Source: Candidatus Omnitrophota bacterium
Lineage (GTDB): Bacteria; Omnitrophota; Gorgyraeia; Pluralincolimonadales; Pluralincolimonadaceae
Direction of reading: 5' to 3'
DNA: 64,000 nucleotides
NCBI GenBank assembly: GCA_003141835.1
Contig: PLNR01000005.1
Coordinates: forward strand, 190,289 to 254,288
Each line of letters starts with the position of its first letter. Position 1 is the stretch's first letter. The position numbers and the translations under genes were made by a program. This document shows, one piece after another, positions 1-64,000 of the stretch. The notes under the pieces are model-generated. The model saw only the letters and a list, made by a program, of their open reading frames with translations. It was not told where the DNA came from and did no database searches.

Positions 1-440
1 TAGCCGGCGCAATGATGTCGATACAGGCGATAAAGGGCGTGGAGATAGGCCTGGGTTTTGCTGCGGCGCGGCTCCCCGGCTCGAAGGTGCACGATGAGAT
101 AATCCTGGACAAACACGGCAATTTCTCGCACAGGACCAACAATGCCGGCGGCATCGAGGGCGGCATAAGTAACGGCGAGCCTATAATAGTAAAGATAGCG
201 ATGAAGCCGATCGCAACGCTGGGAACCCCGCTGGACACCGTCGATATCAAGACGAAGAAGAAGACCGAGGCCCAGGTAGAGAGGCACGACATCTGCGCGG
301 TGCATGCCGTATCCGTGGTAGGCGAAGCCGTGCTCGCGTTTGTAGTAGCTTGCGTTATGGCCGAGAAATTCGGCGGCGATTCCTTAAACGAGATGAAGCG
401 CAACTTCGACGGGTACATAAAACAAGTCAGGACATTTTAA
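1..440 (+). CDS. aroC: Chorismate synthase, C-terminal portion (5' end lies upstream of window)
   Basis: ORF 12-440 translation (GIEGGISNGEPI...RHDICAVHAV...) matches the conserved C-terminal half of chorismate synthase; frame is open to the window edge. Confidence 0.85.
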   Translation, partial: AGAMMSIQAIKGVEIGLGFAAARLPGSKVHDEIILDKHGNFSHRTNNAGGIEGGISNGEPIIVKIAMKPIATLGTPLDTVDIKTKKKTEAQVERHDICAVHAVSVVGEAVLAFVVACVMAEKFGGDSLNEMKRNFDGYIKQVRTF

Positions 441-445
441 ATGTA

Positions 446-549
446 TATTTTGAAATTTAAGTCTCACTCGGCCTTTTTTTATTACTCGCAGAAACCTATA
501 GCAACTGCGTCATAAACCGGCTCTTCGCGAGACGTTAAATTTCAAAATA
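446..549. repeat. AT-rich 20-21 bp inverted repeat (tattttgaaatttaagtctc ... gagacgttaaatttcaaaata) flanking a 63-nt GC-richer loop in the aroC-aroK spacer
   Basis: Arms at 446-465 and 529-549 are reverse complements apart from one bulged C. Confidence 0.65.
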
Positions 550-564
550 ACCGCATAGAAAGAG

Positions 565-1083
565 ATGAAGAACATAATATTAGTAGGATTCATGGGAGCA
601 GGCAAGACGGCGGTCGGAAAGACCCTCGCCAGATCACTCAAGAGAAAATTCGTTGACCTCGATGAGAAGATCGAGGAGCGCGAAGGTATGCCCATTTCCG
701 AGATATTCGCCAAGAAAGGCGAGCCGTATTTCAGGAAGGCCGAGAGGGAGATCGTAAAAGAAGTCTCCTCGTGCGCGGGTCTTGTTGCCGCCACCGGCGG
801 GGGCGCCGTTATCGACAAAGAGAATGTCGTTAATTTGAAATCGAACGGCATCTTATTCTATCTTGACGCATCGCCGACCAGGATCCTGGAAAGGACGAAA
901 GGCCACACCCACCGGCCCTTGCTCAATGTAAGCGATCCCAAGGAAAAGATCTACGAGCTGTTGGCGAAACGCGCGGAATTCTACGCTCAGGCTGACCACA
1001 GGATAGATACCAACAACTTGGGCGTCGATGAAGTCGCGAAAAAAATAATATCCCTGCTCAAAGAAGACGGGGAGATCTCCTGA
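565..1083 (+). CDS. aroK: Shikimate kinase
   Basis: 172 aa with Walker A GFMGAGKT and typical AroK length and layout; directly follows aroC. Confidence 0.9.
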   Translation: MKNIILVGFMGAGKTAVGKTLARSLKRKFVDLDEKIEEREGMPISEIFAKKGEPYFRKAEREIVKEVSSCAGLVAATGGGAVIDKENVVNLKSNGILFYLDASPTRILERTKGHTHRPLLNVSDPKEKIYELLAKRAEFYAQADHRIDTNNLGVDEVAKKIISLLKEDGEIS

Positions 1084-2189
1084 TGACCGAAAAAGAATTT
1101 TTGATAGTTTTGAATTGTATTCCCGACATAGGTTTTATCAGGTTTAGCAATCTGATGAAGCGCTTTGGAGCGGTTGAAAAGATATTCTCCGCCTCGAAGG
1201 CCGAATTAGAAAAAGTAGACCAGATAGGCCCGAAGGTCTCAAGCGCGATAATAAGTTGCGATAAAGATAAAACGCTCAAGGGCGAGATGAAACTTATCGA
1301 GAAGTGTAAAGTCAAAGTGATCTCTTATTTTGATAAAGATTACCCGGTTAACCTTAAGGATATTTATGACCCTCCGATTATCCTTTACGTAAAAGGGGAA
1401 TTGACGGCCGAAGATAAGTATTCTATAGGCATAGTCGGCTCAAGGCGCGCGAGTCGTTACGGCCTGCAGACCTCGGAGAGGCTTGGTTACGAATTGGCCG
1501 CTCGCGGCATGGCCGTCGTCTCGGGGTTGGCGCGCGGCATAGACGCGGCCGGCCATAAGGGCGCGCTGAAAGCAAAAGGCAGGACGATAGCCGTACTCGG
1601 TAGCGGGCTGGCGAATATCTACCCGGAAGAGCATGCCGGGTTGGCCGAAGAAATCTCAAGGAACGGCGCTGTCGTTTCGGAGTTCCCGATGGCGATGGAG
1701 CCTTATAAAGATAATTTCCCGAGGAGGAACAGGATAATAAGCGGGCTTTCGCTCGGCGTAGTCGTCGTTGAGGCCGCGAAGAATTCAGGCGCTTTGATAA
1801 CGACCGATTTTGCCCTCGAACAGGGGAGGGAACTATTCGCCGTTCCCGGACAGGCGCGCACAGCGACCGCTGCCGGGACGAACATGCTTATAAGGCAGGG
1901 CGCCAAACTCGTCGAGTCGGCAGATGACGTCATCGAAGAATTGGGTGATGTCATCAAAGGCCATATGAAGACGGAAAGGCCGGAAGAGCCGGAGCATATT
2001 CCCGAAGGGTTGGGCCGGCAGGAAGAGGATGTATTCGTGAGATTAAGCGGGACACCCGTAAATATAGATGAGATAGTGGACGGGACAGGGCTTCCCGTCG
2101 CCGAAGTGATGCACAGCCTTACCAAACTCGAGCTCAAAGGCATCATCGCGCAGCTGCCCGGAAAATCGTACGTAAGGAAAAGTTTATGA
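1083..2189 (+). CDS. dprA: DNA processing protein DprA (Smf)
   Basis: Core Rossmann region GIVGSRRASRYGL...VVSGLARGIDAAGH with a C-terminal winged-helix-like tail; classic dprA-topA synteny; start overlaps the aroK stop (ATGA). Confidence 0.9.
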   Translation: MTEKEFLIVLNCIPDIGFIRFSNLMKRFGAVEKIFSASKAELEKVDQIGPKVSSAIISCDKDKTLKGEMKLIEKCKVKVISYFDKDYPVNLKDIYDPPIILYVKGELTAEDKYSIGIVGSRRASRYGLQTSERLGYELAARGMAVVSGLARGIDAAGHKGALKAKGRTIAVLGSGLANIYPEEHAGLAEEISRNGAVVSEFPMAMEPYKDNFPRRNRIISGLSLGVVVVEAAKNSGALITTDFALEQGRELFAVPGQARTATAAGTNMLIRQGAKLVESADDVIEELGDVIKGHMKTERPEEPEHIPEGLGRQEEDVFVRLSGTPVNIDEIVDGTGLPVAEVMHSLTKLELKGIIAQLPGKSYVRKSL

Positions 2190-2386
2190 TAAAGATATGC
2201 GTTAACGGAAAAGATATCCAGGCCGATGACGGCATAACGGTCGCGAGGCTCATCTCGGACCTGAAGGCCGACGTGAAATACGCGGCCGTCGAATTGAACC
2301 TCAATATACTCGACAGGTCGAAGTATGATTCCGTTAAACTTAAAGAGGGCGACAAGGTCGAGATAATCCTGCCTGTAGGCGGCGGC
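2186..2386 (+). other. ThiS/MoaD-like beta-grasp sulfur-carrier domain ending in GGG, in frame with topA with no intervening stop or start
   Basis: 67 aa VNGKDIQ...AAVELNLNILDRSKYDSVKLKEGDKVEIILPVGGG strongly resembles ThiS family proteins including the C-terminal Gly-Gly; the next codons are AAG GGC GGC GCA CTG (KGGAL). Confidence 0.6.
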
Positions 2387-4435
2387 AAGGGCGGCGCACT
2401 GGTCATAGTCGAGTCGCCGGCAAAAGCCAAGACTATAGAAAAGTTCCTCGGTAAAGGTTACACGGTCCGCTCGTCCATGGGCCACGTGATCGACCTGCCC
2501 ATGCGGAAGATGGGCATCGACATAGAGAACAATTTCACGCCTACCTATAAAGTGATCGCTAAAAAGAAGAAACTACTCAGCGAGTTGAAGGCCGAAGCGA
2601 AGGACAAAGACACCATTTATATCGCGACCGATCCTGACCGCGAAGGCGAAGCCATAGGCTGGCACCTTGCCGGGTATCTCGGGAAGAACAAAGAGGTAAA
2701 GAGGGTCGTATTCCACGAGATAACGAAGAAGGCGATACTTGAAGCGTTCGATAATCCCGCCGAAATAGATATCAACCTGGTAAATGCCCAGCAGGCCCGC
2801 CGCGTCCTCGACAGGATAGTCGGCTATTCCTTAAGCCCGCTCCTTTGGAAGAAGATAACGCGCGGATTGAGCGCGGGAAGGGTCCAGTCGGTCGCGGTAA
2901 AACTCATAGTCGACCGCGAGCGCGAGATCCAGGCGTTCGTCCCGGTTGAATATTGGGAACTCGTAGCGGAACTCAAGAAGAAAAAAGATAAGAAATCCTT
3001 TTTCGCGCAGCTGGATAAGATAAACGACGCGAAGGCCGAAGTTAAAGATAAGGCGTCCTCGGATAAGATACTCGCGGAGCTCTCAGGCGCGAAATATACG
3101 GTAAAGGATATAAAGGAAACCGAGAAGAGGCTGAACCCGCAGGCTCCTTTCACGACCTCGAAGATGCAGCAAGAATCCTTCAATAAACTGCATTACAGGG
3201 CCGGCAAGACGATGAAGATAGCCCAGCAGCTTTACGAAGGCCTCGATATCGGGACCGAGGGCACCGTGGGCCTCATTACTTACATGAGGACAGACTCGGT
3301 AAAAGTGGCGTTCTCCGCGATAGAGGAAGCAAGGTTCTACATAAAAGACAAGTTCGGGAAGGATTATCTCCCTCCCGAAGCGAATGTATATAAGTCCAAA
3401 AAAGCCGCGCAGGAAGCCCACGAGGCGATCCGTCCGTCCTCTCCGGCCAGGGAGCCTGAGGCGATAAAACAGTATCTCACGCCCGACCAGTATAAATTAT
3501 ACAAACTGATATGGGCGAAATTCATATCGAGCCAGATGAAGCCGGCTGTAATGTCGGTCTTATCCGTGGATATCGAGGCCAATGCCTGCCTATTCAGGGC
3601 ATCGGGCTCGACCGTTATATTCCCGGGCTTTAAAGCCGCCTATGACGATGAAGAGGAAGAGAAAGATAAGAAGAAAGCTTATATCCCGAAGCTCGCCATA
3701 GGCGAGGCGGTAGACCTTATTAAACTCGACCCGACGCAGCATTTTACCAAACCGCCGGGAAGATTTACCGACGCCTCGCTGGTAAAGGCGCTCGAGGAAG
3801 ACGGCATCGGCCGCCCTTCCACTTACGCGCCCACTATCGAGACTGTCGTCGCCAGGAATTACGTCAGGCGCGAAGGCACGGCATTATGGCCCACGGAATT
3901 GGGCACGGTCGTCAACGACCTCCTGACACAGAGCTTCCCGGTCATCATAGACGAGGAATTTACCGCGAAGATGGAGGAGGAGCTCGATGAGATAGAGGAA
4001 GGCAAAGTCGAGTGGCCGCAGGCGCTCAAGGATTTCTACGGGCCCTTCTCGCAGTGGCTCTCGAAGGCCCAGGTCGAGATGAAGGATGTCAAGAAGGACA
4101 TCGAGGAGCTCGATGAGGTTTGCGAGAAGTGCGGCCGGAAGATGGTGATAAAATGGGGCCGGCGCGGCAGGTTCAAGAGTTGTTCCGGATTTCCCGAATG
4201 CAAGAATGCCAAACCCCTGGTCACGACCGGCATTAAATGCCCGGAGCCGGGATGCGACGGCGAGCTGGTCGAGCGCAGGTCCCGCCGCGGCGCGTTCTAT
4301 GGTTGTTCCCGCTTCCCCACCTGCAGGCATGTGGAAAATAAGCCGAAGCCTTCGCCAGAAGGCGAGGCGCAATCCCTGCCCTCAGGCAGGGACAAACCCG
4401 AAGAAGAGCCCAAGCCCACGGAGCCGCAGCCTTGA
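2186..4435 (+). CDS. topA: DNA topoisomerase I with C-terminal zinc ribbons; ORF as read includes the N-terminal ThiS-like extension
   Basis: LVIVESPAKAKTIEKFLG Toprim start, catalytic region, and two C4 zinc-ribbon motifs (CEKCGRK...CSGFPEC; CPEPGCDG...CSRFPTC). Confidence 0.9.
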   Translation: MIKICVNGKDIQADDGITVARLISDLKADVKYAAVELNLNILDRSKYDSVKLKEGDKVEIILPVGGGKGGALVIVESPAKAKTIEKFLGKGYTVRSSMGHVIDLPMRKMGIDIENNFTPTYKVIAKKKKLLSELKAEAKDKDTIYIATDPDREGEAIGWHLAGYLGKNKEVKRVVFHEITKKAILEAFDNPAEIDINLVNAQQARRVLDRIVGYSLSPLLWKKITRGLSAGRVQSVAVKLIVDREREIQAFVPVEYWELVAELKKKKDKKSFFAQLDKINDAKAEVKDKASSDKILAELSGAKYTVKDIKETEKRLNPQAPFTTSKMQQESFNKLHYRAGKTMKIAQQLYEGLDIGTEGTVGLITYMRTDSVKVAFSAIEEARFYIKDKFGKDYLPPEANVYKSKKAAQEAHEAIRPSSPAREPEAIKQYLTPDQYKLYKLIWAKFISSQMKPAVMSVLSVDIEANACLFRASGSTVIFPGFKAAYDDEEEEKDKKKAYIPKLAIGEAVDLIKLDPTQHFTKPPGRFTDASLVKALEEDGIGRPSTYAPTIETVVARNYVRREGTALWPTELGTVVNDLLTQSFPVIIDEEFTAKMEEELDEIEEGKVEWPQALKDFYGPFSQWLSKAQVEMKDVKKDIEELDEVCEKCGRKMVIKWGRRGRFKSCSGFPECKNAKPLVTTGIKCPEPGCDGELVERRSRRGAFYGCSRFPTCRHVENKPKPSPEGEAQSLPSGRDKPEEEPKPTEPQP

Positions 4436-5304
4436 TAGACAGATACGTTGAGAAATTCATAAGATATCTTGAGATCGAGAGGAACGCTTCGAAGTATACC
4501 CTCATTAATTATTCGGTCGACCTCAAATCGTTGAGCGAATTCCTCAAGGAAGAGCCGATAGAGAAGGTCGATTACGTCTCCCTGCGCCGGTACCTGGCGC
4601 ACGTAAAGGAACAGAACCTGTCGAAGGTATCGATCGCGCGCAAGATCGCCTCGATAAGGTCTTTCTTCAAGTTCCTCTTCAGGGAAGGGATAATAAAGAA
4701 CAACCCTGCGTCGTCGTTGTCGACGCCTAAACGCGACAAGCACCTCCCGAAATTCCTGGACGAGAAAGAGATAGTCCTGCTCCTTGAGTCTCCGGAGAAG
4801 GAGGGCGAGGCCGGCCTAAGGGACAGGGCGATACTCGAGACGCTTTATTCCACAGGCATAAGGGTAAGCGAACTCGTCGGCCTTAACATGGACCACATCG
4901 ACCAGATAGGCGGGATCATAAAGGTCTTCGGCAAGGGCAAAAAAGAGAGGATCGTGCCGATAGGCGAGAGGGCGCTGCAGGCGATAAGGGATTACCTTAA
5001 GTTCCGCACTTCCAAGGAAGTGCGGGAGAAAGCCCTCTTTTTTAACAAGAACGGCGGCAGGCTCACCGACAGGTCCATAAGAAGGATAATAAATAAATAT
5101 ATAACGAAGGCGAGCATACAACAGAAGATATCGCCGCACACCCTGCGCCACTCTTTCGCCACGCATATGCTCGACCACGGCGCGGACCTAAGGAGTGTGC
5201 AGGAGCTTCTCGGCCACGCCAACCTGTCCTCGACCCAGATCTACACCCATATAACTACCGAAAGGCTGAAGTCCGCGTATACGAAGGCGCACCCGCGGGC
5301 TTAA
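4432..5304 (+). CDS. xerC: Tyrosine site-specific recombinase, XerC/XerD family
   Basis: N-terminal SAM-like domain plus C-terminal RHSFATHMLDHGADLRSVQELLGHANLSSTQIYTH catalytic motif; TTG start overlapping the topA stop. Confidence 0.8.
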   Translation: MIDRYVEKFIRYLEIERNASKYTLINYSVDLKSLSEFLKEEPIEKVDYVSLRRYLAHVKEQNLSKVSIARKIASIRSFFKFLFREGIIKNNPASSLSTPKRDKHLPKFLDEKEIVLLLESPEKEGEAGLRDRAILETLYSTGIRVSELVGLNMDHIDQIGGIIKVFGKGKKERIVPIGERALQAIRDYLKFRTSKEVREKALFFNKNGGRLTDRSIRRIINKYITKASIQQKISPHTLRHSFATHMLDHGADLRSVQELLGHANLSSTQIYTHITTERLKSAYTKAHPRA

Positions 5305-5316
5305 AACCCAAAATAG

Positions 5317-6591
5317 ATGCTCTACGACCTGTTTTTCATGATCTTTTCCGTCATTTACCTGCCGTATTTTTTGGTATCGGGCAAATGGCGGAGTTTCAGC
5401 CGCCAGCGGCTGGGGATCTTCGACGGCGAGACCCGCTCGAAGATAAAGGAGCCTGGCGCGATATGGCTGCATGCCGTCTCTGTCGGCGAGGTCATAGCCA
5501 GCGTCCCGCTTTATGACCAATTAAGAAAAGAACTTCCCGGCGTCAAGATCATCGTCTCGACGGTCACCGCGACCGGGAATAAGATAGCCCGCGAGAGGTT
5601 TAAGGATGCCGCCGCGGTAATATACCTGCCGCTCGACCTAAGCTGGATCACAGGCAGGGTTGTCAATCTTATAAAACCCGGTACCGTGCTCATAGCCGAG
5701 ACCGAGATATGGCCGAATTTCATAACCTCTTTGAAAAAGAACGGCGCCAAAGTCGTGATATTCAACGGGAGGGTCTCGCCCGGTTCTTTCAGGAATTACG
5801 GGATGGTAAAACCACTGCTTAAAGATCTCCTGCAAAAAGTAGACCTTTACCTCATGCAGTCGCAGGCCGACGCAGATAAGATCGTCTCGCTCGGCGCGCC
5901 GAAAGAGGACGTGAAAGTGACGGGCAACCTTAAATATGACGCGGCCCTGATGGGGGGCGCGGGCGACGCTCCCGATATTTTAAGGAAAAAGCTGGGGCTT
6001 GCGGGCGGGGAAAAATTGTTGATCGCGGGTTCGACCAACCCCGGCGAAGAGGAGAAGATATTACGCTGTTACAAAGAGATGGCCGAGGAATTCCCGGAAC
6101 TGCGGCTGGTTATCGCGCCGAGGCATACGGACAGGGCTGGCAGGGTGGCCGGCCTAATCAAGAGCTGCGGATTCATGCCGCGTCTTGTTTCAAGCCCGGA
6201 AACGAAAGCGTTGGGACAGGAAGAAGTTTTGATATTGGATGTGATGGGAAGATTAGCCCGGCTGTATGCCGCCGCCGATATAGTGTTCATCGGAGGGAGC
6301 CTGATAAATAAAGGCGGGCAGAACCCGCTTGAGGCAGCCTACCATTCGAAAGTGGTTTTATTCGGCCCGTATATGCATAATTTTGAGGAGATTGCGGATA
6401 AACTAGTTTCTGCGAGAGGAGCGGTGAAAGTCGGCGACGAAGCGGAGCTCACGGCCTCGCTGCGCGTCCTGCTCGAGAACGATGCCGAGCGGCGCAAGAT
6501 GGGGGAGAATGCGAGGCGGGTCCTGGAATCGAACGCCGGCGCCGCGAAAAAAGATTTTGATCTCATCAAACCGTTGATCGGAAAGCTATGA
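5317..6591 (+). CDS. waaA: 3-deoxy-D-manno-octulosonic acid (Kdo) transferase
   Basis: GAIWLHAVSVGEV...N-terminal motif and GT30 C-terminal region typical of KdtA/WaaA. Confidence 0.85.
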   Translation: MLYDLFFMIFSVIYLPYFLVSGKWRSFSRQRLGIFDGETRSKIKEPGAIWLHAVSVGEVIASVPLYDQLRKELPGVKIIVSTVTATGNKIARERFKDAAAVIYLPLDLSWITGRVVNLIKPGTVLIAETEIWPNFITSLKKNGAKVVIFNGRVSPGSFRNYGMVKPLLKDLLQKVDLYLMQSQADADKIVSLGAPKEDVKVTGNLKYDAALMGGAGDAPDILRKKLGLAGGEKLLIAGSTNPGEEEKILRCYKEMAEEFPELRLVIAPRHTDRAGRVAGLIKSCGFMPRLVSSPETKALGQEEVLILDVMGRLARLYAAADIVFIGGSLINKGGQNPLEAAYHSKVVLFGPYMHNFEEIADKLVSARGAVKVGDEAELTASLRVLLENDAERRKMGENARRVLESNAGAAKKDFDLIKPLIGKL

Positions 6592-7673
6592 GCGAAAAGA
6601 TAAGGCGGTATTTTTATTCGTTAATGACCGATGAGGCTCAAGGCCCGGCAGCAGCTGCCATGAAGCTGCTCCTTTACGGGCTTTCATTTGATTACGCCTC
6701 TGTCCTGGCGGTCACGAAATTCCTTTTTAGAAAAGGGATCGTCAGGCCGTACCGTCCCAAATGCAAGGTTATCAGCGTAGGGAATATAACGCTGGGCGGG
6801 ACGGGAAAGACCCCTTTGACCGTGGAGATAGCGCGCAGGTTCACGGAAAAAGGGAAGAAAGTCGTGGTCCTTACGAGAGGTTACATGAAGGACAAGAATA
6901 CGGGCGTGGCCGATGAAGCCGAGGTCTTTAAAAGCCTGCTTAAGGGTGTTCCCGTCCTCGTGGGGCGCGACAGGATAGCGTCCGCAAAAGAGGCCGAGAA
7001 GAAATACTCGCCCGATATTATATTGCTCGATGACGGTTTCCAGCACTGGCGGCTCGAGAGGGATATCGACCTGGTCGCGGTCGCGGCCGACAACCCTTTC
7101 GGCAACGGGAAATTGATTCCCAGGGGCATCCTGAGGGAGCCGGCCTCGGCGCTCAAGAGGGCAGATATCATCGTTGTGACGAAAGTCCTCCCGGAAGAGG
7201 CGAGCCAGGGCAGGGCAGAGATATTAAAGGACAGGATAAAAAAAATAAATCCAGGCGCCTCGGTATTCAGCGCTTCGTACCGGCCGCAGCGCCTTTATGA
7301 CGCGGAGGAGGGCTCGGAGGCTGCGATCGATTGCCTGAACAACAAGGCGGTAGCGCTTTTATGCGCCATCGGCGACCCGGCTTCTTTCGAGGATACTGTC
7401 GTATCGCTCGGCGCGAATATCGCCGCGGCTTATTTTTTCATGGACCACCACATCTTTTCTTCCAGGGAGATCGGGAAGATCGTCGCCGAGTGCAAGGCTA
7501 AGCGCATAGATACGATAGTGACTACCGAGAAGGACCTGCCCCGCCTGAGGCAGTCAGGCGCAGCGTACCGGGGATCGGGAGTGAAGATATTGGCGTTGGC
7601 GGTGGAGATAAAAATAGATAACGAGGAAGGATTTTTTGGGAGACTGGATACTTTATCTACTCGTAAGGCTTGA
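6588..7673 (+). CDS. lpxK: Tetraacyldisaccharide 4'-kinase
   Basis: VISVGNITLGGTGKTP P-loop characteristic of LpxK; start overlaps the waaA stop. Confidence 0.85.
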   Translation: MSEKIRRYFYSLMTDEAQGPAAAAMKLLLYGLSFDYASVLAVTKFLFRKGIVRPYRPKCKVISVGNITLGGTGKTPLTVEIARRFTEKGKKVVVLTRGYMKDKNTGVADEAEVFKSLLKGVPVLVGRDRIASAKEAEKKYSPDIILLDDGFQHWRLERDIDLVAVAADNPFGNGKLIPRGILREPASALKRADIIVVTKVLPEEASQGRAEILKDRIKKINPGASVFSASYRPQRLYDAEEGSEAAIDCLNNKAVALLCAIGDPASFEDTVVSLGANIAAAYFFMDHHIFSSREIGKIVAECKAKRIDTIVTTEKDLPRLRQSGAAYRGSGVKILALAVEIKIDNEEGFFGRLDTLSTRKA

Positions 7674-9564
7674 GGCGTCGTTATTCCGCCTGCTTCCGCT
7701 TAGGCTTTCCCTCTGGATGGCCGGGCGGTTCGGGAGCCTCATATATTATACGATGGGCAGGCGTAAGACCGTCGCTTACGCCGGCCTGCGCGCCGCGTTC
7801 AGGGGCAGGTATACGCCGGCGCAGGCGAACCGCATAATAAAAGAGATATACCAGAACCTCGCGCAGTCTTACATAGAACTCCTGAAATTCCCGCAGTTCG
7901 ACGACGCCTACGTCAAAAAATACATCAAGATAGAAGGCCTCGAGAAGGTAAAGGCTGCGGTGAAAGAGGAAGAGAGGGGAGTCATCTTCCTCACCGCGCA
8001 TTTTGGGAACTGGGAACTGTGCTCATTGACCGGTTCGACTATGGGCTTCAAGATGAACGTGCTGGCGCGTTTCCAAAAACTCAAGAGGCTCAACGGCTAC
8101 CTGAACAAGATGCGCGGCTCGAAGGGCGCCAACGTCATATTCAAGGACGACGCGATCGCCGAGACGATAGACGCGTTGAAGAGACACGAGGCGGTAGGCA
8201 TCCTGTCCGACCAGGACGGCGGCAAGAGGGGCGAGTTCGTTAATTTCCTCGGGCGGCCCGCGTCGACCCCGAAAGGGGTGGCGCATTTTTCATTGAGGAC
8301 GGGCGCGCCGGTATTTCCCGTCGCTATAATCCGCGAAAAAGGCCCTTACCACAGGCTCGTGATAGGCGATGACATATCAGTCATGCCGTCCGGGGATATA
8401 AAGAAGGATATCCATGAGATACTCCAGAGGTTCGCCGATTCCCTTTCGAAATATATCGAGAGATATCCCGGGCAATGGCTATGGCTGCATAAGCGCTGGA
8501 AATCCACCCCCGCCAGATATATCCTCGTATTAAATGACGGCAGGGCCGGACATTTCAAGCAGTCCCGTGCCCTTGCCGGCGCCATTAGGAAAGCGCGCGC
8601 GGAAAGAGGTTTTTCCCAGGAAGACACGGTAATAGGGACGGTCGATGTCAAATTCAAGAACGGCTTCGCGAGGGCGGTCTTCGATATAGGTTCGTTCCTC
8701 GGGTTCGGCATCCACAGCCTGTCATGCTGTTTCCCGAAGGAAGTATACGATAACCTTAGGGCGGCTTACGCGGATTACGTGATATCATGCGGCGCATCGC
8801 TCGCCGGCGTCAACCTCGCTTTTAAGAGAGAGCTCGGCGCAAGGTCGGTGGTCATCATGAAACCGAATATATTCAATATAAAGGATTTTGACCTCGCGGT
8901 CATTCCGGTCCATGACAAAGTGGGAGCGTCAGGTAACGTCGTCTTCACCAAGGGCACTGTGACTGGCCTAGACGAAGATTCCCTCCGCGAATACGGGGAG
9001 AAACTTAAAAAGCGGGTCGCCGTGGACAAGGGCAAAGTCCTCGGAGTGCTGCTGGGCGGAGATTCCAAGTCTTACACATTCGAGAAGGAACTGGCGATAG
9101 AGGTTGTCGACCGGGTCATGGCCGCGGCCGCGGATATCGGCGCCGACGTGCTCATAACGACCTCAAGGAGGACGTCGCACGCGGTCGAGTTCGCGCTGAA
9201 GGAGCGTTACGGTAAGTCCGAGAGGGTTAAACTCCTCCTGGTCGCGAACGAAAATAATTTCGAAGGGGCGGTCGAGGGGATCCTCGCGCTCTCTGACATG
9301 ATCGTCGTCTCGGGAGAGTCGGTCGCGATGGTGACCGAAGCCGTGAGTTCCGGGAAACCCGTATCGGTATTCATGCCGCAAAAGACTAATAAATTTTCGG
9401 GAACGAAACAGGAGGAATCCGTGCGCAACCTGGAAAAGGAAGGGTTGCTCGTGGTTAATGCGGATATTGCTGCTGATATAAGACAGCGCATTAACCACAA
9501 ACAGGCCGATATATTAAGCGGGGACATGAAAGCTATCCGGGCCGGGCTGGAAAAGATACTATGA
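7636..9564 (+). CDS. Bifunctional protein: N-terminal LpxL/HtrB-type lipid A acyltransferase fused to a C-terminal ELM1/DUF1022-like predicted glycosyltransferase-fold domain
   Basis: N-terminal ~300 aa has the LPLAT motif HFGNWEL and the C-terminal YPGQWLWLHKRWK typical of LpxL; the C-terminal ~340 aa begins VLNDGRAGHFKQSRALAGAI, resembling bacterial ELM1-family proteins. Confidence 0.6.
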   Translation: MGDWILYLLVRLEASLFRLLPLRLSLWMAGRFGSLIYYTMGRRKTVAYAGLRAAFRGRYTPAQANRIIKEIYQNLAQSYIELLKFPQFDDAYVKKYIKIEGLEKVKAAVKEEERGVIFLTAHFGNWELCSLTGSTMGFKMNVLARFQKLKRLNGYLNKMRGSKGANVIFKDDAIAETIDALKRHEAVGILSDQDGGKRGEFVNFLGRPASTPKGVAHFSLRTGAPVFPVAIIREKGPYHRLVIGDDISVMPSGDIKKDIHEILQRFADSLSKYIERYPGQWLWLHKRWKSTPARYILVLNDGRAGHFKQSRALAGAIRKARAERGFSQEDTVIGTVDVKFKNGFARAVFDIGSFLGFGIHSLSCCFPKEVYDNLRAAYADYVISCGASLAGVNLAFKRELGARSVVIMKPNIFNIKDFDLAVIPVHDKVGASGNVVFTKGTVTGLDEDSLREYGEKLKKRVAVDKGKVLGVLLGGDSKSYTFEKELAIEVVDRVMAAAADIGADVLITTSRRTSHAVEFALKERYGKSERVKLLLVANENNFEGAVEGILALSDMIVVSGESVAMVTEAVSSGKPVSVFMPQKTNKFSGTKQEESVRNLEKEGLLVVNADIAADIRQRINHKQADILSGDMKAIRAGLEKIL

Positions 9565-11663
9565 AGATAATATATATAATACCAAGGCTTAATCCGGGCG
9601 GCGTGGAGCTGGGTGTGGTCGATTACTCCTCGAGGATGGTAAAACTCGGCCACAATATCGTCGTCATATCCAACGGCGGGGAGTTGCTAAGGCAGCTCGA
9701 GGCCAACGGCATAAAACATTATACCCTCCCGGTCCACAGCAAGAACCCGCTGACCGTCCTCAGCATGATACCGGCGGTCAGGAAAATACTGGTGCAGGAG
9801 AAGGCCGATATCCTGAACGCGGAGAGCAGGGTCCCGGCGATAATAGGTTATTACGCGGCGCGGAGCGCCGGCGTCGTCTTCATCACTACCTGCCACGCAT
9901 ATTATTCGAAGAAGCCATTAAGTTTCAGCAAGGTCATGGGCTGGGGCAAGCTCGTCATCGCTGTAAGCCAGGTGATAGCCAAGCACATGATAGACAATTT
10001 CAACGTCCCGTTCCGCAGGATAAGGCTCGTCTACAGGGGCGTTGATGTCGAGAAATTCAAATACAGGGAGCCGGACGAGTCGGTAAAACATGAATATACG
10101 ATAGGCATAGTAGGCAGGCTGACGCCGATAAAAGGGCATAAATATTTCATACGGGCGGTATCGAAAGCGGTAAAATACGTCCCGCGCATCAAGGCCCTCA
10201 TCGTGGGCGATGCCCCGCCGGAGAAGGAGAAGTACAAACAGGAGCTTGAGAGTCTTGTGAACAGGCTCGGCCTCTCCAGGTATGTAGAATTCCTCGGCGG
10301 CAGGAGCGATATCCCGGACATCCTCGCCAGGCTCGACCTCCTCGTCATGGCGAGCATAGTGCCTGAGGGGTTCGGCAGGGTCGTGGTGGAAGCGTTCGCC
10401 TCCGGCGTGCCGGTAGTTGCGACCGGCGTGGGCGGGGTCATGGAGATAATGAGGGACGGCGAGAACGGGCTTATCGTCCCGCCGGAAGACCCGCAGCCTA
10501 TGGGCGATGCGATCGTGAGGCTGCTGAAGGACCGTAAATTCGCCAGGGAGATCGCGCAGCGCGCCAGGAAAGACGTCGAGGAGAGGTTCAATCTTGACAG
10601 GCTGATAACCGAGACGTTGAGGGTATACGAGGAGGCGCTCGAGGTAAAAAGGATACTTATAATAAAGATAAGCGCCGTCGGCGACTGCGTCCTCGCCACG
10701 CCTTCGATCCGCGCCATCCGCCGTAAATATCCAAAGGCATATATCGCGCTGCTGATAGGCAGGGTAGAGAGCCAGGCGCTTAAGGGATGCCCGTATATCG
10801 ACGAGATGATAATATATGACAGGGAAGGCAGGGATAAGGGATGGCTCAGGTTCTTCGAACTGGCCGCCGAGGTAAGAAGGTACGGCTTCGAGGAAGTGGT
10901 CGACCTCCAGAACAGCTCAAAGAGCCACCTCTTCGCTTTCCTCAGCGCGGCCCCGCACAGGTACGGATACAGGAAAGGGAAATACTGGTTCCTGCTTAAC
11001 AGGACTATAGGGGAAGCCAAAGGGCCGCTCGCGCCGGTAGACCACCAGTTCAGGGTGTTGTCGATGATGGGCATCGAGGACGCGCCGAAGAAACTCGAGC
11101 TCTGGCCTTCGGCCGCGGATATTGAAAATGTAAAAAATATGCTTGATGCGGAGTGGGTGGGCGAGAACCAGACGCTCATAGGGATAAATCCGTCGGCGAG
11201 CCCGCGCTGGGCCACTAAAAAATGGCCCGCCGAGAATTTCGCGAGGCTTTGCGACCTGCTGGGCGAGCGGGAGATCAGGACCGTCCTCATAGGCGGCAGG
11301 TCTGAAGCCGACGCGAAGGCCGCGGCCGATATATTATCGCTCGCGAGGTCGAAGCCCATAAACCTGGCCGGGAGGACGTCGCTCCCCGAACTCGCGGCGC
11401 TCGTGAAAAGGTTCAAGTGCCTCGTTACAAGCGACAGCGCGCCTATGCACATGGCTGCTGCCATGTCTACGCCTTTTGTGGCGCTATTCGGCCCGACCGA
11501 TCCCGACCGCCACCTGCCGCCTTCGGGAAATTGCGCGGTCGTAAAGCGGGAGTTAGGGTGTTCGCCGTGCTATAAACCTGTATGTTCGGATATAAGGTGC
11601 ATGAGGGAGATAACCGTGGAAGACGTGTTGAAAGCGATCGACGGGGTGATGTCGCCGAAATGA
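9561..11663 (+). CDS. Fusion glycosyltransferase: N-terminal GT4 (GT-B, EX7E-type) domain plus C-terminal GT9 ADP-heptose:LPS heptosyltransferase domain
   Basis: N-terminal 360 aa with GT4 features (…SIVPEGFGRVVVEAFASGVPVVATGVGG…); C-terminal ~340 aa begins RILIIKISAVGDCVLATPSIRAI and carries the GT9 C-terminal TSDSAPMHMAAAMSTPFVALFGPTDP motif. Confidence 0.75.
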   Translation: MKIIYIIPRLNPGGVELGVVDYSSRMVKLGHNIVVISNGGELLRQLEANGIKHYTLPVHSKNPLTVLSMIPAVRKILVQEKADILNAESRVPAIIGYYAARSAGVVFITTCHAYYSKKPLSFSKVMGWGKLVIAVSQVIAKHMIDNFNVPFRRIRLVYRGVDVEKFKYREPDESVKHEYTIGIVGRLTPIKGHKYFIRAVSKAVKYVPRIKALIVGDAPPEKEKYKQELESLVNRLGLSRYVEFLGGRSDIPDILARLDLLVMASIVPEGFGRVVVEAFASGVPVVATGVGGVMEIMRDGENGLIVPPEDPQPMGDAIVRLLKDRKFAREIAQRARKDVEERFNLDRLITETLRVYEEALEVKRILIIKISAVGDCVLATPSIRAIRRKYPKAYIALLIGRVESQALKGCPYIDEMIIYDREGRDKGWLRFFELAAEVRRYGFEEVVDLQNSSKSHLFAFLSAAPHRYGYRKGKYWFLLNRTIGEAKGPLAPVDHQFRVLSMMGIEDAPKKLELWPSAADIENVKNMLDAEWVGENQTLIGINPSASPRWATKKWPAENFARLCDLLGEREIRTVLIGGRSEADAKAAADILSLARSKPINLAGRTSLPELAALVKRFKCLVTSDSAPMHMAAAMSTPFVALFGPTDPDRHLPPSGNCAVVKRELGCSPCYKPVCSDIRCMREITVEDVLKAIDGVMSPK

Positions 11664-12763
11664 GGATATTACTTGTAACGAGCAACCTGCGTATAGGGGG
11701 TATCGAAAGATATACCGTTACCCTGGCCAATGCCCTCCGGGAGATGGGGCATTCGGTCTTCGTGGCTTCGGCAGGAGGGGAGCTGGAGACACAGCTCTTG
11801 CCGGGGATCAAGGCGGTGAAGATCCCCCTGGGGACGAAATCGATCGCCAGCCCGAGGATAAGCGCGACCATCTTTAAATTATGGGAGTTAGTGAAAGAGG
11901 AGAAGATAGAGATAATACACGCCCAGACGAGGGTCGCGCAGTTCGCCGCATGCATAGTCTCCTGCATGACGAAGGTCCCTTATGTATCCACATGGCACGG
12001 TTTCTACAAGCCTCATTTTTTCAGGAAGGTCCTGCCTTGCTGGGGGGAAATGACGATAGCCATAAGTATGTCGGTCTATGACCACCTGAAAAATGATTTC
12101 CATAGGGACGAGAAGAAGATCCGGTTGATTTACAACGGGCTGGATATCTCAAGATTTGCGCGCGCATATACAGAGAAGGAAAAACAGGAAATAAGGAAAA
12201 GATATGGATTGAAAAGGGGTCCGGTTATCGGTATAATAGCGAGGCTTTCGGAAGAAAAGGGCCATATGGTCCTCGTCGAGGCGTTCAAATCCCTGCTCGA
12301 AGAGATCCCGGACGTCCAGTTGTTGATAGTCGGCAGCGGAAGGATCGAGGGCAAGATAAAGTCCAGGGTCTCGGAGCTCGGTATCGGGGCGAATGTGAAT
12401 TTCATCGGGAACACCCTGGATACCCACGACCTCCTTTCCGTGATGGATGTGTCGGTGAGGCCGAGCATAAAAGAAGGGTTCGGCCTGACCCTCGTCGAAG
12501 CTATGTTGATGGGCGTCCCGGTCGTTTCTTCCGATGTAGGCGATTTCAGGACGATGAATGAAGATTCGGAGATAGGGGTCTTGGCCGACCCGCTGGACAG
12601 CCGGAAACTCAAAGATGCTATCAAGATAATCTTGACCGACAGGGAATTTGCAATAAAGATAAGCGCTGCCGCGAAGAAATACGCCGAATCGCATTTTTCT
12701 GCGGATATGATGGCCAGGCAGGTGGAAAAGGTATACAGAGAGGTGATAGATGCGTCTAAGTAA
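11660..12763 (+). CDS. Glycosyltransferase family 4
   Basis: MRILLVTSNLRIGGIERY... and C-terminal EGFGLTLVEAMLMGVPVVSSDVGD motif; ATG overlaps the upstream stop (ATGA). Confidence 0.8.
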   Translation: MRILLVTSNLRIGGIERYTVTLANALREMGHSVFVASAGGELETQLLPGIKAVKIPLGTKSIASPRISATIFKLWELVKEEKIEIIHAQTRVAQFAACIVSCMTKVPYVSTWHGFYKPHFFRKVLPCWGEMTIAISMSVYDHLKNDFHRDEKKIRLIYNGLDISRFARAYTEKEKQEIRKRYGLKRGPVIGIIARLSEEKGHMVLVEAFKSLLEEIPDVQLLIVGSGRIEGKIKSRVSELGIGANVNFIGNTLDTHDLLSVMDVSVRPSIKEGFGLTLVEAMLMGVPVVSSDVGDFRTMNEDSEIGVLADPLDSRKLKDAIKIILTDREFAIKISAAAKKYAESHFSADMMARQVEKVYREVIDASK

Positions 12764-13559
12764 TTCAAGGAAGATAACCATAATAATCGTCTTGGCTGCG
12801 GCCGCGGTCCTGTATTTCGGCGGGCGCAGTTCCCTTGAGAAGTGTTATTACCCGCCGATACTCATGTACCACTCGATCGACGACCATGGTTCAAAGCTTA
12901 AGTTGAGCGTCCCGGTAAAAGAGCTGCGGGCGCAGATGAAATATCTCAGGGACAAAAAATATGACATAGTTTCGTCCGCGCAGCTTGCTGAAATGATAAA
13001 AAGCGGGGAAAAAATACCGCACAATATCGTGGCGGTGACCTTAGATGACGGCTACATGGATAATTACGTGAACGCATTCCCGATATTTAAGGAGTATAAG
13101 ATACCCGCGACCATCTTCGTCATCTCCGGTTCCATAGGAAAGCCGGATTTCCTTACGGCGGCGCAGATGAAGGAGATGTCTGACGCGGGCATCGATATCG
13201 AGAGCCATTCGGTCACGCATCCCTTTATAGAAGGGCTTACGCCGGACGGGTTCAAGAAGGAAGTTGTCGAATCCAAGAAGGCGATAGAGAAGATCACCGG
13301 CAAATCCGTAGATACTTTTTGTTACCCTTACGGCGGGTTCAAGGATTTTGCGCCGGATGTGCTGAAGGACGCGGGATACGATGCGGCATTCGTGACCATG
13401 CCCCGCGATAACTCGATAGCCGTCGATGCCTACCGGTTAAAACGCGTGAAGATCGCTTCAGGCCCGTTTGGTTCGCTGGATTTCAGGATAAAGGCATCGG
13501 GATACTACATGTGGTTTAAGGCGCACAGGTGGAAAAAGAAAAAATCGACAGAATACTGA
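12750..13559 (+). CDS. Membrane-anchored polysaccharide deacetylase (NodB homology domain)
   Basis: N-terminal TM then VAVTLDDGY...ATIFVI...HSVTHP, the NodB/CE4 motifs. Confidence 0.75.
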   Translation: MRLSNSRKITIIIVLAAAAVLYFGGRSSLEKCYYPPILMYHSIDDHGSKLKLSVPVKELRAQMKYLRDKKYDIVSSAQLAEMIKSGEKIPHNIVAVTLDDGYMDNYVNAFPIFKEYKIPATIFVISGSIGKPDFLTAAQMKEMSDAGIDIESHSVTHPFIEGLTPDGFKKEVVESKKAIEKITGKSVDTFCYPYGGFKDFAPDVLKDAGYDAAFVTMPRDNSIAVDAYRLKRVKIASGPFGSLDFRIKASGYYMWFKAHRWKKKKSTEY

Positions 13560-14572
13560 TAGTCAACGTCAACTGGATAGGGGACGTCCTCTTCTCTACG
13601 CCTGCCATACGCGCTCTGCGTAAACATTATCCAAGCGCGCATATAGCCTGCATGGTCGTACCCCGCTGCAAAGACGTGCTCGAGTTGAACCCGCACCTGG
13701 ACGAGCTGATAATATACGACGAGAAGGGGGAGACCAAAGGGCTGATAAGCAAGTTAAAGCTCATCTCGGCCCTCAAAGCGCGCCGTTTCGATTGCGTCTT
13801 CCTGTTCCACCGGTCGCTTACCCGGACCCTTATGGTCGCGCTCTCCGGGATAAAGGAGCGCGTAGGGATAGACAACCCGAAAAGGGGTTTCCTCCTTTCG
13901 AAGAGGATAAAACCCCAGCCGTCAGATATCCATAAAGTCGAGCAGTTCCTTAATATAGTGAAAGTGATCACGGGCGAGGATGACGGCAAGAGCATGGAGT
14001 TATTTACCGGCAAGGAAGACGAGGATTTCGCCGTCGAGTTCCTGAAATCGAACGGCATAGGAGCCGGCGGCCGGTTCATAATATTGAATCCCGGCGGAAA
14101 TTGGGACCCGAAGCGCTGGCCTTCCGAGAATTTCGCCGCGCTGGGCGACAAGCTGTACGAAAAGTATAACGTGCCCATTATTATTACCGGGGCGGAGAAA
14201 GACATCGAATTGGGCAAGAAGATATACGGCATGATGGAGCATAAGCCGGTCATCTCCGCCGGCAAGACCACCCTAAGGCAGCTGGCCGCGATAATGAAAC
14301 GCGCTTCACTCGTCATTTCGAATGATTCCGGCCCGATGCACATAGCGGTGAGCCAGGGAGCCAGGACGATAGCGATATTCGGCCCTACCGATCCCAAGAT
14401 CACCGGGCCGTACGGCGACGGGAAATATACGGTCATACAGAAGAGTTCAGGGAAGCCCGGATGCGAGATCCCGTGTTATAACCTGAGGTGCGAAGATGCC
14501 CTTTGCATGAAGGCCGTTACCGTGGAGGATGTCATGCGGGAGGCGGAGAAGCTCCTCGAATGGAAGACGTAA
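13529..14572 (+). CDS. ADP-heptose:LPS heptosyltransferase (GT9)
   Basis: RILIVNVNWIGDVLFSTPAIRALRKHYP and the C-terminal ISNDSGPMHIAVSQGARTIAIFGPTDP GT9 signature; GTG start. Confidence 0.8.
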   Translation: MEKEKIDRILIVNVNWIGDVLFSTPAIRALRKHYPSAHIACMVVPRCKDVLELNPHLDELIIYDEKGETKGLISKLKLISALKARRFDCVFLFHRSLTRTLMVALSGIKERVGIDNPKRGFLLSKRIKPQPSDIHKVEQFLNIVKVITGEDDGKSMELFTGKEDEDFAVEFLKSNGIGAGGRFIILNPGGNWDPKRWPSENFAALGDKLYEKYNVPIIITGAEKDIELGKKIYGMMEHKPVISAGKTTLRQLAAIMKRASLVISNDSGPMHIAVSQGARTIAIFGPTDPKITGPYGDGKYTVIQKSSGKPGCEIPCYNLRCEDALCMKAVTVEDVMREAEKLLEWKT

Positions 14573-15549
14573 AAAAGATACTCGTAGTAACGCTTAGCAA
14601 TATCGGCGATGTTGTCCTGACACTGCCGGTCATCGGCTCGCTGCGGGAAAATTTCAAGGACGCGACCATAGATGTAGTAGCGGGGTCACGTGCCTCCGAA
14701 CTCCTCGAGGCCGACCCGCGCATAGGGAAGTTGTATGTCTATGACAAGTCCTCGACGCTGGCCTCCAAAATAATGCTTTTGGCCCGCCTTAGGCGCAACA
14801 GGTACGACCTGCTCGTCGACCTGCGCAACAGCCTCTTCGGTCTTTTCGTGGGAGCGAGATACTGCCCCGCTGAGGCGGGACTTTGCAATAAAAGGTCGAA
14901 AGGCGGGACCGGAGAGGTCTGCCATAAGATAGACGAACATTTGGCGAAGATAAGGGAGTTAGGCGTTGCCGCAGGCGGGCCGTATCCCGTATGGATAGGC
15001 AGGGAGGATTCCGAAAGGGCGTCGAGGCTGTTGACCGAAAAGGGGATACTCGGAGACGATAAATATATATGCGTGAGCCCCGGCGCGAAGAGCCATATTA
15101 AGAGGTGGAGGGAAGACGGGTTTGCCGAGGCATGCGATATGCTGATCGACGCCTTCAAGGTGAAGATTGTGTTCGTCGGAGATGCCTCCGATAAAGAGAT
15201 CTGCGAAAAGATACTGGGAAAGATGAGGAATTACGCGGTATCCGCGGCCGGCCTGACGAACCTGCGCGAGCTGGCGTATATCATAAAGAGGTCGCAGCTC
15301 CTCGTGACCAACGACAGCGCCCCCCTGCATATAGCGGGTTCTGTCGGTACGCCCGCGGTCGCGATATTCGGGCCGACCGACAGCAGGAAGTACGGGCCCA
15401 GGCCAGGCGCCGGGTCCGCGGTATTTAAGGAGCTCCATTGCTCGCCGTGTGAAACGGCATTGTGCAGGTATAACCTCGAATGCATGAAGGCCGTCAGCGC
15501 CGATGAGGTCTTTGACGCGGCGAAGAAGATACTCGATGAAAGAAAATAA
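14560..15549 (+). CDS. ADP-heptose:LPS heptosyltransferase (GT9), second tandem paralog
   Basis: KILVVTLSNIGDVVLTLPVI and VTNDSAPLHIAGSVGTPAVAIFGPTD; ATG overlaps the upstream gene. Confidence 0.8.
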   Translation: MEDVKKILVVTLSNIGDVVLTLPVIGSLRENFKDATIDVVAGSRASELLEADPRIGKLYVYDKSSTLASKIMLLARLRRNRYDLLVDLRNSLFGLFVGARYCPAEAGLCNKRSKGGTGEVCHKIDEHLAKIRELGVAAGGPYPVWIGREDSERASRLLTEKGILGDDKYICVSPGAKSHIKRWREDGFAEACDMLIDAFKVKIVFVGDASDKEICEKILGKMRNYAVSAAGLTNLRELAYIIKRSQLLVTNDSAPLHIAGSVGTPAVAIFGPTDSRKYGPRPGAGSAVFKELHCSPCETALCRYNLECMKAVSADEVFDAAKKILDERK

Positions 15550-16582
15550 AAGAAAATACAGGATACTGGTCGTCAGGATGGACAGGATAGGCGACGTCCT
15601 CCTTTCCACCCCGGCGATAAAAGCCGTAAGGGAGGCGCATCCAAACGCCCACATAGCGGCCATGGTGCAGCCGTATGTGGAGGATATCGTCGACGGCAAC
15701 CCCTACCTGGACGAGGTCATACTCTACGACAAGGATAATAAGCATAAAGGGTTCTTCGGCAGCCTGGCTTTAATACTGGAGTTGAGGAGGAAGGGTTTTG
15801 ATCTCGCGATAATCCTGCATCCGACGGTCAGGTCCAACCTCGTGGCTTTCCTGGCCGGTATACGGGAGCGTGTCGGTTACGACAGGAACTGGGGTTTTCT
15901 CCTGACGAAGCGGATAAAGGACACGAAGCATCTCGGCGAGAAACACGAGATAGATTATAATTTTGACGTCCTCCGCGCGGCCGGAATAACGGCGAAAGAC
16001 AGGGCTTTGTACATGCCCGTAAAACCCGAATACGAGAGGGTGATCGCCAGGTTCCTGGCGTTAAACGACCTCGGCAGTAAGGATGTCATAGTCGCGGTCC
16101 ATCCCGGCGCGAGCTGCCGTTCGAAACGCTGGCCCGCGTACAGGTTCGGGCGGGTGGCCGACGAACTGATGGACAAGTATAACATAAAGATAGTCATAAT
16201 CGGCGGGCCGTCCGACGTCAATACGGTAAAGGAAGTCGAGACCGGGATGCTCCATAAGCCCATAGTATTATCCGAAGAACACTCGCTCGGCGAGGTCGCC
16301 GCGCTGCTTAAGAAATGCAAACTGCTTATCTCGAACGATTCCGGGCCGGTCCATATCGCGGTCGCGGTCGGGACGCCGGTCATCTCGATATTCGGCCGCC
16401 TCGATCCGGGGCTCTCCCCGCAGAGGTGGGGGCCTGTCGGCCAGTACGACATCGTCATCCATAAAGATGTAGGATGCGAGGAATGCCTCGCCCACAACTG
16501 CAAACTCAGCTTCAAATGCCTCGACGCCATCACAGTCGAGGAAGTCTTCTCCGCCGCAGAACGCCTCCTCACCAGGGACTGA
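15536..16582 (+). CDS. ADP-heptose:LPS heptosyltransferase (GT9), third tandem paralog
   Basis: RILVVRMDRIGDVLLSTPAIKAV and ISNDSGPVHIAVAVGTPVISIFG. Confidence 0.8.
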   Translation: MKENKRKYRILVVRMDRIGDVLLSTPAIKAVREAHPNAHIAAMVQPYVEDIVDGNPYLDEVILYDKDNKHKGFFGSLALILELRRKGFDLAIILHPTVRSNLVAFLAGIRERVGYDRNWGFLLTKRIKDTKHLGEKHEIDYNFDVLRAAGITAKDRALYMPVKPEYERVIARFLALNDLGSKDVIVAVHPGASCRSKRWPAYRFGRVADELMDKYNIKIVIIGGPSDVNTVKEVETGMLHKPIVLSEEHSLGEVAALLKKCKLLISNDSGPVHIAVAVGTPVISIFGRLDPGLSPQRWGPVGQYDIVIHKDVGCEECLAHNCKLSFKCLDAITVEEVFSAAERLLTRD

Positions 16583-16622
16583 CAGCCCCCTTACACAACC
16601 CGCTGTGATGAAAGGATATGGA

Positions 16623-16651
16623 TTGACATCCCGCCGGGTTGGTGGTAAACT
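16623..16651 (+). promoter_or_regulatory. Candidate promoter TTGACA-N17-TAAACT upstream of hldD
   Basis: Hexamers at 16623-16628 and 16646-16651, 25 nt before the hldD ATG. Confidence 0.3.
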
Positions 16652-16676
16652 TTGGAAGAACAAGGGGTTATCAATA

Positions 16677-17594
16677 ATGAAATTCCTGGTGACAGGGGCC
16701 GCGGGCCTGATCGGCTCCAACCTCGCTTTAGAACTCCAAAAACACGGCAAAGTCATCGCCTTGGACGACCTTTCAGAGGGCAAGAGGGAGAACCTCGCCC
16801 GCTACGACGGCGATTTCATGCACGCCGATATCCGCAACGCGAATTACCCGAAATTCCTCAAAGAATGCGACGCGATATTCCATGAGGCCGCGATAACCGA
16901 CACCACGGTCACCGACAGGAACCTGATGTTCTCGGTCAACGTCGACGCCTTCAAGCGCCTACTTATTTACGCGAAATCCATCGGCTGCAAAAAGATAGTC
17001 TATGCCTCAAGCGCCGCGACTTACGGGAAAGGCAAGGTCCCGATGAAAGAGGCCGACAGGCCGGCCCCGGCTAACATCTACGGCGAGAGCAAGGTCAGGA
17101 TGGAACAGGCCGCGAAGGCCTTCGTGAAGGAGAATCCGGATTTCTCGGTCATCGGCCTGCGGTATTTCAACGTATATGGCCCGGGCGAGACGCACAAGAA
17201 AAAGGCCGCAAGCATGATCTACCAGCTATACCTGCAGATGGCGGCGGGAAAGAGCCCGAGGATATTCAAGTGGGGCGAACAGTACCGCGATTTCGTATAC
17301 GTCAAAGATGTGGTCGGCGCGAATTTGAAAGCCTTAAAATATAATAAGAGCGGCGTATTCAACGTCGGGACCGGCGAGCCGAATACTTTCAATAAGGTGA
17401 TAGAAGTCCTGGATAAGGCGATGAAGAAAAACCTGCAGCCGGAGTATTTCGACAACCCCTACGGTTTTTACCAGGACAGGACGCACGCGGACATGTCCTG
17501 GAGCAGGGCCGAACTTAAGTTCATCCCCCAATACGGCGTCGAAAAAGGCATAAAAGATTATGTATCCATCCTCAAAAAAAAGAAAAGGCGCTGA
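16677..17594 (+). CDS. hldD: ADP-L-glycero-D-manno-heptose 6-epimerase (SDR family)
   Basis: MKFLVTGAAGLIGSNL Rossmann start, YGESK catalytic motif and YFNVYGPGE region typical of HldD/RfaD; heptose-pathway neighbours. Confidence 0.75.
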   Translation: MKFLVTGAAGLIGSNLALELQKHGKVIALDDLSEGKRENLARYDGDFMHADIRNANYPKFLKECDAIFHEAAITDTTVTDRNLMFSVNVDAFKRLLIYAKSIGCKKIVYASSAATYGKGKVPMKEADRPAPANIYGESKVRMEQAAKAFVKENPDFSVIGLRYFNVYGPGETHKKKAASMIYQLYLQMAAGKSPRIFKWGEQYRDFVYVKDVVGANLKALKYNKSGVFNVGTGEPNTFNKVIEVLDKAMKKNLQPEYFDNPYGFYQDRTHADMSWSRAELKFIPQYGVEKGIKDYVSILKKKKRR

Positions 17595-17595
17595 T

Positions 17596-18600
17596 ATGCT
17601 AAAGCATGACGACCTCTCGAAAATAGAGCATACGATATCGAAATTCAACGGCTTGAAGATACTGGTCATCGGCGACCTGATACTGGACGAGTTCATCTGG
17701 GGCGATTCGTCGAGGATCTCGCCGGAGGCGCCGGTGCCTGTCGTCCTGGTCGAGCGCGAGTCGCTTATGCCGGGCGGCGCGGCTAACGTAGCGAACAACA
17801 TCAGCGCGATCGGGGCGAAAGCATATCTCGCCGGCGTGGTCGGCAAAGACGAACACGGCCGGCAGCTCGAGACCATCCTGAGGAAAAAGGGCGTAAACAT
17901 AGAGGGCATCGTCTCGGATCCCGGCAGGCCCACGACATTGAAGACGAGGGTTGTAGCGCGCCACCAGCAGGTCGTAAGGATAGACCGGGAGAATTCCAGC
18001 CATTTAAGCGGGCCGGTCCATAAGGAACTCGCGGATTATATAAAGAGAAAGATAAAAGATGTCGACGGCATAATAATAGAGGATTACGGCAAGGGGGTCA
18101 TAACCCCGGCCGTCCTGAAAGAGGTGATCCCGCTTGCGAGGAAATACAGGAAAGTGATAGCCGTCGACCCGAAGGAAGAGCATATTTCATATTACAAAGG
18201 GGTGACCGTCATAACTCCCAACCGCAAAGAGGCGGAGGCGATGGGCGGCATAAAGGCCTCTGACGACGCGTCATTGGACAGGCTGGGCCGGTCCCTCCTC
18301 GAAAGGTTAAAACTGCAGGCTGCGCTCATCACATTGGGCGAACAGGGCATGCGGCTCTTCGAGCGCGGAGGCAGGATAACGCATATCCCGACGGTTGCGC
18401 AGGAGGTATTTGACGTATCGGGCGCCGGGGACACGGTGATCGCGGTCTTCGCGGCGGCTTTATGCGCCGGCGCGAAGATGATAGAGGCCGCGCATATATC
18501 CAATTTCGCCGGAGGGATAGTGGTAGGCAAGGTCGGCGTCGCGACGACATCGCAGGCGGAATTGAAAGCGCGCATAAAAGACCACCATTGGCAGGCTTAA
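17596..18600 (+). CDS. hldE: D-glycero-beta-D-manno-heptose-7-phosphate kinase (HldE domain I only; no adenylyltransferase domain)
   Basis: Ribokinase/PfkB fold with ILVIGDLILDEFIWG...APVPVV...GAGDT; length 334 aa matches the kinase domain alone. Confidence 0.8.
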   Translation: MLKHDDLSKIEHTISKFNGLKILVIGDLILDEFIWGDSSRISPEAPVPVVLVERESLMPGGAANVANNISAIGAKAYLAGVVGKDEHGRQLETILRKKGVNIEGIVSDPGRPTTLKTRVVARHQQVVRIDRENSSHLSGPVHKELADYIKRKIKDVDGIIIEDYGKGVITPAVLKEVIPLARKYRKVIAVDPKEEHISYYKGVTVITPNRKEAEAMGGIKASDDASLDRLGRSLLERLKLQAALITLGEQGMRLFERGGRITHIPTVAQEVFDVSGAGDTVIAVFAAALCAGAKMIEAAHISNFAGGIVVGKVGVATTSQAELKARIKDHHWQA

Positions 18601-18603
18601 GTA

Positions 18604-21781
<3,178 letters not shown>

Positions 21782-21785
21782 GGAT

Positions 21786-22742
21786 ATGATGAAGCGGGCG
21801 AAGGAAGTACTCAGGATCGAGGCCGACGCGGTCTCCTCGCTTATAAAGCGGGTCGACGCGAATTTTGAAAAGGCGGTCAGGTTGATGCTTGCCTGCAAAG
21901 GCAAGGTGGTCGTGACCGGAATGGGAAAACCCGGCTTTATAAGCGCAAAAATTTCGGCGACATTGTCGTCTACCGGGACGCCCAGCCTATACCTGCATCC
22001 GGCCGACGCGATACACGGCGACCTGGGCAGGGTCACGAAAGACGATGTCGTCCTGGCCATATCGAATTCCGGAGAGACCGAGGAGATAATGAGGCTCCTG
22101 CCGACTTTAAGGAAGATCGGCGCTAAGCTCATAGCCATGGTAGGGAATACGGAATCCTCGCTCGCAAGGTACAGCGATGTCGTGCTTAACGTTGCGGTCA
22201 AGAGGGAGGCGTGTCCCCTGAACCTCGCGCCTACCGCTTCGACGACAGCGATGCTCGCCTTTGGGGATGCGCTCGCGATAGCGCTTCTCGACCGCCGCGG
22301 TTTTAAAGAAGAAGATTTTGCGTTCTATCATCCGGGCGGCTCCCTGGGCAAGAGGCTTATCCTCAAGGTCGGAGATATCATGAGGAAAGGCAAAGCAAAC
22401 CCTGTGGTGAAAGAGGACGAGAAGGTAAAGACCGTCCTCCTTAAGATAACCGAGGCGAGGGCCGGTTCGGCAGGCGTCGTTAACAAGAAAGGTGTTCTCG
22501 TCGGCATATTCACCGACGGCGACCTGAGGCGGCATCTGGGCAAGGACGCTGCACTCCCGCTCAGGCAGGTCAGGGAGGTCATGACCAGGAGCCCTATCAC
22601 GATATCGAAAGAGATGCTCGCCGCGGACGCGTTCCGGATCCTGCGCGAGAAGAAGATAGACGAGATACCGGTCGTCGATGGTAAGAGGAGGCCCATAGGC
22701 CTTGTCGACGTGCAGGACCTCCTGAAGGCGGGGCTCGTTTAG
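21786..22742 (+). CDS. kdsD: Arabinose-5-phosphate isomerase (KpsF/GutQ family, SIS + tandem CBS)
   Basis: SIS domain GKVVVTGMGKPGFISAKI followed by a CBS pair. Confidence 0.85.
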   Translation: MMKRAKEVLRIEADAVSSLIKRVDANFEKAVRLMLACKGKVVVTGMGKPGFISAKISATLSSTGTPSLYLHPADAIHGDLGRVTKDDVVLAISNSGETEEIMRLLPTLRKIGAKLIAMVGNTESSLARYSDVVLNVAVKREACPLNLAPTASTTAMLAFGDALAIALLDRRGFKEEDFAFYHPGGSLGKRLILKVGDIMRKGKANPVVKEDEKVKTVLLKITEARAGSAGVVNKKGVLVGIFTDGDLRRHLGKDAALPLRQVREVMTRSPITISKEMLAADAFRILREKKIDEIPVVDGKRRPIGLVDVQDLLKAGLV

Positions 22743-22743
22743 G

Positions 22744-23244
22744 ATGGATATCCGCGAAAGGGCAGCCGGGATAAAGCTGCTTATCCTGGACGTCGACGGC
22801 GTGATGACCGACGGCAGGATAATATACGACAACTACGGCGACGAATTCAAGGCGTTCGACGTGCAGGACGGATACGGCCTCACGCTGTGGTGGAGGGCCG
22901 GCTTGAAGTCCGCTATCGTGACCGCCAAGAAATCCCGCATAGTCTCCCGCAGGGGCAAGACCTGCCATATCACCAAGGTCTTCATGAACGCGAAAGACAA
23001 AGGCGCGGTCTATGAAAAACTCCTTAAGATCTTCAAGATCACCGACGCAGAGGCGTGCTTCATCGGTGACGACCTCATAGACATGCCCATTATGAAGCGC
23101 GCCGGCCTCGCCGTTGCTGTCCCGTACAGCCGGCCCGAGGTCAAAGCAGCCGCGCATTACGTCACCCAGGCCGGAAGCGGCCGCGGCGCGATAAGGGAGC
23201 TCATAGAGCTCATCCTCAAGACCCAGGGTAAGTGGCCGGAATAA
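22744..23244 (+). CDS. kdsC: 3-deoxy-D-manno-octulosonate 8-phosphate phosphatase
   Basis: KLLILDVDGVMTDGRIIY...FDVQDGYGL...GDDLIDMP HAD motifs of KdsC. Confidence 0.85.
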   Translation: MDIRERAAGIKLLILDVDGVMTDGRIIYDNYGDEFKAFDVQDGYGLTLWWRAGLKSAIVTAKKSRIVSRRGKTCHITKVFMNAKDKGAVYEKLLKIFKITDAEACFIGDDLIDMPIMKRAGLAVAVPYSRPEVKAAAHYVTQAGSGRGAIRELIELILKTQGKWPE

Positions 23245-23262
23245 GCTTCCTCCCAAAATACG

Positions 23263-23291
23263 TTGACAAAAAAATTCCACTCACGTATACT
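23263..23291 (+). promoter_or_regulatory. Sigma-70-type promoter with perfect consensus hexamers TTGACA-N17-TATACT upstream of the pilus/T2SS-like operon
   Basis: ttgaca at 23263-23268, 17-nt spacer, tatact at 23286-23291; AAGGAG RBS at 23348-23353 before the ATG at 23359. Confidence 0.6.
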
Positions 23292-23358
23292 ATTTAATTG
23301 GAACGAGTTAGCAATTTAAAAAGTCGTAAAAAAGCAGCCCTTCTTACAAGGAGTGTTG

Positions 23359-25056
23359 ATGCCGAAGGGAGAGAAGAAGTCTCTTGGCGAAGCCCTGGTA
23401 GAACGCGGCCTTGTTACTCCCGAAAAACTCAAGAAGGCGAAGGATGAGGCCGACAGGGCAAAAGAGCCGCTTCGCCGCGTCCTGATAAGGCTGGGCATGG
23501 TCGAAGAGGGTGCGATCATATCCTTTTTCGAGCAGCAGCTCGGCATCCCGCGCATAGATTTTTCGAATTATCTCCTGGATCCCAAAGTCGTCGATATCCT
23601 GCCCGAGAATTTCTGCAGAAAGAACATGATCATCCCGGTATTCAAGATAGGCGGGACGCTGACCATCGCCATGGTGGACCCGCTGGATATCTTTGTCCTC
23701 GACGAGGTCCGCCTTAAGACCAAATGCGAAGTAGAGCCGGTCGTTGTCCATGAGAGGGACCTCATCAGGATCTTCGACCAGTATTACGGCGCGCGGGGCA
23801 CGATGGACGACATCGTAAAATCCCTCGATAAGGATAAATTGCAGATAAAAGAGGGCGCAGAGACCGACATCAAGACGCTGCAGGGGCTCGTCGAGGAAGC
23901 GCCGATAGTAAAGCTCGTCAACCTCCTGATAAGCGAGGCGATAAAGGCAGGGGCCTCGGATATACACATAGAACCCGATGAGCTTTCCCTTGGGACGAGA
24001 TACAGGGTGGACGGCGTCCTCCATGAGGTGACTTCCCCGCCGAAGGACCTCCAGTCGGCGATAATTTCAAGGATAAAGATCCTCTCGGGGATGGATATCG
24101 CGGAGAGGAGGGTGCCCCAGGACGGCAGGTTCCAGCTGAAGATCGAGAATCGCCAGATAGACTGCAGGGTTTCCACCATTCCCACCGTTTACGGCGAAAA
24201 TGTGGTCATAAGGCTCCTCGACCTGAACAGCATACTTTTGGGGCTGAGCGACCTCGGTTTCTCCAGCGAGATGCTTCCGGTATATGAGAAACTTATACGC
24301 AAACCTTACGGCATAATCCTCGTCACCGGCCCGACCGGCTCCGGCAAGACGACCACGCTCTACTCCTCGTTAAGCACCATAAATTCACCGGAAAAGAATA
24401 TCGTGACGATAGAGGACCCGATCGAATACAGGCTGAAGCTCGTCCGGCAGATGCAAATAAATACGAAGGCCGGGCTCACCTTCGCGAACGGCCTGCGTTC
24501 CATCCTGCGGCAGGACCCGGATATCATAATGGTCGGCGAGATCCGCGACCTTGACACCGCCGAGATCGCGATACAGGCGGCGCTCACCGGCCACCTCGTG
24601 TTATCCACGCTGCATACCAATGACGCCCCCGGCGCGATCGCGCGCCTCGTGGATATGGGCGTCGAGCCGTTTTTGGTCAGCTCATCGGTCTCGGCCGTCA
24701 TAGCCCAGAGGCTCGTCCGCGTAATATGCAAGGATTGCAGGGAGAACTACGTCCCCTCCGCGAAATTATCGGAGGAGGTGGGCCTGTCATCATCCAAACA
24801 GGTAAAATTTTACCGCGGCAAAGGCTGCGATAATTGCCTGCACACCGGGTATAAGGGGAGGGTCGGCATATTCGAGTTGATGCTGCCCGACGACGTCATA
24901 AGGACGCTTACCGTCGCAAAATCCTCTTCCACCGAGATACGGAAGGCCGCTATCAAGGCCGGGATGAAGACGATGCAGCAGGACGGCATAGAGAAGGTCA
25001 AGGCCGGGATCACGACCTTGGAGGAAGTCTTGCGGGTCACCCAACAGGAAGAATAA
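23359..25056 (+). CDS. gspE: Type II secretion / type IV pilus assembly ATPase (GspE/PilB family) with N-terminal MshEN-like domain
   Basis: Walker A VTGPTGSGKTTT, Asp box, Walker B and tetracysteine CKDC...CDNC; N-terminal LGEALVERGLVTPEKLKKA...RLGMVEEGAIISF resembles the GspE-N/MshEN domain. Confidence 0.9.
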   Translation: MPKGEKKSLGEALVERGLVTPEKLKKAKDEADRAKEPLRRVLIRLGMVEEGAIISFFEQQLGIPRIDFSNYLLDPKVVDILPENFCRKNMIIPVFKIGGTLTIAMVDPLDIFVLDEVRLKTKCEVEPVVVHERDLIRIFDQYYGARGTMDDIVKSLDKDKLQIKEGAETDIKTLQGLVEEAPIVKLVNLLISEAIKAGASDIHIEPDELSLGTRYRVDGVLHEVTSPPKDLQSAIISRIKILSGMDIAERRVPQDGRFQLKIENRQIDCRVSTIPTVYGENVVIRLLDLNSILLGLSDLGFSSEMLPVYEKLIRKPYGIILVTGPTGSGKTTTLYSSLSTINSPEKNIVTIEDPIEYRLKLVRQMQINTKAGLTFANGLRSILRQDPDIIMVGEIRDLDTAEIAIQAALTGHLVLSTLHTNDAPGAIARLVDMGVEPFLVSSSVSAVIAQRLVRVICKDCRENYVPSAKLSEEVGLSSSKQVKFYRGKGCDNCLHTGYKGRVGIFELMLPDDVIRTLTVAKSSSTEIRKAAIKAGMKTMQQDGIEKVKAGITTLEEVLRVTQQEE

Positions 25057-25058
25057 AT

Positions 25059-26273
25059 ATGCCCCTCTATCGCTATAAGGCAAGAGACGGGATGGGAAAA
25101 CTGGTCGAAGGGGTCATGGAGGCCCCGGCCGAACCCGATCTCGTGGAAAAGCTGCGCAAGATGGGATATGTGATAACCGGGGTTTCGGCCGCCTCCGACA
25201 AGTTCTCTATCGGGGAATTCCTAGGCGGGTTCAGCAGCATAAATCCCGAAGACATGATCTTTTTTAATATACAGTTATCGAATATGCTCGATGCGGGATT
25301 ACCTCTTTTAACCTCGCTGCGCACCATCTCAGCGCAGACGGAGAACAGGACGCTGAAGAAATTACTCGAAGACGTCACGTTAAAAGTCGAGACCGGCTCT
25401 TCCCTGTCCGAGGCGCTTATGGCCCACCCGATGACTTTTTCGAGGCTTACGATAAGCATGGTCAAGGCTGGGGAAGCGAGCGGCAACCTGGGCCTTGTAT
25501 TGAAGAGGCTTGCCGATTTCGGCGAGAGCGAACTGGACCTCAGGCAGAAGGTCAGCGGAGCGTTATTATATCCCGCGGTCCTCTCCGTAGCCGCGACAGC
25601 AGTAATATTATTCATAGTGACGTTCATCATACCGAAGTTCGCGGACATATTCGTCAGGGCCAATATCCCGCTCCCGTTTGTCACGCGTATCCTCTTCGGT
25701 GCGGGGATGACGATAAAGGACTACTGGTACATTTTCGTCCTCGGTGCGACGGCATTATTCCTGGCCGCGCGGATATACGTTAATACCCGCGGCGGGCGTT
25801 TCAGGTTCGATGCCCTTAAACTCGCCATCCCGGTGGTCGGGCCGCTCATCCGCAAAGCGTCCATAGCGAAGTTCGCCCGGATGTTGTCCACCCTTTCGGC
25901 CAGCGGCGTGGATATACTCGAATCGTTGGAGATACTTGAGGTGACTATCGGCAATGAGGTCCTGTCGCGCGTGGTCGTGAAAGTGCGCGACGCGGTGCGC
26001 GGCGGCAGCAAGATATCCGAGACGCTGAGAGTGAGTGCGGAGTTCCCTCCGGATACTGTCCAGATGATCGCGGCAGGCGAGGAGACCGGCAACCTTGACG
26101 TCATGTTGAACAAGGTGGCCGATTTTTATGAGGCGGCCGTCGCTTACAATATAAAAAGGCTCACGTCCCTTCTCGAGCCGGCATTTTTGTTGATAATGGG
26201 TTGTGTCGTGGCCGTCATCATGGCTTCGATATTGGTACCGATGTTCGATCTGGTAAAAGTGTTAAGAAGGTGA
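25059..26273 (+). CDS. gspF: Type II secretion system protein F / PilC inner-membrane platform protein
   Basis: 404 aa, two GspF repeats with three TM segments; directly after the ATPase. Confidence 0.85.
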   Translation: MPLYRYKARDGMGKLVEGVMEAPAEPDLVEKLRKMGYVITGVSAASDKFSIGEFLGGFSSINPEDMIFFNIQLSNMLDAGLPLLTSLRTISAQTENRTLKKLLEDVTLKVETGSSLSEALMAHPMTFSRLTISMVKAGEASGNLGLVLKRLADFGESELDLRQKVSGALLYPAVLSVAATAVILFIVTFIIPKFADIFVRANIPLPFVTRILFGAGMTIKDYWYIFVLGATALFLAARIYVNTRGGRFRFDALKLAIPVVGPLIRKASIAKFARMLSTLSASGVDILESLEILEVTIGNEVLSRVVVKVRDAVRGGSKISETLRVSAEFPPDTVQMIAAGEETGNLDVMLNKVADFYEAAVAYNIKRLTSLLEPAFLLIMGCVVAVIMASILVPMFDLVKVLRR

Positions 26274-26350
26274 TGGTTGATGTATATGCATCAACCAGAA
26301 TAGTAGATGTTAGCCATCTACTATGAGTGGTAGATGTTCACCATCTACCA
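26274..26350. promoter_or_regulatory. Three tandem 9-bp-arm palindromes (half-site T[GA]GT[TA]GATG) in the gspF-pilin spacer
   Basis: tggttgatg-tatatg-catcaacca (26274-26297); tagtagatg-ttagc-catctacta (26301-26323); tggtagatg-ttcac-catctacca (26328-26350); centres ~27 bp apart. Confidence 0.6.
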
Positions 26351-26371
26351 TCAACAAAAGGAGGAAGTAAG

Positions 26372-26830
26372 ATGAGGAAGGGGTTTACGCTTGTAGAACT
26401 TCTTATCGTCATCATGGTCATCGCGATATTGATAGGCATCGCGCTGCCGAGGTTCGGGGGTATGCGCGACGAGGGCAACACGACCAAGGCTGCCGCGGAG
26501 TTGAGGACATTGCAGGCCGCGGTCGAGTCGCGGTATATGCACACCAACCCGCATGCTTACCCGGTAGCCGGTGGTACCTGGGAGACAGCGTTGACGTTGA
26601 CGACGGTCGTGCCGCAGATAATCGGCGCTCCCCTGTATGACCCGTTCGGCGCTAACTCGACGACGCAGTACAGATATGCGCTCAACGGCGCATATTATGT
26701 CATATGGTCTCTCGGGCCCAACAGGACGTCCACGATAACCGGCATCAGCGCCACAGGAACGGTGGCCCCGGCCGCTACAGGCGACGACATATTCGTCTCG
26801 AACGGCACGCCTGGTTCGGGAGGTTTTTGA
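26372..26830 (+). CDS. gspG: Major pseudopilin / type IV pilin (GspG-like), prepilin-type N-terminal cleavage/methylation domain
   Basis: MRKGFTLVELLIVIMVIAILIGIALP class III signal; strong RBS AAAGGAGGAAG upstream. Confidence 0.85.
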   Translation: MRKGFTLVELLIVIMVIAILIGIALPRFGGMRDEGNTTKAAAELRTLQAAVESRYMHTNPHAYPVAGGTWETALTLTTVVPQIIGAPLYDPFGANSTTQYRYALNGAYYVIWSLGPNRTSTITGISATGTVAPAATGDDIFVSNGTPGSGGF

Positions 26831-26833
26831 CCT

Positions 26834-27202
26834 TTGTTCAAAGTCGGCGCGCGCGGTTTTACGCTGATAGAGATCCTGATCGTGATCGCTTTTTTTGCGG
26901 CAGGCGCGGTAGTCCTTTTGCAGATATTCAGCATGGGGCTTTACGGCAGCGTCGATAATGAGAATACCATGATAGCTACCGCGCTTGCGCAGGAGAAGAT
27001 GGAAGAGATGCGCAATGAGCCTTATACCTCGATAGTGCCCGAGGTACGCGCGCAGGTCCCGAATTATACCTCCTTTGACAGGGAGATACTGGTCACCGCG
27101 CCGGTATCTAACCTTAAGCAGGTGACGGTCAATATCTACTGGAACGGGAAGACCGGCGACGTGAAGATATCATTGGTTACGTATGTATCGAATATCATTT
27201 AA
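26834..27202 (+). CDS. Minor pseudopilin (GspI/PilV-like), prepilin-type N-terminus; TTG start
   Basis: GFTLIEILIVIAFFAAGAV N-terminal methylation motif; 122 aa. Confidence 0.65.
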   Translation: MFKVGARGFTLIEILIVIAFFAAGAVVLLQIFSMGLYGSVDNENTMIATALAQEKMEEMRNEPYTSIVPEVRAQVPNYTSFDREILVTAPVSNLKQVTVNIYWNGKTGDVKISLVTYVSNII

Positions 27203-27704
27203 GGGCAGGCCGGGTTTTACCGTAGCGGAGCTTATAATCGCTTCGGCGCTCGTATCGGTCTTGATGGGCGCCATACTGATAACTTTCGTTATCGGGCTGA
27301 AGATATGGGGCTCGGAAATGACGAGGACCGCTTTCATAAAAGATATCTCTTATAGCATGCAGGTCATATCTGAGGACCTGAGGCAAGCGACTTCTTTTGT
27401 CCCGGTCACAAACAGGAACAGGATAGGTTTCCTCGCGGATGTCAACGGGGACGGTTCTCCCGAGACTGTCCGGTATAGCGTCGCCGGCGGAAATCTCCTG
27501 CGCACACAAAACGGCACCGCGACGCCTGTCCTGGCAAGGAACGTGCAGGCCATTACGTTCAGGTATTACAGGCCCGACGATAACATTAACCCGATGGGTG
27601 TTGTGAACCGGGCGCAGATAAGGGTCGTCGAGATAGATCTCGTGCTGACGAACGGGAGCGAGTCCATGCAATTCACTACCAGGGTCAGGCCGAGGGGGAT
27701 ATGA
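27183..27704 (+). CDS. Minor pseudopilin (GspJ/PilW-like), prepilin-type N-terminus
   Basis: GFTVAELIIASALVSVLMGAIL motif; 173 aa. Confidence 0.6.
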   Translation: MYRISFKGRPGFTVAELIIASALVSVLMGAILITFVIGLKIWGSEMTRTAFIKDISYSMQVISEDLRQATSFVPVTNRNRIGFLADVNGDGSPETVRYSVAGGNLLRTQNGTATPVLARNVQAITFRYYRPDDNINPMGVVNRAQIRVVEIDLVLTNGSESMQFTTRVRPRGI

Positions 27705-28117
27705 GCAGACGCGGTTTTGTGTTGATAATGACATTTATATTTATGCTGGCCCTTGCGGCCATAGCAATGGTTACGCTCTCGCTCGTCTCATCCAATACGA
27801 GGTTCACGGGATCCCAGCTTGACGGAACAAAGGCGCTATACCTGGCGCAAGCCGGGATTGAAAGCGTATTAAGGAGCGTCCGCGACGGGCACACGCCGCC
27901 GTCACTGCCTCCGGCCATAACGCTCGGGGACGGGACGGTGGAATACCTGTCGGTAGGCTTTCCCGCTCCGAATACATTAAACATAGACCTGCTGGGCAAG
28001 ATCCCGGTTGATTCCTCATCGGGAAAAGAGATAAAAGCGCACGTAGTCGCAGTTTATTCGGACACAGGCAACGGCAAATTTACTACCTGCGCTTCCTGGA
28101 AAGAGAATTACGAATGA
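27701..28117 (+). CDS. Minor pseudopilin (GspK/PilX-like)
   Basis: RRGFVLIMTFIFMLALAAIAMVTLSLVSS...ALYLAQAGIE, typical of the PilX/GspK N-terminus. Confidence 0.55.
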   Translation: MSRRGFVLIMTFIFMLALAAIAMVTLSLVSSNTRFTGSQLDGTKALYLAQAGIESVLRSVRDGHTPPSLPPAITLGDGTVEYLSVGFPAPNTLNIDLLGKIPVDSSSGKEIKAHVVAVYSDTGNGKFTTCASWKENYE

Positions 28118-29553
28118 TGAACTTTAAGAAAAAAGATACCTATATCGGGGTAGATTTCGGTTTCTCTGCGATAAAGGCCGTCGAGATAGAAGCCGGTCCG
28201 GCCGGAGAACTCATTTTAAAGAGGGCGACCCTCGTCCCGAAAGAAGAAGGGGTAAAGAAGGCCGTTGCCGGAATGCCCGTAAGATCGGCCAGGGTCAATG
28301 TCGTCGCAGATTGCCCGGAAGGCTGCCTGCGCTATTTCACGCTCCCGAAGATGTCGGACCGGGAGATACCCGAGGCGGTTAGGTGGCAGGTGAAAGAGAA
28401 GGCATCCCTTCCGCTTGACGAGCTCCTTATGGATTATAAACTGCAGGATATCGTTGAGGCCGGCGTAAGCAAATACAAAGTAAAACTGGCCGTGATGCCG
28501 GCAAAGTCCGTTGACGGCGTCGTAAGGCTCATGGGCGAGGCGGGCATCAGCCCGGTCGCCCTCTTCCCGCCGCCGCTTGCCATAGAAAAACTTTCGGGCC
28601 GCATGGGCCTGAAACGGGACGAGACCGTTGCGATCGTGGATATCGGGAATGACAGTACCGGGATAAATATCATAAAGGGTAACTCCCTTGTTTTTGCAAG
28701 GAAGGTCAATCCGGGCGGCGCGGCGATCACCAAAGACCTTAACCGCCAGGCGGCGGAACGGCTGGTCCGGGAGATCGAGAGGTCATTCCATTACTATGGT
28801 GACGAATCATCCGGTGACAAGGTCAGGTCGCTCATCCTTACAGGAGGCGGCGCGGCGATCAAAGGGCTGGCCGGGTTTTTACAGGAGAACCTCGGTGTCC
28901 CTGCCTCGGAAGGCGATCCTTTTAAGGGGATCACTTTGGAAAAGGGCGCGCTCGCCGATCCGGCATGGCCGGCCGGAGCCTTCGCCAATGCCATAGGCGC
29001 TGCTTTAAGCGAAGGACGGGGGATCAATCTCCTGCCTCCGGAATTGAAACAAAAGACTATACGAATGTTCGAGAAGGCCGCAGTCGAGTCGGTAATAGCG
29101 GCGGTGGCCGTTTCCCTGGTCCTCTCTTTTATCGGCATCAGGATGCAACTCTCCAACTATGATAAGAAGATAGCTTACGCGACGGGAGAACTGACCGCCA
29201 TGAAGCCGCAATTGGAGATAGCTGCCCATTACGAGCGCATGGCCAGGGAGCTCTCCGAAAGGAATGCGTTCGTCTATTCGGTCTCCTCAGGTATCCCGCC
29301 GTGGAAAGAGGTGCTGAAGGAGCTTAGTAACAGGCTCCCGAAATACGCGGTCCTCTCGGGCCTGAAGGCGGACGCGGGTAGTTTAGAGATAAACGGCCAG
29401 GTCACAGGTGACGTAAAGGACCGCGAAAAAGCCCTATCCGGCATCATAAAGTCGCTTGAGGGAGGCATGTTCAAGAACGTGACGCTCGTGAACGCCAAGA
29501 TGGGCGAGGGCACGAATTCAAATACGGAGTTCGATATAAAATGCTCGTTCTGA
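28114..29553 (+). CDS. pilM: PilM-PilN fusion (actin-like ATPase-fold assembly protein fused to a bitopic PilN-like segment)
   Basis: N-terminal ~330 aa PilM/GspL-like (IGVDFGFSAIKAVEIE...), then a TM (VIAAVAVSLVLSFIGI) and a coiled-coil PilN-like C-terminus. Confidence 0.7.
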   Translation: MMNFKKKDTYIGVDFGFSAIKAVEIEAGPAGELILKRATLVPKEEGVKKAVAGMPVRSARVNVVADCPEGCLRYFTLPKMSDREIPEAVRWQVKEKASLPLDELLMDYKLQDIVEAGVSKYKVKLAVMPAKSVDGVVRLMGEAGISPVALFPPPLAIEKLSGRMGLKRDETVAIVDIGNDSTGINIIKGNSLVFARKVNPGGAAITKDLNRQAAERLVREIERSFHYYGDESSGDKVRSLILTGGGAAIKGLAGFLQENLGVPASEGDPFKGITLEKGALADPAWPAGAFANAIGAALSEGRGINLLPPELKQKTIRMFEKAAVESVIAAVAVSLVLSFIGIRMQLSNYDKKIAYATGELTAMKPQLEIAAHYERMARELSERNAFVYSVSSGIPPWKEVLKELSNRLPKYAVLSGLKADAGSLEINGQVTGDVKDREKALSGIIKSLEGGMFKNVTLVNAKMGEGTNSNTEFDIKCSF

Positions 29554-30125
29554 AAAAAATGGGATCTTTTAAGGAGAACAAGGCGGCGATCGTCGTCATC
29601 TCGGGGATCGTCGTATTCATTGTCCTGTTCGCGGTGATCTTCGCCCCGGCGAGGAAGGACCTGGCCGGGAAGAAGGAGATGTACCGGGAACTGGAAGTCC
29701 AGCTTACCGACGGCCGGAATAAACTTTCCGCGGCCAAATCGGACAAGGCCGGTGTCGAGGCGAAAGTCGGGGAGCTGCGCAGGCGGCTTCCTCCGAAGAG
29801 CCCGACGGCGGCGATACTGGAGGAGTTGTCGAAGAAAGGGAAGGGGCTCAATATAGATTTCATTTCGATATCGCCCCAGCCTGCCGAACCGCTCCCGGAC
29901 GTCTCCGCAGCATTCAACTGCAAGGCGCTGCCCATAACCATAAAAATGAAGGCGGCCTATAAGAGCCTCGGGGATTATCTCGGGTCGCTGGATAACCTCG
30001 AGAGCAGTTTTGTGACCGTCCCGGAATTACAGGTCGCAAAAGACGAAAGGACATTCCCGAAACTGACGGTAGATATGAAGGTTTACACGTATATCCTGGA
30101 AGAGGCCGAAAGTGGACAAGAATAA
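29541..30125 (+). CDS. pilO: PilO/GspM-like inner-membrane pilus assembly protein
   Basis: N-terminal TM plus coiled coil plus C-terminal PilO-like domain; position after pilMN. Confidence 0.6.
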   Translation: MLVLKKMGSFKENKAAIVVISGIVVFIVLFAVIFAPARKDLAGKKEMYRELEVQLTDGRNKLSAAKSDKAGVEAKVGELRRRLPPKSPTAAILEELSKKGKGLNIDFISISPQPAEPLPDVSAAFNCKALPITIKMKAAYKSLGDYLGSLDNLESSFVTVPELQVAKDERTFPKLTVDMKVYTYILEEAESGQE

Positions 30126-30525
30126 ACAGCAATTAGCCGTTCTTGGAGTAGTCATCGCGATATTTATTGTCGTCACCGCGATTGCCGTCCTGAAGCCGCG
30201 CGCCAAAATACCGGAACAGGCAAAAGCCGTTCCTGCGGCCGCAGCCCCGGTCCAAAAGCCCGCCCCCCAGAGAGAGCGGATGGTAAGCTCATTCAACTCC
30301 TGGGGCAGGGACCCGTTCGCGACCGGCGGCGGGTCTGCGGAACAGGGCGGACCGGCGTCGCTCAGCGGGATCTTCTGCGACTCCAAGAAAAGCTACTGTA
30401 TAATAGACGGCAAGGTGGCGAAGGTGGGCGACGAGGTCTCGGGATACAAGATATTGGAGATAACGAAGGATACCGTTACCGTCAAGGCCGGTGATGAGAT
30501 AAGGACGCTCAGAATAGGCCATTAA
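30112..30525 (+). CDS. pilP: PilP-like small membrane-anchored protein (Ala/Pro-rich linker plus C-terminal beta domain)
   Basis: TM, AAAAPVQKPAPQ linker, C-terminal IIDGKVAKVGDEVSGYKILEITKDTVTVK pattern resembling the PilP beta-sandwich. Confidence 0.45.
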   Translation: MDKNKQQLAVLGVVIAIFIVVTAIAVLKPRAKIPEQAKAVPAAAAPVQKPAPQRERMVSSFNSWGRDPFATGGGSAEQGGPASLSGIFCDSKKSYCIIDGKVAKVGDEVSGYKILEITKDTVTVKAGDEIRTLRIGH

Positions 30526-30528
30526 AAC

Positions 30529-30557
30529 TTGACTGGGGGCCTATCTTCTGCTATCAT
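30529..30557 (+). promoter_or_regulatory. Candidate promoter TTGACT-N17-TATCAT upstream of lpxL
   Basis: Hexamers at 30529-30534 and 30552-30557; only ~8 nt before the GTG at 30566, so possibly leaderless or the true start lies downstream. Confidence 0.3.
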
Positions 30558-30565
30558 AACGCGTT

Positions 30566-31462
30566 GTGAAGCACAGAATCAGGAGAAGGTATCTTTACTA
30601 CCTTCTTAGGACAGCCAGTTTTATCTCGCTTCTCTTCCCGATAAAAATTAACAAATTTTTAGGCAGGCGGATGGGGGAGTGCGCCTTTTTTTTGGTGCCC
30701 GCCCACAGGAAGAGCGCGATAGAGAACCTAAAGGTAGCGTTCAAAGGAGAGAAGACCGAAGCCGAGATAAGGGCCATCGCCAAGGGGATCTTCCGCAATT
30801 TAGGCGAGAACCTTTTTGAGATATTAAGCGCTTCTAAACTGACCCCTCGGAACATAGACAGGCACGTCAGGATAAGAGGCCTCGATATAGTAGACAAAGC
30901 TCTTTCACAGAAGAGGGGTTTTATCGTCCTTTCGGCGCATTTCGGCAATTGGGAGCTCCTTGCCGGATGGTTCGGCCTCAAGAAATATCCGGTGAATGTC
31001 CTCGCCCGGAGGCTGCGTTACGAAAAATTCGATGATTGGATAAACAGCCTGCGCCGGAAGATGGGCGTCAACGTCGTGATGAGGGACGAGTCGCCCAGGA
31101 CGATCCTTAAGCTGCTGAAGGACGGGCAGTCGATAGCTATCCTTGCCGACCAGGACATCTCCTCCGTCGAGGGGGTTTTTGTGGATTTCTTCGGGCATCC
31201 GGCTTATACGCCGACAGCTCCGGTCATCCTAGCCCTCGCCACGGCCGTGCCGATAATACCGATGTTCATCGTGCGCGAAGGCAACAGCCACACCATATAC
31301 GTCGAGGAGCCGCTCGAGCTCGAGATAACCGGCAACAAAGAGAACGACATAAAAGTAAATACGGAAAAATGGTCTAAGGTCGTCGAATCGTATATACGGA
31401 AGTACCCGTCGCAATGGGTCTGGGTCCATAACAGGTGGAAGACGAAAAATGAAGATAACTAG
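30566..31462 (+). CDS. lpxL: Lipid A biosynthesis (Kdo)2-lipid IVA acyltransferase, LpxL/LpxM family
   Basis: HFGNWELLAGW...LADQD...YPSQWVWVHNRWK LPLAT/LpxL motifs. Confidence 0.8.
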   Translation: MKHRIRRRYLYYLLRTASFISLLFPIKINKFLGRRMGECAFFLVPAHRKSAIENLKVAFKGEKTEAEIRAIAKGIFRNLGENLFEILSASKLTPRNIDRHVRIRGLDIVDKALSQKRGFIVLSAHFGNWELLAGWFGLKKYPVNVLARRLRYEKFDDWINSLRRKMGVNVVMRDESPRTILKLLKDGQSIAILADQDISSVEGVFVDFFGHPAYTPTAPVILALATAVPIIPMFIVREGNSHTIYVEEPLELEITGNKENDIKVNTEKWSKVVESYIRKYPSQWVWVHNRWKTKNEDN

Positions 31463-32243
31463 AAGCGGGTTGGCCGTCGCGTTGTTAACTGCGTTCCTGT
31501 TCACAGGATGTGAGAGCAAACAGGCGAAGGCGCCGGCCCCGTCCCAGGCCGACCTGGAGGCGAACCTCTCCGGCGACCAGAAGATGATGGCCTTCTCGCT
31601 CTCCGGTTTCGAGAAGACAGGCAAGAAGAAGTGGGAGGTCCAGGGCAAATCTGCGGATATCGTCTCCGAGGTGGTCAACCTCACCGATGTAGTCGCGAAA
31701 GCCTACGGCGACCAGACCGACATGACGCTTACGGCCGACAAGGGCTCATTCAACAGGGCGACCAACGACGCGCATTTCGAGTCGAACGTAGTAGTCAGCG
31801 GCACGAACGGCACGGAGATGAAGACGGACGCCCTGGATTGGAAGAACACCGACCAGAAGGTCACCACCGATAAGCCGGTCGTGATGAAATCCGACGCGAA
31901 GGGCAAGGGAAGCGCCGAGCTTGCGACCAAGACGCCCACGACGATAACCTGCGACGGGCCGATGGAGATAGATTACGGCAAGAGCTATGCCGTCTTTAAC
32001 AAGAACGTCAAGGTCGACGATGACCGCGGGCAGCTGTTTTGCGACATGGCAACCGCTTATTACGATACCAAGACGAAGCAGGTCTCAAGGATAGTAGCTA
32101 AGGGCAACGTGAAGATAATGCGGGAAGGCAGCTGGACGTACAGCGACGAGGCGACATACCTCGCGCCTGAGCAGAAGGTCATCCTCACGGGTTCTCCGAA
32201 AGTGATGATCTATCCCGATCAGAAGAAGGCCGCGCAAAAATAA
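31449..32243 (+). CDS. LptC/LptA-family (OstA-like) periplasmic LPS-transport lipoprotein
   Basis: Lipobox LFTGC, beta-jellyroll-like repeats (...GNVKIMREG...LTGSPKV), located immediately upstream of lptB. Confidence 0.6.
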   Translation: MKITRSGLAVALLTAFLFTGCESKQAKAPAPSQADLEANLSGDQKMMAFSLSGFEKTGKKKWEVQGKSADIVSEVVNLTDVVAKAYGDQTDMTLTADKGSFNRATNDAHFESNVVVSGTNGTEMKTDALDWKNTDQKVTTDKPVVMKSDAKGKGSAELATKTPTTITCDGPMEIDYGKSYAVFNKNVKVDDDRGQLFCDMATAYYDTKTKQVSRIVAKGNVKIMREGSWTYSDEATYLAPEQKVILTGSPKVMIYPDQKKAAQK

Positions 32244-32258
32244 GGATCTACTGAGGTA

Positions 32259-32981
32259 ATGCACCTCCTCGAAACGAAGGGCTTACAAAAGACGTATAAC
32301 CGCCGCCGCGTAGTCAACGGTGTCGACATATCGGTCAAACGCGGCGAGATCGTGGGCCTGCTCGGGCCTAACGGCGCCGGGAAGACGACGTCCTTTTATA
32401 TGATAGTCGGCCTGGTCGAGCCGGATAAGGGCCAGATATTCTTTGATAACCAGGACATAACCGGCCTGCCGATGCACAGGCGCGCCCGCTGCGGCATAGG
32501 ATACCTCGCGCAGGAGCCGTCGATATTCAGGAAGCTTACCGTCGAGGAGAATATCATGGCCATCCTCGAGACGCTCAAGATATCCAAGAAGGAACGCCGT
32601 AAGAGGCTCGAGATGCTTTTGGGCGAATTGAGGATATCGCACCTGGCCAAGAACTACGCTTATACATTGTCGGGCGGCGAACGCAGGCGCCTGGAGATTA
32701 CGCGCGCGCTCGTGACCGAGCCCACTTTTATTTTGTTGGATGAGCCGTTCTCGGGCATAGACCCGATAGCGGTGGCTGAGTGCCAGGAGATAATCTGTTC
32801 GCTGAGGGAAAAAGGGCTCGGCATACTTTTGACCGACCATAATGTGCGCGAGACCCTTTCCATAACAGACAGGTCGTATATAATGTCCGACGGAAAGGTC
32901 CTTATATCCGGCACCGCGGAAGAACTCATATCCGATCCGAAGGCAAGGCAGATCTATCTGGGCGAAAAGTTTAGGATGTGA
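32259..32981 (+). CDS. lptB: LPS export ABC transporter ATP-binding protein
   Basis: Walker [21 protein letters not shown] signature, Walker B ILLDEP; 240 aa as in LptB. Confidence 0.9.
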
Positions 32982-32998
32982 GCAACGAAGTTGCTCAC
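32978..32998 (+). terminator. Perfect 9-bp stem / GAA-loop hairpin overlapping the lptB stop (no U-tract); a second hairpin lies at 33027-33043
   Basis: gtgagcaac-gaa-gttgctcac; atcgac-ttt-gtcgat. Confidence 0.35.
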
Positions 32999-33057
32999 CC
33001 TAAGAATGTTTCAGGAAGAAGAGGGTGATCGACTTTGTCGATTAATAAGGAGGCAAC

Positions 33058-33615
33058 ATGAACGTAGTCATCACAGGCAGGCATTTTGACGTCACCGAAG
33101 GAATGAAGGCCCACGTAAACGACAAGATAACGAAGCTGGACAAGTTCTCCCAGAAGATAGTCGAGGCGCACGTCATACTCGAGGTCGAGAAATTCCGCCA
33201 CATAGCCGAGATCACCGTCATCGGAAAACAATTCAAACTGACCGCCACCGATACGACCTCGGACATGTATGCCTCCATGGACGGGGCGATCGCCTCCCTT
33301 GAGAAACAATTAAGGAAATTGCACGACAGGGTCAAGGAACACAGGGTAAAGGGCTCGGCGGGCAGGATACAGGAACTCGCCGTAAGGTCGATATCGGCCA
33401 TCAAGGGCGTATTCAGGCCGGCCAGGGAGAGCTCTGCGGGCCCCAGGATAGTCGAGACCCAGCGCGTCGCCGAGAAACCGATGTCGGTCGAGGAGGCCGT
33501 GGAGGAGCTGAAGATATCGAACAGCGAGTTCATCGTCTTCAGGAACGCGGACGACAACAAGGTGGAAGTAATATATAAGAGAAAGGACGGAGACTTCGGC
33601 CTGATTAAGACCTGA
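33058..33615 (+). CDS. hpf: Ribosome hibernation promoting factor (long form)
   Basis: MNVVITGRHFDVTEGMKAHV... sigma-54 modulation / S30AE family plus C-terminal extension. Confidence 0.9.
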   Translation: MNVVITGRHFDVTEGMKAHVNDKITKLDKFSQKIVEAHVILEVEKFRHIAEITVIGKQFKLTATDTTSDMYASMDGAIASLEKQLRKLHDRVKEHRVKGSAGRIQELAVRSISAIKGVFRPARESSAGPRIVETQRVAEKPMSVEEAVEELKISNSEFIVFRNADDNKVEVIYKRKDGDFGLIKT

Positions 33616-33616
33616 A

Positions 33617-34900
33617 GTGATCATTATGAAAGTAAAAAGTAAAGACCTTGAAGGTTCACGCAGGGGTTTCGAGATAGAGGTCCCGGCGGATGATATAAAG
33701 AAGAAATACGACGAGATCTACGTCGAGATGGAGAAATACGCAGAGGTGCCGGGATACAGGATCGGCAAGGCTCCCCGCTATCTCATCGAGACCCATTATA
33801 AGGATAAGGCCGGCGAAGAAGTGAAGAAGCGCCTCATCGGCGAGTCTGTGATGAAAGCGGTAAAAGACGGCGGCATCGATATGATCGGCATGCCGTCGGT
33901 CACGGAGATCATTTTCGAGGAGGACAAGCCGCTCTCGTTCAAGGCCGAGGTCCATGTGCGCCCCGACGTTAAATTGAAGAATTACAAAGGCCTTAAGGCG
34001 GCCAGGCAGAAAGCCCAGGTAGCTACCGAAGATGTCGATAAGGTCATAGAGGACCTGCAAGAGAGGCATTCCCAGCTTAAAGATGTCGAGGGACGCCCGG
34101 CGAAAGATAATGACTGGTGCCTTTGCGATGTCGAGATATCGGTTGAGGGCAAACCCGGCGAGAAGAACGAGAACGTCTGGTTCCCGCTTAATCCTAAATC
34201 CACGAAACCCGAATTCATGAGCCAGCTTTTGGGCACGGTCCCCGGCGACACGAGGACGGTCAAGACGATAATGCCGCTCAATTACCCGCGCAAGGAACAG
34301 GCCGGGAAAGAGGCGGTCTTCATAATAACGGTCACCGGGGTCAAGGAGAAGATAGCGCCGGCGATCGACGACGAGTTCGCCAAGGACGTCGGCGGGTTCA
34401 AATCCCTCCTCGAGCTGCGCGGGAATATCCGCGAAGAGCTCACGAAGGCGAAGGAGCAGGAGTCGAGGTTCAAGATGGAAGAGGAGCTCGTGGGCCAGCT
34501 CATCAAATCCTCGAATTTCGAGGTCCCTTCGATGATGGTCGACGCCGAGGCCGAGCACCTGCTGAAAGACGCGCAGGACAGGCTCGAGTATATGGGATAC
34601 AAGAAAGAGGATATCGCAAAGGAAGAGGCCTCGATGAAACAGAAGTTCCGGGACGAGGCGGTCAGGCGCGTGAAATCGTATTTTATCCTCGATAAGGTGG
34701 CAGAACTCGAGAACCTGGCCGCGGGCGAAGAGGATATCAACAAGCGCGTCGAGCTTCTCGCCGCGCGCGCCAAGAAGACCACGGAAGACGCAAAAAAATA
34801 TCTCGAGGAGAATAACCTGATGGAAGACATCAGGGCGGAGATATCGCAGGACAAGGCGATGGAGTTCCTGATCGAGAACGCGAAAATAGAGGAGGTCTAA
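33617..34900 (+). CDS. tig: Trigger factor
   Basis: N-terminal ribosome-binding domain, PPIase middle domain, C-terminal arms; 427 aa (true start may be the MKVKSK at 33626). Confidence 0.9.
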
Positions 34901-34901
34901 A

Positions 34902-35510
34902 ATGGGAGACAGAGAACGGTCTCAAATGCTCGTTCCCATGGTAGTCGAGCAGTCAGGGCGCGGAGAGCGCGCGTATGACATCTATTCGAGGCTCCTTGTT
35001 GACAGGATAATCTTTATCGGCACACCTATAGACGATGTCGTTGCCAACCTTGTCATAGCCCAGCTGCTGTTCTTGCAGATGCAAGATCCCGATAAGGACA
35101 TCAGCATGTACATTAATACTCCGGGCGGTGTCGTGACCTCCGGGCTTGCGGTCTATGATACGATGCAGTTCCTGAAACCCGATGTCTGCACCTATTGCAT
35201 GGGGCAGGCGACATCGATGGGTGCCATACTGTTGGCCGCCGGGACGAAGGGCAAGAGGTTCGCCCTCCCGAACGCGCGCATAATGATGCACCAGCCATGG
35301 GGCGGAACGCAGGGCGCGGCCGCGGATATAAGCATCCAGGCGAAAGAGATATTGAGGATGCGCGACAAGATAGAAGAGATACTCGCCAAGCATACGGGCC
35401 AGTCGCTCGATAAGATAAAGAAAGACACGGACAGGGATTATTTCCTGAGCGCCGAAGAGGCGAAGGAGTACGGCCTGGTCGATGAAGTCATAAAAGGCAA
35501 GAAAAAATAA
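34902..35510 (+). CDS. clpP: ATP-dependent Clp protease proteolytic subunit
   Basis: ...[12 protein letters not shown]...[14 protein letters not shown]...MMHQP, Ser-His-Asp triad context. Confidence 0.95.
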
Positions 35511-35532
35511 TTTTATCCCCGGTCCATAGAAT

Positions 35533-37938
35533 ATGAAAAAAGAACACCAGATAAAAGAATCATTGCCGCTTTTGCCGTTAAGGGACATGGTCGTATTCCC
35601 CTTCATGGTCGTGCCCCTCGTGGTCGGGCGCGAGAAGTCGATCGCCGCGGTCGAGGAGGCCTTGTCCAAGGATAAGACCATCCTCCTTTGCGCGCAGAAA
35701 TCGGTGAAGGTCGAAGAGCCTTCACTCGACGACGTCTACCAGCTCGGCACCGTGGGCCAGATAATACAGTCGGTAAAACTGCCGGACGGCTCGTATAAAT
35801 TGCTGGTTGAAGGGATCTACCGCGCGAGGATAAAGAAGCTCCTGCCGGTAAAAGAATATATTAACGCCGAGATCGAATACGCCTCAGTGCCGGCCGAGAA
35901 GACGATGGAGGTCGAGGCGCAGATGCGCTCGCTGGTCAACCAGTTCGAGGAGTATGTCAAACTGAACCAGCGCGTACCTACCGAGGCGTTCGCGACTATA
36001 GCCAACATCCCGGACCCGGACCAGATGGCCGATACGGCCGCATCGTTCCTTACGATGAGGGTAGCCGAGAGGCAGGCGATACTGGAGATCGTAGACCCGG
36101 TCGAAAGGATAAAGAAACTCACCGAAGTCCTCAATTCCGAGATCGGCATCCTTCAGATAGAGAAGAAGATATCATCCACCGTCAGGAAACAGATCGAGAA
36201 GGCGCAGAAGGAATATTTCCTGCAAGAACAGCTCAAGGCCATCGAGAAAGAACTCGGCCAGAAAGACGACTACAAGAACGAGCTCGACGACCTCAAGGAG
36301 AAGATAAAACAGGCGAAGATGCCGAAGGAAGCGCAGGAGATCGCGATGCGCGAGGTCGAGAAGCTCTCGAGGATGTATCCGACCTCTCCCGAGGCGACTG
36401 TTTCGCGTAATTACATCGACTGGCTGGTCGCGCTCCCTTGGTCGGTCAGGACCGATGACAACCTCGATATAAAGAACGCCGAGAAGATATTGAACGAGGA
36501 CCATTACGGCCTCGAGAAGCCCAAGGACAGGATCCTCGAATACCTCGCCGTCCGCAAGCTGGTAAAATCGATGAAGGGCCAGATACTCTGCTTTGTCGGG
36601 CCGCCGGGCGTAGGCAAGACCTCGCTGGCGAAGTCCATCGCGCGGGCGCTCGGCCGCAATTTCGTCCGCGTCTCTCTCGGAGGCGTGCGCGATGAGGCCG
36701 AGATACGCGGCCACCGCAGGACATATATCGGCTCGCTCCCGGGCCGCGTCATACAATCCATAAGGAAAGCGAAATCGAAGAACCCGGTCTTCCTGTTCGA
36801 TGAGGTCGATAAGATGTCCACGGATTTCAGGGGCGACCCGGCATCCGCTTTGCTCGAGGTCCTCGATCCGGAGCAGAACTCGACCTTCTCTGACCATTAC
36901 CTGGAAGTGGAGTTCGACCTCTCGGACGTGATGTTCATCACGACCGCGAATTTCCAGGACAACATACCCCCCGCGCTGCAGGACAGGATGGAGATGATAA
37001 AACTTTCGGGGTATACCGAATACGAGAAGGTGAAGATCGCGCAGGGGTTCCTTATCCCCAAACAGATAAAGCTGCACGGGCTCAAGGAAGAATACATAAA
37101 ATTCACCGCGGACGCCATATTAAGGATAGTGCGCAGGTATACGCGCGAGGCCGGCGTACGCAACCTCGAACGCGAGATAGCGCGCGTCTGCAGGCGGATA
37201 GCCAAGGACGTCGTAAAGAAAGAGAAGGACCTCAAGCTCCGTCTTTCGGGACGCCGCATTGAAAAATACCTGGGACCGGTCCAGTTCACCGAGCCGAAGA
37301 AGGAAGAAAAGAACGAGATCGGGGTCGCGACAGGCCTTGCCTGGACCGAGGCGGGCGGCGATATCATCTCCATAGAAACTACCCTCATGACCGGGAAGGG
37401 AAAATTGACCCTGACCGGAAAGCTCGGGGAGGTCATGCAGGAATCGGCGCAGGCGGCGTTAAGCTTTATCCGCTCGCGCGCAAAGGAATTCGGCATCGAT
37501 GACAATTTTTACAAGAAACTCGATATCCATATACACGTGCCGGAGGGCGCGATACCCAAAGACGGCCCGTCGGCAGGTATCACGATAGCGACCGCGCTCA
37601 TCTCAAGTTTGACGAAGTGCCCGGTCAAGAAAGACGTCGCGATGACAGGCGAGATAACGCTCCGCGGGAAAGTCCTGCCGATAGGCGGGCTCAAGTCGAA
37701 GATGCTCGCCGCGCATATGGTCGGGATAAAGACGGTCATAATACCGAAAGAGAATGAAAAGGACCTCGTAGAGATACCTAAAAATATATTGAAGGACCTG
37801 AAAGTGGTGCCTGTCGAGTATATGGACCAGGTTTTGGAGATAGCGCTCGAGAGGAGATGCAGGAAAGCGCCGAAGGCTGCGCCTAAGAAGGCGGTTTTTA
37901 AGCCAACGGTATATCAGCGGTTACCTATACAAACCTAG
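35533..37938 (+). CDS. lon: Lon protease
   Basis: LON N-domain, AAA+ GPPGVGKTS Walker A, C-terminal [10 protein letters not shown] catalytic Ser. Confidence 0.95.
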
Positions 37939-37949
37939 GAGGGCAAGGA

Positions 37950-39116
37950 ATGAAGAAGAATTATCTTATGACGCCGGGACCGACACCTGTCCCGCCGCAG
38001 GCGTTGCTCGCGATGGCCGAACCGATAATCCACCACAGGACCCCGGAGTTCATGGAGATATTCAAGGAAGTCTGTGACCTTTTAAAATACGTATTCCAGA
38101 CCGGCAACGACGTCATAACGTTCACCTCCTCGGGCACCGGCGCCATGGAAGCGGCCGTCGCCAACCTGCTTTCGCCCGGCGACAAGGCAATATGCGTGCA
38201 AGGCGGTAAATTCGGCGAGAGATGGACCGAGCTGTGCAAGGCATACGGCATTACTCCTATAATAATAAACGTAGAATGGGGAAAAGCGGTCGACCCGAAG
38301 GCCATCGAGGCGGAATTGAATAAGGACGCAAGCATACAGGCCGTATTCACGACCCTTTGCGAGACTTCGACCGGCGTGCTGACTGACATAAAAGCGATCG
38401 CGCAGGTGACAAAAAGCCATAACGCGGTCCTCGCGGTCGACGCGATATCCGGCCTCGGGGCCGAAGATATAAAGACCGACGAATGGGGCATAGACGTCGT
38501 GATCTCCGGTTCGCAGAAGGGATTGATGATCCCGCCGGGGCTGGCATTCATTGCCTTAAGCAAGAAGGCCTGGGAGAAGGTCGAGAAATCGAAGTGCCCG
38601 AGATATTACCTGAGCCTTAAGAAAGCGAAGAAAGCCATCGAGGCAACGGATACTCCTTTCACCCCGGCTATATCGCTGGTCATCGCGCTGCGCGAGACGT
38701 TGAGGATGATGAAGAAGGAAGGCCTTGACGTAATATTCAACCGCCACAAGATACTGGCCCTTGCGACCCGCGAGGCGATGGAGGCGATGGGATTGAAATT
38801 ATTCGCCCCGACCGCCCCATCAAACGGCGTGACGGCCGTGCGCTTACCCGAAGGCATAGACGGCGAGAAACTCGTAAAACATATGAGGGATAAATACGGC
38901 GTGGGAATAGCCGGCGGCCAGGCCGAGCTCAAGGGCAAGGTCATCCGCATCGCGCATATGGGTTATATAACGGATACGGATATACTCATGACGATCGCCG
39001 TGCTCGGCATGGCGCTCGCCGAGATGGGATTCAGGGGCGAACCCGGTGTCGGGGTCGAGGCCGCCGAAGAAGTATTACTCGAAGGCCGGGACAGGGGACC
39101 GGTCGAAGCGGCATAG
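37950..39116 (+). CDS. Class V aminotransferase (AGXT / phosphoserine aminotransferase-like), probably the serine-pathway aminotransferase partner of serA
   Basis: MTPGPTPVPPQAL...SGTGAMEA...SGSQKGLM with PLP-lysine context; adjacent to serA. Confidence 0.7.
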   Translation: MKKNYLMTPGPTPVPPQALLAMAEPIIHHRTPEFMEIFKEVCDLLKYVFQTGNDVITFTSSGTGAMEAAVANLLSPGDKAICVQGGKFGERWTELCKAYGITPIIINVEWGKAVDPKAIEAELNKDASIQAVFTTLCETSTGVLTDIKAIAQVTKSHNAVLAVDAISGLGAEDIKTDEWGIDVVISGSQKGLMIPPGLAFIALSKKAWEKVEKSKCPRYYLSLKKAKKAIEATDTPFTPAISLVIALRETLRMMKKEGLDVIFNRHKILALATREAMEAMGLKLFAPTAPSNGVTAVRLPEGIDGEKLVKHMRDKYGVGIAGGQAELKGKVIRIAHMGYITDTDILMTIAVLGMALAEMGFRGEPGVGVEAAEEVLLEGRDRGPVEAA

Positions 39117-39157
39117 GGGACGTCCCATTTGGGGACACCCTACAAGGAGAGTTTCAG

Positions 39158-39865
39158 GTGTCGAGTGAGATGATGGTGTTAGCCGCCACGGCGGCGTCAC
39201 TGGGTTTCTTTCACACGATAGCGGGCCCGGACCATTATGTCCCGTTCATAATGATCGCGCGCGCCCGGAGATGGTCTTTGTTAAAGACGGCCGCAGTCAC
39301 TTTTTTCTGCGGTATCGGCCATATATTGAGCGCGCTGGTCCTGGGCGTAATAGGCCTGGCGTTAGGCTTCGCGGTCTCCCGGATAAAAGCGTTTGATTCT
39401 TTGAGGGATAACCTGGCCGCGTGGTTTTTCATCGCCTTCGGGATCATTTATTTCACCTGGGGGTTGAGGCAGGCGGTCAGGAACAAGCCGCACGCGCATT
39501 TCCATCACCACGGCAATGAGGATGGGCACGCGCACGGCCATACGCATAACGACGGACATCTCCATGTGCATGATCATGGCAGCGAGGCGAACATAACGCC
39601 GTGGGTGCTCTTTGCGATATTCGTGTTCGGGCCGTGTGAAGTGCTTGTGCCTTTGGTGATGTACCCGGCGGCGAAGCACAACCTGATAGGCGCGATGTGG
39701 GTTACCATCGTCTTCGGCGCGGTAACGATCTTGACGATGATAAGTATCGTGACCTTATCGGCGGCCGGCCTTGAGCTGGTCCCGATGGGAAGGCTTGAAC
39801 GTTATACTCATGCTTTAGCAGGGTTGGCGATAGTCATCTGCGGTGCCCTTATTATGATCATTTAA
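39158..39865 (+). CDS. HupE/UreJ-like (or RcnA-like) metal transporter with His-rich loop
   Basis: 6 predicted TM, HTIAGPDH motif (HxxxGxDH) and loop HAHFHHHGNEDGHAHGHTHNDGHLHVHDHG. Confidence 0.5.
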   Translation: MSSEMMVLAATAASLGFFHTIAGPDHYVPFIMIARARRWSLLKTAAVTFFCGIGHILSALVLGVIGLALGFAVSRIKAFDSLRDNLAAWFFIAFGIIYFTWGLRQAVRNKPHAHFHHHGNEDGHAHGHTHNDGHLHVHDHGSEANITPWVLFAIFVFGPCEVLVPLVMYPAAKHNLIGAMWVTIVFGAVTILTMISIVTLSAAGLELVPMGRLERYTHALAGLAIVICGALIMII

Positions 39866-39880
39866 TAGGAGAGGACGAAA

Positions 39881-41464
39881 ATGTACAAGGTGCTCGTAAG
39901 CGACGCGCTGTCCGAAGAAGGATTAAAAGTACTAAGGGACGAAAAGGAACTCCAGGTGGACGTGAAGTTGAAGCTTGCCCCGGAGGAGTTGAAGGCGATC
40001 ATAAAGGATTATGACGCCCTCGTCGTCCGCAGCAGCACGAAGGTGAACAAGGATATCATCGAAGCCGCGACGAAACTCAAGGTCATCGGGCGCGCCGGCG
40101 TCGGCCTGGATAACGTCGACGCGGACGCCGCCTCGAAACGCGGCATCATCGTGATGAATACGCCCGCCGGCAACACGATATCCACCTGCGAGCATACATG
40201 GTCCTTGATGCTCTCGATGTCGCGCAATGTCCCGAACGCGAACGCCTCGCTAAAAGAAGGCAAATGGGACAGGAATAAATATATGGGCGTCGAGCTCTAC
40301 GGCAAAACTCTCGGCATCATAGGCTTAGGCCGCATAGGCACAGAGGTCGCCAAAAGGGCCATGGCTTTTGGCATGAGGGTCATCGCCTTCGACCCGTACC
40401 TCACGGTCGAGAGGGCCAATGACCTCGGCGTCGAACTCGTCGAAGTCAAAGACATAATACGCGAATCCGATTATATAACCGTCCATACCCCGATAACAAA
40501 TGAAACAAAACATCTCATCGGGGAAAAGGAATTCGACCAGATGAAGAAAGGCGTCCGCCTCATCAACTGCGCGCGCGGCGGCATCATCGACGAGAAGGCG
40601 CTCATCAAGGCCCTCGAGTCGGGCAAGGTCGCGGGCGCGGCCCTCGACGTCTACGAGGAGGAACCGCCGAAAGATTTCACGATGTTCAAGAACGAAAAGC
40701 TTGTGGCAACACCCCACCTTGGCGCGTCCACCGAGGAGGCGCAGGTCAACGTCGCAATAGAAGTCGCCAAACAGGTCGCCGACGCTTTGCTCGGCCGCGG
40801 CTGCAGGAACGCCGTGAATGTCCCGTGCGTCGACCCGGAGATATACAAGGTCATTCGCCCGTACATTACCCTCGCCGAGAAGATGGGACTTGTGGTCGGA
40901 CAGTTGGCCGATGCGAGGATAGCGGAAGTGAAGGTCCAGTATTCGGGCGATATCATCGAGCATGATCTCGCGTCGGTGACAATCGCCTTCCTGAAAGGGC
41001 TGTTGACGCCCATACTCCAGGAGACGGTCAATTTCGTAAATGCTTCGTTCATTGCCAAGGAACGCGGGATAAAGATCGTCGAGACGAAGACCTCGCAGGC
41101 CGAGGAGTTCGCAAACCTCATAATCGTCGAGGCGCAGACCGACAAGGGCAAGGTCGTGGTTGCCGGCACGCTCTCCCCGAGGAAGAACCCGCGCATAGTC
41201 AAGATAAACGATTTCTACGTAGAGGCCTCGACTACCGGGTATCTTTTGATACTCTCGAACGAGGACAAGCCCGGCATCGTCGGCCAGATAGGGACCGTGC
41301 TCGGCCAGCACAAGATCAATATCGCAGGCATGACGCTCGGCAGGACGAAGGTCGGCGGCCACGCGATGACGGTACTGAACCTCGATGAGGAAGTCCCGGA
41401 ACCGGTCATGAAAGAGATACGTTCGGCGAAACATGTGCTGGACGCCAAACTGATAAAATTCTAA
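39881..41464 (+). CDS. serA: D-3-phosphoglycerate dehydrogenase with C-terminal ACT domain
   Basis: 2-hydroxyacid dehydrogenase NAD motif GIIGLGRIGTEVA, catalytic His, 527 aa with ASB/ACT tail. Confidence 0.9.
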   Translation: MYKVLVSDALSEEGLKVLRDEKELQVDVKLKLAPEELKAIIKDYDALVVRSSTKVNKDIIEAATKLKVIGRAGVGLDNVDADAASKRGIIVMNTPAGNTISTCEHTWSLMLSMSRNVPNANASLKEGKWDRNKYMGVELYGKTLGIIGLGRIGTEVAKRAMAFGMRVIAFDPYLTVERANDLGVELVEVKDIIRESDYITVHTPITNETKHLIGEKEFDQMKKGVRLINCARGGIIDEKALIKALESGKVAGAALDVYEEEPPKDFTMFKNEKLVATPHLGASTEEAQVNVAIEVAKQVADALLGRGCRNAVNVPCVDPEIYKVIRPYITLAEKMGLVVGQLADARIAEVKVQYSGDIIEHDLASVTIAFLKGLLTPILQETVNFVNASFIAKERGIKIVETKTSQAEEFANLIIVEAQTDKGKVVVAGTLSPRKNPRIVKINDFYVEASTTGYLLILSNEDKPGIVGQIGTVLGQHKINIAGMTLGRTKVGGHAMTVLNLDEEVPEPVMKEIRSAKHVLDAKLIKF

Positions 41465-41465
41465 T

Positions 41466-42746
41466 ATGGCAAAAAACATAGTCGTAGTGGGGGCACAGTG
41501 GGGAGACGAGGGCAAGGGGAAGATAATAGATATCTTCTCCCGCGATGCCGATTATATCGTGCGGTACCAGGGCGGCAATAACGCCGGCCACACCGTGGTC
41601 ATCGGCGACCATGAGTTCATACTGCACCTCATCCCGTCCGGCATACTCCATAAAGGCAAGATCTGCGTCATAGGGAACGGCGTGGTGGTCGACCCGGAAG
41701 CGCTCATAAATGAAATAGACAGCCTGCGCTCAAAAGGTATAGAGGTTGACGATAACCTTAAGGTCAGCGACCAGGTCCACCTTATATTCCCTTATCATAA
41801 AGAGATAGACCGCTTAAGCGAGCGCCGCAAGAAGATCGGCACGACAGGCCGCGGCATCGGGCCGTGTTATGTCGACAAGGTCGGCAGGAGCGGTATCAGG
41901 CTCGCGGACCTGCTCGATGACGAGCTCTTCAAAAAGAAATTAAAAGAGAATATCACGGCAAAGAACGAGACCCTGCAGAAATTATACGGCCATTCCGGGT
42001 TCTCATTTGACGAGATCTATAACAAGTTCGTAGAATACAGGAAGAAGATAGCGAAGTATGCCTGCAATACCACCATAATCCTGAACGAGGCGGTCAAGAA
42101 GAAAAAAAGGCTCCTGCTCGAAGGCGCGCAGGGGACGCTCCTTGACGTCGACCACGGCACGTACCCGTATGTCACGAGTTCCAACTCGACAGCCGGCGGC
42201 GCGTGCACCGGCACAGGCCTCGGCCCGTCAAAGATCGACAAGGTAGTCGGAGTGGTAAAGGCGTATACTACGCGCGTCGGGGAAGGGCCTTTTCCCACCG
42301 AATTCGGCCCGGACCTGATGGAAGTCATAAGACAGAAGGGGAAGGAGTTCGGCGCGACGACAGGCAGGCCGAGGAGATGCGGTTGGTTCGACAGCCTGAT
42401 AGTCAGGCACTCGGCGTTGGTCAACAGCCTCGATGCCATCGTGGTCACCAAGCTCGACGTCTTGGACGAGCTGGAGACGATAAAGATCGCGGTCGCGTAC
42501 AGGTATAAAGGAAAGACGTATAAGGATTTTCCGGCGAACATCGAAATGCTCTGGGATGTCGAGCCGGTTTATGAAGAGCTTCCGGGCTGGGGAGAGGATA
42601 CCTCGGGCGTCGGGAGTTTCTCCAAATTACCAACTAACGCCAAAAAGTATCTCAGGAAACTCGAGAGTCTCATAGGCGTAAAGATAGAACTTGTCTCTGT
42701 TGGTAGCAGGCGTGAGCAGGTCTTCAAGATGGGAGGAAAGAAGTAA
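41466..42746 (+). CDS. purA: Adenylosuccinate synthetase
   Basis: VVVGAQWGDEGKGKIID GTP-binding start, 426 aa. Confidence 0.95.
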   Translation: MAKNIVVVGAQWGDEGKGKIIDIFSRDADYIVRYQGGNNAGHTVVIGDHEFILHLIPSGILHKGKICVIGNGVVVDPEALINEIDSLRSKGIEVDDNLKVSDQVHLIFPYHKEIDRLSERRKKIGTTGRGIGPCYVDKVGRSGIRLADLLDDELFKKKLKENITAKNETLQKLYGHSGFSFDEIYNKFVEYRKKIAKYACNTTIILNEAVKKKKRLLLEGAQGTLLDVDHGTYPYVTSSNSTAGGACTGTGLGPSKIDKVVGVVKAYTTRVGEGPFPTEFGPDLMEVIRQKGKEFGATTGRPRRCGWFDSLIVRHSALVNSLDAIVVTKLDVLDELETIKIAVAYRYKGKTYKDFPANIEMLWDVEPVYEELPGWGEDTSGVGSFSKLPTNAKKYLRKLESLIGVKIELVSVGSRREQVFKMGGKK

Positions 42747-42750
42747 TAAA

Positions 42751-45099
42751 ATGAAAAGGTTGTCTAGGTTATTCTTGGTTGCTTCACTCGTATTAACGGC
42801 TAATGCAGCGCTCGCCCAGGAAACCGTAGCACCTGTGGTCGAGAAGTTCAAGCCGTTCGCTTTCATGAACGACCCGATATTATTTAACAATATGGAAAGG
42901 GTCGCGCTCTGGTCTGTTTTGGGCGTCGCGATACTGGGCCTTCTCTATGCCGGGTTTTTGATGGCGCAGGTCCTCAGATATGACAAAGGTACGCCGAAGA
43001 TGCAGGAGATCTCCACGGCCATCCGCGTCGGCGCGAACGCGTACTTAAGCCGCCAGTTCAAGGCGATAGTATTTTTGGTGTTCATCCTGACGGCCGCGTT
43101 ATATTTTACCGCGGGCGCCACGCACATACAAATAGGAAGGTCCTGCGCGTTCCTTATGGGCGCGTTCTTCTCGGCGATGGTAGGTTTCGTCGGCATGAAC
43201 CTGGCTGTCCAGGGTAATGTCCGCGTAGCCGCGGCCGCGAGGACGAGCTTCGGCCAGGCGCTTAAGATCGCCTATCGCACGGGAACCATAACCGGCATGC
43301 TTACCGACGGCCTCGGGCTGCTGGGCGGCACGGTGATATTCATGATATACGGCGAGCAGGCGTATGAAGTCCTGCTCGGTTTCGGTTTCGGCGGTACTTT
43401 ACTCGCCCTCTTCATGAGGGTCGGCGGCGGTATCTACACGAAAGCGGCTGATGTCGGCGCAGACCTCGTCGGAAAAATAGAAAAGAACATCCCCGAGGAC
43501 GATGCAAGGAACGCCGCGACGATCGCCGATAATGTCGGCGATAATGTCGGCGACTGCGCGGGTATGGCGGCCGATATCTTCGAGTCTTATGAAGTCACGA
43601 TCGTCTCTGCGATGATCCTCGGTTATGCGTCGTTCGGCCACAAGGGAGTTATATTCCCGCTTTTGGTCCGCGCGGTCGGCGTATTGAGTTCGATATTCGG
43701 CACCTATCTTGTCCGCACGAGCGACAAGGTCAGGAACGCGATGCACGCCATCAACGTCGGTTTCTGGTCATCGGCCGCTGTTTCAATAATCGGTTTTGTG
43801 GCCATAGGGTTCTATTACCTGAGGTTCTCTGACAAGCCGCAGCTTGCGAATTGGGCAAGCCTCGGCGTGGCCGGGCTTGATATGAGGCCTGTATACACGA
43901 CAATGGTCGGTATCATCCTGGCCATCGTCATAAACCGTGTTACGGAATATTTCACTAAGCCCGACGCCGCGCCTGTAAGATCGATAGCCAGGGCTACGCA
44001 GACCGGCCACGCGACCACTATCATTACCGGTATCGCGGTCGGCTATGAGTCGACGGTGTGGGCCATTTTAATTATTGCGGCCGCCATCGGCGCTTCAGTC
44101 TTTATATACGCCGGCACGAACCCGACGTATATTGCTTATGGCGTCGCGATGTGCGGTATCGGCATGTTGACGTTGACCGGAAACAATATCTCGATGGACG
44201 TCTTCGGGCCTGTCGCGGATAACGCGAACGGCATCGGCGAGATGGCGCACCTCGATAAAGCCACGCGCCAGACTCTGGCCGACCTCGATGCGGTAGGCAA
44301 CACCACAAAAGCTATCACAAAAGGCATCGCGATCGGTTCGGCGGTCGTCGCGGCCGTTTCGCTTTTTAATGCCTATATCACTGACATCGCGAAAGCCACT
44401 CACTCTACATATGAGCAGATAGCGGCTTCACTATCTATCTCAGAGCCGAATGTATTCATCGGCCTGTTGATAGGCGGCGCGATACCGTTCTTGTTCAGCT
44501 CAATGACAATAAGGGCGGTAGGACGCGCAGCGTTCCTTATCGTCCATGAAGTTAGGAGCCAATTCAAGGATAAAGAGATATGGGAAGGCACGAAGACGCC
44601 GGATTACGGGCGCGTGGTTGACATCTGCACCGCTGCCGCTCAGAGCGAACTTATCGGCCCGGGACTTTTGGCGATACTCGCTCCCATACTTGTAGGCTTG
44701 CTGCTCCATAAAGAGGCGCTCGGCGGTTTCCTTGCCGGCATGATCCTCTCCGGCCAGCTGCTGGCGGTCTTTATGTCGAACGCAGGCGGAGCGTGGGATA
44801 ATGCCAAGAAGACGATCGAGGACGGGCTTTACGGCGGGAAAGGTTCCGAGGCTCACAAGGCATCGGTAACCGGGGATACCGTAGGCGATCCCTTGAAAGA
44901 TACCGCGGGCCCTGCGCTCAATCCGCTCATTAAAGTCATGAACATGGTCGCTTTATTGACCGTAGGCATCATGATAAAGAACGAGAAACTGACTCCCGGC
45001 ATTATAATTATAGGCATCGCCGGAATATCGGTCATACTTTGGGTCATTTTGAGGTCCAGAAGAGAAACGAAAGAGATGTCCCTGGGCGATACAAAATAA
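42751..45099 (+). CDS. hppA: Membrane-bound proton/sodium-translocating pyrophosphatase with N-terminal signal-peptide-like extension
   Basis: Multi-TM protein with GGG(I/L)YTKAADVGADLVGK and DNVGDNVGDCAGM H+-PPase signatures; the N-terminal ~50 aa (MKRLSRLFLVASLVLTANAALAQE...) precede the first conserved TM. Confidence 0.85.
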   Translation: MKRLSRLFLVASLVLTANAALAQETVAPVVEKFKPFAFMNDPILFNNMERVALWSVLGVAILGLLYAGFLMAQVLRYDKGTPKMQEISTAIRVGANAYLSRQFKAIVFLVFILTAALYFTAGATHIQIGRSCAFLMGAFFSAMVGFVGMNLAVQGNVRVAAAARTSFGQALKIAYRTGTITGMLTDGLGLLGGTVIFMIYGEQAYEVLLGFGFGGTLLALFMRVGGGIYTKAADVGADLVGKIEKNIPEDDARNAATIADNVGDNVGDCAGMAADIFESYEVTIVSAMILGYASFGHKGVIFPLLVRAVGVLSSIFGTYLVRTSDKVRNAMHAINVGFWSSAAVSIIGFVAIGFYYLRFSDKPQLANWASLGVAGLDMRPVYTTMVGIILAIVINRVTEYFTKPDAAPVRSIARATQTGHATTIITGIAVGYESTVWAILIIAAAIGASVFIYAGTNPTYIAYGVAMCGIGMLTLTGNNISMDVFGPVADNANGIGEMAHLDKATRQTLADLDAVGNTTKAITKGIAIGSAVVAAVSLFNAYITDIAKATHSTYEQIAASLSISEPNVFIGLLIGGAIPFLFSSMTIRAVGRAAFLIVHEVRSQFKDKEIWEGTKTPDYGRVVDICTAAAQSELIGPGLLAILAPILVGLLLHKEALGGFLAGMILSGQLLAVFMSNAGGAWDNAKKTIEDGLYGGKGSEAHKASVTGDTVGDPLKDTAGPALNPLIKVMNMVALLTVGIMIKNEKLTPGIIIIGIAGISVILWVILRSRRETKEMSLGDTK

Positions 45100-45116
45100 C
45101 ATAACGGAGGAATCTC

Positions 45117-45737
45117 ATGTTTTCGCTGATCCCGAAGGAAGTGAAATTTTTTGATATGTTCGTCAGAAGCGCCGAGAACCTGTTGAGGGGCGCTAAGCTC
45201 TTGAGGGAAATATCGAACGATTTCAGCACTTTGGCCGAGGACGCCGCCAAGCTCGAAAGGCTCGAGCACGACAGCGACCAGATCACGCATGAGATAATGG
45301 AAAAACTCAACACGACATTCGTTACCCCCCTGGACAGGGAAGACATACACGAGCTCACGGCGGCCCTCGATGACGTCATGGACTTCATCGAGGCCGCTAC
45401 CGAGCGCATGGTCCTCTATAAGCTGAAGGCCCCTACGCCGGAGATTAAAGATATGGCGGAAGTCATATTGAAGCAGGCGGAAGAGATAAATTTAGTGATG
45501 CCGAAGCTCAAGCAATTGAAACACGCCCAGGTCATGGAGCATTGCATCGAGATAAACCGCCTCGAGAACGAGGGCGACAGGATACAGAGGGAGGCTGTGG
45601 CCAAATTATTCGACGAGAAGGCCGACGCGCTTGAAGTCATCAAATGGAGGGATATCTACGAATATCTCGAGACGGCGACCGATAAATGCGAAGACATAGC
45701 TGTTATCATAGAGGGTATAGTCCTTAAGCATGCATGA
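45117..45737 (+). CDS. DUF47 / PhoU-like phosphate-transport regulator family protein (Pit accessory)
   Basis: All-helical 206 aa with conserved Pit-accessory architecture, immediately upstream of and overlapping pitA. Confidence 0.7.
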   Translation: MFSLIPKEVKFFDMFVRSAENLLRGAKLLREISNDFSTLAEDAAKLERLEHDSDQITHEIMEKLNTTFVTPLDREDIHELTAALDDVMDFIEAATERMVLYKLKAPTPEIKDMAEVILKQAEEINLVMPKLKQLKHAQVMEHCIEINRLENEGDRIQREAVAKLFDEKADALEVIKWRDIYEYLETATDKCEDIAVIIEGIVLKHA

Positions 45738-46737
45738 TGGCCTCCTGCTTGTCATACCGGTAATCGCTTTTGCGCTGATCTTTGATTTCCTGAACGGTTT
45801 CCACGATTCCGCGAATTCGATAGCGACGGTGGTTTCGACTAGGGTGCTTTCCCCGCGTTTCGCGGTCATCTGGGCCGCGTTCTTTAATTTTATCGCTTTC
45901 CTTTTTTTCGGCCTCCATGTCGCGAATACGATAGGCAAAGGCATCATTGATATCGCCATCATCGACAAGACGATCATTTTCGGGACACTCGTGGGCGCCT
46001 GCGGCTGGAATATCATCACATGGTTTTTCGGGCTCCCGACAAGTTCTTCGCACGCGCTTATCGGAGGGTTGGTCGGCTCGGCATTGGTAAAAGCCGGCAC
46101 CGGCGCTCTTGTATGGAACGGGATAATTAAGACGGTGGTTTTTATTTTCGTTTCACCGATACTCGGTTTTTTCCTGGGCCTGGCCTTCGGCGTGGCGGTA
46201 TACTGGATCTTCAGCAGGAGCTCGCCGACCAGGGTCGACCACGTTTTCAGGAAAGGGCAGCTTGTATCGGCGGCGCTCTATAGTCTGGGCCACGGCGGCA
46301 ACGACGCGCAAAAGACGATGGGCATTATCGCCAGCCTTCTTTTCAGCGCGGGTTACCTTGGCCCGACATTCCACATCCCCCTTTGGATCGTGTTGACGTG
46401 CCATGCGGCTATTGCCCTCGGCACGATGTTCGGCGGGTGGCGCATCGTCAAGACTATGGGCCAGAAGGTCTCGAAACTCAAGCCGGTCGACGGTTTTTGC
46501 GCCGAGTCAGGCGCCGCGGCCACATTGTTCATGTCTTCGGCGTTCGGCATCCCGGTGAGCACCACGCACACGATCACCGGCGCTATCATGGGCGTCGGTT
46601 CGCTCAAAAGGTTGAGCGCGGTCAAATGGGGCGTCGCGGGCCAGATCGTATGGGCGTGGGTATTGACCATACCGTGCTCGGCGGCGATATCGGCATTGAC
46701 TTATTTTTTGATCCGTTTCGCCAGATCCCGCTTTTAA
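45730..46737 (+). CDS. pitA: Inorganic phosphate transporter, PiT family
   Basis: FLNGFHDSANSIAT and GHGGNDAQKTMGII twin PiT signatures. Confidence 0.9.
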   Translation: MHDGLLLVIPVIAFALIFDFLNGFHDSANSIATVVSTRVLSPRFAVIWAAFFNFIAFLFFGLHVANTIGKGIIDIAIIDKTIIFGTLVGACGWNIITWFFGLPTSSSHALIGGLVGSALVKAGTGALVWNGIIKTVVFIFVSPILGFFLGLAFGVAVYWIFSRSSPTRVDHVFRKGQLVSAALYSLGHGGNDAQKTMGIIASLLFSAGYLGPTFHIPLWIVLTCHAAIALGTMFGGWRIVKTMGQKVSKLKPVDGFCAESGAAATLFMSSAFGIPVSTTHTITGAIMGVGSLKRLSAVKWGVAGQIVWAWVLTIPCSAAISALTYFLIRFARSRF

Positions 46738-46766
46738 TTGACATAGAAGCGCTTTTTTGATAAGAT
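46738..46766 (+). promoter_or_regulatory. Candidate promoter TTGACA-N17-TAAGAT
   Basis: Begins immediately after the pitA stop; AAAGGAG RBS at 46772-46778 before the GTG at 46786. Confidence 0.35.
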
Positions 46767-46785
46767 TAAAAAAGGAGTTGCTCCG

Positions 46786-47499
46786 GTGCGGAGGCCTTTC
46801 TATACAGCGGTTTTAGCCCTCATTTTGATTTCGTTCTTCAATTCGGCAAATCCGGAAGAGAAGGCCATAGAGGCTGCGCCCTCGCCCGTAACATCGTCGA
46901 CGGCGGCAGCCGTTGAAGTTCCGGCACCGCCGGCGTTGCCGGCGGCAACACCGGCGATACCCGAAGAAGAATCGGTGAAGGTCCTTATCGATGATTTCCT
47001 TCCCGACGGGGCCGTGGCACAGGGTACATGGGATTGGGATAGTGCGTTAAAATACCGCGGCGAAAAGTCCCACACGCAGCCGGCGGCGAAAGGTTTGACA
47101 GAGCATTCTTACAGGGCCGCTCCGGTAGACGTACCGGAGGGCTGTTTATTGGAACAATATGTATACCTTGATCCCAAGGATACCCCGACCGGGATAATGC
47201 TGACGTTCAAGTTCGAGGCCGAGGACAGGGAAGGCGAGATCGGCGTCTATCGCGAGGGCGAGGAAGAGGTATTCGTCTTCAATGAAGACGAGCCGGTGAT
47301 ATACGATGGTACGTTACCGGAATCCGGCAAATGGGAAAAATGGACTATCGATCCCGATGACCTCGACCTTAAGGGCGCCAAGATAACAGGTATCTCATTC
47401 GCGGTCTACGGCGGAAAGGCGAACTGGGACCTTACGCGTTTCGTTCCGTCGAAAAAAATAAAACAAAATTCGGAACCCTGGAAGGGTCCTAATAACTAA
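46786..47499 (+). CDS. Hypothetical secreted protein (signal peptide, Ala/Pro-rich linker, acidic beta-rich domain)
   Basis: N-terminal hydrophobic signal, no recognisable catalytic motifs. Confidence 0.5.
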   Translation: MRRPFYTAVLALILISFFNSANPEEKAIEAAPSPVTSSTAAAVEVPAPPALPAATPAIPEEESVKVLIDDFLPDGAVAQGTWDWDSALKYRGEKSHTQPAAKGLTEHSYRAAPVDVPEGCLLEQYVYLDPKDTPTGIMLTFKFEAEDREGEIGVYREGEEEVFVFNEDEPVIYDGTLPESGKWEKWTIDPDDLDLKGAKITGISFAVYGGKANWDLTRFVPSKKIKQNSEPWKGPNN

Positions 47500-47510
47500 A
47501 GGAGAGGGGC

Positions 47511-48011
47511 ATGTCAAAGAAAAGCGTGGTAGTGTTAGTGGTAGTGTTATCGGTATTCCTTTTGTCCAGCATCGTCCTGGCGATGGGCAGGAAAGTAAAA
47601 CCCGCAGAACAGCAGCCCGCGTCGCTCGGCACGTCACAACCGGAAGTCGAATTGGTAAAACCCGAACAACTCGAAACAACCCCTCCTATAACCGAAGAGA
47701 TGAAAGAGAAGAAACCCCAGGATACGGGCATACAGCTCGCCGGGGATGAAGCGACGAAGAACAGGCAGGTACAGGCCGCCCTTAAGAACGCCGGCTACGA
47801 TCCCGGGACCATCGACGGGAAATTAGGCGCCAAATCGAAGAAGGCGATAAAGGATTTCCAGGCAGCAAACGGCCTTAAAGCCGACGGCAAAGTCGGGGCT
47901 AAGACATGGGCGAAATTGAGCACATATATTTTACCGGCCGGGACCACGGAGAGCGGAGCCGCCCCGGTTACGAATTTTGAAAAGGCCGCGCCGAAAAAAG
48001 GAGGCAAATAA
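47511..48011 (+). CDS. Peptidoglycan-binding domain (PGBD-1-like) protein with signal anchor
   Basis: C-terminal ALKNAGYDPGTIDGKLGAKSKKAIKDFQAANGLKADGKVGAKTW PG_binding_1 motif. Confidence 0.7.
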   Translation: MSKKSVVVLVVVLSVFLLSSIVLAMGRKVKPAEQQPASLGTSQPEVELVKPEQLETTPPITEEMKEKKPQDTGIQLAGDEATKNRQVQAALKNAGYDPGTIDGKLGAKSKKAIKDFQAANGLKADGKVGAKTWAKLSTYILPAGTTESGAAPVTNFEKAAPKKGGK

Positions 48012-48682
48012 TGTTCAAGATATCCAGGTTAGGCATAACTGCATTATTATTGGCCGCGGTCTTCGCGGCCTCAGGTTGCGCGGTAGGATTCTACAAGCGC
48101 AGCCCCAACGACATGAAGAAGATAGAAGACCTCAAGGGCGAGGTCGATCGCCTCATGTTATTGAGGAACCAGGAGAACAGGGAGCTTGAGGCTGCCAAAG
48201 CCGAGCTCGAGAAGAGGCTAAGGGGCGAGCAAGGCGTAAGCGTAGAGATGAGCGAGCGCGGCCTCGTCGTGACTTTCCTCGCAGAGGTGCTCTTCGATTC
48301 CGGCAAGGCGAAAGTAAAGGCCGGCGCGCACGATGTTTTGGATAAAGTCGCGAAGGTAATTACCGATAAGGCCCCGGACAGGAACATCGCGGTCGAGGGC
48401 CATACCGATAACGAGCCGATAAAGAAATCCGGCTGGAAGTCGAACTGGGAGCTTTCCACGGCCAGGGCGACGTCGGTCCTCCATTATCTCGAGGAGAAGG
48501 GCATGGATCCCAGGAAATTACAGGCTACCGGTTACGGCGAATACCGTACGGTTGCTTCCAACGATACAGTCGAGGGCAGGCAGAAGAACAGAAGGGTAGA
48601 GATCATAATATTGCCTAAGATGTCGAAGGCTGAATCCGAATTCCTCAAGGAGCACGAGAAGGAGTCGGAATACACTAAATAG
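48011..48682 (+). CDS. OmpA/MotB-domain lipoprotein with coiled-coil segment
   Basis: Lipobox AASGC; C-terminal OmpA-like ...NIAVEGHTDNEPIKKSGWKSNWELSTARATSVLHYL...NRRVEI. Confidence 0.8.
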   Translation: MFKISRLGITALLLAAVFAASGCAVGFYKRSPNDMKKIEDLKGEVDRLMLLRNQENRELEAAKAELEKRLRGEQGVSVEMSERGLVVTFLAEVLFDSGKAKVKAGAHDVLDKVAKVITDKAPDRNIAVEGHTDNEPIKKSGWKSNWELSTARATSVLHYLEEKGMDPRKLQATGYGEYRTVASNDTVEGRQKNRRVEIIILPKMSKAESEFLKEHEKESEYTK

Positions 48683-48708
48683 GACGGCTTTAGATAGCGG
48701 AAGCGAAA

Positions 48709-48741
48709 AAACGTCGTCCTCATCATCCGGGGACGACGTTT
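48709..48741 (+). terminator. Stem-loop (11-bp stem aaacgtcgtcc/ggacgacgttt) after the OmpA-family gene, followed by a T-rich tract
   Basis: Inverted repeat 48709-48719 / 48731-48741 followed by tgattatc. Confidence 0.45.
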
Positions 48742-49798
48742 GATTATCGGGAGGAGGCGGATTTTCATGAAGAAGAAAAAGACCAAAATCGCAAAGAAGA
48801 TCATTAAAAAAACGGTGAAAGCCGTGAAAAAAAAGGCCGGGGCCGCTGCCGGGCGGGTGATAAAGAAGGTGAAGCCCGCCGCAAGAAAGGCTAAAAAGAC
48901 GCGCGCCGCCAGGAAGATAGCGGCGATCATGACCCCGAGGGTCGAGGTGGGCCGCGACAGGGCCGAGGAATCCAAATATTACCCGCGTCCCACGCCTTAT
49001 CTGCCTCCGAGGCAATGGGAGCACGAGGAGTTACCGTCGAAATACGGCGATACCCGCATCGTCGCGATGACAAGGGATCCCCATTGGATATTCGCTTATT
49101 GGGAGGTCACCGACGACAGGCGCATGCAGGTCGAGCGCGAGGCAAGCGCTTCGTGGAACGACCTCAGGAAAGTATTGCGCGTCTACGATGTCACCGGCAA
49201 GGACTTCAACGGCTCGAATGCCAACAGGTTTTTTGATATAGACATTAACTCCGAAGCCATTAACTGGTACATCAACGTCGGCGAGCCGAACAGGTCCTGG
49301 TGCGTCGACTTGGGCGCGATCACGTCGAGCGGAAAGTTCATCATGATCGCCCGCTCGAATATCGTCTCCACGCCGCGCGACGGCGCCTCTGACGTCATCG
49401 ACGAAGAGTGGATGTCGGTCGAGGAGCAGTTCCTGAAACTCTACGGCCTCTGGGGAGGGTTCGCCGGCGCGTCGCCGGGCAAAGCCCAGATAAAAAAGAT
49501 AATGAAGGAACGCCTCCAGCAGGCGCTTGCTTCCGGAGGGATCAGCTCCTTCACCCGGCCGGAAAAATTCCGCGGCTTTTGGATGGTCGTAAACACGGAG
49601 CTTATAGTATACGGCGCGACCGAGCCTGACGCGACTGTCACGGTCCAGGGCAGGCCCATAAAGCTCAACCGCGACGGGTCGTTCTCGCTGCGTTTCGCGC
49701 TTCCCGACGGGGAGCAGGTGATACCGGTGAAGGGTGTCTCAGCCGACAAGGCAGAAGAGAGAACGATAACGCCCATAGTCAAGAAATACACAAGATAA
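48740..49798 (+). CDS. DUF4912 domain protein (Lys-rich N-terminus); start may be the ATG at 48767
   Basis: ...RDPHWIFAYWEV...INWYINVGEPNRSWCVDLG..., typical DUF4912; adjacent to GH57 as commonly seen. Confidence 0.7.
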   Translation: MIIGRRRIFMKKKKTKIAKKIIKKTVKAVKKKAGAAAGRVIKKVKPAARKAKKTRAARKIAAIMTPRVEVGRDRAEESKYYPRPTPYLPPRQWEHEELPSKYGDTRIVAMTRDPHWIFAYWEVTDDRRMQVEREASASWNDLRKVLRVYDVTGKDFNGSNANRFFDIDINSEAINWYINVGEPNRSWCVDLGAITSSGKFIMIARSNIVSTPRDGASDVIDEEWMSVEEQFLKLYGLWGGFAGASPGKAQIKKIMKERLQQALASGGISSFTRPEKFRGFWMVVNTELIVYGATEPDATVTVQGRPIKLNRDGSFSLRFALPDGEQVIPVKGVSADKAEERTITPIVKKYTR

Positions 49799-51379
49799 AT
49801 GGAAAAAGGCTACCTCTGCATAGTCCTGCACAGCCACCTGCCCTATGTCCGGCATCCGGAATATGAGGACTTCCTCGAGGAGGACTGGCTTTACGAGGCG
49901 ATAACCGAGACATACATCCCGCTTATCAGCGTCTATAACGGGCTGGTCAAAGATGGCGTGGATTTTCGCATAACGATGTCGATCACGCCTACGCTATGCT
50001 CGATGCTCGCCGACCCGCTCCTCCAGGACAGGTATGTTAAGCATCTCGAATCCCTCATCGAACTCTCCGCCAAAGAAGTGGAGCGCACGAGATGGGAACC
50101 CGCATTTAACAGGCTCGCCCTGATGTACCAGGCGAAATTCATCGAGACCCGCCAGATATTCGCCGACAAATACCATAAGAATATCCTGACCGCGTTCAAG
50201 GAATTCCAGGATATGGGCAAGCTCGAGATAATAACCTGCAACGCCACGCACGGCTTCCTGCCGCTCATGGAGGTCAACCCGAAATCGGTGCAGGCGCAGG
50301 TCCATGTCGGCGCCGACAATTACGAGAGGTTCTTCGGCAGGCGCCCGAGGGGCACGTGGCTCGCCGAATGCGGTTATTATCCCGGCGTCGATAAGTACGT
50401 GAAGGAAGCGGGGGTAAGGTATTTCTTCGTCGATACTCACGCGATACTCCACGCCAGCCCGCGCCCGAAATACGGCGTCTACGCGCCGATATTCTGCAGG
50501 TCCGGCGTCGCCGCCTTCGGCAGGGATTTCGAATCCTCGAAACAGGTCTGGAGTTCGATCGAGGGCTATCCCGGTGATTTCAATTACCGCGACTTCTACC
50601 GCGATATAGGTTTCGACCTTGATTTCGATTACATAAAACCCTACATACAAAAAGACGGCATCAGGATAAACACGGGGATGAAATATTACAGGATAACAGG
50701 CAAGACCGACCAGAAGGAACCGTACAATCCCGACTGGGCGCGCGACTCGGCCGGGGCTCACGCCGGGAATTTCGTCTTCAACAGGGTGAAACAGGTTGAG
50801 TACCTTTTCGACGTGATGGGGAAGAAGCCGATGATCGTCGCCCCTTACGACGCGGAGCTCTACGGCCACTGGTGGTACGAGGGCCCGATGTTCCTCGATT
50901 TCCTTTTCAGGAAACTGCATTACGACCAGAAGACGGTAAAAGCCATAACGCCTTCGGAATATCTCGAACTGAACCCGCGCAACCAGGTCTCGACACCGTC
51001 GATGTCGAGCTGGGGTTACAAGGGATACGCCGAGCACTGGCTCGACGGCTCCAATGACTGGATATACAGGCACCTGCATAAGGCCTCTGACCGTATGACT
51101 GAATTGGCCGGTACTTACAAGGATGCGGCAGGGTTGCAGCGCCGCGCCCTCAACCAGGCGTTACGCGAGCTGCTGCTCGCTCAATCCAGCGATTGGGCCT
51201 TCATAATGAAGACCGGCACCGTCGTCCAGTACGCGGTGAAGAGGACCAAGGACCATATTTTAAGGTTTACCCGGCTCTATGACGACATAAAGGCGGACCG
51301 CGTAGATGAGGCGTGGCTCGCCGATATCGAATCGAAGGATAATATCTTTCCGGAGATAGACTACAGAGTCCATACCTAA
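49799..51379 (+). CDS. Glycoside hydrolase family 57 alpha-glucan branching enzyme-like protein (DUF1957)
   Basis: N-terminal GYLCIVLHSHLPYVRHPE GH57 signature, 526 aa. Confidence 0.8.
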   Translation: MEKGYLCIVLHSHLPYVRHPEYEDFLEEDWLYEAITETYIPLISVYNGLVKDGVDFRITMSITPTLCSMLADPLLQDRYVKHLESLIELSAKEVERTRWEPAFNRLALMYQAKFIETRQIFADKYHKNILTAFKEFQDMGKLEIITCNATHGFLPLMEVNPKSVQAQVHVGADNYERFFGRRPRGTWLAECGYYPGVDKYVKEAGVRYFFVDTHAILHASPRPKYGVYAPIFCRSGVAAFGRDFESSKQVWSSIEGYPGDFNYRDFYRDIGFDLDFDYIKPYIQKDGIRINTGMKYYRITGKTDQKEPYNPDWARDSAGAHAGNFVFNRVKQVEYLFDVMGKKPMIVAPYDAELYGHWWYEGPMFLDFLFRKLHYDQKTVKAITPSEYLELNPRNQVSTPSMSSWGYKGYAEHWLDGSNDWIYRHLHKASDRMTELAGTYKDAAGLQRRALNQALRELLLAQSSDWAFIMKTGTVVQYAVKRTKDHILRFTRLYDDIKADRVDEAWLADIESKDNIFPEIDYRVHT

Positions 51380-51381
51380 AG

Positions 51382-52089
51382 ATGCCCGATAAAGAAGATC
51401 TTCCTTTGCATATCGCCGTCATAATGGACGGCAACGGCAGGTGGGCAAAGAAACGCGGCCTGCCGCGCGTTATGGGCCACCGCGCCGGAATGAAATCCGT
51501 CAAAGAAGTCATAAAGTCATGCCGCGAGCTGGGCGTAAAATACCTGACGCTCTACGCGTTCTCCTCGGAGAACTGGAAACGCCCGAAAGCGGAAGTCGAA
51601 GCCCTGATGCGCTTCCTTAATGAATATATAGACAAGGAATTACGGTCCTTCCTCAAAAACGGGATAAGGCTGAATTTTATCGGCAGGATATCCGGCCTCC
51701 CGGATTACGTGCGCCCCAAATTAAATGAGGCGATGGAGGCGACGAAGGGTTGCGGCGCGATGACGGTCAATGTCGCGCTCAATTACAGCGGCAGGGGGGA
51801 GATCGTGGACGCGGCGAAGATATTCGCCTCGCAGGTAAAGGCCGGAAAGCTCGGCGCTGACGATCTCGATGAGGATTCTTTTTCCGGGTTCCTGTACACG
51901 GCAGGCCAGCCGGATCCGGACCTGCTGATACGCACCTCAGGCGAGATGCGGATATCGAATTTCCTCCTCTGGCAAATATCTTACGCGGAATTATACGTGA
52001 CGCCGAAACTCTGGCCGGATTTCAGGAAGGGCGACCTGATGGACGCCATAAAGGAATACCGGAAACGCGAAAGAAGGTTCGGGGCATGA
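51382..52089 (+). CDS. uppS: Ditrans,polycis-undecaprenyl-diphosphate synthase
   Basis: HIAVIMDGNGRWAKKRGLPR...RISNFLLWQISYAELY. Confidence 0.95.
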   Translation: MPDKEDLPLHIAVIMDGNGRWAKKRGLPRVMGHRAGMKSVKEVIKSCRELGVKYLTLYAFSSENWKRPKAEVEALMRFLNEYIDKELRSFLKNGIRLNFIGRISGLPDYVRPKLNEAMEATKGCGAMTVNVALNYSGRGEIVDAAKIFASQVKAGKLGADDLDEDSFSGFLYTAGQPDPDLLIRTSGEMRISNFLLWQISYAELYVTPKLWPDFRKGDLMDAIKEYRKRERRFGA

Positions 52090-52952
52090 CCGGACAACCT
52101 GGTTGCGATCACAGCAACCATAATAAGCGCAACAACCTCATTCCGAGGCTGATAAGTTCGGTCCTTATAATATTATTCGTGATCTTCACCGTCCTGGTCT
52201 GGCCGGATTGGTTCTTCTGCCTGGTCCTTACCGTCATGATAGCGATGGCGCTCAACGAGTTCTACTCGCTCGTCGAGAAAAAGGGGATACCGATATTCAA
52301 GATAAGCGGTATCTCGATAGCCATCCTCGTCCCGACATCGATATTCTTCGCCTTCGAGCCCACGAAAGGGTGGGAACTGCTTTTCATCATCGCCGTAGTC
52401 CTTACCATATTTATTCTTCAATTCACGCGCCGTGAGAGTGAGAACGCGATAGCCGGCGTCTCGACGACGATATTCGGCATCCTTTATATCAGCTGGACGT
52501 TCAGTTTCCTGATGAAGCTGAAGCTTATAGAGCATGACGGCCTGCCTGACGGGAGCCTGCTGGTAGCGTTCCTGCTCCTGGTCACGAAGATCGGCGATAT
52601 AGGCGCTTATTTTGTCGGGACGTATTTCGGGAAGCACAGCCTCATAGCGAGGATAAGCCCGAAAAAATCCGTCGAGGGGGCGATAGGCGGGTTCGTATGC
52701 AGCGTGGCTGCCGCCCTTATAAGCAAGTCGTTCCTGCCGTCTATCTCCCTATACCACCTCTTTATCCTGGGCTGCATCCTGGGGGTGCTGGCGCAGGTCG
52801 GCGACCTGACCGAGTCATTGATAAAACGCGACAGCCAGGTCAAGGATTCGGCGTCGCTTATCCCTGGGATGGGCGGGATGCTCGACCTCATCGACAGCAT
52901 TTTATTTACGGCGCCGACGTTATATTTTTACGCCCTTAAATTCCTCAAATGA
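52086..52952 (+). CDS. cdsA: Phosphatidate cytidylyltransferase
   Basis: Multi-TM with C-terminal [25 protein letters not shown] CdsA signature. Confidence 0.9.
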
Positions 52953-54094
52953 AGAAAATAAACATTCTGGGTTCTACGGGCTCTATCGGCACTAACGCGC
53001 TCGATGTCGTCTCAAGGCATCCGCGCGAATTTTCGGTCACGGGTCTTGCGGCGCATTCGAACGCCGACCTGCTCATCCGCCAGGCAAAGAAATTCCGCCC
53101 CAAAGCCGTCGCGATATGCAACGAATCGAAGGTCAATGGGGTAAGGAAGGCGCTATCCGGCACCGGGATAAGGGTCCTCGGAGGCTACGAGGGCATAAAT
53201 GAGCTAGCCGGGCAAAAGGAAGCGGATGTCACGCTCGTCTCGATCGTCGGGGCAGCCGGGTTACTGCCGACATTATATGCCATTGACTCGGTAAAAACGG
53301 TGGCACTCGCGAACAAAGAGCCGCTTGTCATGGCCGGCGGGATAATCACGGCGCGCGCGAAAAAGCGCGGCACGAAGATAATCCCGGTGGATTCCGAACA
53401 CAGCGCGATATTCCAGTGTTTGAACGGCCACAACAGGGAAGACCTGAAAAAAATATACCTTACCGGTTCGGGCGGGCCGCTTAAGGATGTAGACGCGGAA
53501 AAGTTCGAGGTCCTTTCTCCCGAGGAGGTCGTAAACCATCCCCGGTGGAAGATGGGCAAGAAGATATCGGTGGATTCGGCGACGCTGATGAACAAGGGCC
53601 TCGAGATAATAGAGGCGAAATGGCTCTTCGGCGTCGGCGCAGACAAGATAGACGTCATTATACATCCCGAGGCGATAATACATTCGATGGTCGAGTTCGT
53701 CGACGGCTCGATAATGGCGCAATTGTCGCAGACGGATATGCGGCTTCCGATAATGTACGCGTTTTCGTATCCGCGCAGGGTAAAGTCGACGCTGCCGGCG
53801 CTTGATTTCGTGAAGCTCGGCAAGTTCACTTTCTCGCCGCCGGATTTCAAGAAGTTCCCGTGCCTTAAAATGGCGTACGAGGCGGCGAAGAACAGCGGGA
53901 CGCAGCCGGCGGTATTGAATGCCGCGAACGAGGAAGCCGTGTTGGCGTTCCTCGGAAAGAAGATAAAATTCACAAAGATACCGAAGATCATCGGGGGAGT
54001 CTTGGCCAAGCACAGGTCAAAGGCTGATCCTTCGCTCGATGAGATACTTCAAATAGACGCCTGGGCAAGGTCCGAGGCGAGGAGGTTGATTTAA
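52949..54094 (+). CDS. dxr: 1-deoxy-D-xylulose 5-phosphate reductoisomerase
   Basis: [24 protein letters not shown]-binding start; 381 aa. Confidence 0.95.
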
Positions 54095-55152
54095 TGGTGA
54101 TCTGGATCATTGTCGCGCTTGCTTTTTCCTTTTTGATATTAGTGCATGAACTGGGCCATTTTATTGCGGCTTTGAGCCAGGGTATTAAAGTTGAAATATT
54201 TTCTTTTGGATTCGGCCGTCCCCTGGTCTCATTTAAAAGGAAGGGTATCGAATACAGGATATCGATATTCCCGTTCGGCGGTTATGTGAAAATGGCAGGG
54301 GATGAGATGCAGGAAAAGAGAGAAGGCCATCCATGGGAGTTTTTGTCCGCCCCAGCCGGTAAAAAGATCAAGGTTGCTTTCGCCGGCGCATTGTGTAATT
54401 ACCTGGCGGGACTGGTGTTGCTTTGCCTTATATTTTATATCGGTTACCCTATTTCAACAAAAGTCGGTTCAGTGCTTCCCGGGTATCCTGCCGAAGCCGC
54501 CGGTATTAAAGCAGGCGATACTATCGTCGCGATAGACGGGAAACCGGTAAGAAATTGGATGTTTATGACCGATGTCATAAAAGGCAAGACAAAAGGTTCC
54601 ATTGCTTTGGCGTTAAAGAGGGACGATTCTGTTGTTAATGTGAGCATAACACCCAAAGTGCAGACAGGCGAAGATATATTCAGGAGAAAAGTAAAGATCG
54701 GATTGATCGGGATAACTCCGCAAATCGGCGGGACGATCGAATATGAGAAATTCGGGATCATGAAATCCGTAGAATTAGGTGTCAGCGAGCTCCTTTGGAT
54801 GACCAAGGTGACCTATAAGGGCATCTGGTACATGTTGATAGGACAGGTTTCGATAAAAGAATCGATGGGGCCTATCGGGATAATCAGCGTAATAGGAGTG
54901 GCGGCAAAATTGGGCCTTACCCCGTTATTGGGCTTGGTGGCGACCATAAGCGTAGCGTTAGCGGTATTTAATCTATTGCCGTTGCTTCCGCTGGACGGAG
55001 GGTATATCATATTTTTTGTGATCGAAAAGTTAAGGGGCAGGCCTGTCAGCAAAAAGATATTTGAGAATTTCATGAATGCAGGTTGGTTTTTAGTGATATT
55101 GTTATTTATGTTCACGGCGTATAACGATATACCCAGGATTCTTGGAAAATGA
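54094..55152 (+). CDS. rseP: Site-2 zinc metalloprotease RseP (M50) with PDZ domain
   Basis: HELGHF zinc motif in TM1, PDZ segment, LPLLPLDGG motif. Confidence 0.9.
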   Translation: MVIWIIVALAFSFLILVHELGHFIAALSQGIKVEIFSFGFGRPLVSFKRKGIEYRISIFPFGGYVKMAGDEMQEKREGHPWEFLSAPAGKKIKVAFAGALCNYLAGLVLLCLIFYIGYPISTKVGSVLPGYPAEAAGIKAGDTIVAIDGKPVRNWMFMTDVIKGKTKGSIALALKRDDSVVNVSITPKVQTGEDIFRRKVKIGLIGITPQIGGTIEYEKFGIMKSVELGVSELLWMTKVTYKGIWYMLIGQVSIKESMGPIGIISVIGVAAKLGLTPLLGLVATISVALAVFNLLPLLPLDGGYIIFFVIEKLRGRPVSKKIFENFMNAGWFLVILLFMFTAYNDIPRILGK

Positions 55153-56252
55153 AGATCACAAGACGCAAGACAAGGACTATAAACTTAGGCGGGGTAAAGA
55201 TAGGCGGGACGAGCCCTGTATCGGTGCAGTCGATGACGAAGACCGATACCATGGACGTTGCCGCGACGGTCGCGCAGATAAAAGAGCTTGAGCTCGCCGG
55301 CTGCGATATCGTGCGCACAGCCGTCAAGGATGCCTCGTGCTGCGATGCCCTTGCGAAGATAATGAAGAAGATAAACATCCCGCTCGAGGCCGACATACAT
55401 TTCGATTACAGGCTGGCCATAAAGGCGATAGAGGCAGGTGTTGACGGTGTCCGGCTAAACCCCGGAAACGTCTACAAGAAAGACGAAATCGCTGCGGTGA
55501 TAAATCTTGCGAAAAAGCGTCATATACCCGTTCGCGTTGGGGTCAATTCTGGTTCCGTGCGACCCCATGGTGCGCGAGCCATTAAGCTACAATCAGGGCG
55601 AAGCGAACCAAGGCTTCCAGAGCTCATGGTCAAGACCGCCTCGGATTACTTGAAACTCATCGAGTCGCTCGGTTTTCGCGACCTGATGGTCTCGTTGAAA
55701 TGCTCGGACGTGCCGCAGACGATAGACGCTTACCGTCTTATGGCAAAGAAATGCGACTACCCGTTCCATCTGGGTGTCACGGCAGCCGGCCCTGAACTTT
55801 CGGGCACGGTAAAGTCCACGCTAGGTATCGGCATTTTGCTTGCAGAGGGGATAGGTGACACGATCCGCGTCTCGCTCACAGGAGACCCTGTTCAGGAAGT
55901 CATCGTCGGAAAAAATATAATCCAGGGGCTCGGGCTTCGCAGGTTTGGCCCCGAGGTCCTGTCATGCCCGACTTGCGGCAGGACAGAAGTGGATATCATA
56001 GGCATCGCCAATAAAGTTGAACAGGCGCTCGGCAAGATAAAAGATAAAAAGGGCAAGCTCTCAAGCCTGCGGGTGGCTGTCATGGGTTGTGTAGTCAACG
56101 GCCCGGGAGAGGCGAAAGAGGCCGACCTCGGCATCGCCGCGGGAAAGGGCAGCGGATTTCTCTTTATTAAAGGCAAGCCCGCGCGTAAAATAAAAGAGAG
56201 CGAATTCGTCAGCGCGATCGTTACCGAGATCAATAAAATACTGAAGGGTTGA
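55149..56252 (+). CDS. ispG: 4-hydroxy-3-methylbut-2-enyl diphosphate synthase
   Basis: IGGTSPVSVQSMT...RLNPGN...CPTCGRT...MGCVVNGPGE Fe-S cluster motifs. Confidence 0.9.
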   Translation: MKITRRKTRTINLGGVKIGGTSPVSVQSMTKTDTMDVAATVAQIKELELAGCDIVRTAVKDASCCDALAKIMKKINIPLEADIHFDYRLAIKAIEAGVDGVRLNPGNVYKKDEIAAVINLAKKRHIPVRVGVNSGSVRPHGARAIKLQSGRSEPRLPELMVKTASDYLKLIESLGFRDLMVSLKCSDVPQTIDAYRLMAKKCDYPFHLGVTAAGPELSGTVKSTLGIGILLAEGIGDTIRVSLTGDPVQEVIVGKNIIQGLGLRRFGPEVLSCPTCGRTEVDIIGIANKVEQALGKIKDKKGKLSSLRVAVMGCVVNGPGEAKEADLGIAAGKGSGFLFIKGKPARKIKESEFVSAIVTEINKILKG

Positions 56253-56256
56253 CAAC

Positions 56257-57579
56257 ATGAGATGGACGCAAGCTTTAATCCCGACACTTAAAGAAGACCC
56301 GGCAGAGGCGGAGATAATAAGCCACAAGCTTATGATCCGCGCCGGGCTTATCCGCAAGCTCACCGCAGGCGCTTACACATACCTGCCGCTCGGATGGCGC
56401 GTCCTCAACAAAGTAGAAAATATAATCCGCGAGGAGATGGACGCCAAAGGCGCGCAGGAGATCCTGATGCCCGCGCTCCAGCCCTCCGAATTATGGAAGG
56501 AATCCGGAAGATACACCGCCCTCGGCGAAGATATGATCAAGTTCATCGATCGCCACGGCAAGGAGACTATCCTGGGCCCGACCCACGAGGAGATAATAAC
56601 CGACCTCGTCAGGGGAACTGTAAAGTCCTACAAAGAACTACCCCTCATACTTTACCAGATACAGGTCAAATTCCGCGACGAGATACGCCCGCGCTCCGGT
56701 GTCTTGCGCTCGCGCGAGTTCATAATGAAGGACGCCTATTCATTCGACCGCGACACCACCGGCCTCGACAAAAACTATAAAAAAATGTACGACGCCTATT
56801 GCGCGATATTCACCCGCTGCGGCCTGAAGTTTTTGGCCGTTGAGGCCGATACCGGCGTAATGGGCGGCGACGTCTCGCACGAGTTCATGGTCCTATCCGA
56901 GAGCGGCGAGGATACGCTCGCCCATTGCGCGAAATGCGGATACGCGGCAAGCTTGGATAAACATCTTTTGAATCTTAATGTCAAAAAGGATTTCAAGATA
57001 GAAACTCTTGACGATATCAAGAAGATAGACAAGGGTGACAAGTGCCCGAAATGCGGCACCGAGATAAAACTTGAACAGGCGATCGAGATAGGCCATGTCT
57101 TCAAGCTCGGCACCAAATATTCGAAGGCGATGTCCGCCAATTTCCTCGGCGAGGACGGCAAGGAAAGAATATATATAATGGGCTGCTACGGCATTGGCGT
57201 CAACAGGATAATCGCCGCGCTCATCGAGCAGAGCCACGACAAGGACGGCATCATCTGGCACCAGTCGATAGCGCCCTATACAGTCGCAATACTCCCGCTC
57301 AACACCTCTCACACAGCTTCGATGGAGGCAGCCGAGAAGATATACGCCGAGCTGACCTCCGCCGGAATCGAATGCATCCTCGACGACCGCCCCGAACGCG
57401 CCGGCGTAAAGTTCAAAGACTCCGACCTCATCGGCTTCCCGATCCAAATAATCATAGGTGAAAAGAATATCGCCAACGGCGAAGTCGAGATCAAAGACCG
57501 CAAGACTAAGGAACTTAAAATAGTTAAGATAGATGAGGCGGTTAATACAGTAAAGCAAGTTTTAGCCCTTAGTTCGTAG
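56257..57579 (+). CDS. proS: Prolyl-tRNA synthetase (short form lacking the INS editing domain)
   Basis: Class II aaRS motifs 1-3 plus anticodon-binding domain; 440 aa. Confidence 0.9.
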   Translation: MRWTQALIPTLKEDPAEAEIISHKLMIRAGLIRKLTAGAYTYLPLGWRVLNKVENIIREEMDAKGAQEILMPALQPSELWKESGRYTALGEDMIKFIDRHGKETILGPTHEEIITDLVRGTVKSYKELPLILYQIQVKFRDEIRPRSGVLRSREFIMKDAYSFDRDTTGLDKNYKKMYDAYCAIFTRCGLKFLAVEADTGVMGGDVSHEFMVLSESGEDTLAHCAKCGYAASLDKHLLNLNVKKDFKIETLDDIKKIDKGDKCPKCGTEIKLEQAIEIGHVFKLGTKYSKAMSANFLGEDGKERIYIMGCYGIGVNRIIAALIEQSHDKDGIIWHQSIAPYTVAILPLNTSHTASMEAAEKIYAELTSAGIECILDDRPERAGVKFKDSDLIGFPIQIIIGEKNIANGEVEIKDRKTKELKIVKIDEAVNTVKQVLALSS

Positions 57580-57748
57580 TTCTTAGTAAAGCGGTCCCCT
57601 GCTTCGGGATTCATTCTTCGCTCGGATCTCCTCGCCGCTGTTTCACAGCGACTGCGGGGATAACTCGCTCAGAATAGAATCCGCTCGCGGGGCCCCTTTT
57701 ATCGGTGCAGCCGTCATTCCCGCGCAAGAGGGAATCTAGGAATAAAGC

Positions 57749-57774
57749 GGAATGTTCCAAAGTCACACGTCCCC
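57749..57774 (+). repeat. Island repeat A1 (ggaatgttccaaagtcacacgtcccc)
   Basis: 22/26 identical to A2 at 58664-58689; its ACGTCCCC core is the reverse complement of the GGGGACGT core of repeats B1/B2. Confidence 0.6.
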
Positions 57775-57805
57775 AAAATAATATTAACTATCAAAGGAGA
57801 ACAAT

Positions 57806-58612
57806 ATGCCAGAACCAGTTGGCATACGAGCAGCGAAAATAGGCGCCGCCGCTGTTATTATTGCAGCCATTGTCACAGGGCTTTTTTTAGTACTTAAGCC
57901 TTCTCAGAGCTCTCAGCAGAAAGCTACCATAGATGGAGCCAACAACCCAATTGCCATGTTTGGTACGGCTCGCGACGTAACTATTAGCTACAACATGCCT
58001 GATACGGCTACGCGAGAGGCAGTTGACTTCCTGAAAAAGAAGGCTGAAGATACCGATGCAGCGATCGGACTCACGCGGAAAGAAATTCTGCTTCTTTCTA
58101 AAGCCCTCCAAGATCTCGACCAAAGAACTTCCGGGCTACAAAAACTTCCCGATGGGCGAACCTTGTTTGGCAGTTTAATTTCAGGAAACCCAACAATCGT
58201 TATCCAAGAGCATGAGGCCGCAGCAACCCTGTTTTCTGCGGGGGACTACAAAACCGCTTTAGAACATTCCCAGAGAGCCATAAAAGCCTATGAGGATGCG
58301 AAACAGATACCGGCCAGTATGAGTACAGGAGATCTGGGACCAGAAGACGTCAGCAAACTATATTACCTGGCCGCATTAATTTCCCAAAAGCTTCAAAATA
58401 AAGAATTGGTATACAAGTATGCAGTGAAAGCTGCAGAGATACAACCATCATCCGAACATCAAGTGTTTCTTGCTACGGCTCTCTTTAACATTGGGAGAGT
58501 TGATGAAGCTATCGCAGTTATAAGTAAAGCCGTAGAAATGGAACCGAGTAATGGAGAGTACAGGCGGTTGAAGGATGAAATGTCTAAACGGATGGAAATT
58601 AAAAATAAATAG
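57806..58612 (+). CDS. Membrane-anchored TPR-repeat protein (hypothetical)
   Basis: N-terminal TM (AAAVIIAAIVTGLFLVL) and three TPR-like helical repeats in the C-terminal half; lower GC than flanks. Confidence 0.6.
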   Translation: MPEPVGIRAAKIGAAAVIIAAIVTGLFLVLKPSQSSQQKATIDGANNPIAMFGTARDVTISYNMPDTATREAVDFLKKKAEDTDAAIGLTRKEILLLSKALQDLDQRTSGLQKLPDGRTLFGSLISGNPTIVIQEHEAAATLFSAGDYKTALEHSQRAIKAYEDAKQIPASMSTGDLGPEDVSKLYYLAALISQKLQNKELVYKYAVKAAEIQPSSEHQVFLATALFNIGRVDEAIAVISKAVEMEPSNGEYRRLKDEMSKRMEIKNK

Positions 58613-58628
58613 GGGACGTGTCAAAAAG
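58605..58628 (+). repeat. Island repeat B1 (ataaataggggacgtgtcaaaaag), overlapping the TPR gene stop
   Basis: 22/24 identical to B2 at 59226-59249; the 11-mer ataggggacgt also occurs at 39113-39123. Confidence 0.6.
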
Positions 58629-58663
58629 GCAAGGTACCCGTTAGGGTAGACAGGTCGCAGAGC

Positions 58664-58689
58664 GGAGTGTCCCAAAGTCATACGTCTCT
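58664..58689 (+). repeat. Island repeat A2 (ggagtgtcccaaagtcatacgtctct)
   Basis: Direct repeat of A1. Confidence 0.6.
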
Positions 58690-58862
58690 AGTTTCATTCA
58701 CCAGACGCGTGGTACACTTGACGTAAATAAGGACGACATCGTCCGATTGTGCCCCGGATGTAGGAATAAGCCCACCTGCGGGGAGTGGGATAAGGAACAG
58801 GAACTTACGTGTTTTTGCCTGGAGAGCGTGTTTTAAATTAGAACAGAAGGAAGCAAACTGAT

Positions 58863-59219
58863 ATGGAAAAAATGTTAATTTTATTTTTGCTGGCAACCAT
58901 TATTATGATAATTATTATAGTAAAATCGAAAATTCGATTATTTAGTATGTACTTTTTTATTGTCGGAGCCCTAATGCCGTTAATATTATTTGCTTTTTGT
59001 TTTATTATTAGAAATACTGCCTTACCGGCTAAAATCTTTTGGATAGTTAGTTTCCCGGCCTTTATTCTTTGCGTGCTTTCATCGATTGGGGGTATTATTG
59101 AAATTTTTGCACGAAAAATAACTAGAAATTATTTATACCTTCCGATTAGCGGTCTGGTTTGTTCGCTCTTTTTATGGTTATTTTTGGTTAGTGCTTTGAG
59201 AATAGTGAATGGTGCCTAA
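58863..59219 (+). CDS. Small hydrophobic membrane protein (3-4 TM), hypothetical; very AT-rich
   Basis: 118 aa, strongly hydrophobic, ~30% GC versus ~58% for the genome. Confidence 0.5.
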   Translation: MEKMLILFLLATIIMIIIIVKSKIRLFSMYFFIVGALMPLILFAFCFIIRNTALPAKIFWIVSFPAFILCVLSSIGGIIEIFARKITRNYLYLPISGLVCSLFLWLFLVSALRIVNGA

Positions 59220-59225
59220 CAGAAG

Positions 59226-59249
59226 ATAAATAGGGGATGTTTCAAAAAG
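59226..59249 (+). repeat. Island repeat B2 (ataaataggggatgtttcaaaaag), containing the ATG of the next ORF
   Basis: Direct repeat of B1. Confidence 0.6.
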
Positions 59250-59524
59250 TGACAAAGGGAAGAATAGCATCTGCGGTAGTAGCGGTCTTTTACGTCGTTC
59301 TCGCGTCTTTGGCGGGAGGGCCGGAGGCAGCATTTAAAGTTTTTATATTTATCCTGCTTCCGCTCGGATGCATTTGGTACGGCCAAGCTCTCGGGTCATT
59401 TAAAGGCATTATGCGCGGACAATACGTTGACACCCCTACCCCCGGCTGCCTTGTAACATTTCTCGGATGGATAATCTTGTTACTTCCTGTGGTTATGGTG
59501 GTTTTTAATTTACTTAAAGGATAA
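59237..59524 (+). CDS. Small membrane protein (3 TM), hypothetical
   Basis: 95 aa hydrophobic ORF whose start lies within repeat B2. Confidence 0.45.
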   Translation: MFQKVTKGRIASAVVAVFYVVLASLAGGPEAAFKVFIFILLPLGCIWYGQALGSFKGIMRGQYVDTPTPGCLVTFLGWIILLLPVVMVVFNLLKG

Positions 59525-59544
59525 AAAGTGACAGGTCATAAAAC

Positions 59545-59775
59545 TTGGTAAAAATCTATTCTCCCAAAAATGAGGCCGAGCTTTCCATTATTCGCAGTAT
59601 CCTTGACAGCGAGGGCATCGCGTATTATATCCATAATGATGATTTCGGTTCTCTGAACGTAGGGTCCAGCATGTCCTCATTTAACGAAAAAACTATTATG
59701 GTCGATGAAAAGGACGCGGAAAGGGCAAAAGAGCTCGTTTCGGATTATCTGAAAACTACAAAAGAAGGACCGTAA
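59545..59775 (+). CDS. DUF2007-family small protein (putative signal-transducing protein); TTG start
   Basis: VKIYSPKNEAELSIIRSILDSEGIAYYIHND matches the DUF2007 N-terminal pattern. Confidence 0.55.
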   Translation: MVKIYSPKNEAELSIIRSILDSEGIAYYIHNDDFGSLNVGSSMSSFNEKTIMVDEKDAERAKELVSDYLKTTKEGP

Positions 59776-59813
59776 GTAGCTTAAATCCTCGTATTTTACC
59801 CCCAAAAAACCCC

Positions 59814-59842
59814 TTGACACCATAGCTCCATCGTAGTATACT
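59814..59842 (+). promoter_or_regulatory. Sigma-70-type promoter with perfect consensus hexamers TTGACA-N17-TATACT upstream of rimP-nusA-infB
   Basis: ttgaca 59814-59819, 17-nt spacer, tatact 59837-59842; hexamers identical to those of the promoter at 23263. Confidence 0.6.
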
Positions 59843-59877
59843 AACTTTACATTCAGCACCACTTTTTAAAAGGAGAA

Positions 59878-59904
59878 GTGGGTAAAAAACTACCCGCTTT
59901 TTTT
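59878..59904 (+). terminator. Leader hairpin plus U-tract (gtgggta-aaaaac-tacccgc then ttttttt) between the promoter and rimP; possible attenuator or tiny RNA 3' end
   Basis: 7-bp stem with one G-U pair followed by a T7 run at 59898-59904, ~35 nt upstream of the rimP ATG. Confidence 0.5.
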
Positions 59905-59938
59905 GTTGTCTTTTTCCGGAAAACAGCCCTAAATAGCC

Positions 59939-60403
59939 ATGGAAGAGAACGTTATAATAGATAAAGTCGGGGAATTGGTGTCTCCGCTCCTTTCGGAAGC
60001 GGGCGTTGAGCTTGTCGACCTGACTTACCGCAGGGAGACCGGCGGAATGGTCCTGCGTTTCTCGGTCGATAAGGCCGGCGGGATAACGGTCGGCGAATGC
60101 GGTGCCCTGAACCGTAAAATAGCGGCGGTCCTCGACGAGACGGACCTGATAGATGGTCCTTATACGCTCGAAGTGCAGTCGCCCGGCCTCGACAGGAAGC
60201 TCGTAAAGACGAGCGATTTCGAGCGGACTATAGGCAAGGACATATTTGTGGTAACTTATGGCCCGGTTGAGAACAAGAGGGAGTTCACCGGGAAACTTAA
60301 ATGGGTCGGCGAGGATAGCATAAAGTTAGAATTTCCTGCGGGCGGTGAGGTGACGATCCCCCGTAACATGATAGCGAAAGCGAAGCTTCACTTCGAATTT
60401 TAG
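59939..60403 (+). CDS. rimP: Ribosome maturation factor RimP
   Basis: 154 aa, ...LEVQSPGLDRKL... conserved RimP core; upstream of nusA. Confidence 0.85.
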   Translation: MEENVIIDKVGELVSPLLSEAGVELVDLTYRRETGGMVLRFSVDKAGGITVGECGALNRKIAAVLDETDLIDGPYTLEVQSPGLDRKLVKTSDFERTIGKDIFVVTYGPVENKREFTGKLKWVGEDSIKLEFPAGGEVTIPRNMIAKAKLHFEF

Positions 60404-60416
60404 AAAAGGAAAAGAT

Positions 60417-61595
60417 ATGAACGGAGAACTATTATCGGTTTTGGACCACTTAGAGAGGGAAAAGGGCATCGACCGCGAGGTACTGATAGCGGCCGTAGAG
60501 AGCGCCCTTGTCAGCGCCGCCAAGAAGGCGCTCGGCTCCCAGACTGAGGACGTCGAGGTAAAGATGGACAGGAAATCCGGCGAGGTAACGGTATTATCGG
60601 GCGGGAAAGAGGTAAAGTCCGGGGACTTTGGCCGCATAGCCGCGCAGACAGCCAAGCAGATCATCATCCAGAAGATCCGCGAGGCCGAGCGCGACGTCAT
60701 ATTCACCGATTACACCAGCCGCGTTGGAAGCGTCGTGACCGGCACGGTATACAGGTTCGAGAAGGGAAATATAATCGTGGACCTCGGCAAGACCGAGGGC
60801 TTCATCCCGAAGAGCGAGCAGTCATCGAAAGAGAATTTCAGGCAGGGTGACCGCATAAAGGCATATGTCGTCGAGGTAAAGAAGACCGGCAAGGGCCCGC
60901 AAATAGTCTTATCGCGCGCCAACACCGGCCTTATAAAGAAGCTCTTCGAGCTCGAGATACCCGAGATATACGAGGGTATCGTCGAGGTAAAGTCCATTTC
61001 AAGGGAAGCCGGCGACAGGACGAAGATCGCCGTATTCTCGAAGGACGAGAAGATAGACTGCGTGGGCGCGTGCGTCGGAATGAGAGGTTCGCGCGTAAAA
61101 AATATAGTCAAGGAGCTGCAGGGCGAGAAGATAGACATCGTCCGCTGGAGCGACGATACAAAAGAGTATATATTGGCGTCGCTTAATCCGGCGAAGATAT
61201 CTACGGTAAAGCTCGACAAAGAGGCGAAACGGGCGCAGGTCACGGTCGATGACGACCAGCTGAGCCTCGCCATCGGCAAGAAAGGCCAGAACGTCAGGCT
61301 GGCGTCGAAGCTGACCGGATGGGAGATAGATATCAAGCCGAAGGCCTCGCTTCTTGAGGCTGCGCCTGCCGCTGAAGGCAAGAAAGAAGCCGGGAAGGCG
61401 GAAAAAGAGGAAGTTTCTGGTATATCATCGCTCGAGGGAGTAGGGCCGAAGACCAAAGGCTTGCTTGAAGAGGCCGGCCTTGATTCGATAGAGAAGATAG
61501 CCGCGTCCTCTGTAGAGGATCTCACTAAGATAAAAGGCATCGGCGAGAAGACGGCAGAAAAAATATTAAAAAGCGCGAAGGGGCTGGCAAAATAA
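60417..61595 (+). CDS. nusA: Transcription termination/antitermination factor NusA
   Basis: N-terminal domain, S1, two KH domains, C-terminal HhH (GIGEKTAEKIL). Confidence 0.95.
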   Translation: MNGELLSVLDHLEREKGIDREVLIAAVESALVSAAKKALGSQTEDVEVKMDRKSGEVTVLSGGKEVKSGDFGRIAAQTAKQIIIQKIREAERDVIFTDYTSRVGSVVTGTVYRFEKGNIIVDLGKTEGFIPKSEQSSKENFRQGDRIKAYVVEVKKTGKGPQIVLSRANTGLIKKLFELEIPEIYEGIVEVKSISREAGDRTKIAVFSKDEKIDCVGACVGMRGSRVKNIVKELQGEKIDIVRWSDDTKEYILASLNPAKISTVKLDKEAKRAQVTVDDDQLSLAIGKKGQNVRLASKLTGWEIDIKPKASLLEAAPAAEGKKEAGKAEKEEVSGISSLEGVGPKTKGLLEEAGLDSIEKIAASSVEDLTKIKGIGEKTAEKILKSAKGLAK

Positions 61596-61598
61596 AAT

Positions 61599-63785
61599 AT
61601 GAAGAAGGCTAAGGAAGAGAAGAAGGAAATAAAAAAGAAACCGGTCAAGGCTGCGGCGAAACCAAAGGCAGCTGTCAAGAAAACCAAACCGGCAGCTCCG
61701 GCCAAAGTTAAGAAAATCGTTAAGGCCAAAGTTGCGGTTGAGGCCCCGCGGGCCGAGAGGCCAGCTCCGAAACTTGAGGCCCCACGGGCCGAAAGGCCGG
61801 CTCCAAAACTGGAAGAAAAAACGGCCCGGAAGCCCGAGATAGTCAAGCCCGTGCCTGTAATTAAGCCGGCGCCTGTGATAAAGCCGGTGCCTGTACAGCC
61901 TCCGGTTGCACCGAAGCTTGAGGTCAAGCCGGCTCCTAAGCCTGAGGCCCCGAAGCCTGAAATTAAAGCTCCGGTAGTTCCTCCGACTCCTCCCGCTCCT
62001 CCTACTCCTCCGGCGCCCCCGGTCAAGAAAGAACCCGTTAAGATAGAATGCAAATTCCCGATAACCTTAAAAGACCTTGCCGCGAAATTGAACGCCAAGC
62101 CCAATGAGTTGATAATGAAACTCATGAGGCAGAAAGTCATGGCGACGATAAACCAGGCGGTAGATTACGATGTCGCCAGCCTTATCGCTGCCGATTACGG
62201 ATTTATATTTGATAAACCGCTTACGAAGGAAGAGGAACTCACGAAGTCACTTGACGTCGAGGATAAGACCAAAATGGTCTTCCGCGCGCCGGTAGTTACG
62301 TTGATGGGCCACGTCGACCACGGCAAGACGTCCCTGCTAGACGCGATAAGGAAGAGCCGCGTCACAGAGCAGGAATCCGGCGGCATTACCCAGCATATCG
62401 GCGCTTACGAAGTGGCTGTCGGAAAGGGCCATATCACATTTTTAGATACGCCGGGACATGAAGCGTTTACGGCCATGAGGGCCCGCGGCGCCCAGGCGAC
62501 AGATATCGTCATCTTGGTCGTCGCGGCAGATGACGGCGTCATGCCCCAGACGAAAGAAGCCATAGACCACGCGCGCGCGGCCGGAGTGCCGTTGGTCGTC
62601 GCGTTGAACAAAATAGATAAACCCGACGCGAACCCGGACAAGGTCAAGAAACAGCTGATGGATATCGGCCTCATGACCGAGGACTGGGGCGGAAAGACTA
62701 TCGCCATCGGCGTTTCGGCGAAGACAGGAAAGGGCATAGACGAACTATTGGAAATGCTCCTTCTAGAATCCGAGATGCTTGAGCTCAAGGCCGACCCGAC
62801 AAGGGCGGCGAAGGGCGTCGTCATCGAGGGAAGATTATCGAAGGGGGGCGGCCCGATCGCGACCGTCCTCGTCCAAAAAGGGACTTTAAGGCCGGGGGAT
62901 ACGGTCGTCGCCGGACAGCATTACGGCAAAATAAGAGCCATGATAAACGACCTCGGCCACAGGATAAATGAAGCGCCGCCTTCAAAACCGGTTGAGATAT
63001 TGGGCCTGGCAGGCGTACCGGAGGCAGGCGATGTATTTTTTGTCGTGGCCGACGAGAAGGCCGCGAGGGAGATCGTCAACAGGCGCCTGGACGTCGCGAA
63101 AGCTACGCACTTGCAGCCGGTAAAGAGGATAACCCTCGAGGAGCTTTCCCAGCAAGTCAAGGAAGGGAAAGCCAAGGAACTCAAGGTCATCCTCAAGGCA
63201 GACGTGCAGGGTTCGGCCGAGGCGCTCGAGCAATCGATCAAGGGCCTTGAGACGAAAGACATCACGCTTGACATAATACATTCCGCGGTCGGCAGCATAA
63301 ACGAGTCGGATATCATGCTTGCCGCGGCTTCGAACGCTATAATAATCGGTTTCCACGTCGACCTTACGCCCGAGGCCGCGCCGAAGGCGAGGCTCGAGGA
63401 GGTCGATGTCAGGTTATACAGGATCATATACGAGGCGATCAACGACATAAAGAGCGCCATGGAAGGTATGCTTGAGCCGACGATCTCCGAGGTCTTCATG
63501 GGCCGCGCCGATGTCAGGCAGGTCTTCAAGGTCTCGAAGGCCGGCACGATAGCCGGCTGCTTCCTTGCGAAAGGCAAGGCGGTAAGAGGGGCCTTATGCA
63601 GGCTCTGGAGGGATAAGGATAAGGTCTACGAGGGAAGGATATCCTCGTTGAAGAGGTTCAAGGATGACGTCAAAGAGGTCGCCGAAGGTTTCGAGTGCGG
63701 CATATCGCTCGAGAACTTCAGCAACATAAATGCCGCCGACGTGATAGAGATATACGAATTGAAGAAGACTGCGAGGAAATTGTAA
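61599..63785 (+). CDS. infB: Translation initiation factor IF-2
   Basis: Repetitive Pro/Ala/Lys-rich N-terminal linker, G-domain GHVDHGKTSLLD...DTPGH...NKID, C-terminal domains. Confidence 0.95.
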   Translation: MKKAKEEKKEIKKKPVKAAAKPKAAVKKTKPAAPAKVKKIVKAKVAVEAPRAERPAPKLEAPRAERPAPKLEEKTARKPEIVKPVPVIKPAPVIKPVPVQPPVAPKLEVKPAPKPEAPKPEIKAPVVPPTPPAPPTPPAPPVKKEPVKIECKFPITLKDLAAKLNAKPNELIMKLMRQKVMATINQAVDYDVASLIAADYGFIFDKPLTKEEELTKSLDVEDKTKMVFRAPVVTLMGHVDHGKTSLLDAIRKSRVTEQESGGITQHIGAYEVAVGKGHITFLDTPGHEAFTAMRARGAQATDIVILVVAADDGVMPQTKEAIDHARAAGVPLVVALNKIDKPDANPDKVKKQLMDIGLMTEDWGGKTIAIGVSAKTGKGIDELLEMLLLESEMLELKADPTRAAKGVVIEGRLSKGGGPIATVLVQKGTLRPGDTVVAGQHYGKIRAMINDLGHRINEAPPSKPVEILGLAGVPEAGDVFFVVADEKAAREIVNRRLDVAKATHLQPVKRITLEELSQQVKEGKAKELKVILKADVQGSAEALEQSIKGLETKDITLDIIHSAVGSINESDIMLAAASNAIIIGFHVDLTPEAAPKARLEEVDVRLYRIIYEAINDIKSAMEGMLEPTISEVFMGRADVRQVFKVSKAGTIAGCFLAKGKAVRGALCRLWRDKDKVYEGRISSLKRFKDDVKEVAEGFECGISLENFSNINAADVIEIYELKKTARKL
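61740..61811 (+). repeat. Tandem 36-bp direct repeat (x2) inside the infB N-terminal linker (encodes APRAERPAPKLE twice)
   Basis: gaggccccgcgggccgagaggccagctccgaaactt / gaggccccacgggccgaaaggccggctccaaaactg. Confidence 0.7.
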
Positions 63786-63787
63786 AT

Positions 63788-64000
63788 ATGAAGAAACGCA
63801 TCTTAAGCGGAATGCGCCCGACCGGGAAGCTGCACTTGGGGCACCTGGCAGGCGCGCTTAAGAACTGGGTCGAGATGCAGGAGAAGTACGACTGCTTCTA
63901 CATGGTGGCGGACTATCATGCGCTGATGAGCGAATACGCCGATCCGTCCGCCATGAAAGAGAACATAATAGATAACGTCGCCGATTTTCTCGCGTGCGGC
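63788..64000 (+). CDS. trpS: Tryptophanyl-tRNA synthetase, N-terminal portion (runs off window end)
   Basis: MKKRILSGMRPTGKLHLGHLAGALKNWVEMQ... class I HIGH motif in TrpS context; open to the window edge. Confidence 0.75.
   Translation, partial: MKKRILSGMRPTGKLHLGHLAGALKNWVEMQEKYDCFYMVADYHALMSEYADPSAMKENIIDNVADFLACG

What the first reader, a model, noticed from the sequence alone, without database searches (positions are those of the whole stretch)
2186..2400. ThiS-like ubiquitin-fold domain (ending GGG) fused in frame to DNA topoisomerase I
The first 67 codons of the topA ORF encode a near-textbook ThiS sulfur-carrier sequence ending in the diagnostic C-terminal Gly-Gly. There is no stop codon, and no ATG or GTG before the canonical TopA start (LVIVESPAKAK). 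Either a stop or start was lost to sequencing error or a recent mutation, or the locus encodes a genuine Ubl-TopA fusion, possibly released by a protease. No thiF, thiG or thiH partner genes are nearby. A free ThiS/MoaD-like gene overlapping dprA-topA would itself be unusual.
Basis: seen in the sequence. Interest (0 to 1): 0.55.

Follow-up and report, generated by a model that had tools for sequence, protein, structure and literature searches.

The report
ThiS sulfur-carrier fused to topoisomerase I
In one branch of the uncultured phylum Omnitrophota, the essential enzyme DNA topoisomerase I is made with a complete ubiquitin-like sulfur-carrier protein (ThiS) joined to its front end; the fusion is real and old, not a sequencing error, and the carrier probably has to be cut off to work, as ubiquitin is cut off ribosomal proteins in eukaryotes.

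Summary
ORF 2186-4435 (749 aa) starts with a full-length ThiS (residues 1-67, ending V-G-G-G). A 4-residue linker follows, then a complete bacterial TopA. No start codon lies between them.

It is not an error:
- The identical protein lies on 5 contigs.
- 64 of the 120 closest TopA homologues, at 55-97% identity, have the same architecture. Every one that carries a source name is from Candidatus Omnitrophota.
- ThiS and TopA identities co-vary (r = 0.93), and Gly66-Gly67 is invariant.
- All 62 fusions tested pass NCBI's thiS equivalog model.
- dN/dS of the ThiS part against a close strain is 0.05.

One nested sub-clade has split the gene again into dprA-thiS-topA, and its ThiS keeps a tail of 1-22 residues after GGG. 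Other Omnitrophota, and 80 of 80 topA loci from mostly other bacteria, have no thiS there.

Best reading (about 50%): ThiS is made as an N-terminal pro-protein and released by cleavage after Gly67, leaving TopA. Precedents are the MoaD-MoaE fusions cut by JAMM peptidases and the ubiquitin-ribosomal protein fusions. Main rival (about 27%): ThiS stays attached as an accessory domain of TopA.

No peptidase, thiF, thiG or thi4 gene lies within the roughly 82 kb I could read. I found no paper describing this fusion.

The parts
1083..2189 (+). dprA (DNA-processing protein A). Its TGA stop overlaps the ATG of the fusion ORF (ATGA), which implies translational coupling.
   Evidence: Pfam DNA_processg_A 261 bits plus DprA_WH. 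Sequence read directly. The same neighbour is found in all relatives.
2174..2179 (+). Shine-Dalgarno-like AAGGAA, 6 nt upstream of the ATG.
   Evidence: Read directly. Similar purine-rich motifs precede the start in L087 and L088.
2186..2386 (+). ThiS domain, residues 1-67: a beta-grasp sulfur-carrier fold ending Val64-Gly65-Gly66-Gly67.
   Evidence: TIGR01683 64-67 bits, model positions 1-64 of 64; PF02597. PDB ThiS hits 2k5p, 2lek and 1tyg_B, with Gly67 aligned to the last residue of B. subtilis ThiS. AlphaFold2 pLDDT 84-92 with beta-grasp secondary structure. dN/dS 0.049 against strain L090.
2378..2386 (+). Codons GGC GGC GGC (Gly65-67). The canonical ThiS C-terminal Gly-Gly is here internal, and is the proposed cleavage site after Gly67.
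   Evidence: Gly66 and Gly67 are invariant in 66 of 66 fused sequences; Gly65 in 64 of 66. pLDDT below 50 for residues 63-68, so the tail is flexible and exposed.
2387..2398 (+). Linker Lys-Gly-Gly-Ala (residues 68-71). No start codon.
   Evidence: In relatives the linker is 4-23 aa (most often 4), about 50 aa in P0276, variable and rich in Ala/Ser/Gly/Lys; its first residue is never Pro.
2399..2722 (+). TopA Toprim domain (residues 72-179), including the catalytic Glu76 and the Asp149-x-Asp151 motif.
   Evidence: PF01751 83.5 bits. E76, D149 and D151 are invariant in 62 fusions.
2765..4027 (+). TopA core (Topoisom_bac, residues 194-614), including the conserved GLITYMRTDS motif with Tyr366, the expected active-site tyrosine.
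   Evidence: PF01131 421.5 bits. Y366 and R368 invariant. pLDDT about 90.
4115..4330 (+). Two C4 zinc-ribbon domains of TopA (residues 644-715).
   Evidence: PF01396, 2 stretches, 83.4 bits. Cys646/649/666/672 and Cys685/707/713 invariant.
4331..4435 (+). Disordered Pro/Glu/Lys-rich C-terminal tail of TopA, plus the stop codon.
   Evidence: pLDDT below 50 for residues 723-749. Sequence.
4432..5304 (+). xerC-type tyrosine recombinase. Its TTG start overlaps the topA stop. It is the conserved downstream neighbour.
   Evidence: Conserved in L082, L083, L087, L088 and L089.

Best explanation
The locus encodes a genuine, anciently fixed gene fusion that so far is seen only in part of the phylum Candidatus Omnitrophota. 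A canonical ThiS sulfur-carrier protein is translated as the N-terminal 67 residues of the cell's DNA topoisomerase I.

**Shown**
- The fusion is real, vertically inherited and under strong purifying selection.
- TopA in this genome can only be translated through ThiS.
- The ThiS part keeps every hallmark of free ThiS, up to the invariant terminal Gly-Gly, which sits in a flexible exposed segment.

**Inferred**
- ThiS chemistry needs a free Gly-Gly carboxylate, which is adenylated by a ThiF/MoeB-type enzyme and then converted to a thiocarboxylate.
- So the polyprotein is most likely cut after Gly67 by a Ubl-specific peptidase. A JAMM/MPN+-type enzyme is the best precedent.
- Cleavage would release free ThiS for thiazole synthesis, through ThiG or, as proposed for Omnitrophota, through Thi4. 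It would also release a normal TopA carrying 4 extra N-terminal residues.
- TopA would then be a passenger that supplies constitutive, coupled expression, not a partner in sulfur chemistry.
- The re-split genes in one sub-clade, whose ThiS still has 1-22 residues after GGG, would be trimmed by the same activity.
For: **The fusion is real**
- The identical protein is on 5 contigs.
- 64 of the 120 best TopA homologues are ThiS-TopA fusions at 55-97% identity. NCBI names the annotated ones 'type I DNA topoisomerase [Candidatus Omnitrophota/Omnitrophica bacterium]'. A further fused protein is 51% identical (P0399).
- GC content of the ThiS part equals that of its neighbours.

**The two parts are co-inherited**
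- ThiS-domain identity and TopA-core identity correlate at r = 0.93.
- Synteny aroK-dprA-[thiS::topA]-xerC-waaA-lpxK is kept in deep relatives.

**ThiS is still under ThiS-type constraint**
- 62 of 62 fusions hit the TIGR01683 thiS equivalog.
- Per-column conservation of fused ThiS against 67 free-ended standalone ThiS gives r = 0.91. The same positions are invariant or near-invariant (at least 54 of 67) in both sets: N7, G8, E36, N38, D56, E59 and G65-G67.
- dN/dS is 0.049.
- The nearest standalone homologue found (53% identical) sits in a thiS-thiG-thiE operon.
- Gly67 aligns with the last residue of B. subtilis ThiS.

**The site is accessible**
- Residues 63-68 have pLDDT below 50, between two confident domains.
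- The linker is variable and never starts with Pro.

**There is no alternative TopA start**.

**Precedents**
- The MoaD-MoaE fusion of Deinococcus radiodurans is cut by DRJAMM to expose the C-terminal Gly. HvJAMM1 cuts linear SAMP1 fusions (PMC8832034).
- M. tuberculosis MoaX must be cleaved for activity (PMC4326299).
- ThiS N-terminally fused to ThiG or ThiE, and ThiS with short C-terminal tails, are common among metagenomic ThiS. C-terminally blocked ThiS is therefore widespread.

**A ThiS-dependent thiazole route is plausible in the phylum**
- Omnitrophica Thi4 genes cluster with thiS and thiF.
Against: - No cleavage has been observed.
- No JAMM, DUF6775 or other peptidase gene, and no thiF, thiG, thi4 or thiH gene, lies in the window or within 10 kb of it, or within 10 kb of two distant fused loci.
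- Only about 82 kb of the 443-kb contig could be read. Whether the genome has these genes, or a second free thiS, is unknown.
- Most complete Omnitrophota genomes lack thiG: 38 of 176 have it (bioRxiv 10.64898/2026.06.07.730766). The canonical acceptor may therefore be missing.
- After fission, the separate ThiS ORFs did not acquire a stop directly after GG. That is equally what one expects if the free carboxylate does not matter.
- The standalone ThiS set used for the conservation comparison consisted of the best hits to this very sequence, which inflates the similarity somewhat.
Confidence: 0.5

Rival explanations
1. **Permanent accessory domain.** The ThiS beta-grasp is never removed. It works as an N-terminal module of TopA, for example as a docking surface for a partner protein, a regulator of the Toprim domain, or a cis-acting folding or solubility aid. 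It does not carry sulfur.
For: - No peptidase, E1-like or thiazole-synthase gene lies near any of the loci.
- thiG is absent from most complete Omnitrophota genomes.
- The thiS-topA linkage is kept even after fission, with overlapping or adjacent ORFs.
- The split ThiS proteins keep tails after GG.
- The most common linker is only 4 residues, which holds ThiS close to the first Toprim strand.
Against: - Gly66-Gly67 is invariant in 66 of 66 fusions, while the residues around it and the linker vary freely.
- All fusions still pass the ThiS equivalog model, with the same conserved positions as free ThiS. An exapted domain freed from ThiF and ThiG/Thi4 contacts would be expected to drift over this depth of divergence (TopA down to 51-55% identity).
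- AlphaFold2 gives a disordered connection; inter-domain confidence was not available, so docking could not be assessed.
- The domain was lost, or is absent, in many Omnitrophota TopA lineages that are interleaved with fused ones. TopA therefore does not need it.
Confidence: 0.27
2. **Released, but not for thiamin.** After cleavage, the ThiS moiety serves another sulfur-transfer pathway, or acts as a ubiquitin-like protein modifier of the TtuB/SAMP/Urm1 type, possibly acting on DNA-metabolism proteins.
For: - thiG is missing in most complete Omnitrophota genomes.
- One Omnitrophota genome in the Seymour et al. KO table carries thiS and topA together with K21029 and K21140 but no thiG, thiF or thiH. 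From my memory of KEGG, K21029 is a MoeB-type E1 and K21140 is a Mec-type JAMM hydrolase. Only two complete genome lists were stored.
- The position between dprA and topA is unrelated to thiamin genes.
Against: - By sequence the domain is an ordinary thiamin-type ThiS (TIGR01683 equivalog). It is 53% identical to a ThiS in a thiSGE operon and 40-50% identical to many free ThiS proteins.
- thiC, thiE and thiL are nearly universal in the phylum, so a thiazole source is needed.
- No conjugation machinery was seen.
Confidence: 0.12
3. **Functionless remnant.** A neighbouring thiS was accidentally fused to topA by stop-codon loss, is tolerated, and is decaying.
For: - Fusion by loss of a stop in a 4-nt overlapping gene pair is mechanistically easy. 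The split relatives show exactly such an ATGA overlap.
- Other two-domain fusions occur in the same gene run.
Against: - dN/dS is 0.049.
- 62 of 62 fusions pass the equivalog model.
- Invariant residues are kept across lineages whose TopA cores are only 51-60% identical.
Confidence: 0.04
4. **Artefact.** A sequencing or assembly error removed a stop codon or start codon between separate thiS and topA genes.
For: - A minority of relatives do have separate genes.
- A 713-nt contig encodes a 72-aa ThiS.
Against: - The identical fusion is on 5 contigs, and there are more than 64 diverged fused homologues from independent assemblies and sequencing projects.
- Linker lengths differ between lineages but the frame is always kept.
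- The 713-nt contig is chimeric at its end.
Confidence: 0.01

Closest known systems
MoaD-MoaE fused molybdopterin synthases (M. tuberculosis MoaX; D. radiodurans DR2607, cut by DRJAMM)
   Same: A ThiS/MoaD-family beta-grasp sulfur carrier is encoded at the N-terminus of a larger protein, with its Gly-Gly buried at the junction. Activity requires proteolytic exposure of the C-terminal Gly. A JAMM/MPN+ peptidase does this in Deinococcus (PMC4326299; PMC8832034).
   Different: - There the fusion partner is the carrier's own catalytic partner in the same pathway.
- Here the partner is an unrelated, essential DNA enzyme.
- No peptidase has been identified, and cleavage is only inferred.
ThiS-ThiG and ThiS-ThiE fusions
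   Same: The same ThiS family (TIGR01683) sits N-terminal to another protein. The GGG is followed by a short linker of about 6-20 residues (P0267, P0292, P0357, P0379, P0359).
   Different: - Those partners are thiamin-pathway enzymes.
- I found no study of how those fusions are processed either.
- TopA has no known link to thiamin.
Eukaryotic ubiquitin-ribosomal protein fusion genes (ubiquitin fused to eL40 and eS31)
   Same: A beta-grasp Ubl ending in Gly-Gly is fused head-to-tail to an essential housekeeping protein of unrelated function. It is released by a Ubl-specific peptidase that recognises the Ubl rather than the partner. Expression of the two is coupled (established knowledge, not tested here).
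   Different: - Ubiquitin is a protein modifier with E1-E2-E3 machinery. ThiS is by sequence a sulfur carrier.
- There is no evidence here of conjugation, or of a chaperone effect on the partner.
Sulfur carriers with C-terminal extensions trimmed by JAMM peptidases (for example QbsE/QbsD of thioquinolobactin synthesis)
   Same: It is comparable to the 1-22 residue tails of the split Omnitrophota ThiS.
   Different: - Those extensions are only 1-2 residues, and the peptidase gene lies in the same cluster.
- Here the 'extension' is a 682-residue enzyme, and no peptidase gene is nearby.
Bacterial TopA with lineage-specific added domains (for example the Chlamydia TopA/SWI-domain fusion, NCBIfam NF004966)
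   Same: A complete TopA core carries an extra domain specific to one lineage (one search lists NF004966 as a related model).
   Different: - Known additions are C-terminal DNA- or chromatin-binding modules.
- I found no N-terminal ThiS/Ubl addition described.

Membership tests
ThiS sulfur-carrier protein (TIGR01683 / PF02597) | Full-length match to the curated equivalog model, above its cutoff | tested here: met
   64.3-66.7 bits against a cutoff of 37.45, model positions 1-64 of 64. 62 of 62 fused homologues match at E <= 0.001.
ThiS sulfur-carrier protein (TIGR01683 / PF02597) | Beta-grasp (ubiquitin-like) fold | tested here: met
   AlphaFold2: residues 1-62 have pLDDT 84-92, with strands 2-6, 9-13, 34-37, 40-42 and 57-61 and helix 19-25. 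Sequence hits to solved ThiS structures 2k5p/3cwi, 2lek and 1tyg_B.
ThiS sulfur-carrier protein (TIGR01683 / PF02597) | Gly-Gly at the position of the ThiS C-terminus | tested here: met
   Gly66-Gly67 align with the last two residues of B. subtilis ThiS. Invariant in 66 of 66 fusions.
ThiS sulfur-carrier protein (TIGR01683 / PF02597) | The Gly-Gly is the free C-terminus of the translated protein, giving a carboxylate available for adenylation and thiocarboxylation | tested here: not met
   682 more residues follow in frame and there is no stop. The feature can only be met after proteolysis, which is not testable here.
ThiS sulfur-carrier protein (TIGR01683 / PF02597) | Genomic company of thiF and thiG (or thi4, thiH, thiO) | tested here: not met
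   None in the window or within 10 kb of it, nor within 10 kb in L087 and L088.
ThiS sulfur-carrier protein (TIGR01683 / PF02597) | Formation of a C-terminal thiocarboxylate and sulfur donation to a thiazole synthase | not testable with these tools
   Needs biochemistry.
Bacterial DNA topoisomerase I (TIGR01051) | Full-length equivalog match with Toprim, core and Zn-ribbon domains | tested here: met
   812.6 bits against a cutoff of 456.4, model positions 1-630 of 632. Pfam Toprim, Topoisom_bac and two Zn_ribbon_Top1.
Bacterial DNA topoisomerase I (TIGR01051) | Catalytic residues: Toprim Glu and DxD motif, the conserved Tyr of the GLITYMRTDS motif, and Cys4 zinc ribbons | tested here: met
   E76, D149, D151, Y366, R368, C646/649/666/672 and C685/707/713 are invariant across 62 fusions. 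The assignment of catalytic roles to these residues is from established knowledge of TopA.
Proteolytically released Ubl / sulfur-carrier fusion precursors (MoaD-MoaE, ubiquitin-ribosomal protein type) | The Ubl is N-terminal, with its Gly-Gly directly at an exposed junction to the partner | tested here: met
Proteolytically released Ubl / sulfur-carrier fusion precursors (MoaD-MoaE, ubiquitin-ribosomal protein type) | A JAMM/MPN+ or other Ubl-specific peptidase is encoded by the organism | not testable with these tools
One weak lead: one Omnitrophota genome in the Seymour et al. KO table lists K21140, a Mec-type JAMM by my memory of KEGG.
Proteolytically released Ubl / sulfur-carrier fusion precursors (MoaD-MoaE, ubiquitin-ribosomal protein type) | Demonstrated cleavage after the terminal Gly | not testable with these tools
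   Needs proteomics or biochemistry.

The most novel reading that the evidence does not exclude
The most novel reading not excluded: the fusion is a bacterial counterpart of the eukaryotic ubiquitin-fusion genes in a functional sense, not only a formal one. The ThiS moiety would act in cis on topoisomerase I, as a folding or assembly aid or as an inhibitory cap on the Toprim domain. Its removal by a Ubl peptidase, or its engagement by a ThiF-type E1, would then couple DNA-topology control to sulfur or thiamin status. Alternatively, the released ThiS would double as a protein modifier.
Probability: 0.12. Interest if true: 0.8.

Novelty: new variant of a known kind. Interest (0 to 1): 0.55.

Why it matters
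**If ThiS is cut off**
- This would be a prokaryotic case of an essential housekeeping enzyme synthesised as a polyprotein with a ubiquitin-fold carrier.
- That would extend the known 'Ubl-fusion precursor plus Ubl-specific peptidase' logic from pathway-internal fusions such as MoaD-MoaE to an unrelated partner, the arrangement otherwise known from eukaryotic ubiquitin genes.
- It would bear on how ubiquitin-type processing evolved from sulfur-carrier systems.

**If ThiS is not cut off**
- A bona fide ThiS would have been recruited as a domain of topoisomerase I, for which I found no precedent.

**Practical consequences**
- Current annotation calls these proteins simply 'type I DNA topoisomerase'. 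Genome-based pathway reconstructions can therefore miss the thiS gene and misjudge thiamin autotrophy in Omnitrophota.
- The fused, split and absent states make a convenient clade marker within the phylum.

Tried and rejected
1. **Genome-contig scan with residues 1-130.** The back-translated VESPAKAK pattern swamped it with ordinary topA loci. None of the 80 loci had the ThiS part. They were reused only as a negative control (0 of 80 with thiS within 10 kb).
2. **Word-indexed search with the 67-aa ThiS alone.** It returned only 3 candidates. The two new ones are both in Nitrospiraceae-type thiSGE operons.
3. **50%-identity representative search.** Full-length fusions are hidden inside TopA clusters, so only N-terminal fragments of fusions surfaced. 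The library carries no taxonomy, so I could not show whether the fusion exists outside Omnitrophota.
5. **KO tables of Seymour et al. 2023.** Only two complete genome lists are stored, so they give leads, not statistics. The paper's '>75% thiamine biosynthesis' rests on a module definition of thiC plus an HMP kinase only.
6. **P0002 as a 'separate ThiS' in a near-identical strain.** Rejected as a chimeric contig end.
7. **An internal translation start for TopA.** Rejected: there is no start codon after codon 37.
8. **A promoter or terminator at the junction.** None found.
9. **Recent horizontal insertion of thiS.** GC content is the same as in the neighbouring genes.
10. **AlphaFold2.** It gives per-residue confidence only, so I could not test whether ThiS docks onto TopA.
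11. **Literature searches for ThiS or beta-grasp together with topoisomerase or Toprim.** No description of this architecture. The word 'ThiS' cannot be searched apart from 'this'.

Full report
**1.

The + strand ORF 2186-4435 encodes 749 residues.
- Its ATG overlaps the dprA stop (ATGA) and is preceded by AAGGAA.
- Residues 4-67 cover the whole NCBIfam thiS equivalog model TIGR01683 (positions 1-64 of 64) at 64.3 bits, against a cutoff of 37.45. They also hit Pfam ThiS.
- Residues 72-677 are a complete bacterial TopA (TIGR01051, 812.6 bits) with Toprim, core and two zinc ribbons.
- Against solved structures, the N-terminal part matches three ThiS proteins. Gly67 aligns with the very last residue of B. 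subtilis ThiS, 1tyg_B ...VHFVGGG. The ThiS sequence is therefore complete to its final glycine.
- It is followed by Lys-Gly-Gly-Ala and then by the first Toprim strand, LVIVESPAKAK.
- The last in-frame ATG/GTG/TTG codon before that strand is codon 37, deep inside ThiS. In this genome TopA can only be translated as the fusion.
- No promoter-like or terminator-like site lies at the junction. The GC content of the ThiS part equals that of its neighbours.

**2. It is not an error**

- The identical 749-aa protein is recorded on 5 contigs, the longest 443 kb, and in NCBI, ENA and Logan.
- A search with the whole protein found that 64 of the 120 best TopA homologues, at 55-97% identity, carry ThiS + Toprim + Topoisom_bac + Zn-ribbon. 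Where a source name exists it is 'type I DNA topoisomerase [Candidatus Omnitrophota/Omnitrophica bacterium]'.
- More fused sequences turned up in the representative library. They include P0399 (758 aa, 51% identical) and P0276, which has a linker of about 50 residues.
- Omnitrophota is a phylum of the PVC group.

**3. Anatomy across the family**

- In 66 fused sequences the ThiS domain always ends x-Gly-Gly. Gly66 and Gly67 are kept in 66 of 66 and Gly65 in 64 of 66. N7, G8, N38, D56 and E59 are also invariant.
- The linker is 4-23 residues (most often 4) in these, variable and rich in Ala/Ser/Gly/Lys. It contains no start codon and never begins with Pro.
- All 62 fusions scanned hit the thiS equivalog.
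- Per-column conservation in the fused domains correlates at r = 0.91 with that of 67 standalone ThiS proteins that end at Gly-Gly. One caveat: those were the best hits to this sequence.
- Against a near-identical strain (L090), the ThiS codons differ at 12 positions, of which only 2 change the protein (both Asp to Glu). dN/dS is 0.049.
- ThiS-domain and TopA-core identities co-vary at r = 0.93. The two parts have therefore been inherited together.
- AlphaFold2, run on the 62-sequence alignment, models ThiS (pLDDT 84-92) and TopA (about 90) confidently. Residues 63-68, P-V-G-G-G-K, fall below 50, so the Gly-Gly sits in a flexible, exposed connector.

**4. Neighbourhood and evolutionary states**

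Three states occur in Omnitrophota at the same chromosomal position, aroC-aroK-dprA-X-xerC-waaA-lpxK.
- **(i) Fused.** The window, L087 and L088. The last two have TopA only 56-61% identical to the window's.
- **(ii) Split.** P0150-P0157, at 68-73% identity. A separate thiS ORF lies between dprA and topA, and topA has its own start (M-K-K-S-LVIVESP). The ThiS ORFs do not stop after Gly-Gly: L083 ends GGGNRII and overlaps the topA ATG by ATGA, L082 ends GGG plus 22 residues, and P0241 ends GGGI. All still pass TIGR01683.
- **(iii) No thiS.** dprA is followed directly by topA (L089, L011).

In a neighbour-joining tree of the TopA core, the split clade is nested inside the window's fused clade, next to fused P0147. 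Fused sequences occupy at least five separate clades interleaved with unfused ones. The simplest reading is an old fusion, later fission in one lineage, and several losses. The tree is rough, so independent fusions cannot be excluded.

As a control, a ThiS HMM found no thiS anywhere in the 80 topA loci, each with up to 10 kb of flank on either side and mostly from other phyla, that an earlier scan had fetched. It found no second thiS in the window. The thiS-topA linkage is therefore specific to this group.

The one apparent 'separate ThiS' in a near-identical strain (P0002) is a 713-nt contig that turns into unrelated sequence right after GGCGGCG, so it is a chimeric end.

**5. What the ThiS part is for**

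By sequence it is a mainstream thiamin-type ThiS.
- It is 40-50% identical to a wide range of 65-75 aa free ThiS proteins.
- It is 53% identical to a Nitrospiraceae ThiS that sits in a thiS-thiG-thiE operon.

None of thiF, thiG, thiH, thi4, moeB or a JAMM peptidase lies in the window, within 10 kb of it, or around the distant fused loci.

Published surveys give context:
- In 176 complete Omnitrophota genomes, thiC, thiE, thiL and iscS are nearly universal, but thiG is present in only 38 (bioRxiv 10.64898/2026.06.07.730766).
- Hanson and colleagues found that 'suicide' Thi4 thiazole synthase genes, including those of two Omnitrophica MAGs, cluster with thiS and thiF and with DUF6775, a family with metal-peptidase-like motifs. 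Their representative genomes lack ThiG, including one of these two MAGs (bin.255).
[quoted passage not shown] This suggests that ThiS thiocarboxylate can feed Thi4 (bioRxiv 10.1101/2025.09.23.678117).

A ThiS-dependent thiazole route is therefore plausible in the phylum even without ThiG.

**6. Mechanism**

ThiS chemistry needs the free carboxylate of the terminal glycine (established knowledge; summarised). The conservation pattern says the fused domain is still under ThiS-type selection, including on Gly-Gly, while the linker is free to vary.

The most economical explanation is that the protein is a precursor cut after Gly67.

Precedents exist:
- The MoaD-MoaE fusion of D. radiodurans is cleaved by the JAMM peptidase DRJAMM to expose the C-terminal Gly. 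HvJAMM1 cleaves linear SAMP1 fusions (PMC8832034).
- M. tuberculosis MoaX must be cleaved to be active (PMC4326299).

C-terminally blocked ThiS is common. About half of the 150 best ThiS representatives carry 1-60+ residues after Gly-Gly. They include ThiS-ThiG and ThiS-ThiE fusions.

In this reading TopA is a passenger and the arrangement formally resembles the eukaryotic ubiquitin-ribosomal protein genes. I give it about 0.5.

The main rival, at about 0.27, is that ThiS stays attached as an accessory domain of TopA.
- It fits the lack of nearby processing genes and the tails on the split ThiS.
- It does not explain the strict conservation of Gly-Gly and of the ThiS-specific positions.

Other readings:
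- Release for a non-thiamin sulfur or Ubl role: about 0.12.
- A decaying remnant: about 0.04, contradicted by the conservation data.
- An artefact: about 0.01, contradicted by the many independent occurrences.

**7. Novelty**

- The architecture is present in public protein databases, unremarked, under the name 'type I DNA topoisomerase'.
- My full-text searches found no paper that describes it.
- It is a new variant of a known kind: a Ubl or sulfur-carrier N-terminal fusion, but with an unrelated essential DNA enzyme as partner.
- I score interest at 0.55. The fusion is real, conserved and unexpected for specialists in Ubl evolution or topoisomerases. Its significance depends on an untested cleavage step.

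Noticed in passing
Proteins P0241-P0389, not in the window: About half of the 150 best ThiS representatives have 1-60+ residues after the terminal Gly-Gly (GGGS, GGGSH, GGGR, GGGNG and so on). Several are ThiS-ThiG fusions (P0267, P0292, P0357, P0379, P0331) and one is ThiS-ThiE (P0359). C-terminally blocked ThiS seems common, which implies a widespread trimming activity, unless many of them are gene-calling artefacts.
   Followed up: partly
window 7636-9564 and 9561-11663 (+): Two more two-domain fusion proteins lie in the same gene run: a lipid A acyltransferase (PF03279) joined to an Elm1-like domain (PF06258), and a GT4 glycosyltransferase joined to a GT9 heptosyltransferase. Both are conserved in the related loci L082, L083, L087 and L088. 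Gene fusion appears frequent in this lineage.
   Followed up: partly
L090 (713-nt contig), positions about 640-713: The contig is near-identical to the window up to GGCGGCG of the Gly codons, then continues as unrelated sequence. This creates a spurious 72-aa 'ThiS' ORF (P0002). It looks like a chimeric assembly end at the GGC repeat.
   Followed up: yes
window 1-64000: Every called gene of the 64-kb window is on the + strand, and many neighbours overlap by 4 nt. The window includes aro/ilv genes, an LPS-core cluster, a type IV pilus / T2SS cluster (23353-30525), lon, clpP, tig, MEP-pathway genes, and rimP-nusA-infB.
   Followed up: no
window 61599-63785 (+): This 728-aa ORF had no precomputed Pfam entry in the contig look-up. 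A direct scan shows it is an ordinary IF-2 (IF2_N, GTP_EFTU, IF-2 domains).
   Followed up: yes
Literature: bioRxiv 10.1101/2025.09.23.678117, Table S3: DUF6775, which the authors describe as having motifs like metal-dependent peptidases, is the most frequent neighbour of Thi4, thiS and thiF, including in Omnitrophica MAGs. It could be a candidate ThiS C-terminal processing peptidase. No DUF6775 gene is in the window.
   Followed up: no
Literature: PMC10066038, supplementary table of KEGG modules: The statement that more than 75% of Omnitrophota genomes encode thiamine biosynthesis rests on module M00127 defined as thiC plus an HMP kinase only. The thiazole branch (thiG, thi4, thiS, thiF) was not scored. 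The two complete KO lists that are stored both lack thiG and thiF.
   Followed up: partly

What the first reader, a model, noticed from the sequence alone, without database searches (positions are those of the whole stretch)
23263..30525. Secretin-less T2SS/T4P hybrid operon inserted inside the conserved kdsD-kdsC / lptC-lptA-lptB-(rpoN)-hpf locus
In many Proteobacteria kdsD-kdsC is followed directly by lptC-lptA-lptB-rpoN-hpf. Here a 7.3 kb pilus-type operon plus an lpxL gene sits between kdsC and the lptC/A-like gene, rpoN is absent, and hpf follows lptB directly. The operon encodes gspE/pilB, gspF, a GspG-like major pseudopilin, three minor pseudopilins, fused pilM-pilN, pilO and a pilP-like gene. 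The window contains no secretin (GspD/PilQ) and no prepilin peptidase. It is driven by a textbook TTGACA-17-TATACT promoter. Co-location with LPS export genes hints at a cell-envelope function coupled to outer-membrane biogenesis, or at an inner-membrane-only pseudopilus. An unusual machine composition is a possibility.
Basis: partly seen in the sequence, partly recalled or inferred. Interest (0 to 1): 0.6.

Follow-up and report, generated by a model that had tools for sequence, protein, structure and literature searches.

The report
Accessory pilus operon lacking its secretin
This is a real, conserved nine-gene pilus/secretion-type operon of an uncultured Omnitrophota bacterium that has no outer-membrane pore gene of its own but keeps the adaptor that normally docks to one, so it most likely uses a pore encoded elsewhere, and its place next to LPS genes looks like local gene order rather than a functional link.

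Summary
Window 23263-30525 carries a sigma-70-type promoter and nine co-directional genes:
- a PilB/GspE ATPase and a PilC/GspF platform;
- a GspG-like major pseudopilin and three minor pilins;
- a natural PilM-PilN fusion, PilO, and a 137-aa PilP/GspC-HR-like protein.

No secretin, prepilin peptidase, PilT or rpoN lies in the window.

- The organism is Candidatus Omnitrophota, so the proteobacterial kdsC-lptC-rpoN expectation does not apply.
- The same arrangement recurs in genus- to family-level relatives. In a more distant relative the operon sits elsewhere.
- The operon and lpxL each have their own promoter-like site.
- A prepilin peptidase gene lies 0.6-1.4 kb outside the window, on the same contig.
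- The last gene is homologous to the PilP proteins that sit next to PilQ in other Omnitrophota clusters (hhalign 98%). Its model matches secretin-docking domains, so a secretin encoded elsewhere is the likeliest partner. I could not find that secretin.

New here: gspF through the last gene form a hypervariable cassette. Against a relative about 88% identical in nucleotides, synonymous divergence is 2-3 times the flanks and all dN/dS values are below 0.31. That points to allele exchange.

Verdict: a functional accessory type IV filament system, a new variant of a known kind, of moderate interest.

The parts
23263..23291 (+). Sigma-70-type promoter TTGACA-17 nt-TATACT
   Evidence: Read directly. 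It scores 11/12 and is the best match in 18-36 kb. It is conserved in L001 and L083 and nearly so in L084 (TACACT).
23292..23358 (+). Conserved leader of about 65 nt ending in the AAGGAG ribosome-binding site
   Evidence: Near-identical in L001, L083 and L084, although PilMN there is only 47-60% identical. No Rfam family matches. A regulatory role is inferred only.
23359..25056 (+). Assembly ATPase, PilB/GspE type with an MshEN N-terminal domain (the ORF also opens at GTG 23353)
   Evidence: Pfam T2SSE 476 bits and MshEN 82 bits. NCBIfam PilB 663 bits (cutoff 675.65) and GspE 643 bits (cutoff 630.25). Best PDB matches are PilB 554 bits and PilF 523 bits, ahead of GspE 454 bits.
25059..26273 (+). 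Inner-membrane platform protein PilC/GspF
   Evidence: Pfam T2SSF 202 bits with two repeats. NCBIfam GspF 362 bits and Thermus-type PilC 350 bits, both below their equivalog cutoffs.
26372..26830 (+). Major pseudopilin, GspG-like, 152 aa, leader MRKG|FTLVELL, no cysteine
   Evidence: N_methyl 31 bits. It aligns over its full length with the L085 orthologue, which carries Pfam T2SSG. The N-terminal helix matches Geobacter and Thermus pilins and GspG.
26834..27202 (+). Minor pilin, GspI/PilV-like, 122 aa
   Evidence: Weak NCBIfam hits to PilV (25.6 bits) and GspI (25 bits), plus the prepilin motif. Leader G|FTLIE.
27183..27704 (+). Minor pilin, GspJ-like by position, 173 aa
   Evidence: The prepilin cleavage/methylation domain TIGR02532 scores 17.7 bits, above its 16.3 cutoff. 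Leader G|FTVAE. The GspJ assignment rests on position in the operon only.
27701..28117 (+). Minor pilin without Glu5, GspK/PilX-like, shortened to 138 aa
   Evidence: PilX_N 20.7 bits, below cutoff. Leader G|FVLIM. Orthologues are 270-504 aa; the L083 one carries PF12836 HHH_3 and a faint T2SSK hit, the L090 one faint hits to both.
28114..29553 (+). Natural PilM-PilN fusion: cytoplasmic actin-like domain, INLLP motif, TM helix, periplasmic domain
   Evidence: Pfam PilM_2 83 bits and PilN 22 bits. AF2 model pLDDT 85.7. Foldseek matches PilM at E 1e-21 to 1e-17 and GspL at 1e-8. More than 40 full-length homologues exist.
29541..30125 (+). PilO (counterpart of GspM)
   Evidence: Pfam PilO 45.5 bits. 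PDB PilO 2rjz at E 1.2e-4. The L085 orthologue also has a weak T2SSM hit.
30112..30525 (+). PilP/GspC-HR/GspB-like protein: N-terminal TM helix, Pro/Ala linker, RDPF motif, C-terminal beta domain
   Evidence: hhalign against PilP of canonical Omnitrophota T4aP clusters: 98.0% probability, E 1.7e-13. The C-terminal domain of the AF2 model has pLDDT 86-89. The top four Foldseek PDB hits are PilP, GspC-HR in complex with GspD, PilP and GspB. Family profile against PDB: GspC 2lnv at E 0.07.
30529..30557 (+). Context: a separate promoter-like site (TTGACT-17-TATCAT, with TG) ahead of lpxL (30671-31462)
   Evidence: The lpxL start follows the gene call in L081.

Best explanation
This is an accessory type IV filament machine of a Candidatus Omnitrophota bacterium. 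It is transcribed as its own unit from a conserved sigma-70 promoter.

Proposed mechanism
1. Four prepilins (one GspG-like major and three I/J/K-like minor) are cleaved by the prepilin peptidase encoded about 25 kb upstream. The peptidase gene is shown; its use by this system is inferred.
2. The PilB-type ATPase and the PilC/GspF platform polymerise the prepilins at the inner membrane.
3. A PilM-PilN fusion and PilO form the alignment subcomplex.
4. The membrane-anchored PilP/GspC-HR-like last protein connects that subcomplex to a secretin encoded elsewhere. The likeliest candidate is the PilQ of the canonical T4aP cluster that is near-universal in the phylum. This step is inferred.

The filament or its tip is probably exposed at the cell surface and involved in contact with host, prey, surfaces or phage. 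The reason is that the cassette from gspF to the last gene behaves as an exchangeable, fast-diverging allele set under purifying selection. Its position beside the kds and lpt genes is lineage-specific synteny, not a functional coupling.
For: Parts and their types
- Gene content and family assignments.
- The PilN INLLP motif is kept at the fusion joint.

Functional and conserved
- The ORFs are intact in the window, L001, L083, L084, L090 and L085.
- The promoter and leader are conserved.
- dN/dS is 0.11-0.31 for every cassette gene.

Peptidase
- A24_N_bact plus Peptidase_A24, 259 aa, lies between aroE and aroC at about window -1397 to -618 on the same 443-kb contig.
- Canonical T4aP clusters of the phylum also lack a peptidase within 10 kb.

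Secretin docking
- The last gene is homologous to the PilP proteins that lie directly upstream of PilQ. It folds like PilP, GspC-HR and GspB.
- In L022 and L086 the homologous or T2SSB-like gene immediately precedes a secretin.
- Canonical PilQ clusters occur in many Omnitrophota. L173 is compositionally close to the window, with tetranucleotide r 0.915.
- T4aP is reported in nearly all Omnitrophota (PMC10066038).

Exchangeable cassette
- Nucleotide identity to L001 drops from about 0.88 to 0.46-0.75 between about 25000 and 30300, then returns to 0.93.
- dS is 0.76-1.59 in the cassette against 0.37-0.85 (mostly 0.37-0.71) in the flanks.
- The two pilins compared (pilinA, pilinB) are closer to the more distant genome L083 (79% and 77%) than to L001 (65% and 47%).

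No coupling to LPS export
- Promoters are separate.
- L090 has a different upstream flank.
- In L085 the operon lies among GGDEF and response-regulator genes.
Against: - No secretin was found for this organism.
  - None lies in the 82.7 kb of the source contig that I could read (and the window).
  - None of the 120 listed secretin homologues sits on a 443,359-bp contig. That search is word-limited and lists only part of the hits.
- The operon type has lacked a cis secretin even at 31% PilMN identity. A machine that works without one cannot be excluded.
- The structural matches of the small PilP-like domain have weak E-values (0.03-0.1), although probabilities are 0.97-1.0.
- Surface exposure is inferred from the evolutionary pattern only. 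IM components (PilMN, PilO) diverge as well, which fits whole-cassette exchange but not exposure in itself.
- No substrate, adhesin or PilT was identified, so pilus versus secretion pseudopilus is undecided.
Confidence: 0.6

Rival explanations
1. The machine is truly secretin-independent. It builds a periplasmic pseudopilus that never crosses the outer membrane through a secretin. It might act as a Com-like DNA-uptake or piston device, or use a non-secretin outer-membrane conduit.
For: - No cis secretin in six loci of this operon type spanning 31-100% PilMN identity. Other Omnitrophota clusters end with a secretin.
- None in 82.7 kb of the contig.
- No PilT.
- The pseudopilins are T2SS- or Com-like and cysteine-free.
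- dprA lies in the window.
Against: - The operon keeps a conserved PilP/GspC-HR-type module. Every structurally characterised relative of that module docks to a secretin N0 domain.
- dprA is widespread and lies 22 kb away.
- The cell has LPS and Lpt genes, so any secreted product or exposed filament needs an outer-membrane exit.
- Absence of a gene from an operon is not absence from the genome. The peptidase turned out to be in trans.
Confidence: 0.2
2. The operon is functionally coupled to LPS synthesis or export, or to outer-membrane biogenesis.
For: The operon sits directly upstream of lpxL, lptC/A and lptB in five loci: window, L001, L083, L084 and L090. It lies inside a large LPS-core gene block.
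Against: - Those five genomes are close relatives (housekeeping identity 67-99%). They conserve the whole neighbourhood, including tig-clpP-lon, so the linkage carries little information.
- The operon has its own promoter and leader, and lpxL has its own promoter-like site.
- The upstream flank differs in L090.
- At 31% PilMN identity the operon lies among signalling genes with no LPS genes within 10 kb.
- No component resembles an Lpt or Bam part.
Confidence: 0.07
3. The operon is a decaying remnant of a T4P/T2SS cluster that lost its secretin and no longer functions.
For: - The secretin is missing.
- The GspK-like pilin is shortened to 138 aa, against 270-504 aa in relatives.
- The PilM part is about 47 aa shorter than in most homologues.
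- The cassette is strongly diverged.
Against: - All nine ORFs are intact here and in five other loci.
- dN/dS is 0.11-0.31, which indicates purifying selection.
- The elevated dS indicates imported alleles, not relaxed constraint.
- The promoter, ribosome-binding site and leader are conserved.
- The PilMN AF2 model is confident, with pLDDT 85.7.
Confidence: 0.03

Closest known systems
Type IVa pilus machine (PilB, PilC, PilM, PilN, PilO, PilP, PilQ; Myxococcus, Pseudomonas, Thermus)
   Same: - The ATPase is PilB-like with an MshEN N-domain. Its best PDB hits are PilB and PilF.
- The PilM fold matches at E 1e-21.
- The PilN INLLP motif, PilO and a PilP-like fold are all present.
- The peptidase is encoded in trans.
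   Different: - PilM and PilN are fused into one polypeptide.
- The PilP-like protein is anchored by a TM helix, not as a lipoprotein.
- The major subunit has no cysteines or D-region and is GspG-like.
- No PilQ and no PilT lie in 82.7 kb.
- All genes sit in one gsp-ordered operon.
Type II secretion system (GspC-O)
   Same: - Gene order E-F-G-(H)-I-J-K-L-M.
- A GspG-like major pseudopilin. The L085 orthologue hits Pfam T2SSG.
- An I/J/K-like minor set, with the last lacking Glu5.
- An L-like fusion architecture.
- An HR-domain protein with a TM anchor, like GspC or GspB.
- No retraction ATPase.
- The ATPase passes the NCBIfam GspE cutoff.
   Different: - No GspD, GspH or GspN.
- The L-like protein is PilM-type, not GspL-type.
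- The ATPase N-terminus is MshEN, not the GspE N1 domain.
- GspF and GspG score below their equivalog cutoffs.
- The HR protein lacks a PDZ or coiled-coil domain and sits at the 3' end of the operon.
Canonical Omnitrophota T4aP cluster (small MshEN protein, two PilB, PilC, two pilins, PilM, PilN, PilO, PilP, PilQ); reported as near-universal in the phylum in PMC10066038
   Same: Same phylum and same component families. Its PilP is homologous to the window's last gene.
   Different: - The canonical cluster has separate PilM and PilN and a cis PilQ secretin.
- The window ATPase is only about 47% identical to its PilB.
- The window operon is a separate paralogous system.
Thermus thermophilus pili and DNA translocator (one PilQ serving more than one filament; pilins resembling T2SS pseudopilins; PMC5745081 and PMC5131608, seen)
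   Same: It is a precedent for T2SS-like pilins assembled by a PilB-type, MshEN-bearing ATPase, with the secretin encoded at another locus and shared. The window pilin's N-terminus matches the Thermus PilA5 chain 8qqj (E 4.8e-6) and the unnamed chain 6xxe (E 2.9e-7).
   Different: No evidence here for DNA uptake. The phylum differs, and sharing of a secretin is untested.
Amuc_1101-family PilM-like proteins and 'Verru_Chthon cassette' pilin-like proteins of Verrucomicrobia (NCBIfam)
   Same: - PilMN hits NF045709 at 77 bits.
- The pilins give weak hits to TIGR02596, TIGR02599 and TIGR02600.
- This suggests a PVC-group flavour of such clusters.
   Different: All scores are far below the family cutoffs (650 for NF045709), so the window proteins are not members.

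Membership tests
Type II secretion system (Gsp) | Outer-membrane secretin GspD belonging to the system | tested here: not met
   No Secretin or Secretin_N Pfam hit in any of the 59 window ORFs scanned (four ORFs not scanned) or in the 10-kb extensions on either side. None in cis in five related loci. The rest of the genome is not testable.
Type II secretion system (Gsp) | GspE-type ATPase | tested here: inconclusive
   TIGR02533 GspE scores 642.8 bits, above its 630.25 cutoff. PilB TIGR02538 scores higher at 663, just under its 675.65 cutoff. The N-terminus is MshEN, and PDB favours PilB.
Type II secretion system (Gsp) | GspG major pseudopilin and GspH-K minor pseudopilins | tested here: inconclusive
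   TIGR01710 GspG scores 39 bits (cutoff 88.85), on the N-terminal helix only. The L085 orthologue carries PF08334 T2SSG and aligns over its full length. The L083 and L090 orthologues of the fourth pilin show faint T2SSK hits. There is no GspH.
Type II secretion system (Gsp) | GspL and GspM assembly-platform proteins | tested here: not met
   TIGR01709 GspL scores 18 bits (cutoff 65). By fold the protein is PilM (E 1e-21), with GspL only at 1e-8. The fused architecture resembles GspL but is not a family member.
Type II secretion system (Gsp) | GspC-type HR domain linking the IM platform to the secretin | tested here: met
   Foldseek hits to 3oss_C (GspC-GspD complex, probability 1.0, TMt 0.69), 6hcg_e (PulC HR) and 4wfw (GspB). 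Profile against 2lnv at E 0.07. There is no PDZ domain.
Type IVa pilus | PilM, PilN (INLLP motif), PilO alignment subcomplex | tested here: met
   Pfam PilM_2, PilN and PilO. Foldseek PilM. INLLP at residues 304-308, with L306, L307 and P308 nearly invariant. PilO 2rjz. PilM and PilN are fused.
Type IVa pilus | PilP | tested here: met
   hhalign 98.0%, E 1.7e-13 against PilP of canonical Omnitrophota clusters. Foldseek PilP 3jc8_P and 2lc4. It is TM-anchored rather than a lipoprotein.
Type IVa pilus | PilQ secretin | tested here: not met
   Absent from 82.7 kb of the contig (window). Genome-wide presence is not testable with these tools.
Type IVa pilus | PilT/PilU retraction ATPase | tested here: not met
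   Only one T2SSE-family protein in the window and the extensions. The rest of the genome was not seen.
Type IVa pilus | Prepilin peptidase PilD | tested here: met
   PF06750 plus PF01478, 259 aa, at L180 7521-8300. It is on the same contig, about 24.7 kb upstream of gspE and outside the window.
Type IVa pilus | T4a major pilin with a disulfide-bonded C-terminal D-region | tested here: not met
   The mature major subunit has no cysteine.
MSH-type / c-di-GMP-gated MshE ATPase | MshEN c-di-GMP-binding motif | tested here: inconclusive
   NF053729 scores 37.8 bits against a cutoff of 38. By eye, both 24-residue motifs deviate at the key Arg/Gly/Gln positions (the consensus is from my own knowledge).
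Com pseudopilus (ComG) | ComGA, ComGB and ComGC equivalogs | tested here: not met
   ComGA 270 bits (cutoff 300), ComGB 145 (cutoff 240) and ComGC 30 (cutoff 75).

The most novel reading that the evidence does not exclude
A clade of Omnitrophota maintains a type IV filament machine that has operated without any dedicated secretin for a long time. Either it has none at all, with the PilP-like module repurposed to another envelope partner, or it time-shares the T4aP PilQ. Its gspF-to-pilP cassette is swapped between lineages as a host- or prey-recognition or phage-evasion module in these putatively parasitic nanobacteria.
Probability: 0.15. Interest if true: 0.65.

Novelty: new variant of a known kind. 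Interest (0 to 1): 0.35.

Why it matters
Omnitrophota are uncultured, ultra-small and probably host-dependent bacteria. Their pili are proposed attachment or predation tools (PMC10066038).

This locus defines a second, paralogous filament system with an unusual build: a natural PilM-PilN fusion, T2SS-like pseudopilins, and no cis secretin. It also shows a clear signature of allele exchange.

If the filament is surface-exposed, the cassette is a candidate host-range determinant. If it shares PilQ with the T4aP, it would be a natural example of two filament systems using one secretin.

It does not open a link between pilus machines and LPS export.

Tried and rejected
1. Locating a secretin in this organism.
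- I searched 5.8 billion proteins with an Omnitrophota secretin. No listed hit lies on a 443,359-bp contig.
- Accession lookups gave no accession for the window protein.
- Contexts of three candidate secretins (P0162, P0089, P0094) came from other assemblies.
- A JGI metagenome scan with a secretin profile, followed by tetranucleotide matching, gave a best r of 0.915. Same-genus loci give at least 0.966, so none is the same genome.

2. Walking the contig. Only 10 kb on each side was possible. That found the peptidase upstream and nothing relevant downstream. The aroK lookup failed because the start codon did not match the gene call.

3. Riboswitch or known RNA in the leader or the window: none.

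5. GspL identity of the fusion: rejected in favour of PilM.

6. Pseudogene or decay: rejected.

7. LPS coupling: rejected as the main reading.

8. A full reference phylogeny of the ATPase and the pilin was not built, because reference sequences could not be imported. Classification rests on NCBIfam and PDB score ranking.

Full report
**Observation**

The region 23263-30525 is as described. A TTGACA-17-TATACT promoter (23263-23291) is the best sigma-70-like site in 18-36 kb. Nine co-directional, tightly packed genes follow. Pfam and NCBIfam identify them as follows:
- a T2SSE ATPase with an MshEN N-domain;
- a T2SSF platform protein;
- four proteins with class-III (prepilin) leaders, namely G|FTLVE, G|FTLIE, G|FTVAE and G|FVLIM, the last lacking Glu5;
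- a 479-aa PilM_2 plus PilN fusion;
- PilO;
- a 137-aa protein with no family hit.

Upstream lie kdsB-pyrG-kdsA-kdsD-kdsC. Downstream lie lpxL, a fused LptC/LptA-like gene, lptB, long-form hpf, tig, clpP and lon. I scanned 59 of the 63 called ORFs of the window against Pfam. None is a secretin, an A24 peptidase, a sigma-54 or a second T2SSE ATPase. The cut aroC fragment 12-440 and three small ORFs of 72-95 aa at 58678-59775 were not scanned; precomputed Pfam gives DUF2007 for 59545-59775.

**Organism and context**

The closest genome hit is a Candidatus Omnitrophica MAG (L001, ATPase 93% identical). The next-best ATPase relatives, at 50-57% identity, include several other Omnitrophota MAGs together with MAGs labelled as other groups. 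The exact PilMN protein lies on a 443-kb ENA contig. The proteobacterial kdsD-kdsC-lptC-lptA-lptB-rpoN-hpf arrangement (established knowledge for E. coli and relatives) is therefore not the right null model.

The order kdsC-[operon]-lpxL-lptCA-lptB-hpf-tig-clpP-lon recurs in L001, L083 and L084. L090 shares the downstream side only. Housekeeping proteins of these genomes are 67-99% identical to the window's. The arrangement is thus ancestral at about genus to family depth, which is also why the linkage says little about function.

In L085 (PilMN 31% identical) the same operon type lies between response-regulator/GGDEF genes and unrelated transport genes. The promoter and a leader of about 65 nt are conserved directly upstream of the ATPase. 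This holds even in L084, where another gene separates kdsC from the operon. lpxL has its own promoter-like site. No Rfam family matches the leader. I therefore reject functional coupling with LPS export as the main reading.

**What kind of machine**

T4aP-type features:
- The ATPase scores 663 bits on PilB (cutoff 675.65) and 643 bits on GspE (cutoff 630.25).
- Its best solved relatives are PilB (554 bits) and PilF, ahead of GspE (454 bits).
- The fusion protein was modelled with an alignment of 34 sequences (pLDDT 85.7). The model shows an actin-like domain, a long helix and a C-terminal alpha/beta domain.
- Foldseek puts PilM first (E 1e-21 to 1e-17, TMt up to 0.75) and GspL far behind (1e-8).
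- The PilN N-terminal INLLP motif is present at the joint and nearly invariant. The INLLP consensus is from my own knowledge.

T2SS-like features:
- The major subunit has no cysteine.
- It aligns end to end with the L085 orthologue, which carries Pfam T2SSG.
- The L083 orthologue of the fourth pilin carries PF12836 HHH_3 with a faint T2SSK hit, and the L090 one has faint hits to both.
- The gene order E-F-G-I-J-K-L-M is that of gsp operons (own knowledge).

The 'hybrid' label is fair. The system has a T4aP-type motor and alignment complex with T2SS-like pseudopilins and operon layout.

**The last gene and the secretin question**

- A profile of the 137-aa family hits the GspC HR domain first in PDB (2lnv, E 0.07) and also PilP.
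- An AF2 model from 39 sequences gives a TM helix, a disordered linker and a six-stranded C-terminal domain with pLDDT 86-89.
- The top four Foldseek PDB hits are Myxococcus PilP, GspC-HR in the GspC-GspD complex, Pseudomonas PilP and Dickeya GspB. PulC-HR also appears. E-values are weak because the domain is small.
- hhalign against the PilP proteins that precede PilQ in canonical Omnitrophota T4aP clusters gives 98.0% probability and E 1.7e-13. The shared RDPF motif is included in the alignment.
- In other Omnitrophota clusters the homologous or T2SSB-like gene is immediately followed by a secretin: L022, L086, L088, L092 and L173/L176/L164.

The window operon thus looks like such a cluster without its terminal secretin gene, yet with the docking module kept under purifying selection (dN/dS 0.20-0.27). 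The simplest inference is a secretin partner encoded elsewhere.

I could not verify this.
- No secretin lies in 82.7 kb of the contig (window).
- Indirect searches found none assignable to this genome.
- T4aP clusters are reported in nearly all Omnitrophota (PMC10066038).

**Peptidase**

Reading 10 kb upstream of the window revealed a 259-aa A24_N_bact plus Peptidase_A24 gene between aroE and aroC. It lies about 0.6-1.4 kb before window position 1, on the same strand. 'No prepilin peptidase' is true of the window but not of the genome. Canonical T4aP clusters of the phylum also lack a cis peptidase.

**Hypervariable cassette (new)**

- Against L001 the background nucleotide identity is about 0.88. 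It falls to 0.70-0.77 from the gspE/gspF junction (about 25000) and to 0.46-0.60 over the pilins. It stays at 0.67-0.75 through pilMN-pilO and returns to 0.93 at lpxL.
- Synonymous divergence is 0.76-1.59 in the cassette against 0.37-0.85 (mostly 0.37-0.71) in the flanks. dN/dS is 0.11-0.31.
- The window's first two pilins are closer to those of the more distant genome L083 (79% and 77%) than to those of L001 (65% and 47%).

This pattern indicates exchange of divergent functional alleles, not decay. It fits a structure exposed to hosts, prey or phage, but that last step is an inference.

**Verdict**

This is a functional accessory type IV filament system of Omnitrophota and a new variant of a known kind. 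The insertion and LPS-coupling ideas are not supported. The 'secretin-less machine' idea is possible but less likely than a trans-encoded secretin. Confidence in the main model is 0.6, and interest is 0.35.

Noticed in passing
L180 7521-8300 (about window -1397 to -618; contig k141_397642 158719-159498): A prepilin peptidase gene (A24_N_bact plus Peptidase_A24) is embedded in aromatic amino-acid genes, in the order aroE-pilD-aroC-aroK-dprA-topA, just outside the window.
   Followed up: partly
window ~25000-30300 vs L001 11700-17800: There is a divergence trough from gspF to the last operon gene. Nucleotide identity is 0.46-0.75 against about 0.88 in the flanks. dS is 2-3 times higher and dN/dS is below 0.31. 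The pilin alleles are discordant with genome relatedness, which suggests cassette exchange.
   Followed up: yes
window 23292-23358; L001, L083, L084 equivalents: The leader of about 65 nt between the promoter and the ATPase start is almost invariant across relatives whose pilus proteins are only 47-60% identical. No Rfam match. It may be a regulator-binding or translational-control element.
   Followed up: partly
window 27701-28117 and 28114-29553: The GspK/PilX-like minor pilin is only 138 aa here, against 270-504 aa in relatives. The PilM part of the fusion lacks about 47 residues present in most homologues, which are 526-530 aa.
   Followed up: no
window 26372-26830 (C-terminus): The major pseudopilin and its genus/family orthologues end in a conserved tail, SNG-PG(S/T)GGF, of unknown meaning. 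The tail is absent from the distant L085 orthologue.
   Followed up: no
window 2186-4435: Topoisomerase I carries an N-terminal ThiS-family (ubiquitin-like) domain at residues 9-67 (Pfam 42.7 bits). The same is seen in the precomputed annotation of the contig.
   Followed up: no
window 7636-9564, 9561-11663, 31449-32243: Three gene fusions occur in the LPS block: LpxL-type acyltransferase fused to an ELM1-like domain; GT4 fused to a GT9 heptosyltransferase; and LptC fused to an LptA/OstA-like domain in one 264-aa protein with an N-terminal hydrophobic stretch ending ...LFTGC.
   Followed up: no
window 57800-59900: A low-GC stretch (0.41-0.43 against about 0.55) lies between proS and rimP. It holds a TPR protein and small ORFs without family hits, plus DUF2007.
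   Followed up: no
window 46786-48682: A trio of envelope genes lies 16 kb from the operon: an unknown 237-aa protein, a PG_binding_1 protein and an OmpA-family protein. There is no evidence of a link to the operon.
   Followed up: no
L084 5191-6327: In one relative an AAA_14/DUF4143 ATPase gene is inserted between kdsC and the operon promoter. In the same locus the minor pilins have moved to after the PilP-like gene.
   Followed up: no

What the first reader, a model, noticed from the sequence alone, without database searches (positions are those of the whole stretch)
26274..26350. Array of three tandem palindromes with a shared TAGATG / GTTGATG half-site just upstream of the major pseudopilin gene
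Three near-identical hairpin or operator-like elements (9-bp arms, 5-6 nt spacers) sit on ~27-bp centres between the gspF stop and the pilin RBS. The arrangement resembles a triple operator for a dimeric regulator. As RNA it could be a set of stem-loops that stabilise, process or attenuate the abundant pilin transcript relative to the gspEF message. The motif was not seen elsewhere in the window.
Basis: seen in the sequence. Interest (0 to 1): 0.55.

Follow-up and report, generated by a model that had tools for sequence, protein, structure and literature searches.

The report
Variable stem-loop array before pilin gene
Three near-identical perfect hairpins sit between the pilus-machinery gene gspF/pilC and the major pilin gene of an uncultivated Omnitrophota bacterium; they are real and their base pairing is under constraint, but the closest relatives lack them, so they are most likely an optional RNA stem-loop cassette of a well-known kind and not a regulator binding site.

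Summary
Three perfect palindromes (9-10 bp stems, 5-6 nt loops, 27-nt spacing) fill the 98-nt spacer between the gspF/pilC stop and the pilin start. A fourth, orphan 3' half-site follows them. They are tandem duplicates of one unit and occur nowhere else in the window.

Orthologous loci decide the interpretation. Copy number is 3 here but 0 in the closest relatives (95% and 91% GspF identity, 18-nt spacer). It is 2, 1 and 1 in relatives at 88%, 88% and 82%. Unrelated hairpins occupy the same spot in more distant orthologues.

Stem sequence changes between copies but pairing is kept: 96% of cells are paired, 5 of 10 pairs change on both sides, and none change on one side only. No promoter, U-tract terminator, Rfam family or dispersed copies were found.

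This argues against an operator, a terminator or a classic REP family. It favours sense-strand RNA stem-loops inside a polycistronic pilus mRNA, which separate the decay (and translation) of machinery and pilin cistrons, as in malEF, puf and papBA. That function is inferred, not shown. A DNA-level, self-symmetrising palindrome expansion with little function remains the main rival. This is a new member of a known kind, of modest interest.

The parts
23263..23291 (+). Promoter-like site (TTGACA-17-TATACT) upstream of gspE/pilB. It is the only sigma-70-like site on the + strand between 23263 and 28415.
   Evidence: 11 of 12 matches. No other + strand site lies before 28415, so the pilin gene is inferred to be co-transcribed with gspEF.
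23353..25056 (+). gspE/pilB-type assembly ATPase
   Evidence: T2SSE 7.7e-143 and MshEN 2.4e-23.
25059..26273 (+). gspF/pilC-type platform protein. Its TGA stop abuts P1.
   Evidence: T2SSF 4.3e-60; orthologue series in Candidatus Omnitrophota.
26274..26297 (+). Hairpin P1: TGGTTGATG-TATATG-CATCAACCA
   Evidence: I3.: -13.7 kcal/mol, z = -5.0. Orthologous P1-type hairpins in L083 and L086 have different, compensated outer stems.
26300..26324 (+). Hairpin P2: ATAGTAGATG-TTAGC-CATCTACTAT, a tandem duplicate of P3
   Evidence: I6; D1: 27-nt direct repeat, 81% identical.: -11.6 kcal/mol, z = -5.6. Present only in the window lineage.
26327..26351 (+). Hairpin P3: (G)TGGTAGATG-TTCAC-CATCTACCA(T). The outermost pair is a G.U wobble.
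   Evidence: I7.: -13.5 kcal/mol. Identical core in L083 and a decayed copy in L003.
26349..26355 (+). Orphan 3' half-site CATCAAC overlapping the end of P3. It is complementary to the 5' arm of P1.
   Evidence: GTTGATG on the - strand. (I4: 26271-26282 pairs with 26342-26353, 92% complementary).
26358..26364 (+). Shine-Dalgarno sequence AAGGAGG, 7 nt before the pilin ATG and unpaired in all predicted folds
   Evidence: The SD-bearing tail of about 20 nt is what remains in hairpin-free orthologues.
26372..26830 (+). Major (pseudo)pilin gene, 152 aa, MRKG|FTLVELL
   Evidence: N_methyl; public gene calls use this start. The in-frame GTG at 26327 listed runs through P3 and is probably spurious.

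Best explanation
The array is a lineage-specific cassette of three sense-strand RNA stem-loops in the intercistronic spacer of a polycistronic gspE-gspF-pilin-minor pilins-pilMNO transcript.

It arose by tandem duplication of a 27-nt hairpin unit that sits directly after the gspF stop codon.

The stem-loops most likely act as a decay barrier and spacer. They stop exonucleases, or 5'-end-dependent decay, from moving from one segment of the mRNA into the other. They also move the pilin ribosome-binding site about 80 nt further from the terminating gspF ribosome.

The result would be that the level of the abundant pilin message is set independently of the low-abundance machinery message. I lean towards protection of the downstream pilin segment, as in papBA. 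The alternative is protection of the upstream segment, as in malE-malF REP or puf.

The element is modulatory and not essential.

**Shown:** the structure, its position, its variable copy number and the constraint on pairing.

**Inferred:** co-transcription, any effect on stability or translation, and the direction of protection.
For: **Position**
- The array lies between co-oriented cistrons, with no promoter-like or terminator-like site in or around the spacer.
- Close relatives have only 18-22 nt between the two genes, so co-transcription is the default.

**Stability**
- Each hairpin folds at -11.6 to -13.7 kcal/mol and the array at about -39 kcal/mol, z = -4.7 to -7.9.
- The Shine-Dalgarno sequence and start codon stay unpaired.

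**Pairing, not sequence, is maintained**
- Across six copies, 96.4% of cells are paired.
- 5 of 10 pairs change on both sides and 0 change on one side only.
- 0 of 500 shuffles reach the covariation score, and slid registers give only 21-51% paired.
- Loops and linkers diverge while stems stay paired. Simulated unconstrained substitution keeps all pairs with P of about 0.007-0.05 per comparison.

**Recurrence of structure at the same place with unrelated sequence**
- L170 carries CCCGACG/CGTCGGG.
- L004 carries CGTTTACCGT/ACGGTAAACG.
- L008 carries a 26-pair helix that is 8 kcal/mol more stable on the sense strand.
- In every case the hairpin starts 0-4 nt after the stop codon and the SD-bearing tail is left intact.

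**Wobble pairs**
- P3's outer pair is G.U where P2 and L083 have A-U. That is compatible with pairing in the + strand RNA only.

**Precedent for both protective modes**
- malEFG and puf use 3' structures. papBA yields a major-pilus-subunit mRNA protected by a 5' hairpin after RNase E cleavage (PMC5927463).
Against: - There are no expression data of any kind.
- The element is missing in the nearest relatives (95% and 91% GspF identity) and in L088, L168 and L169. Any function is therefore dispensable.
- All stem differences are full Watson-Crick swaps, including transversion swaps (GC to CG, AU to UA), with no G.U intermediates inside the stems. This fits DNA-level arm-to-arm templating as well as RNA selection.
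- Strand asymmetry of folding energy is negligible for the window array: -38.8 versus -38.7 kcal/mol.
- No RN|WUU-type RNase E motif is evident next to the hairpins (by eye, against the motif given in PMC5927463).
- The RNase repertoire of this organism is unknown.
Confidence: 0.45

Rival explanations
1. DNA-level palindrome expansion with little or no function. A short quasi-palindrome after the gspF stop is made perfect by intrastrand template switching. It is then amplified and deleted in 27-nt steps by replication slippage between direct repeats. The spacer is simply one of the few places in this compact genome that tolerates insertions.
For: - The distribution on the GspF tree is patchy: 3, 0, 0, 1, 2, 1, 0, 0, 0 copies.
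- Changes come in whole units.
- P2 and P3 are a 27-nt tandem duplicate.
- All stems are perfect Watson-Crick, with only double-sided changes and no G.U inside the stems.
- Folding energy is the same on both strands.
- The genome has very few intergenic spacers.
- The decayed single copy in L003 shows relaxed constraint.
Against: - Hairpins of unrelated sequence recur at the same 0-4 nt offset from the stop codon in L170, L004 and L008.
- Three copies have diverged in their loops, yet none has lost a single pair.
- L008 shows sense-strand G.U pairs.
- Template-switch symmetrisation is an assumed mechanism here and was not observed.
Confidence: 0.25
2. A low-copy REP-like or miniature palindromic mobile element has inserted after gspF and been reiterated head-to-tail. 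Any mRNA effect would be a by-product, as for REP/BIME elements.
For: - Unit size is 23-27 bp and stems are 9-10 bp.
- The location is just downstream of a coding region between unidirectional genes.
- The copies are clustered in tandem.
- Sub-variants carry alternative complementary stem residues.
- A GTAG tetranucleotide is present in P2 and P3.
- All of these are listed as REP features in PMC3733652. That paper also reports REPs in PVC-group phyla.
Against: - GTAG is inside the stem and paired with CTAC. It is not an unpaired terminal tag, and P1 has GTTG.
- There are no further copies in the 64-kb window or in 132 kb of related loci, by pattern or by covariance model.
- None of 79 metagenome hits to the P2/P3 core lies in an Omnitrophota-like or pilus context.
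- No transposase was found among the 26 window proteins scanned.
- No other repeated palindrome family is visible in the window.
Confidence: 0.12
3. A partial transcription terminator or attenuator lowers read-through from gspEF into the pilin genes.
For: Three consecutive stable hairpins lie in the sense transcript directly after a stop codon. Some phyla use hairpins without U-tracts as terminators (own knowledge).
Against: - No T-run follows any hairpin. P3 is followed by TCAACAAAAGG.
- The consensus scan finds no terminator there.
- The genome's own terminator-like hairpin at 48709-48741 has a 13-bp GC-rich stem and a U-tail, unlike these 33-45% GC stems.
- The pilin gene has no promoter of its own and the major pilin is needed in excess, so attenuation here would be counterproductive.
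Confidence: 0.08
4. An operator array in DNA binds three dimers of a sequence-specific regulator, or a recombinase.
For: Three palindromes with 9-bp arms and 5-6 bp centres sit at a regular 27-bp spacing, and they share the GT[TA]GATG half-site.
Against: - No promoter lies nearby.
- No regulator or recombinase gene is in the cluster.
- The half-site is not conserved among orthologous hairpins, whereas complementarity is.
- The array is absent from the closest relatives.
- The half-site is at background frequency elsewhere (12 outside the array versus 9.5 expected for the whole window) and never palindromic.
- The central regions differ between copies (TATATG, TTAGC, TTCAC), which is incompatible with recombination between core sites.
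Confidence: 0.07

Closest known systems
Intercistronic mRNA stability stem-loops (malE-malF REP, Rhodobacter puf hairpins, E. coli papB-papA)
   Same: - Stable stem-loops lie between cistrons of one operon whose products are needed in different amounts.
- In papBA the stabilised downstream cistron encodes the major pilus subunit (PMC5927463).
- Here the position, sense-strand stability, free RBS and compensated stems all match.
   Different: - No processing or half-life data exist for this locus.
- There are three tandem copies of one unit, not a single structure or a REP pair.
- Copy number ranges from 0 to 3 among close relatives.
- There is no sequence similarity to any of these elements and no Rfam hit.
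REP/BIME elements (GTAG-tagged palindromic repeats)
   Same: - The unit is a 20-40 bp palindrome with 6-13 bp stems.
- It lies downstream of an ORF between unidirectional genes.
- It forms head-to-tail clusters.
- Sub-families carry complementary stem changes.
- REPs have a proposed role in mRNA stabilisation (PMC3733652).
   Different: - The defining unpaired GTAG or CGTC tag is absent.
- High copy number and dispersion were not found in 64 kb plus 132 kb.
- No RAYT gene was seen.
Quasipalindrome correction and slipped-strand tandem duplication (mutational processes)
   Same: - The arms are perfectly symmetric.
- All arm differences are double-sided.
- Gain and loss occur in 27-nt units.
   Different: These are mechanisms of origin, not functions. 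They do not explain why unrelated hairpins recur at the same offset in distant orthologues.

Membership tests
Intercistronic mRNA stability/processing stem-loop (malEF-REP, puf, papBA class) | Lies inside a polycistronic unit, between cistrons, with no promoter or terminator of its own | tested here: met
   no promoter-like or terminator-like site in or near the spacer; relatives have 18-22 nt spacers. Co-transcription itself is inferred.
Intercistronic mRNA stability/processing stem-loop (malEF-REP, puf, papBA class) | Stable stem-loop in the sense transcript | tested here: met
   -11.6 to -13.7 kcal/mol each, z about -5. The array folds at -38.9 kcal/mol.
Intercistronic mRNA stability/processing stem-loop (malEF-REP, puf, papBA class) | Pairing conserved through compensatory change | tested here: met
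   96.4% paired, 5 of 10 pairs with double-sided changes, 0 of 500 shuffles reach the score. P = 0.007-0.05 per comparison. Only six copies were available, some of them paralogous.
Intercistronic mRNA stability/processing stem-loop (malEF-REP, puf, papBA class) | Processed 5'/3' ends at the structure and different half-lives of the flanking segments | not testable with these tools
   Needs RNA-seq, end mapping or rifampicin decay data.
REP/BIME (GTAG/CGTC-tagged) | 20-40 bp palindromic unit with a short stem, downstream of ORFs | tested here: met
   Criteria taken from PMC3733652.
REP/BIME (GTAG/CGTC-tagged) | Unpaired GTAG or CGTC tag at one end | tested here: not met
   GTAG in P2 and P3 is inside the stem and paired with CTAC. 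P1 has GTTG. The flanks are GA, GAG and TCAAC.
REP/BIME (GTAG/CGTC-tagged) | High copy number, dispersed over the genome | tested here: not met
   No other copy was found in 64 kb or in 132 kb of related loci. The whole genome was not available, so a low-copy family is not excluded.
REP/BIME (GTAG/CGTC-tagged) | Associated RAYT (Y1 transposase) gene | tested here: inconclusive
   None among the 26 window proteins scanned. The rest of the window and genome were not scanned.
Intrinsic (Rho-independent) terminator | G+C-rich stem followed by a U-tract | tested here: not met
   One search finds no site in the spacer. The stems are 33-45% GC and no T-run follows them. Contrast 48709-48741.
Operator for a dimeric transcription factor | Overlaps or adjoins a promoter | tested here: not met
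   The nearest promoter-like site on the + strand is about 3 kb upstream.
Operator for a dimeric transcription factor | Half-site sequence conserved in orthologous loci | tested here: not met
   the stems covary; the site is absent in the closest relatives.
Any Rfam family | Match to a curated covariance model | tested here: not met
   only noise at E = 6.8; 0 hits at the gathering score over the whole window.

The most novel reading that the evidence does not exclude
The spacer between the gspF/pilC stop codon and the pilin ribosome-binding site is a hotspot in Omnitrophota. Hairpin cassettes would be repeatedly gained, duplicated and lost there, acting as a fast-evolving copy-number 'rheostat' for the pilin-to-machinery expression ratio. 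Alternatively, a so far undescribed tiny palindromic element might target the stop-codon-proximal position of this gene specifically.
Probability: 0.12. Interest if true: 0.55.

Novelty: new member of a known kind. Interest (0 to 1): 0.3.

Why it matters
If the hairpins do set the relative stability or translation of pilin versus assembly-machinery cistrons, this locus gives a natural allelic series of 0, 1, 2 and 3 hairpins in otherwise 88-95% identical operons. That series could be used to study how operon stoichiometry is tuned after transcription in an uncultivated phylum. Otherwise it is an ordinary intercistronic stem-loop or palindrome expansion. It is useful mainly as a caution that regular arrays of palindromes are not necessarily operators.

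Tried and rejected
- **Metagenome-wide scan** for GTAGATGTTNNCCATCTAC. It gave 79 hits, and none lies next to a gspF or pilin homologue. Many are the start of an unrelated gene on the other strand in high-GC soil contigs. The scan did not recover the known JGI locus L083, so it says little about dispersion.\n- **Tandem Repeats Finder** on 26150-26450. It returned no rows because the array is too short and too diverged for its score.\n- **Rfam**, with permissive and gathering thresholds. Nothing was found.\n- **Recombination as the cause of the patchy distribution**. Block-wise nucleotide identity of gspF and the pilin 5' end shows L085, L083 and L003 about equally close to the window near the spacer (90-95%), so there is no clear breakpoint.\n- **Strand asymmetry of folding** to separate RNA from DNA pairing. 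It is uninformative for the window, L083 and L086; only L008 favours the sense strand.\n- **Sigma-70 and sigma-54 promoter inside the array.** The scan found none. By eye, TGG-N11-GC in P1 is off by one from the GG-N10-GC spacing and is not conserved in L083.\n- **Tyrosine-recombinase core sites.** Rejected because the central regions differ between copies and no recombinase gene is nearby.\n- **An N-terminally extended pilin starting at GTG 26327**. Rejected because relatives with 18-nt spacers and all public gene calls use the ATG at 26372.\n- **Missing DNA.** Three informative loci (P0001, P0003, P0012) were available only as gene coordinates, without sequence.

Full report
**1. What is in the sequence**

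The 98-nt spacer between the TGA stop of a gspF/pilC-type gene (25059-26273) and the ATG of a pilin gene (26372-26830) holds three perfect palindromes:

| Hairpin | Coordinates | Sequence |
|---|---|---|
| P1 | 26274-26297 | TGGTTGATG-TATATG-CATCAACCA |
| P2 | 26300-26324 | ATAGTAGATG-TTAGC-CATCTACTAT |
| P3 | 26328-26350 | TGGTAGATG-TTCAC-CATCTACCA |

- Their centres lie 26.5 and 27 nt apart.
- P2 and P3 form a 27-nt tandem direct repeat, 81% identical.
- P1 has the P3 stem with one swapped pair.
- A seventh, orphan half-site (CATCAAC, 26349-26355) overlaps the end of P3.
- A Shine-Dalgarno sequence, AAGGAGG, follows at 26358-26364.

**2. More than chance**

- The window holds five distinct perfect hairpins with stems of at least 9 bp and loops of 3-8 nt. 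Three of them are these, and shuffles give 1.6.
- As RNA, the array folds at -38.9 kcal/mol (z = -4.7; 0 of 200 shuffles fold as well) and leaves the SD free.
- The single hairpins fold at -13.7, -11.6 and -13.5 kcal/mol.
- This is the most structured intergenic spacer in the window.
- The motif is not found elsewhere in the window by pattern.
- A covariance model run without filters gives a next-best hit of E = 0.3, inside a coding region.

**3. Context**

- The genes are a T2SSE ATPase, a T2SSF platform protein, an N_methyl pilin, two or three minor pilins (one with PilX_N), a PilM-PilN fusion and PilO.
- All lie on the + strand and are tightly packed.
- They sit downstream of the only good promoter-like site, 23263-23291, which matches 11 of 12 positions.
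- No promoter-like or terminator-like site lies in or near the spacer.
- The organism is a Candidatus Omnitrophota bacterium, judged from the source names of the GspF homologues.
- The identical locus was assembled from at least two independent samples, with an identical spacer.

**4. Comparative evidence**

A graded series of orthologous loci was recovered. The table places them with their GspF identity to the window; the order on an NJ tree comes.

| Locus | GspF identity | Spacer | Hairpins |
|---|---|---|---|
| window | 100% | 98 nt | 3 |
| P0001 (sister of the window) | 95% | 18 nt | 0 |
| P0003, L085 | 91% | 18 nt (AAGAAAGGGGGAAGCAAG) | 0 |
| L003 | 88% | 46 nt | 1, decayed: GGTAGATG-TTAGGG-CAGCTACC |
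| L083 | 88% | 71 nt | 2: GCGCTTGAC-ATATGC-GTCAAGCGC, plus a core identical to P3 |
| L086 | 82% | 48 nt | 1: ATACTTGATG-CGTGGG-CATCAAGTAT |
| L169, L168, L088 | 78-79% | 18-22 nt | 0 |
| P0012 | 77% | 49 nt | no DNA available |
| L170 | 74% | 41 nt | 1, unrelated: CCCGACG-ATG-CGTCGGG |

- Further out, L004 (53%) has a perfect 10-bp hairpin of yet another sequence.
- L008 (50%) has a 115-nt spacer that forms a 26-pair helix.
- When a hairpin is present, it starts 0-4 nt after the stop codon, and the SD-bearing tail of about 20 nt is preserved.
- The element is therefore dispensable and changes in whole units. Structure at this position recurs without any sequence conservation.

**5. Constraint on pairing**

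- The six related copies were aligned.
- 96.4% of cells form standard pairs.
- 5 of 10 pairs change on both sides and none change on one side only.
- No shuffle out of 500 reaches the covariation score, and slid registers give only 21-51% paired.
- Between P2 and P3 there are five differences. Two are in the loop, two are a compensated pair, and one turns A-U into G.U.
- Under unconstrained substitution, all pairs survive with P of about 0.015 for that comparison.
- For the other three comparisons P is 0.05, 0.01 and 0.007.
- The flanks are 90-95% identical among the close relatives, yet about 10 of 24 positions of P1 differ between the window and L083.
- Complementarity, not sequence, is what is kept.

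**6. What this excludes**

*Operator*
- There is no promoter nearby.
- The half-sites are not conserved.
- The array is absent from the nearest relatives.
- No regulator gene lies in the cluster.

*Terminator or attenuator*
- The stems are 33-45% GC with no U-tract.
- The genome's own terminator-like hairpin at 48709-48741 has a 13-bp GC-rich stem and a U-tail.
- The pilin gene has no promoter of its own.

*Classic REP/BIME*
- Size, stem length, position after an ORF, tandem clustering and complementary stem variants all resemble REPs as defined in PMC3733652.
- But the defining unpaired GTAG/CGTC tag is missing, because GTAG here is inside the stem.
- No other copies exist in 64 kb of this genome or in 132 kb of related loci.
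- The metagenome scan gave only chance or coding hits, although it also missed the known L083 locus and is therefore weak.
- A low-copy family cannot be excluded without the full genome.

*Known RNA families*
- Rfam has nothing.

**7. Best explanation**

- The array is a set of sense-strand RNA stem-loops inside a polycistronic pilus mRNA.
- It acts as a barrier and spacer that uncouples decay, and probably translation, of the low-abundance machinery cistrons from the high-abundance pilin cistron.
- Two protective modes are documented (PMC5927463). One is 3' structures that protect upstream segments (malEFG, puf). The other is 5' structures that protect a downstream segment after endonucleolytic cleavage (papBA, where the protected cistron encodes the major pilus subunit).
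- The direction here is unresolved. I lean towards protection of the pilin segment on stoichiometric grounds, which is inference.

Two facts keep the main rival alive, namely a DNA-level, self-symmetrising palindrome expansion with little function:
- All stem changes are full Watson-Crick swaps, with no internal G.U.
- Both strands fold equally well (-38.8 versus -38.7 kcal/mol).

**8. Verdict**

- The operator reading is not supported.
- The RNA stem-loop reading is the most likely, but it remains untested.
- This is a new instance of a well-known kind of element.
- Its distinguishing feature is copy-number variation (0-3) among close relatives, which makes a natural allelic series.
- Interest is modest.

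Noticed in passing
window 21786-33615: The pilus cluster (gspE to pilO, a 137-aa unknown protein and an lpxL-like acyltransferase) sits between kdsD-kdsC and lptC/A-lptB-hpf. In many Gram-negative bacteria (own knowledge) the conserved order is kdsD-kdsC-lptC-lptA-lptB-rpoN-hpf. No rpoN lies between lptB and hpf here, and no secretin gene is adjacent to the pilus genes.
   Followed up: partly
window 32978-32998 and 33026-33044: Two different hairpins (GTGAGCAAC-GAA-GTTGCTCAC and GATCGAC-TTT-GTCGATT) lie in the 76-nt spacer between lptB and hpf. This is a second co-directional spacer carrying tandem stem-loops, unrelated in sequence to P1-P3.
   Followed up: partly
window 446-555: A long AU-rich inverted repeat with arms of about 20 bp (ATATTTTGAAATTTAAGTCTC ... 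GAGACGTTAAATTTCAAAATA) encloses about 60 nt between two + strand ORFs. It folds at -33 kcal/mol, z = -4.1. There is no Rfam match and its nature is unknown.
   Followed up: no
window 48709-48741: A canonical terminator-like hairpin (13-bp GC-rich stem, then UUUGAUU) lies between co-directional genes. It shows that this genome does use classical intrinsic-terminator shapes.
   Followed up: partly
L008, the 115-nt gspF-pilin spacer (locus coordinates not recorded; sequence and fold): In this distant orthologue the spacer is built from reiterated heptamers (AGCGTWW on one side, WWACGCT on the other). They form a 26-pair helix that is 8 kcal/mol more stable on the sense strand.
   Followed up: partly
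L004, the 65-nt gspF-pilin spacer (locus coordinates not recorded; sequence): A perfect 10-bp hairpin, CGTTTACCGT-ACAGA-ACGGTAAACG, is followed by a second copy of its 3' arm (GTTC-ACGGTAAACG). This extra 3' arm mirrors the orphan 3' half-site after P3 in the window.
   Followed up: no
L087 (contig ena:ERZ27313048:k141_1140278): The assembly ends 10 nt after the gspF stop, exactly where hairpins occur in the relatives. This may be an assembly break at a repeat or palindrome.
   Followed up: no
window 26327-26371: An in-frame GTG at 26327 extends the pilin ORF by 15 codons through P3; the ORF list shows this version as 167 aa. L083 has a similar open frame through both of its hairpins. The extension is probably spurious, because public gene calls and relatives with 18-nt spacers use the ATG at 26372.
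   Followed up: partly
window 28114-29553: PilM and PilN appear to be fused in one 479-aa protein: PilM_2 at residues 47-212 and PilN at residues 400-478.
   Followed up: no
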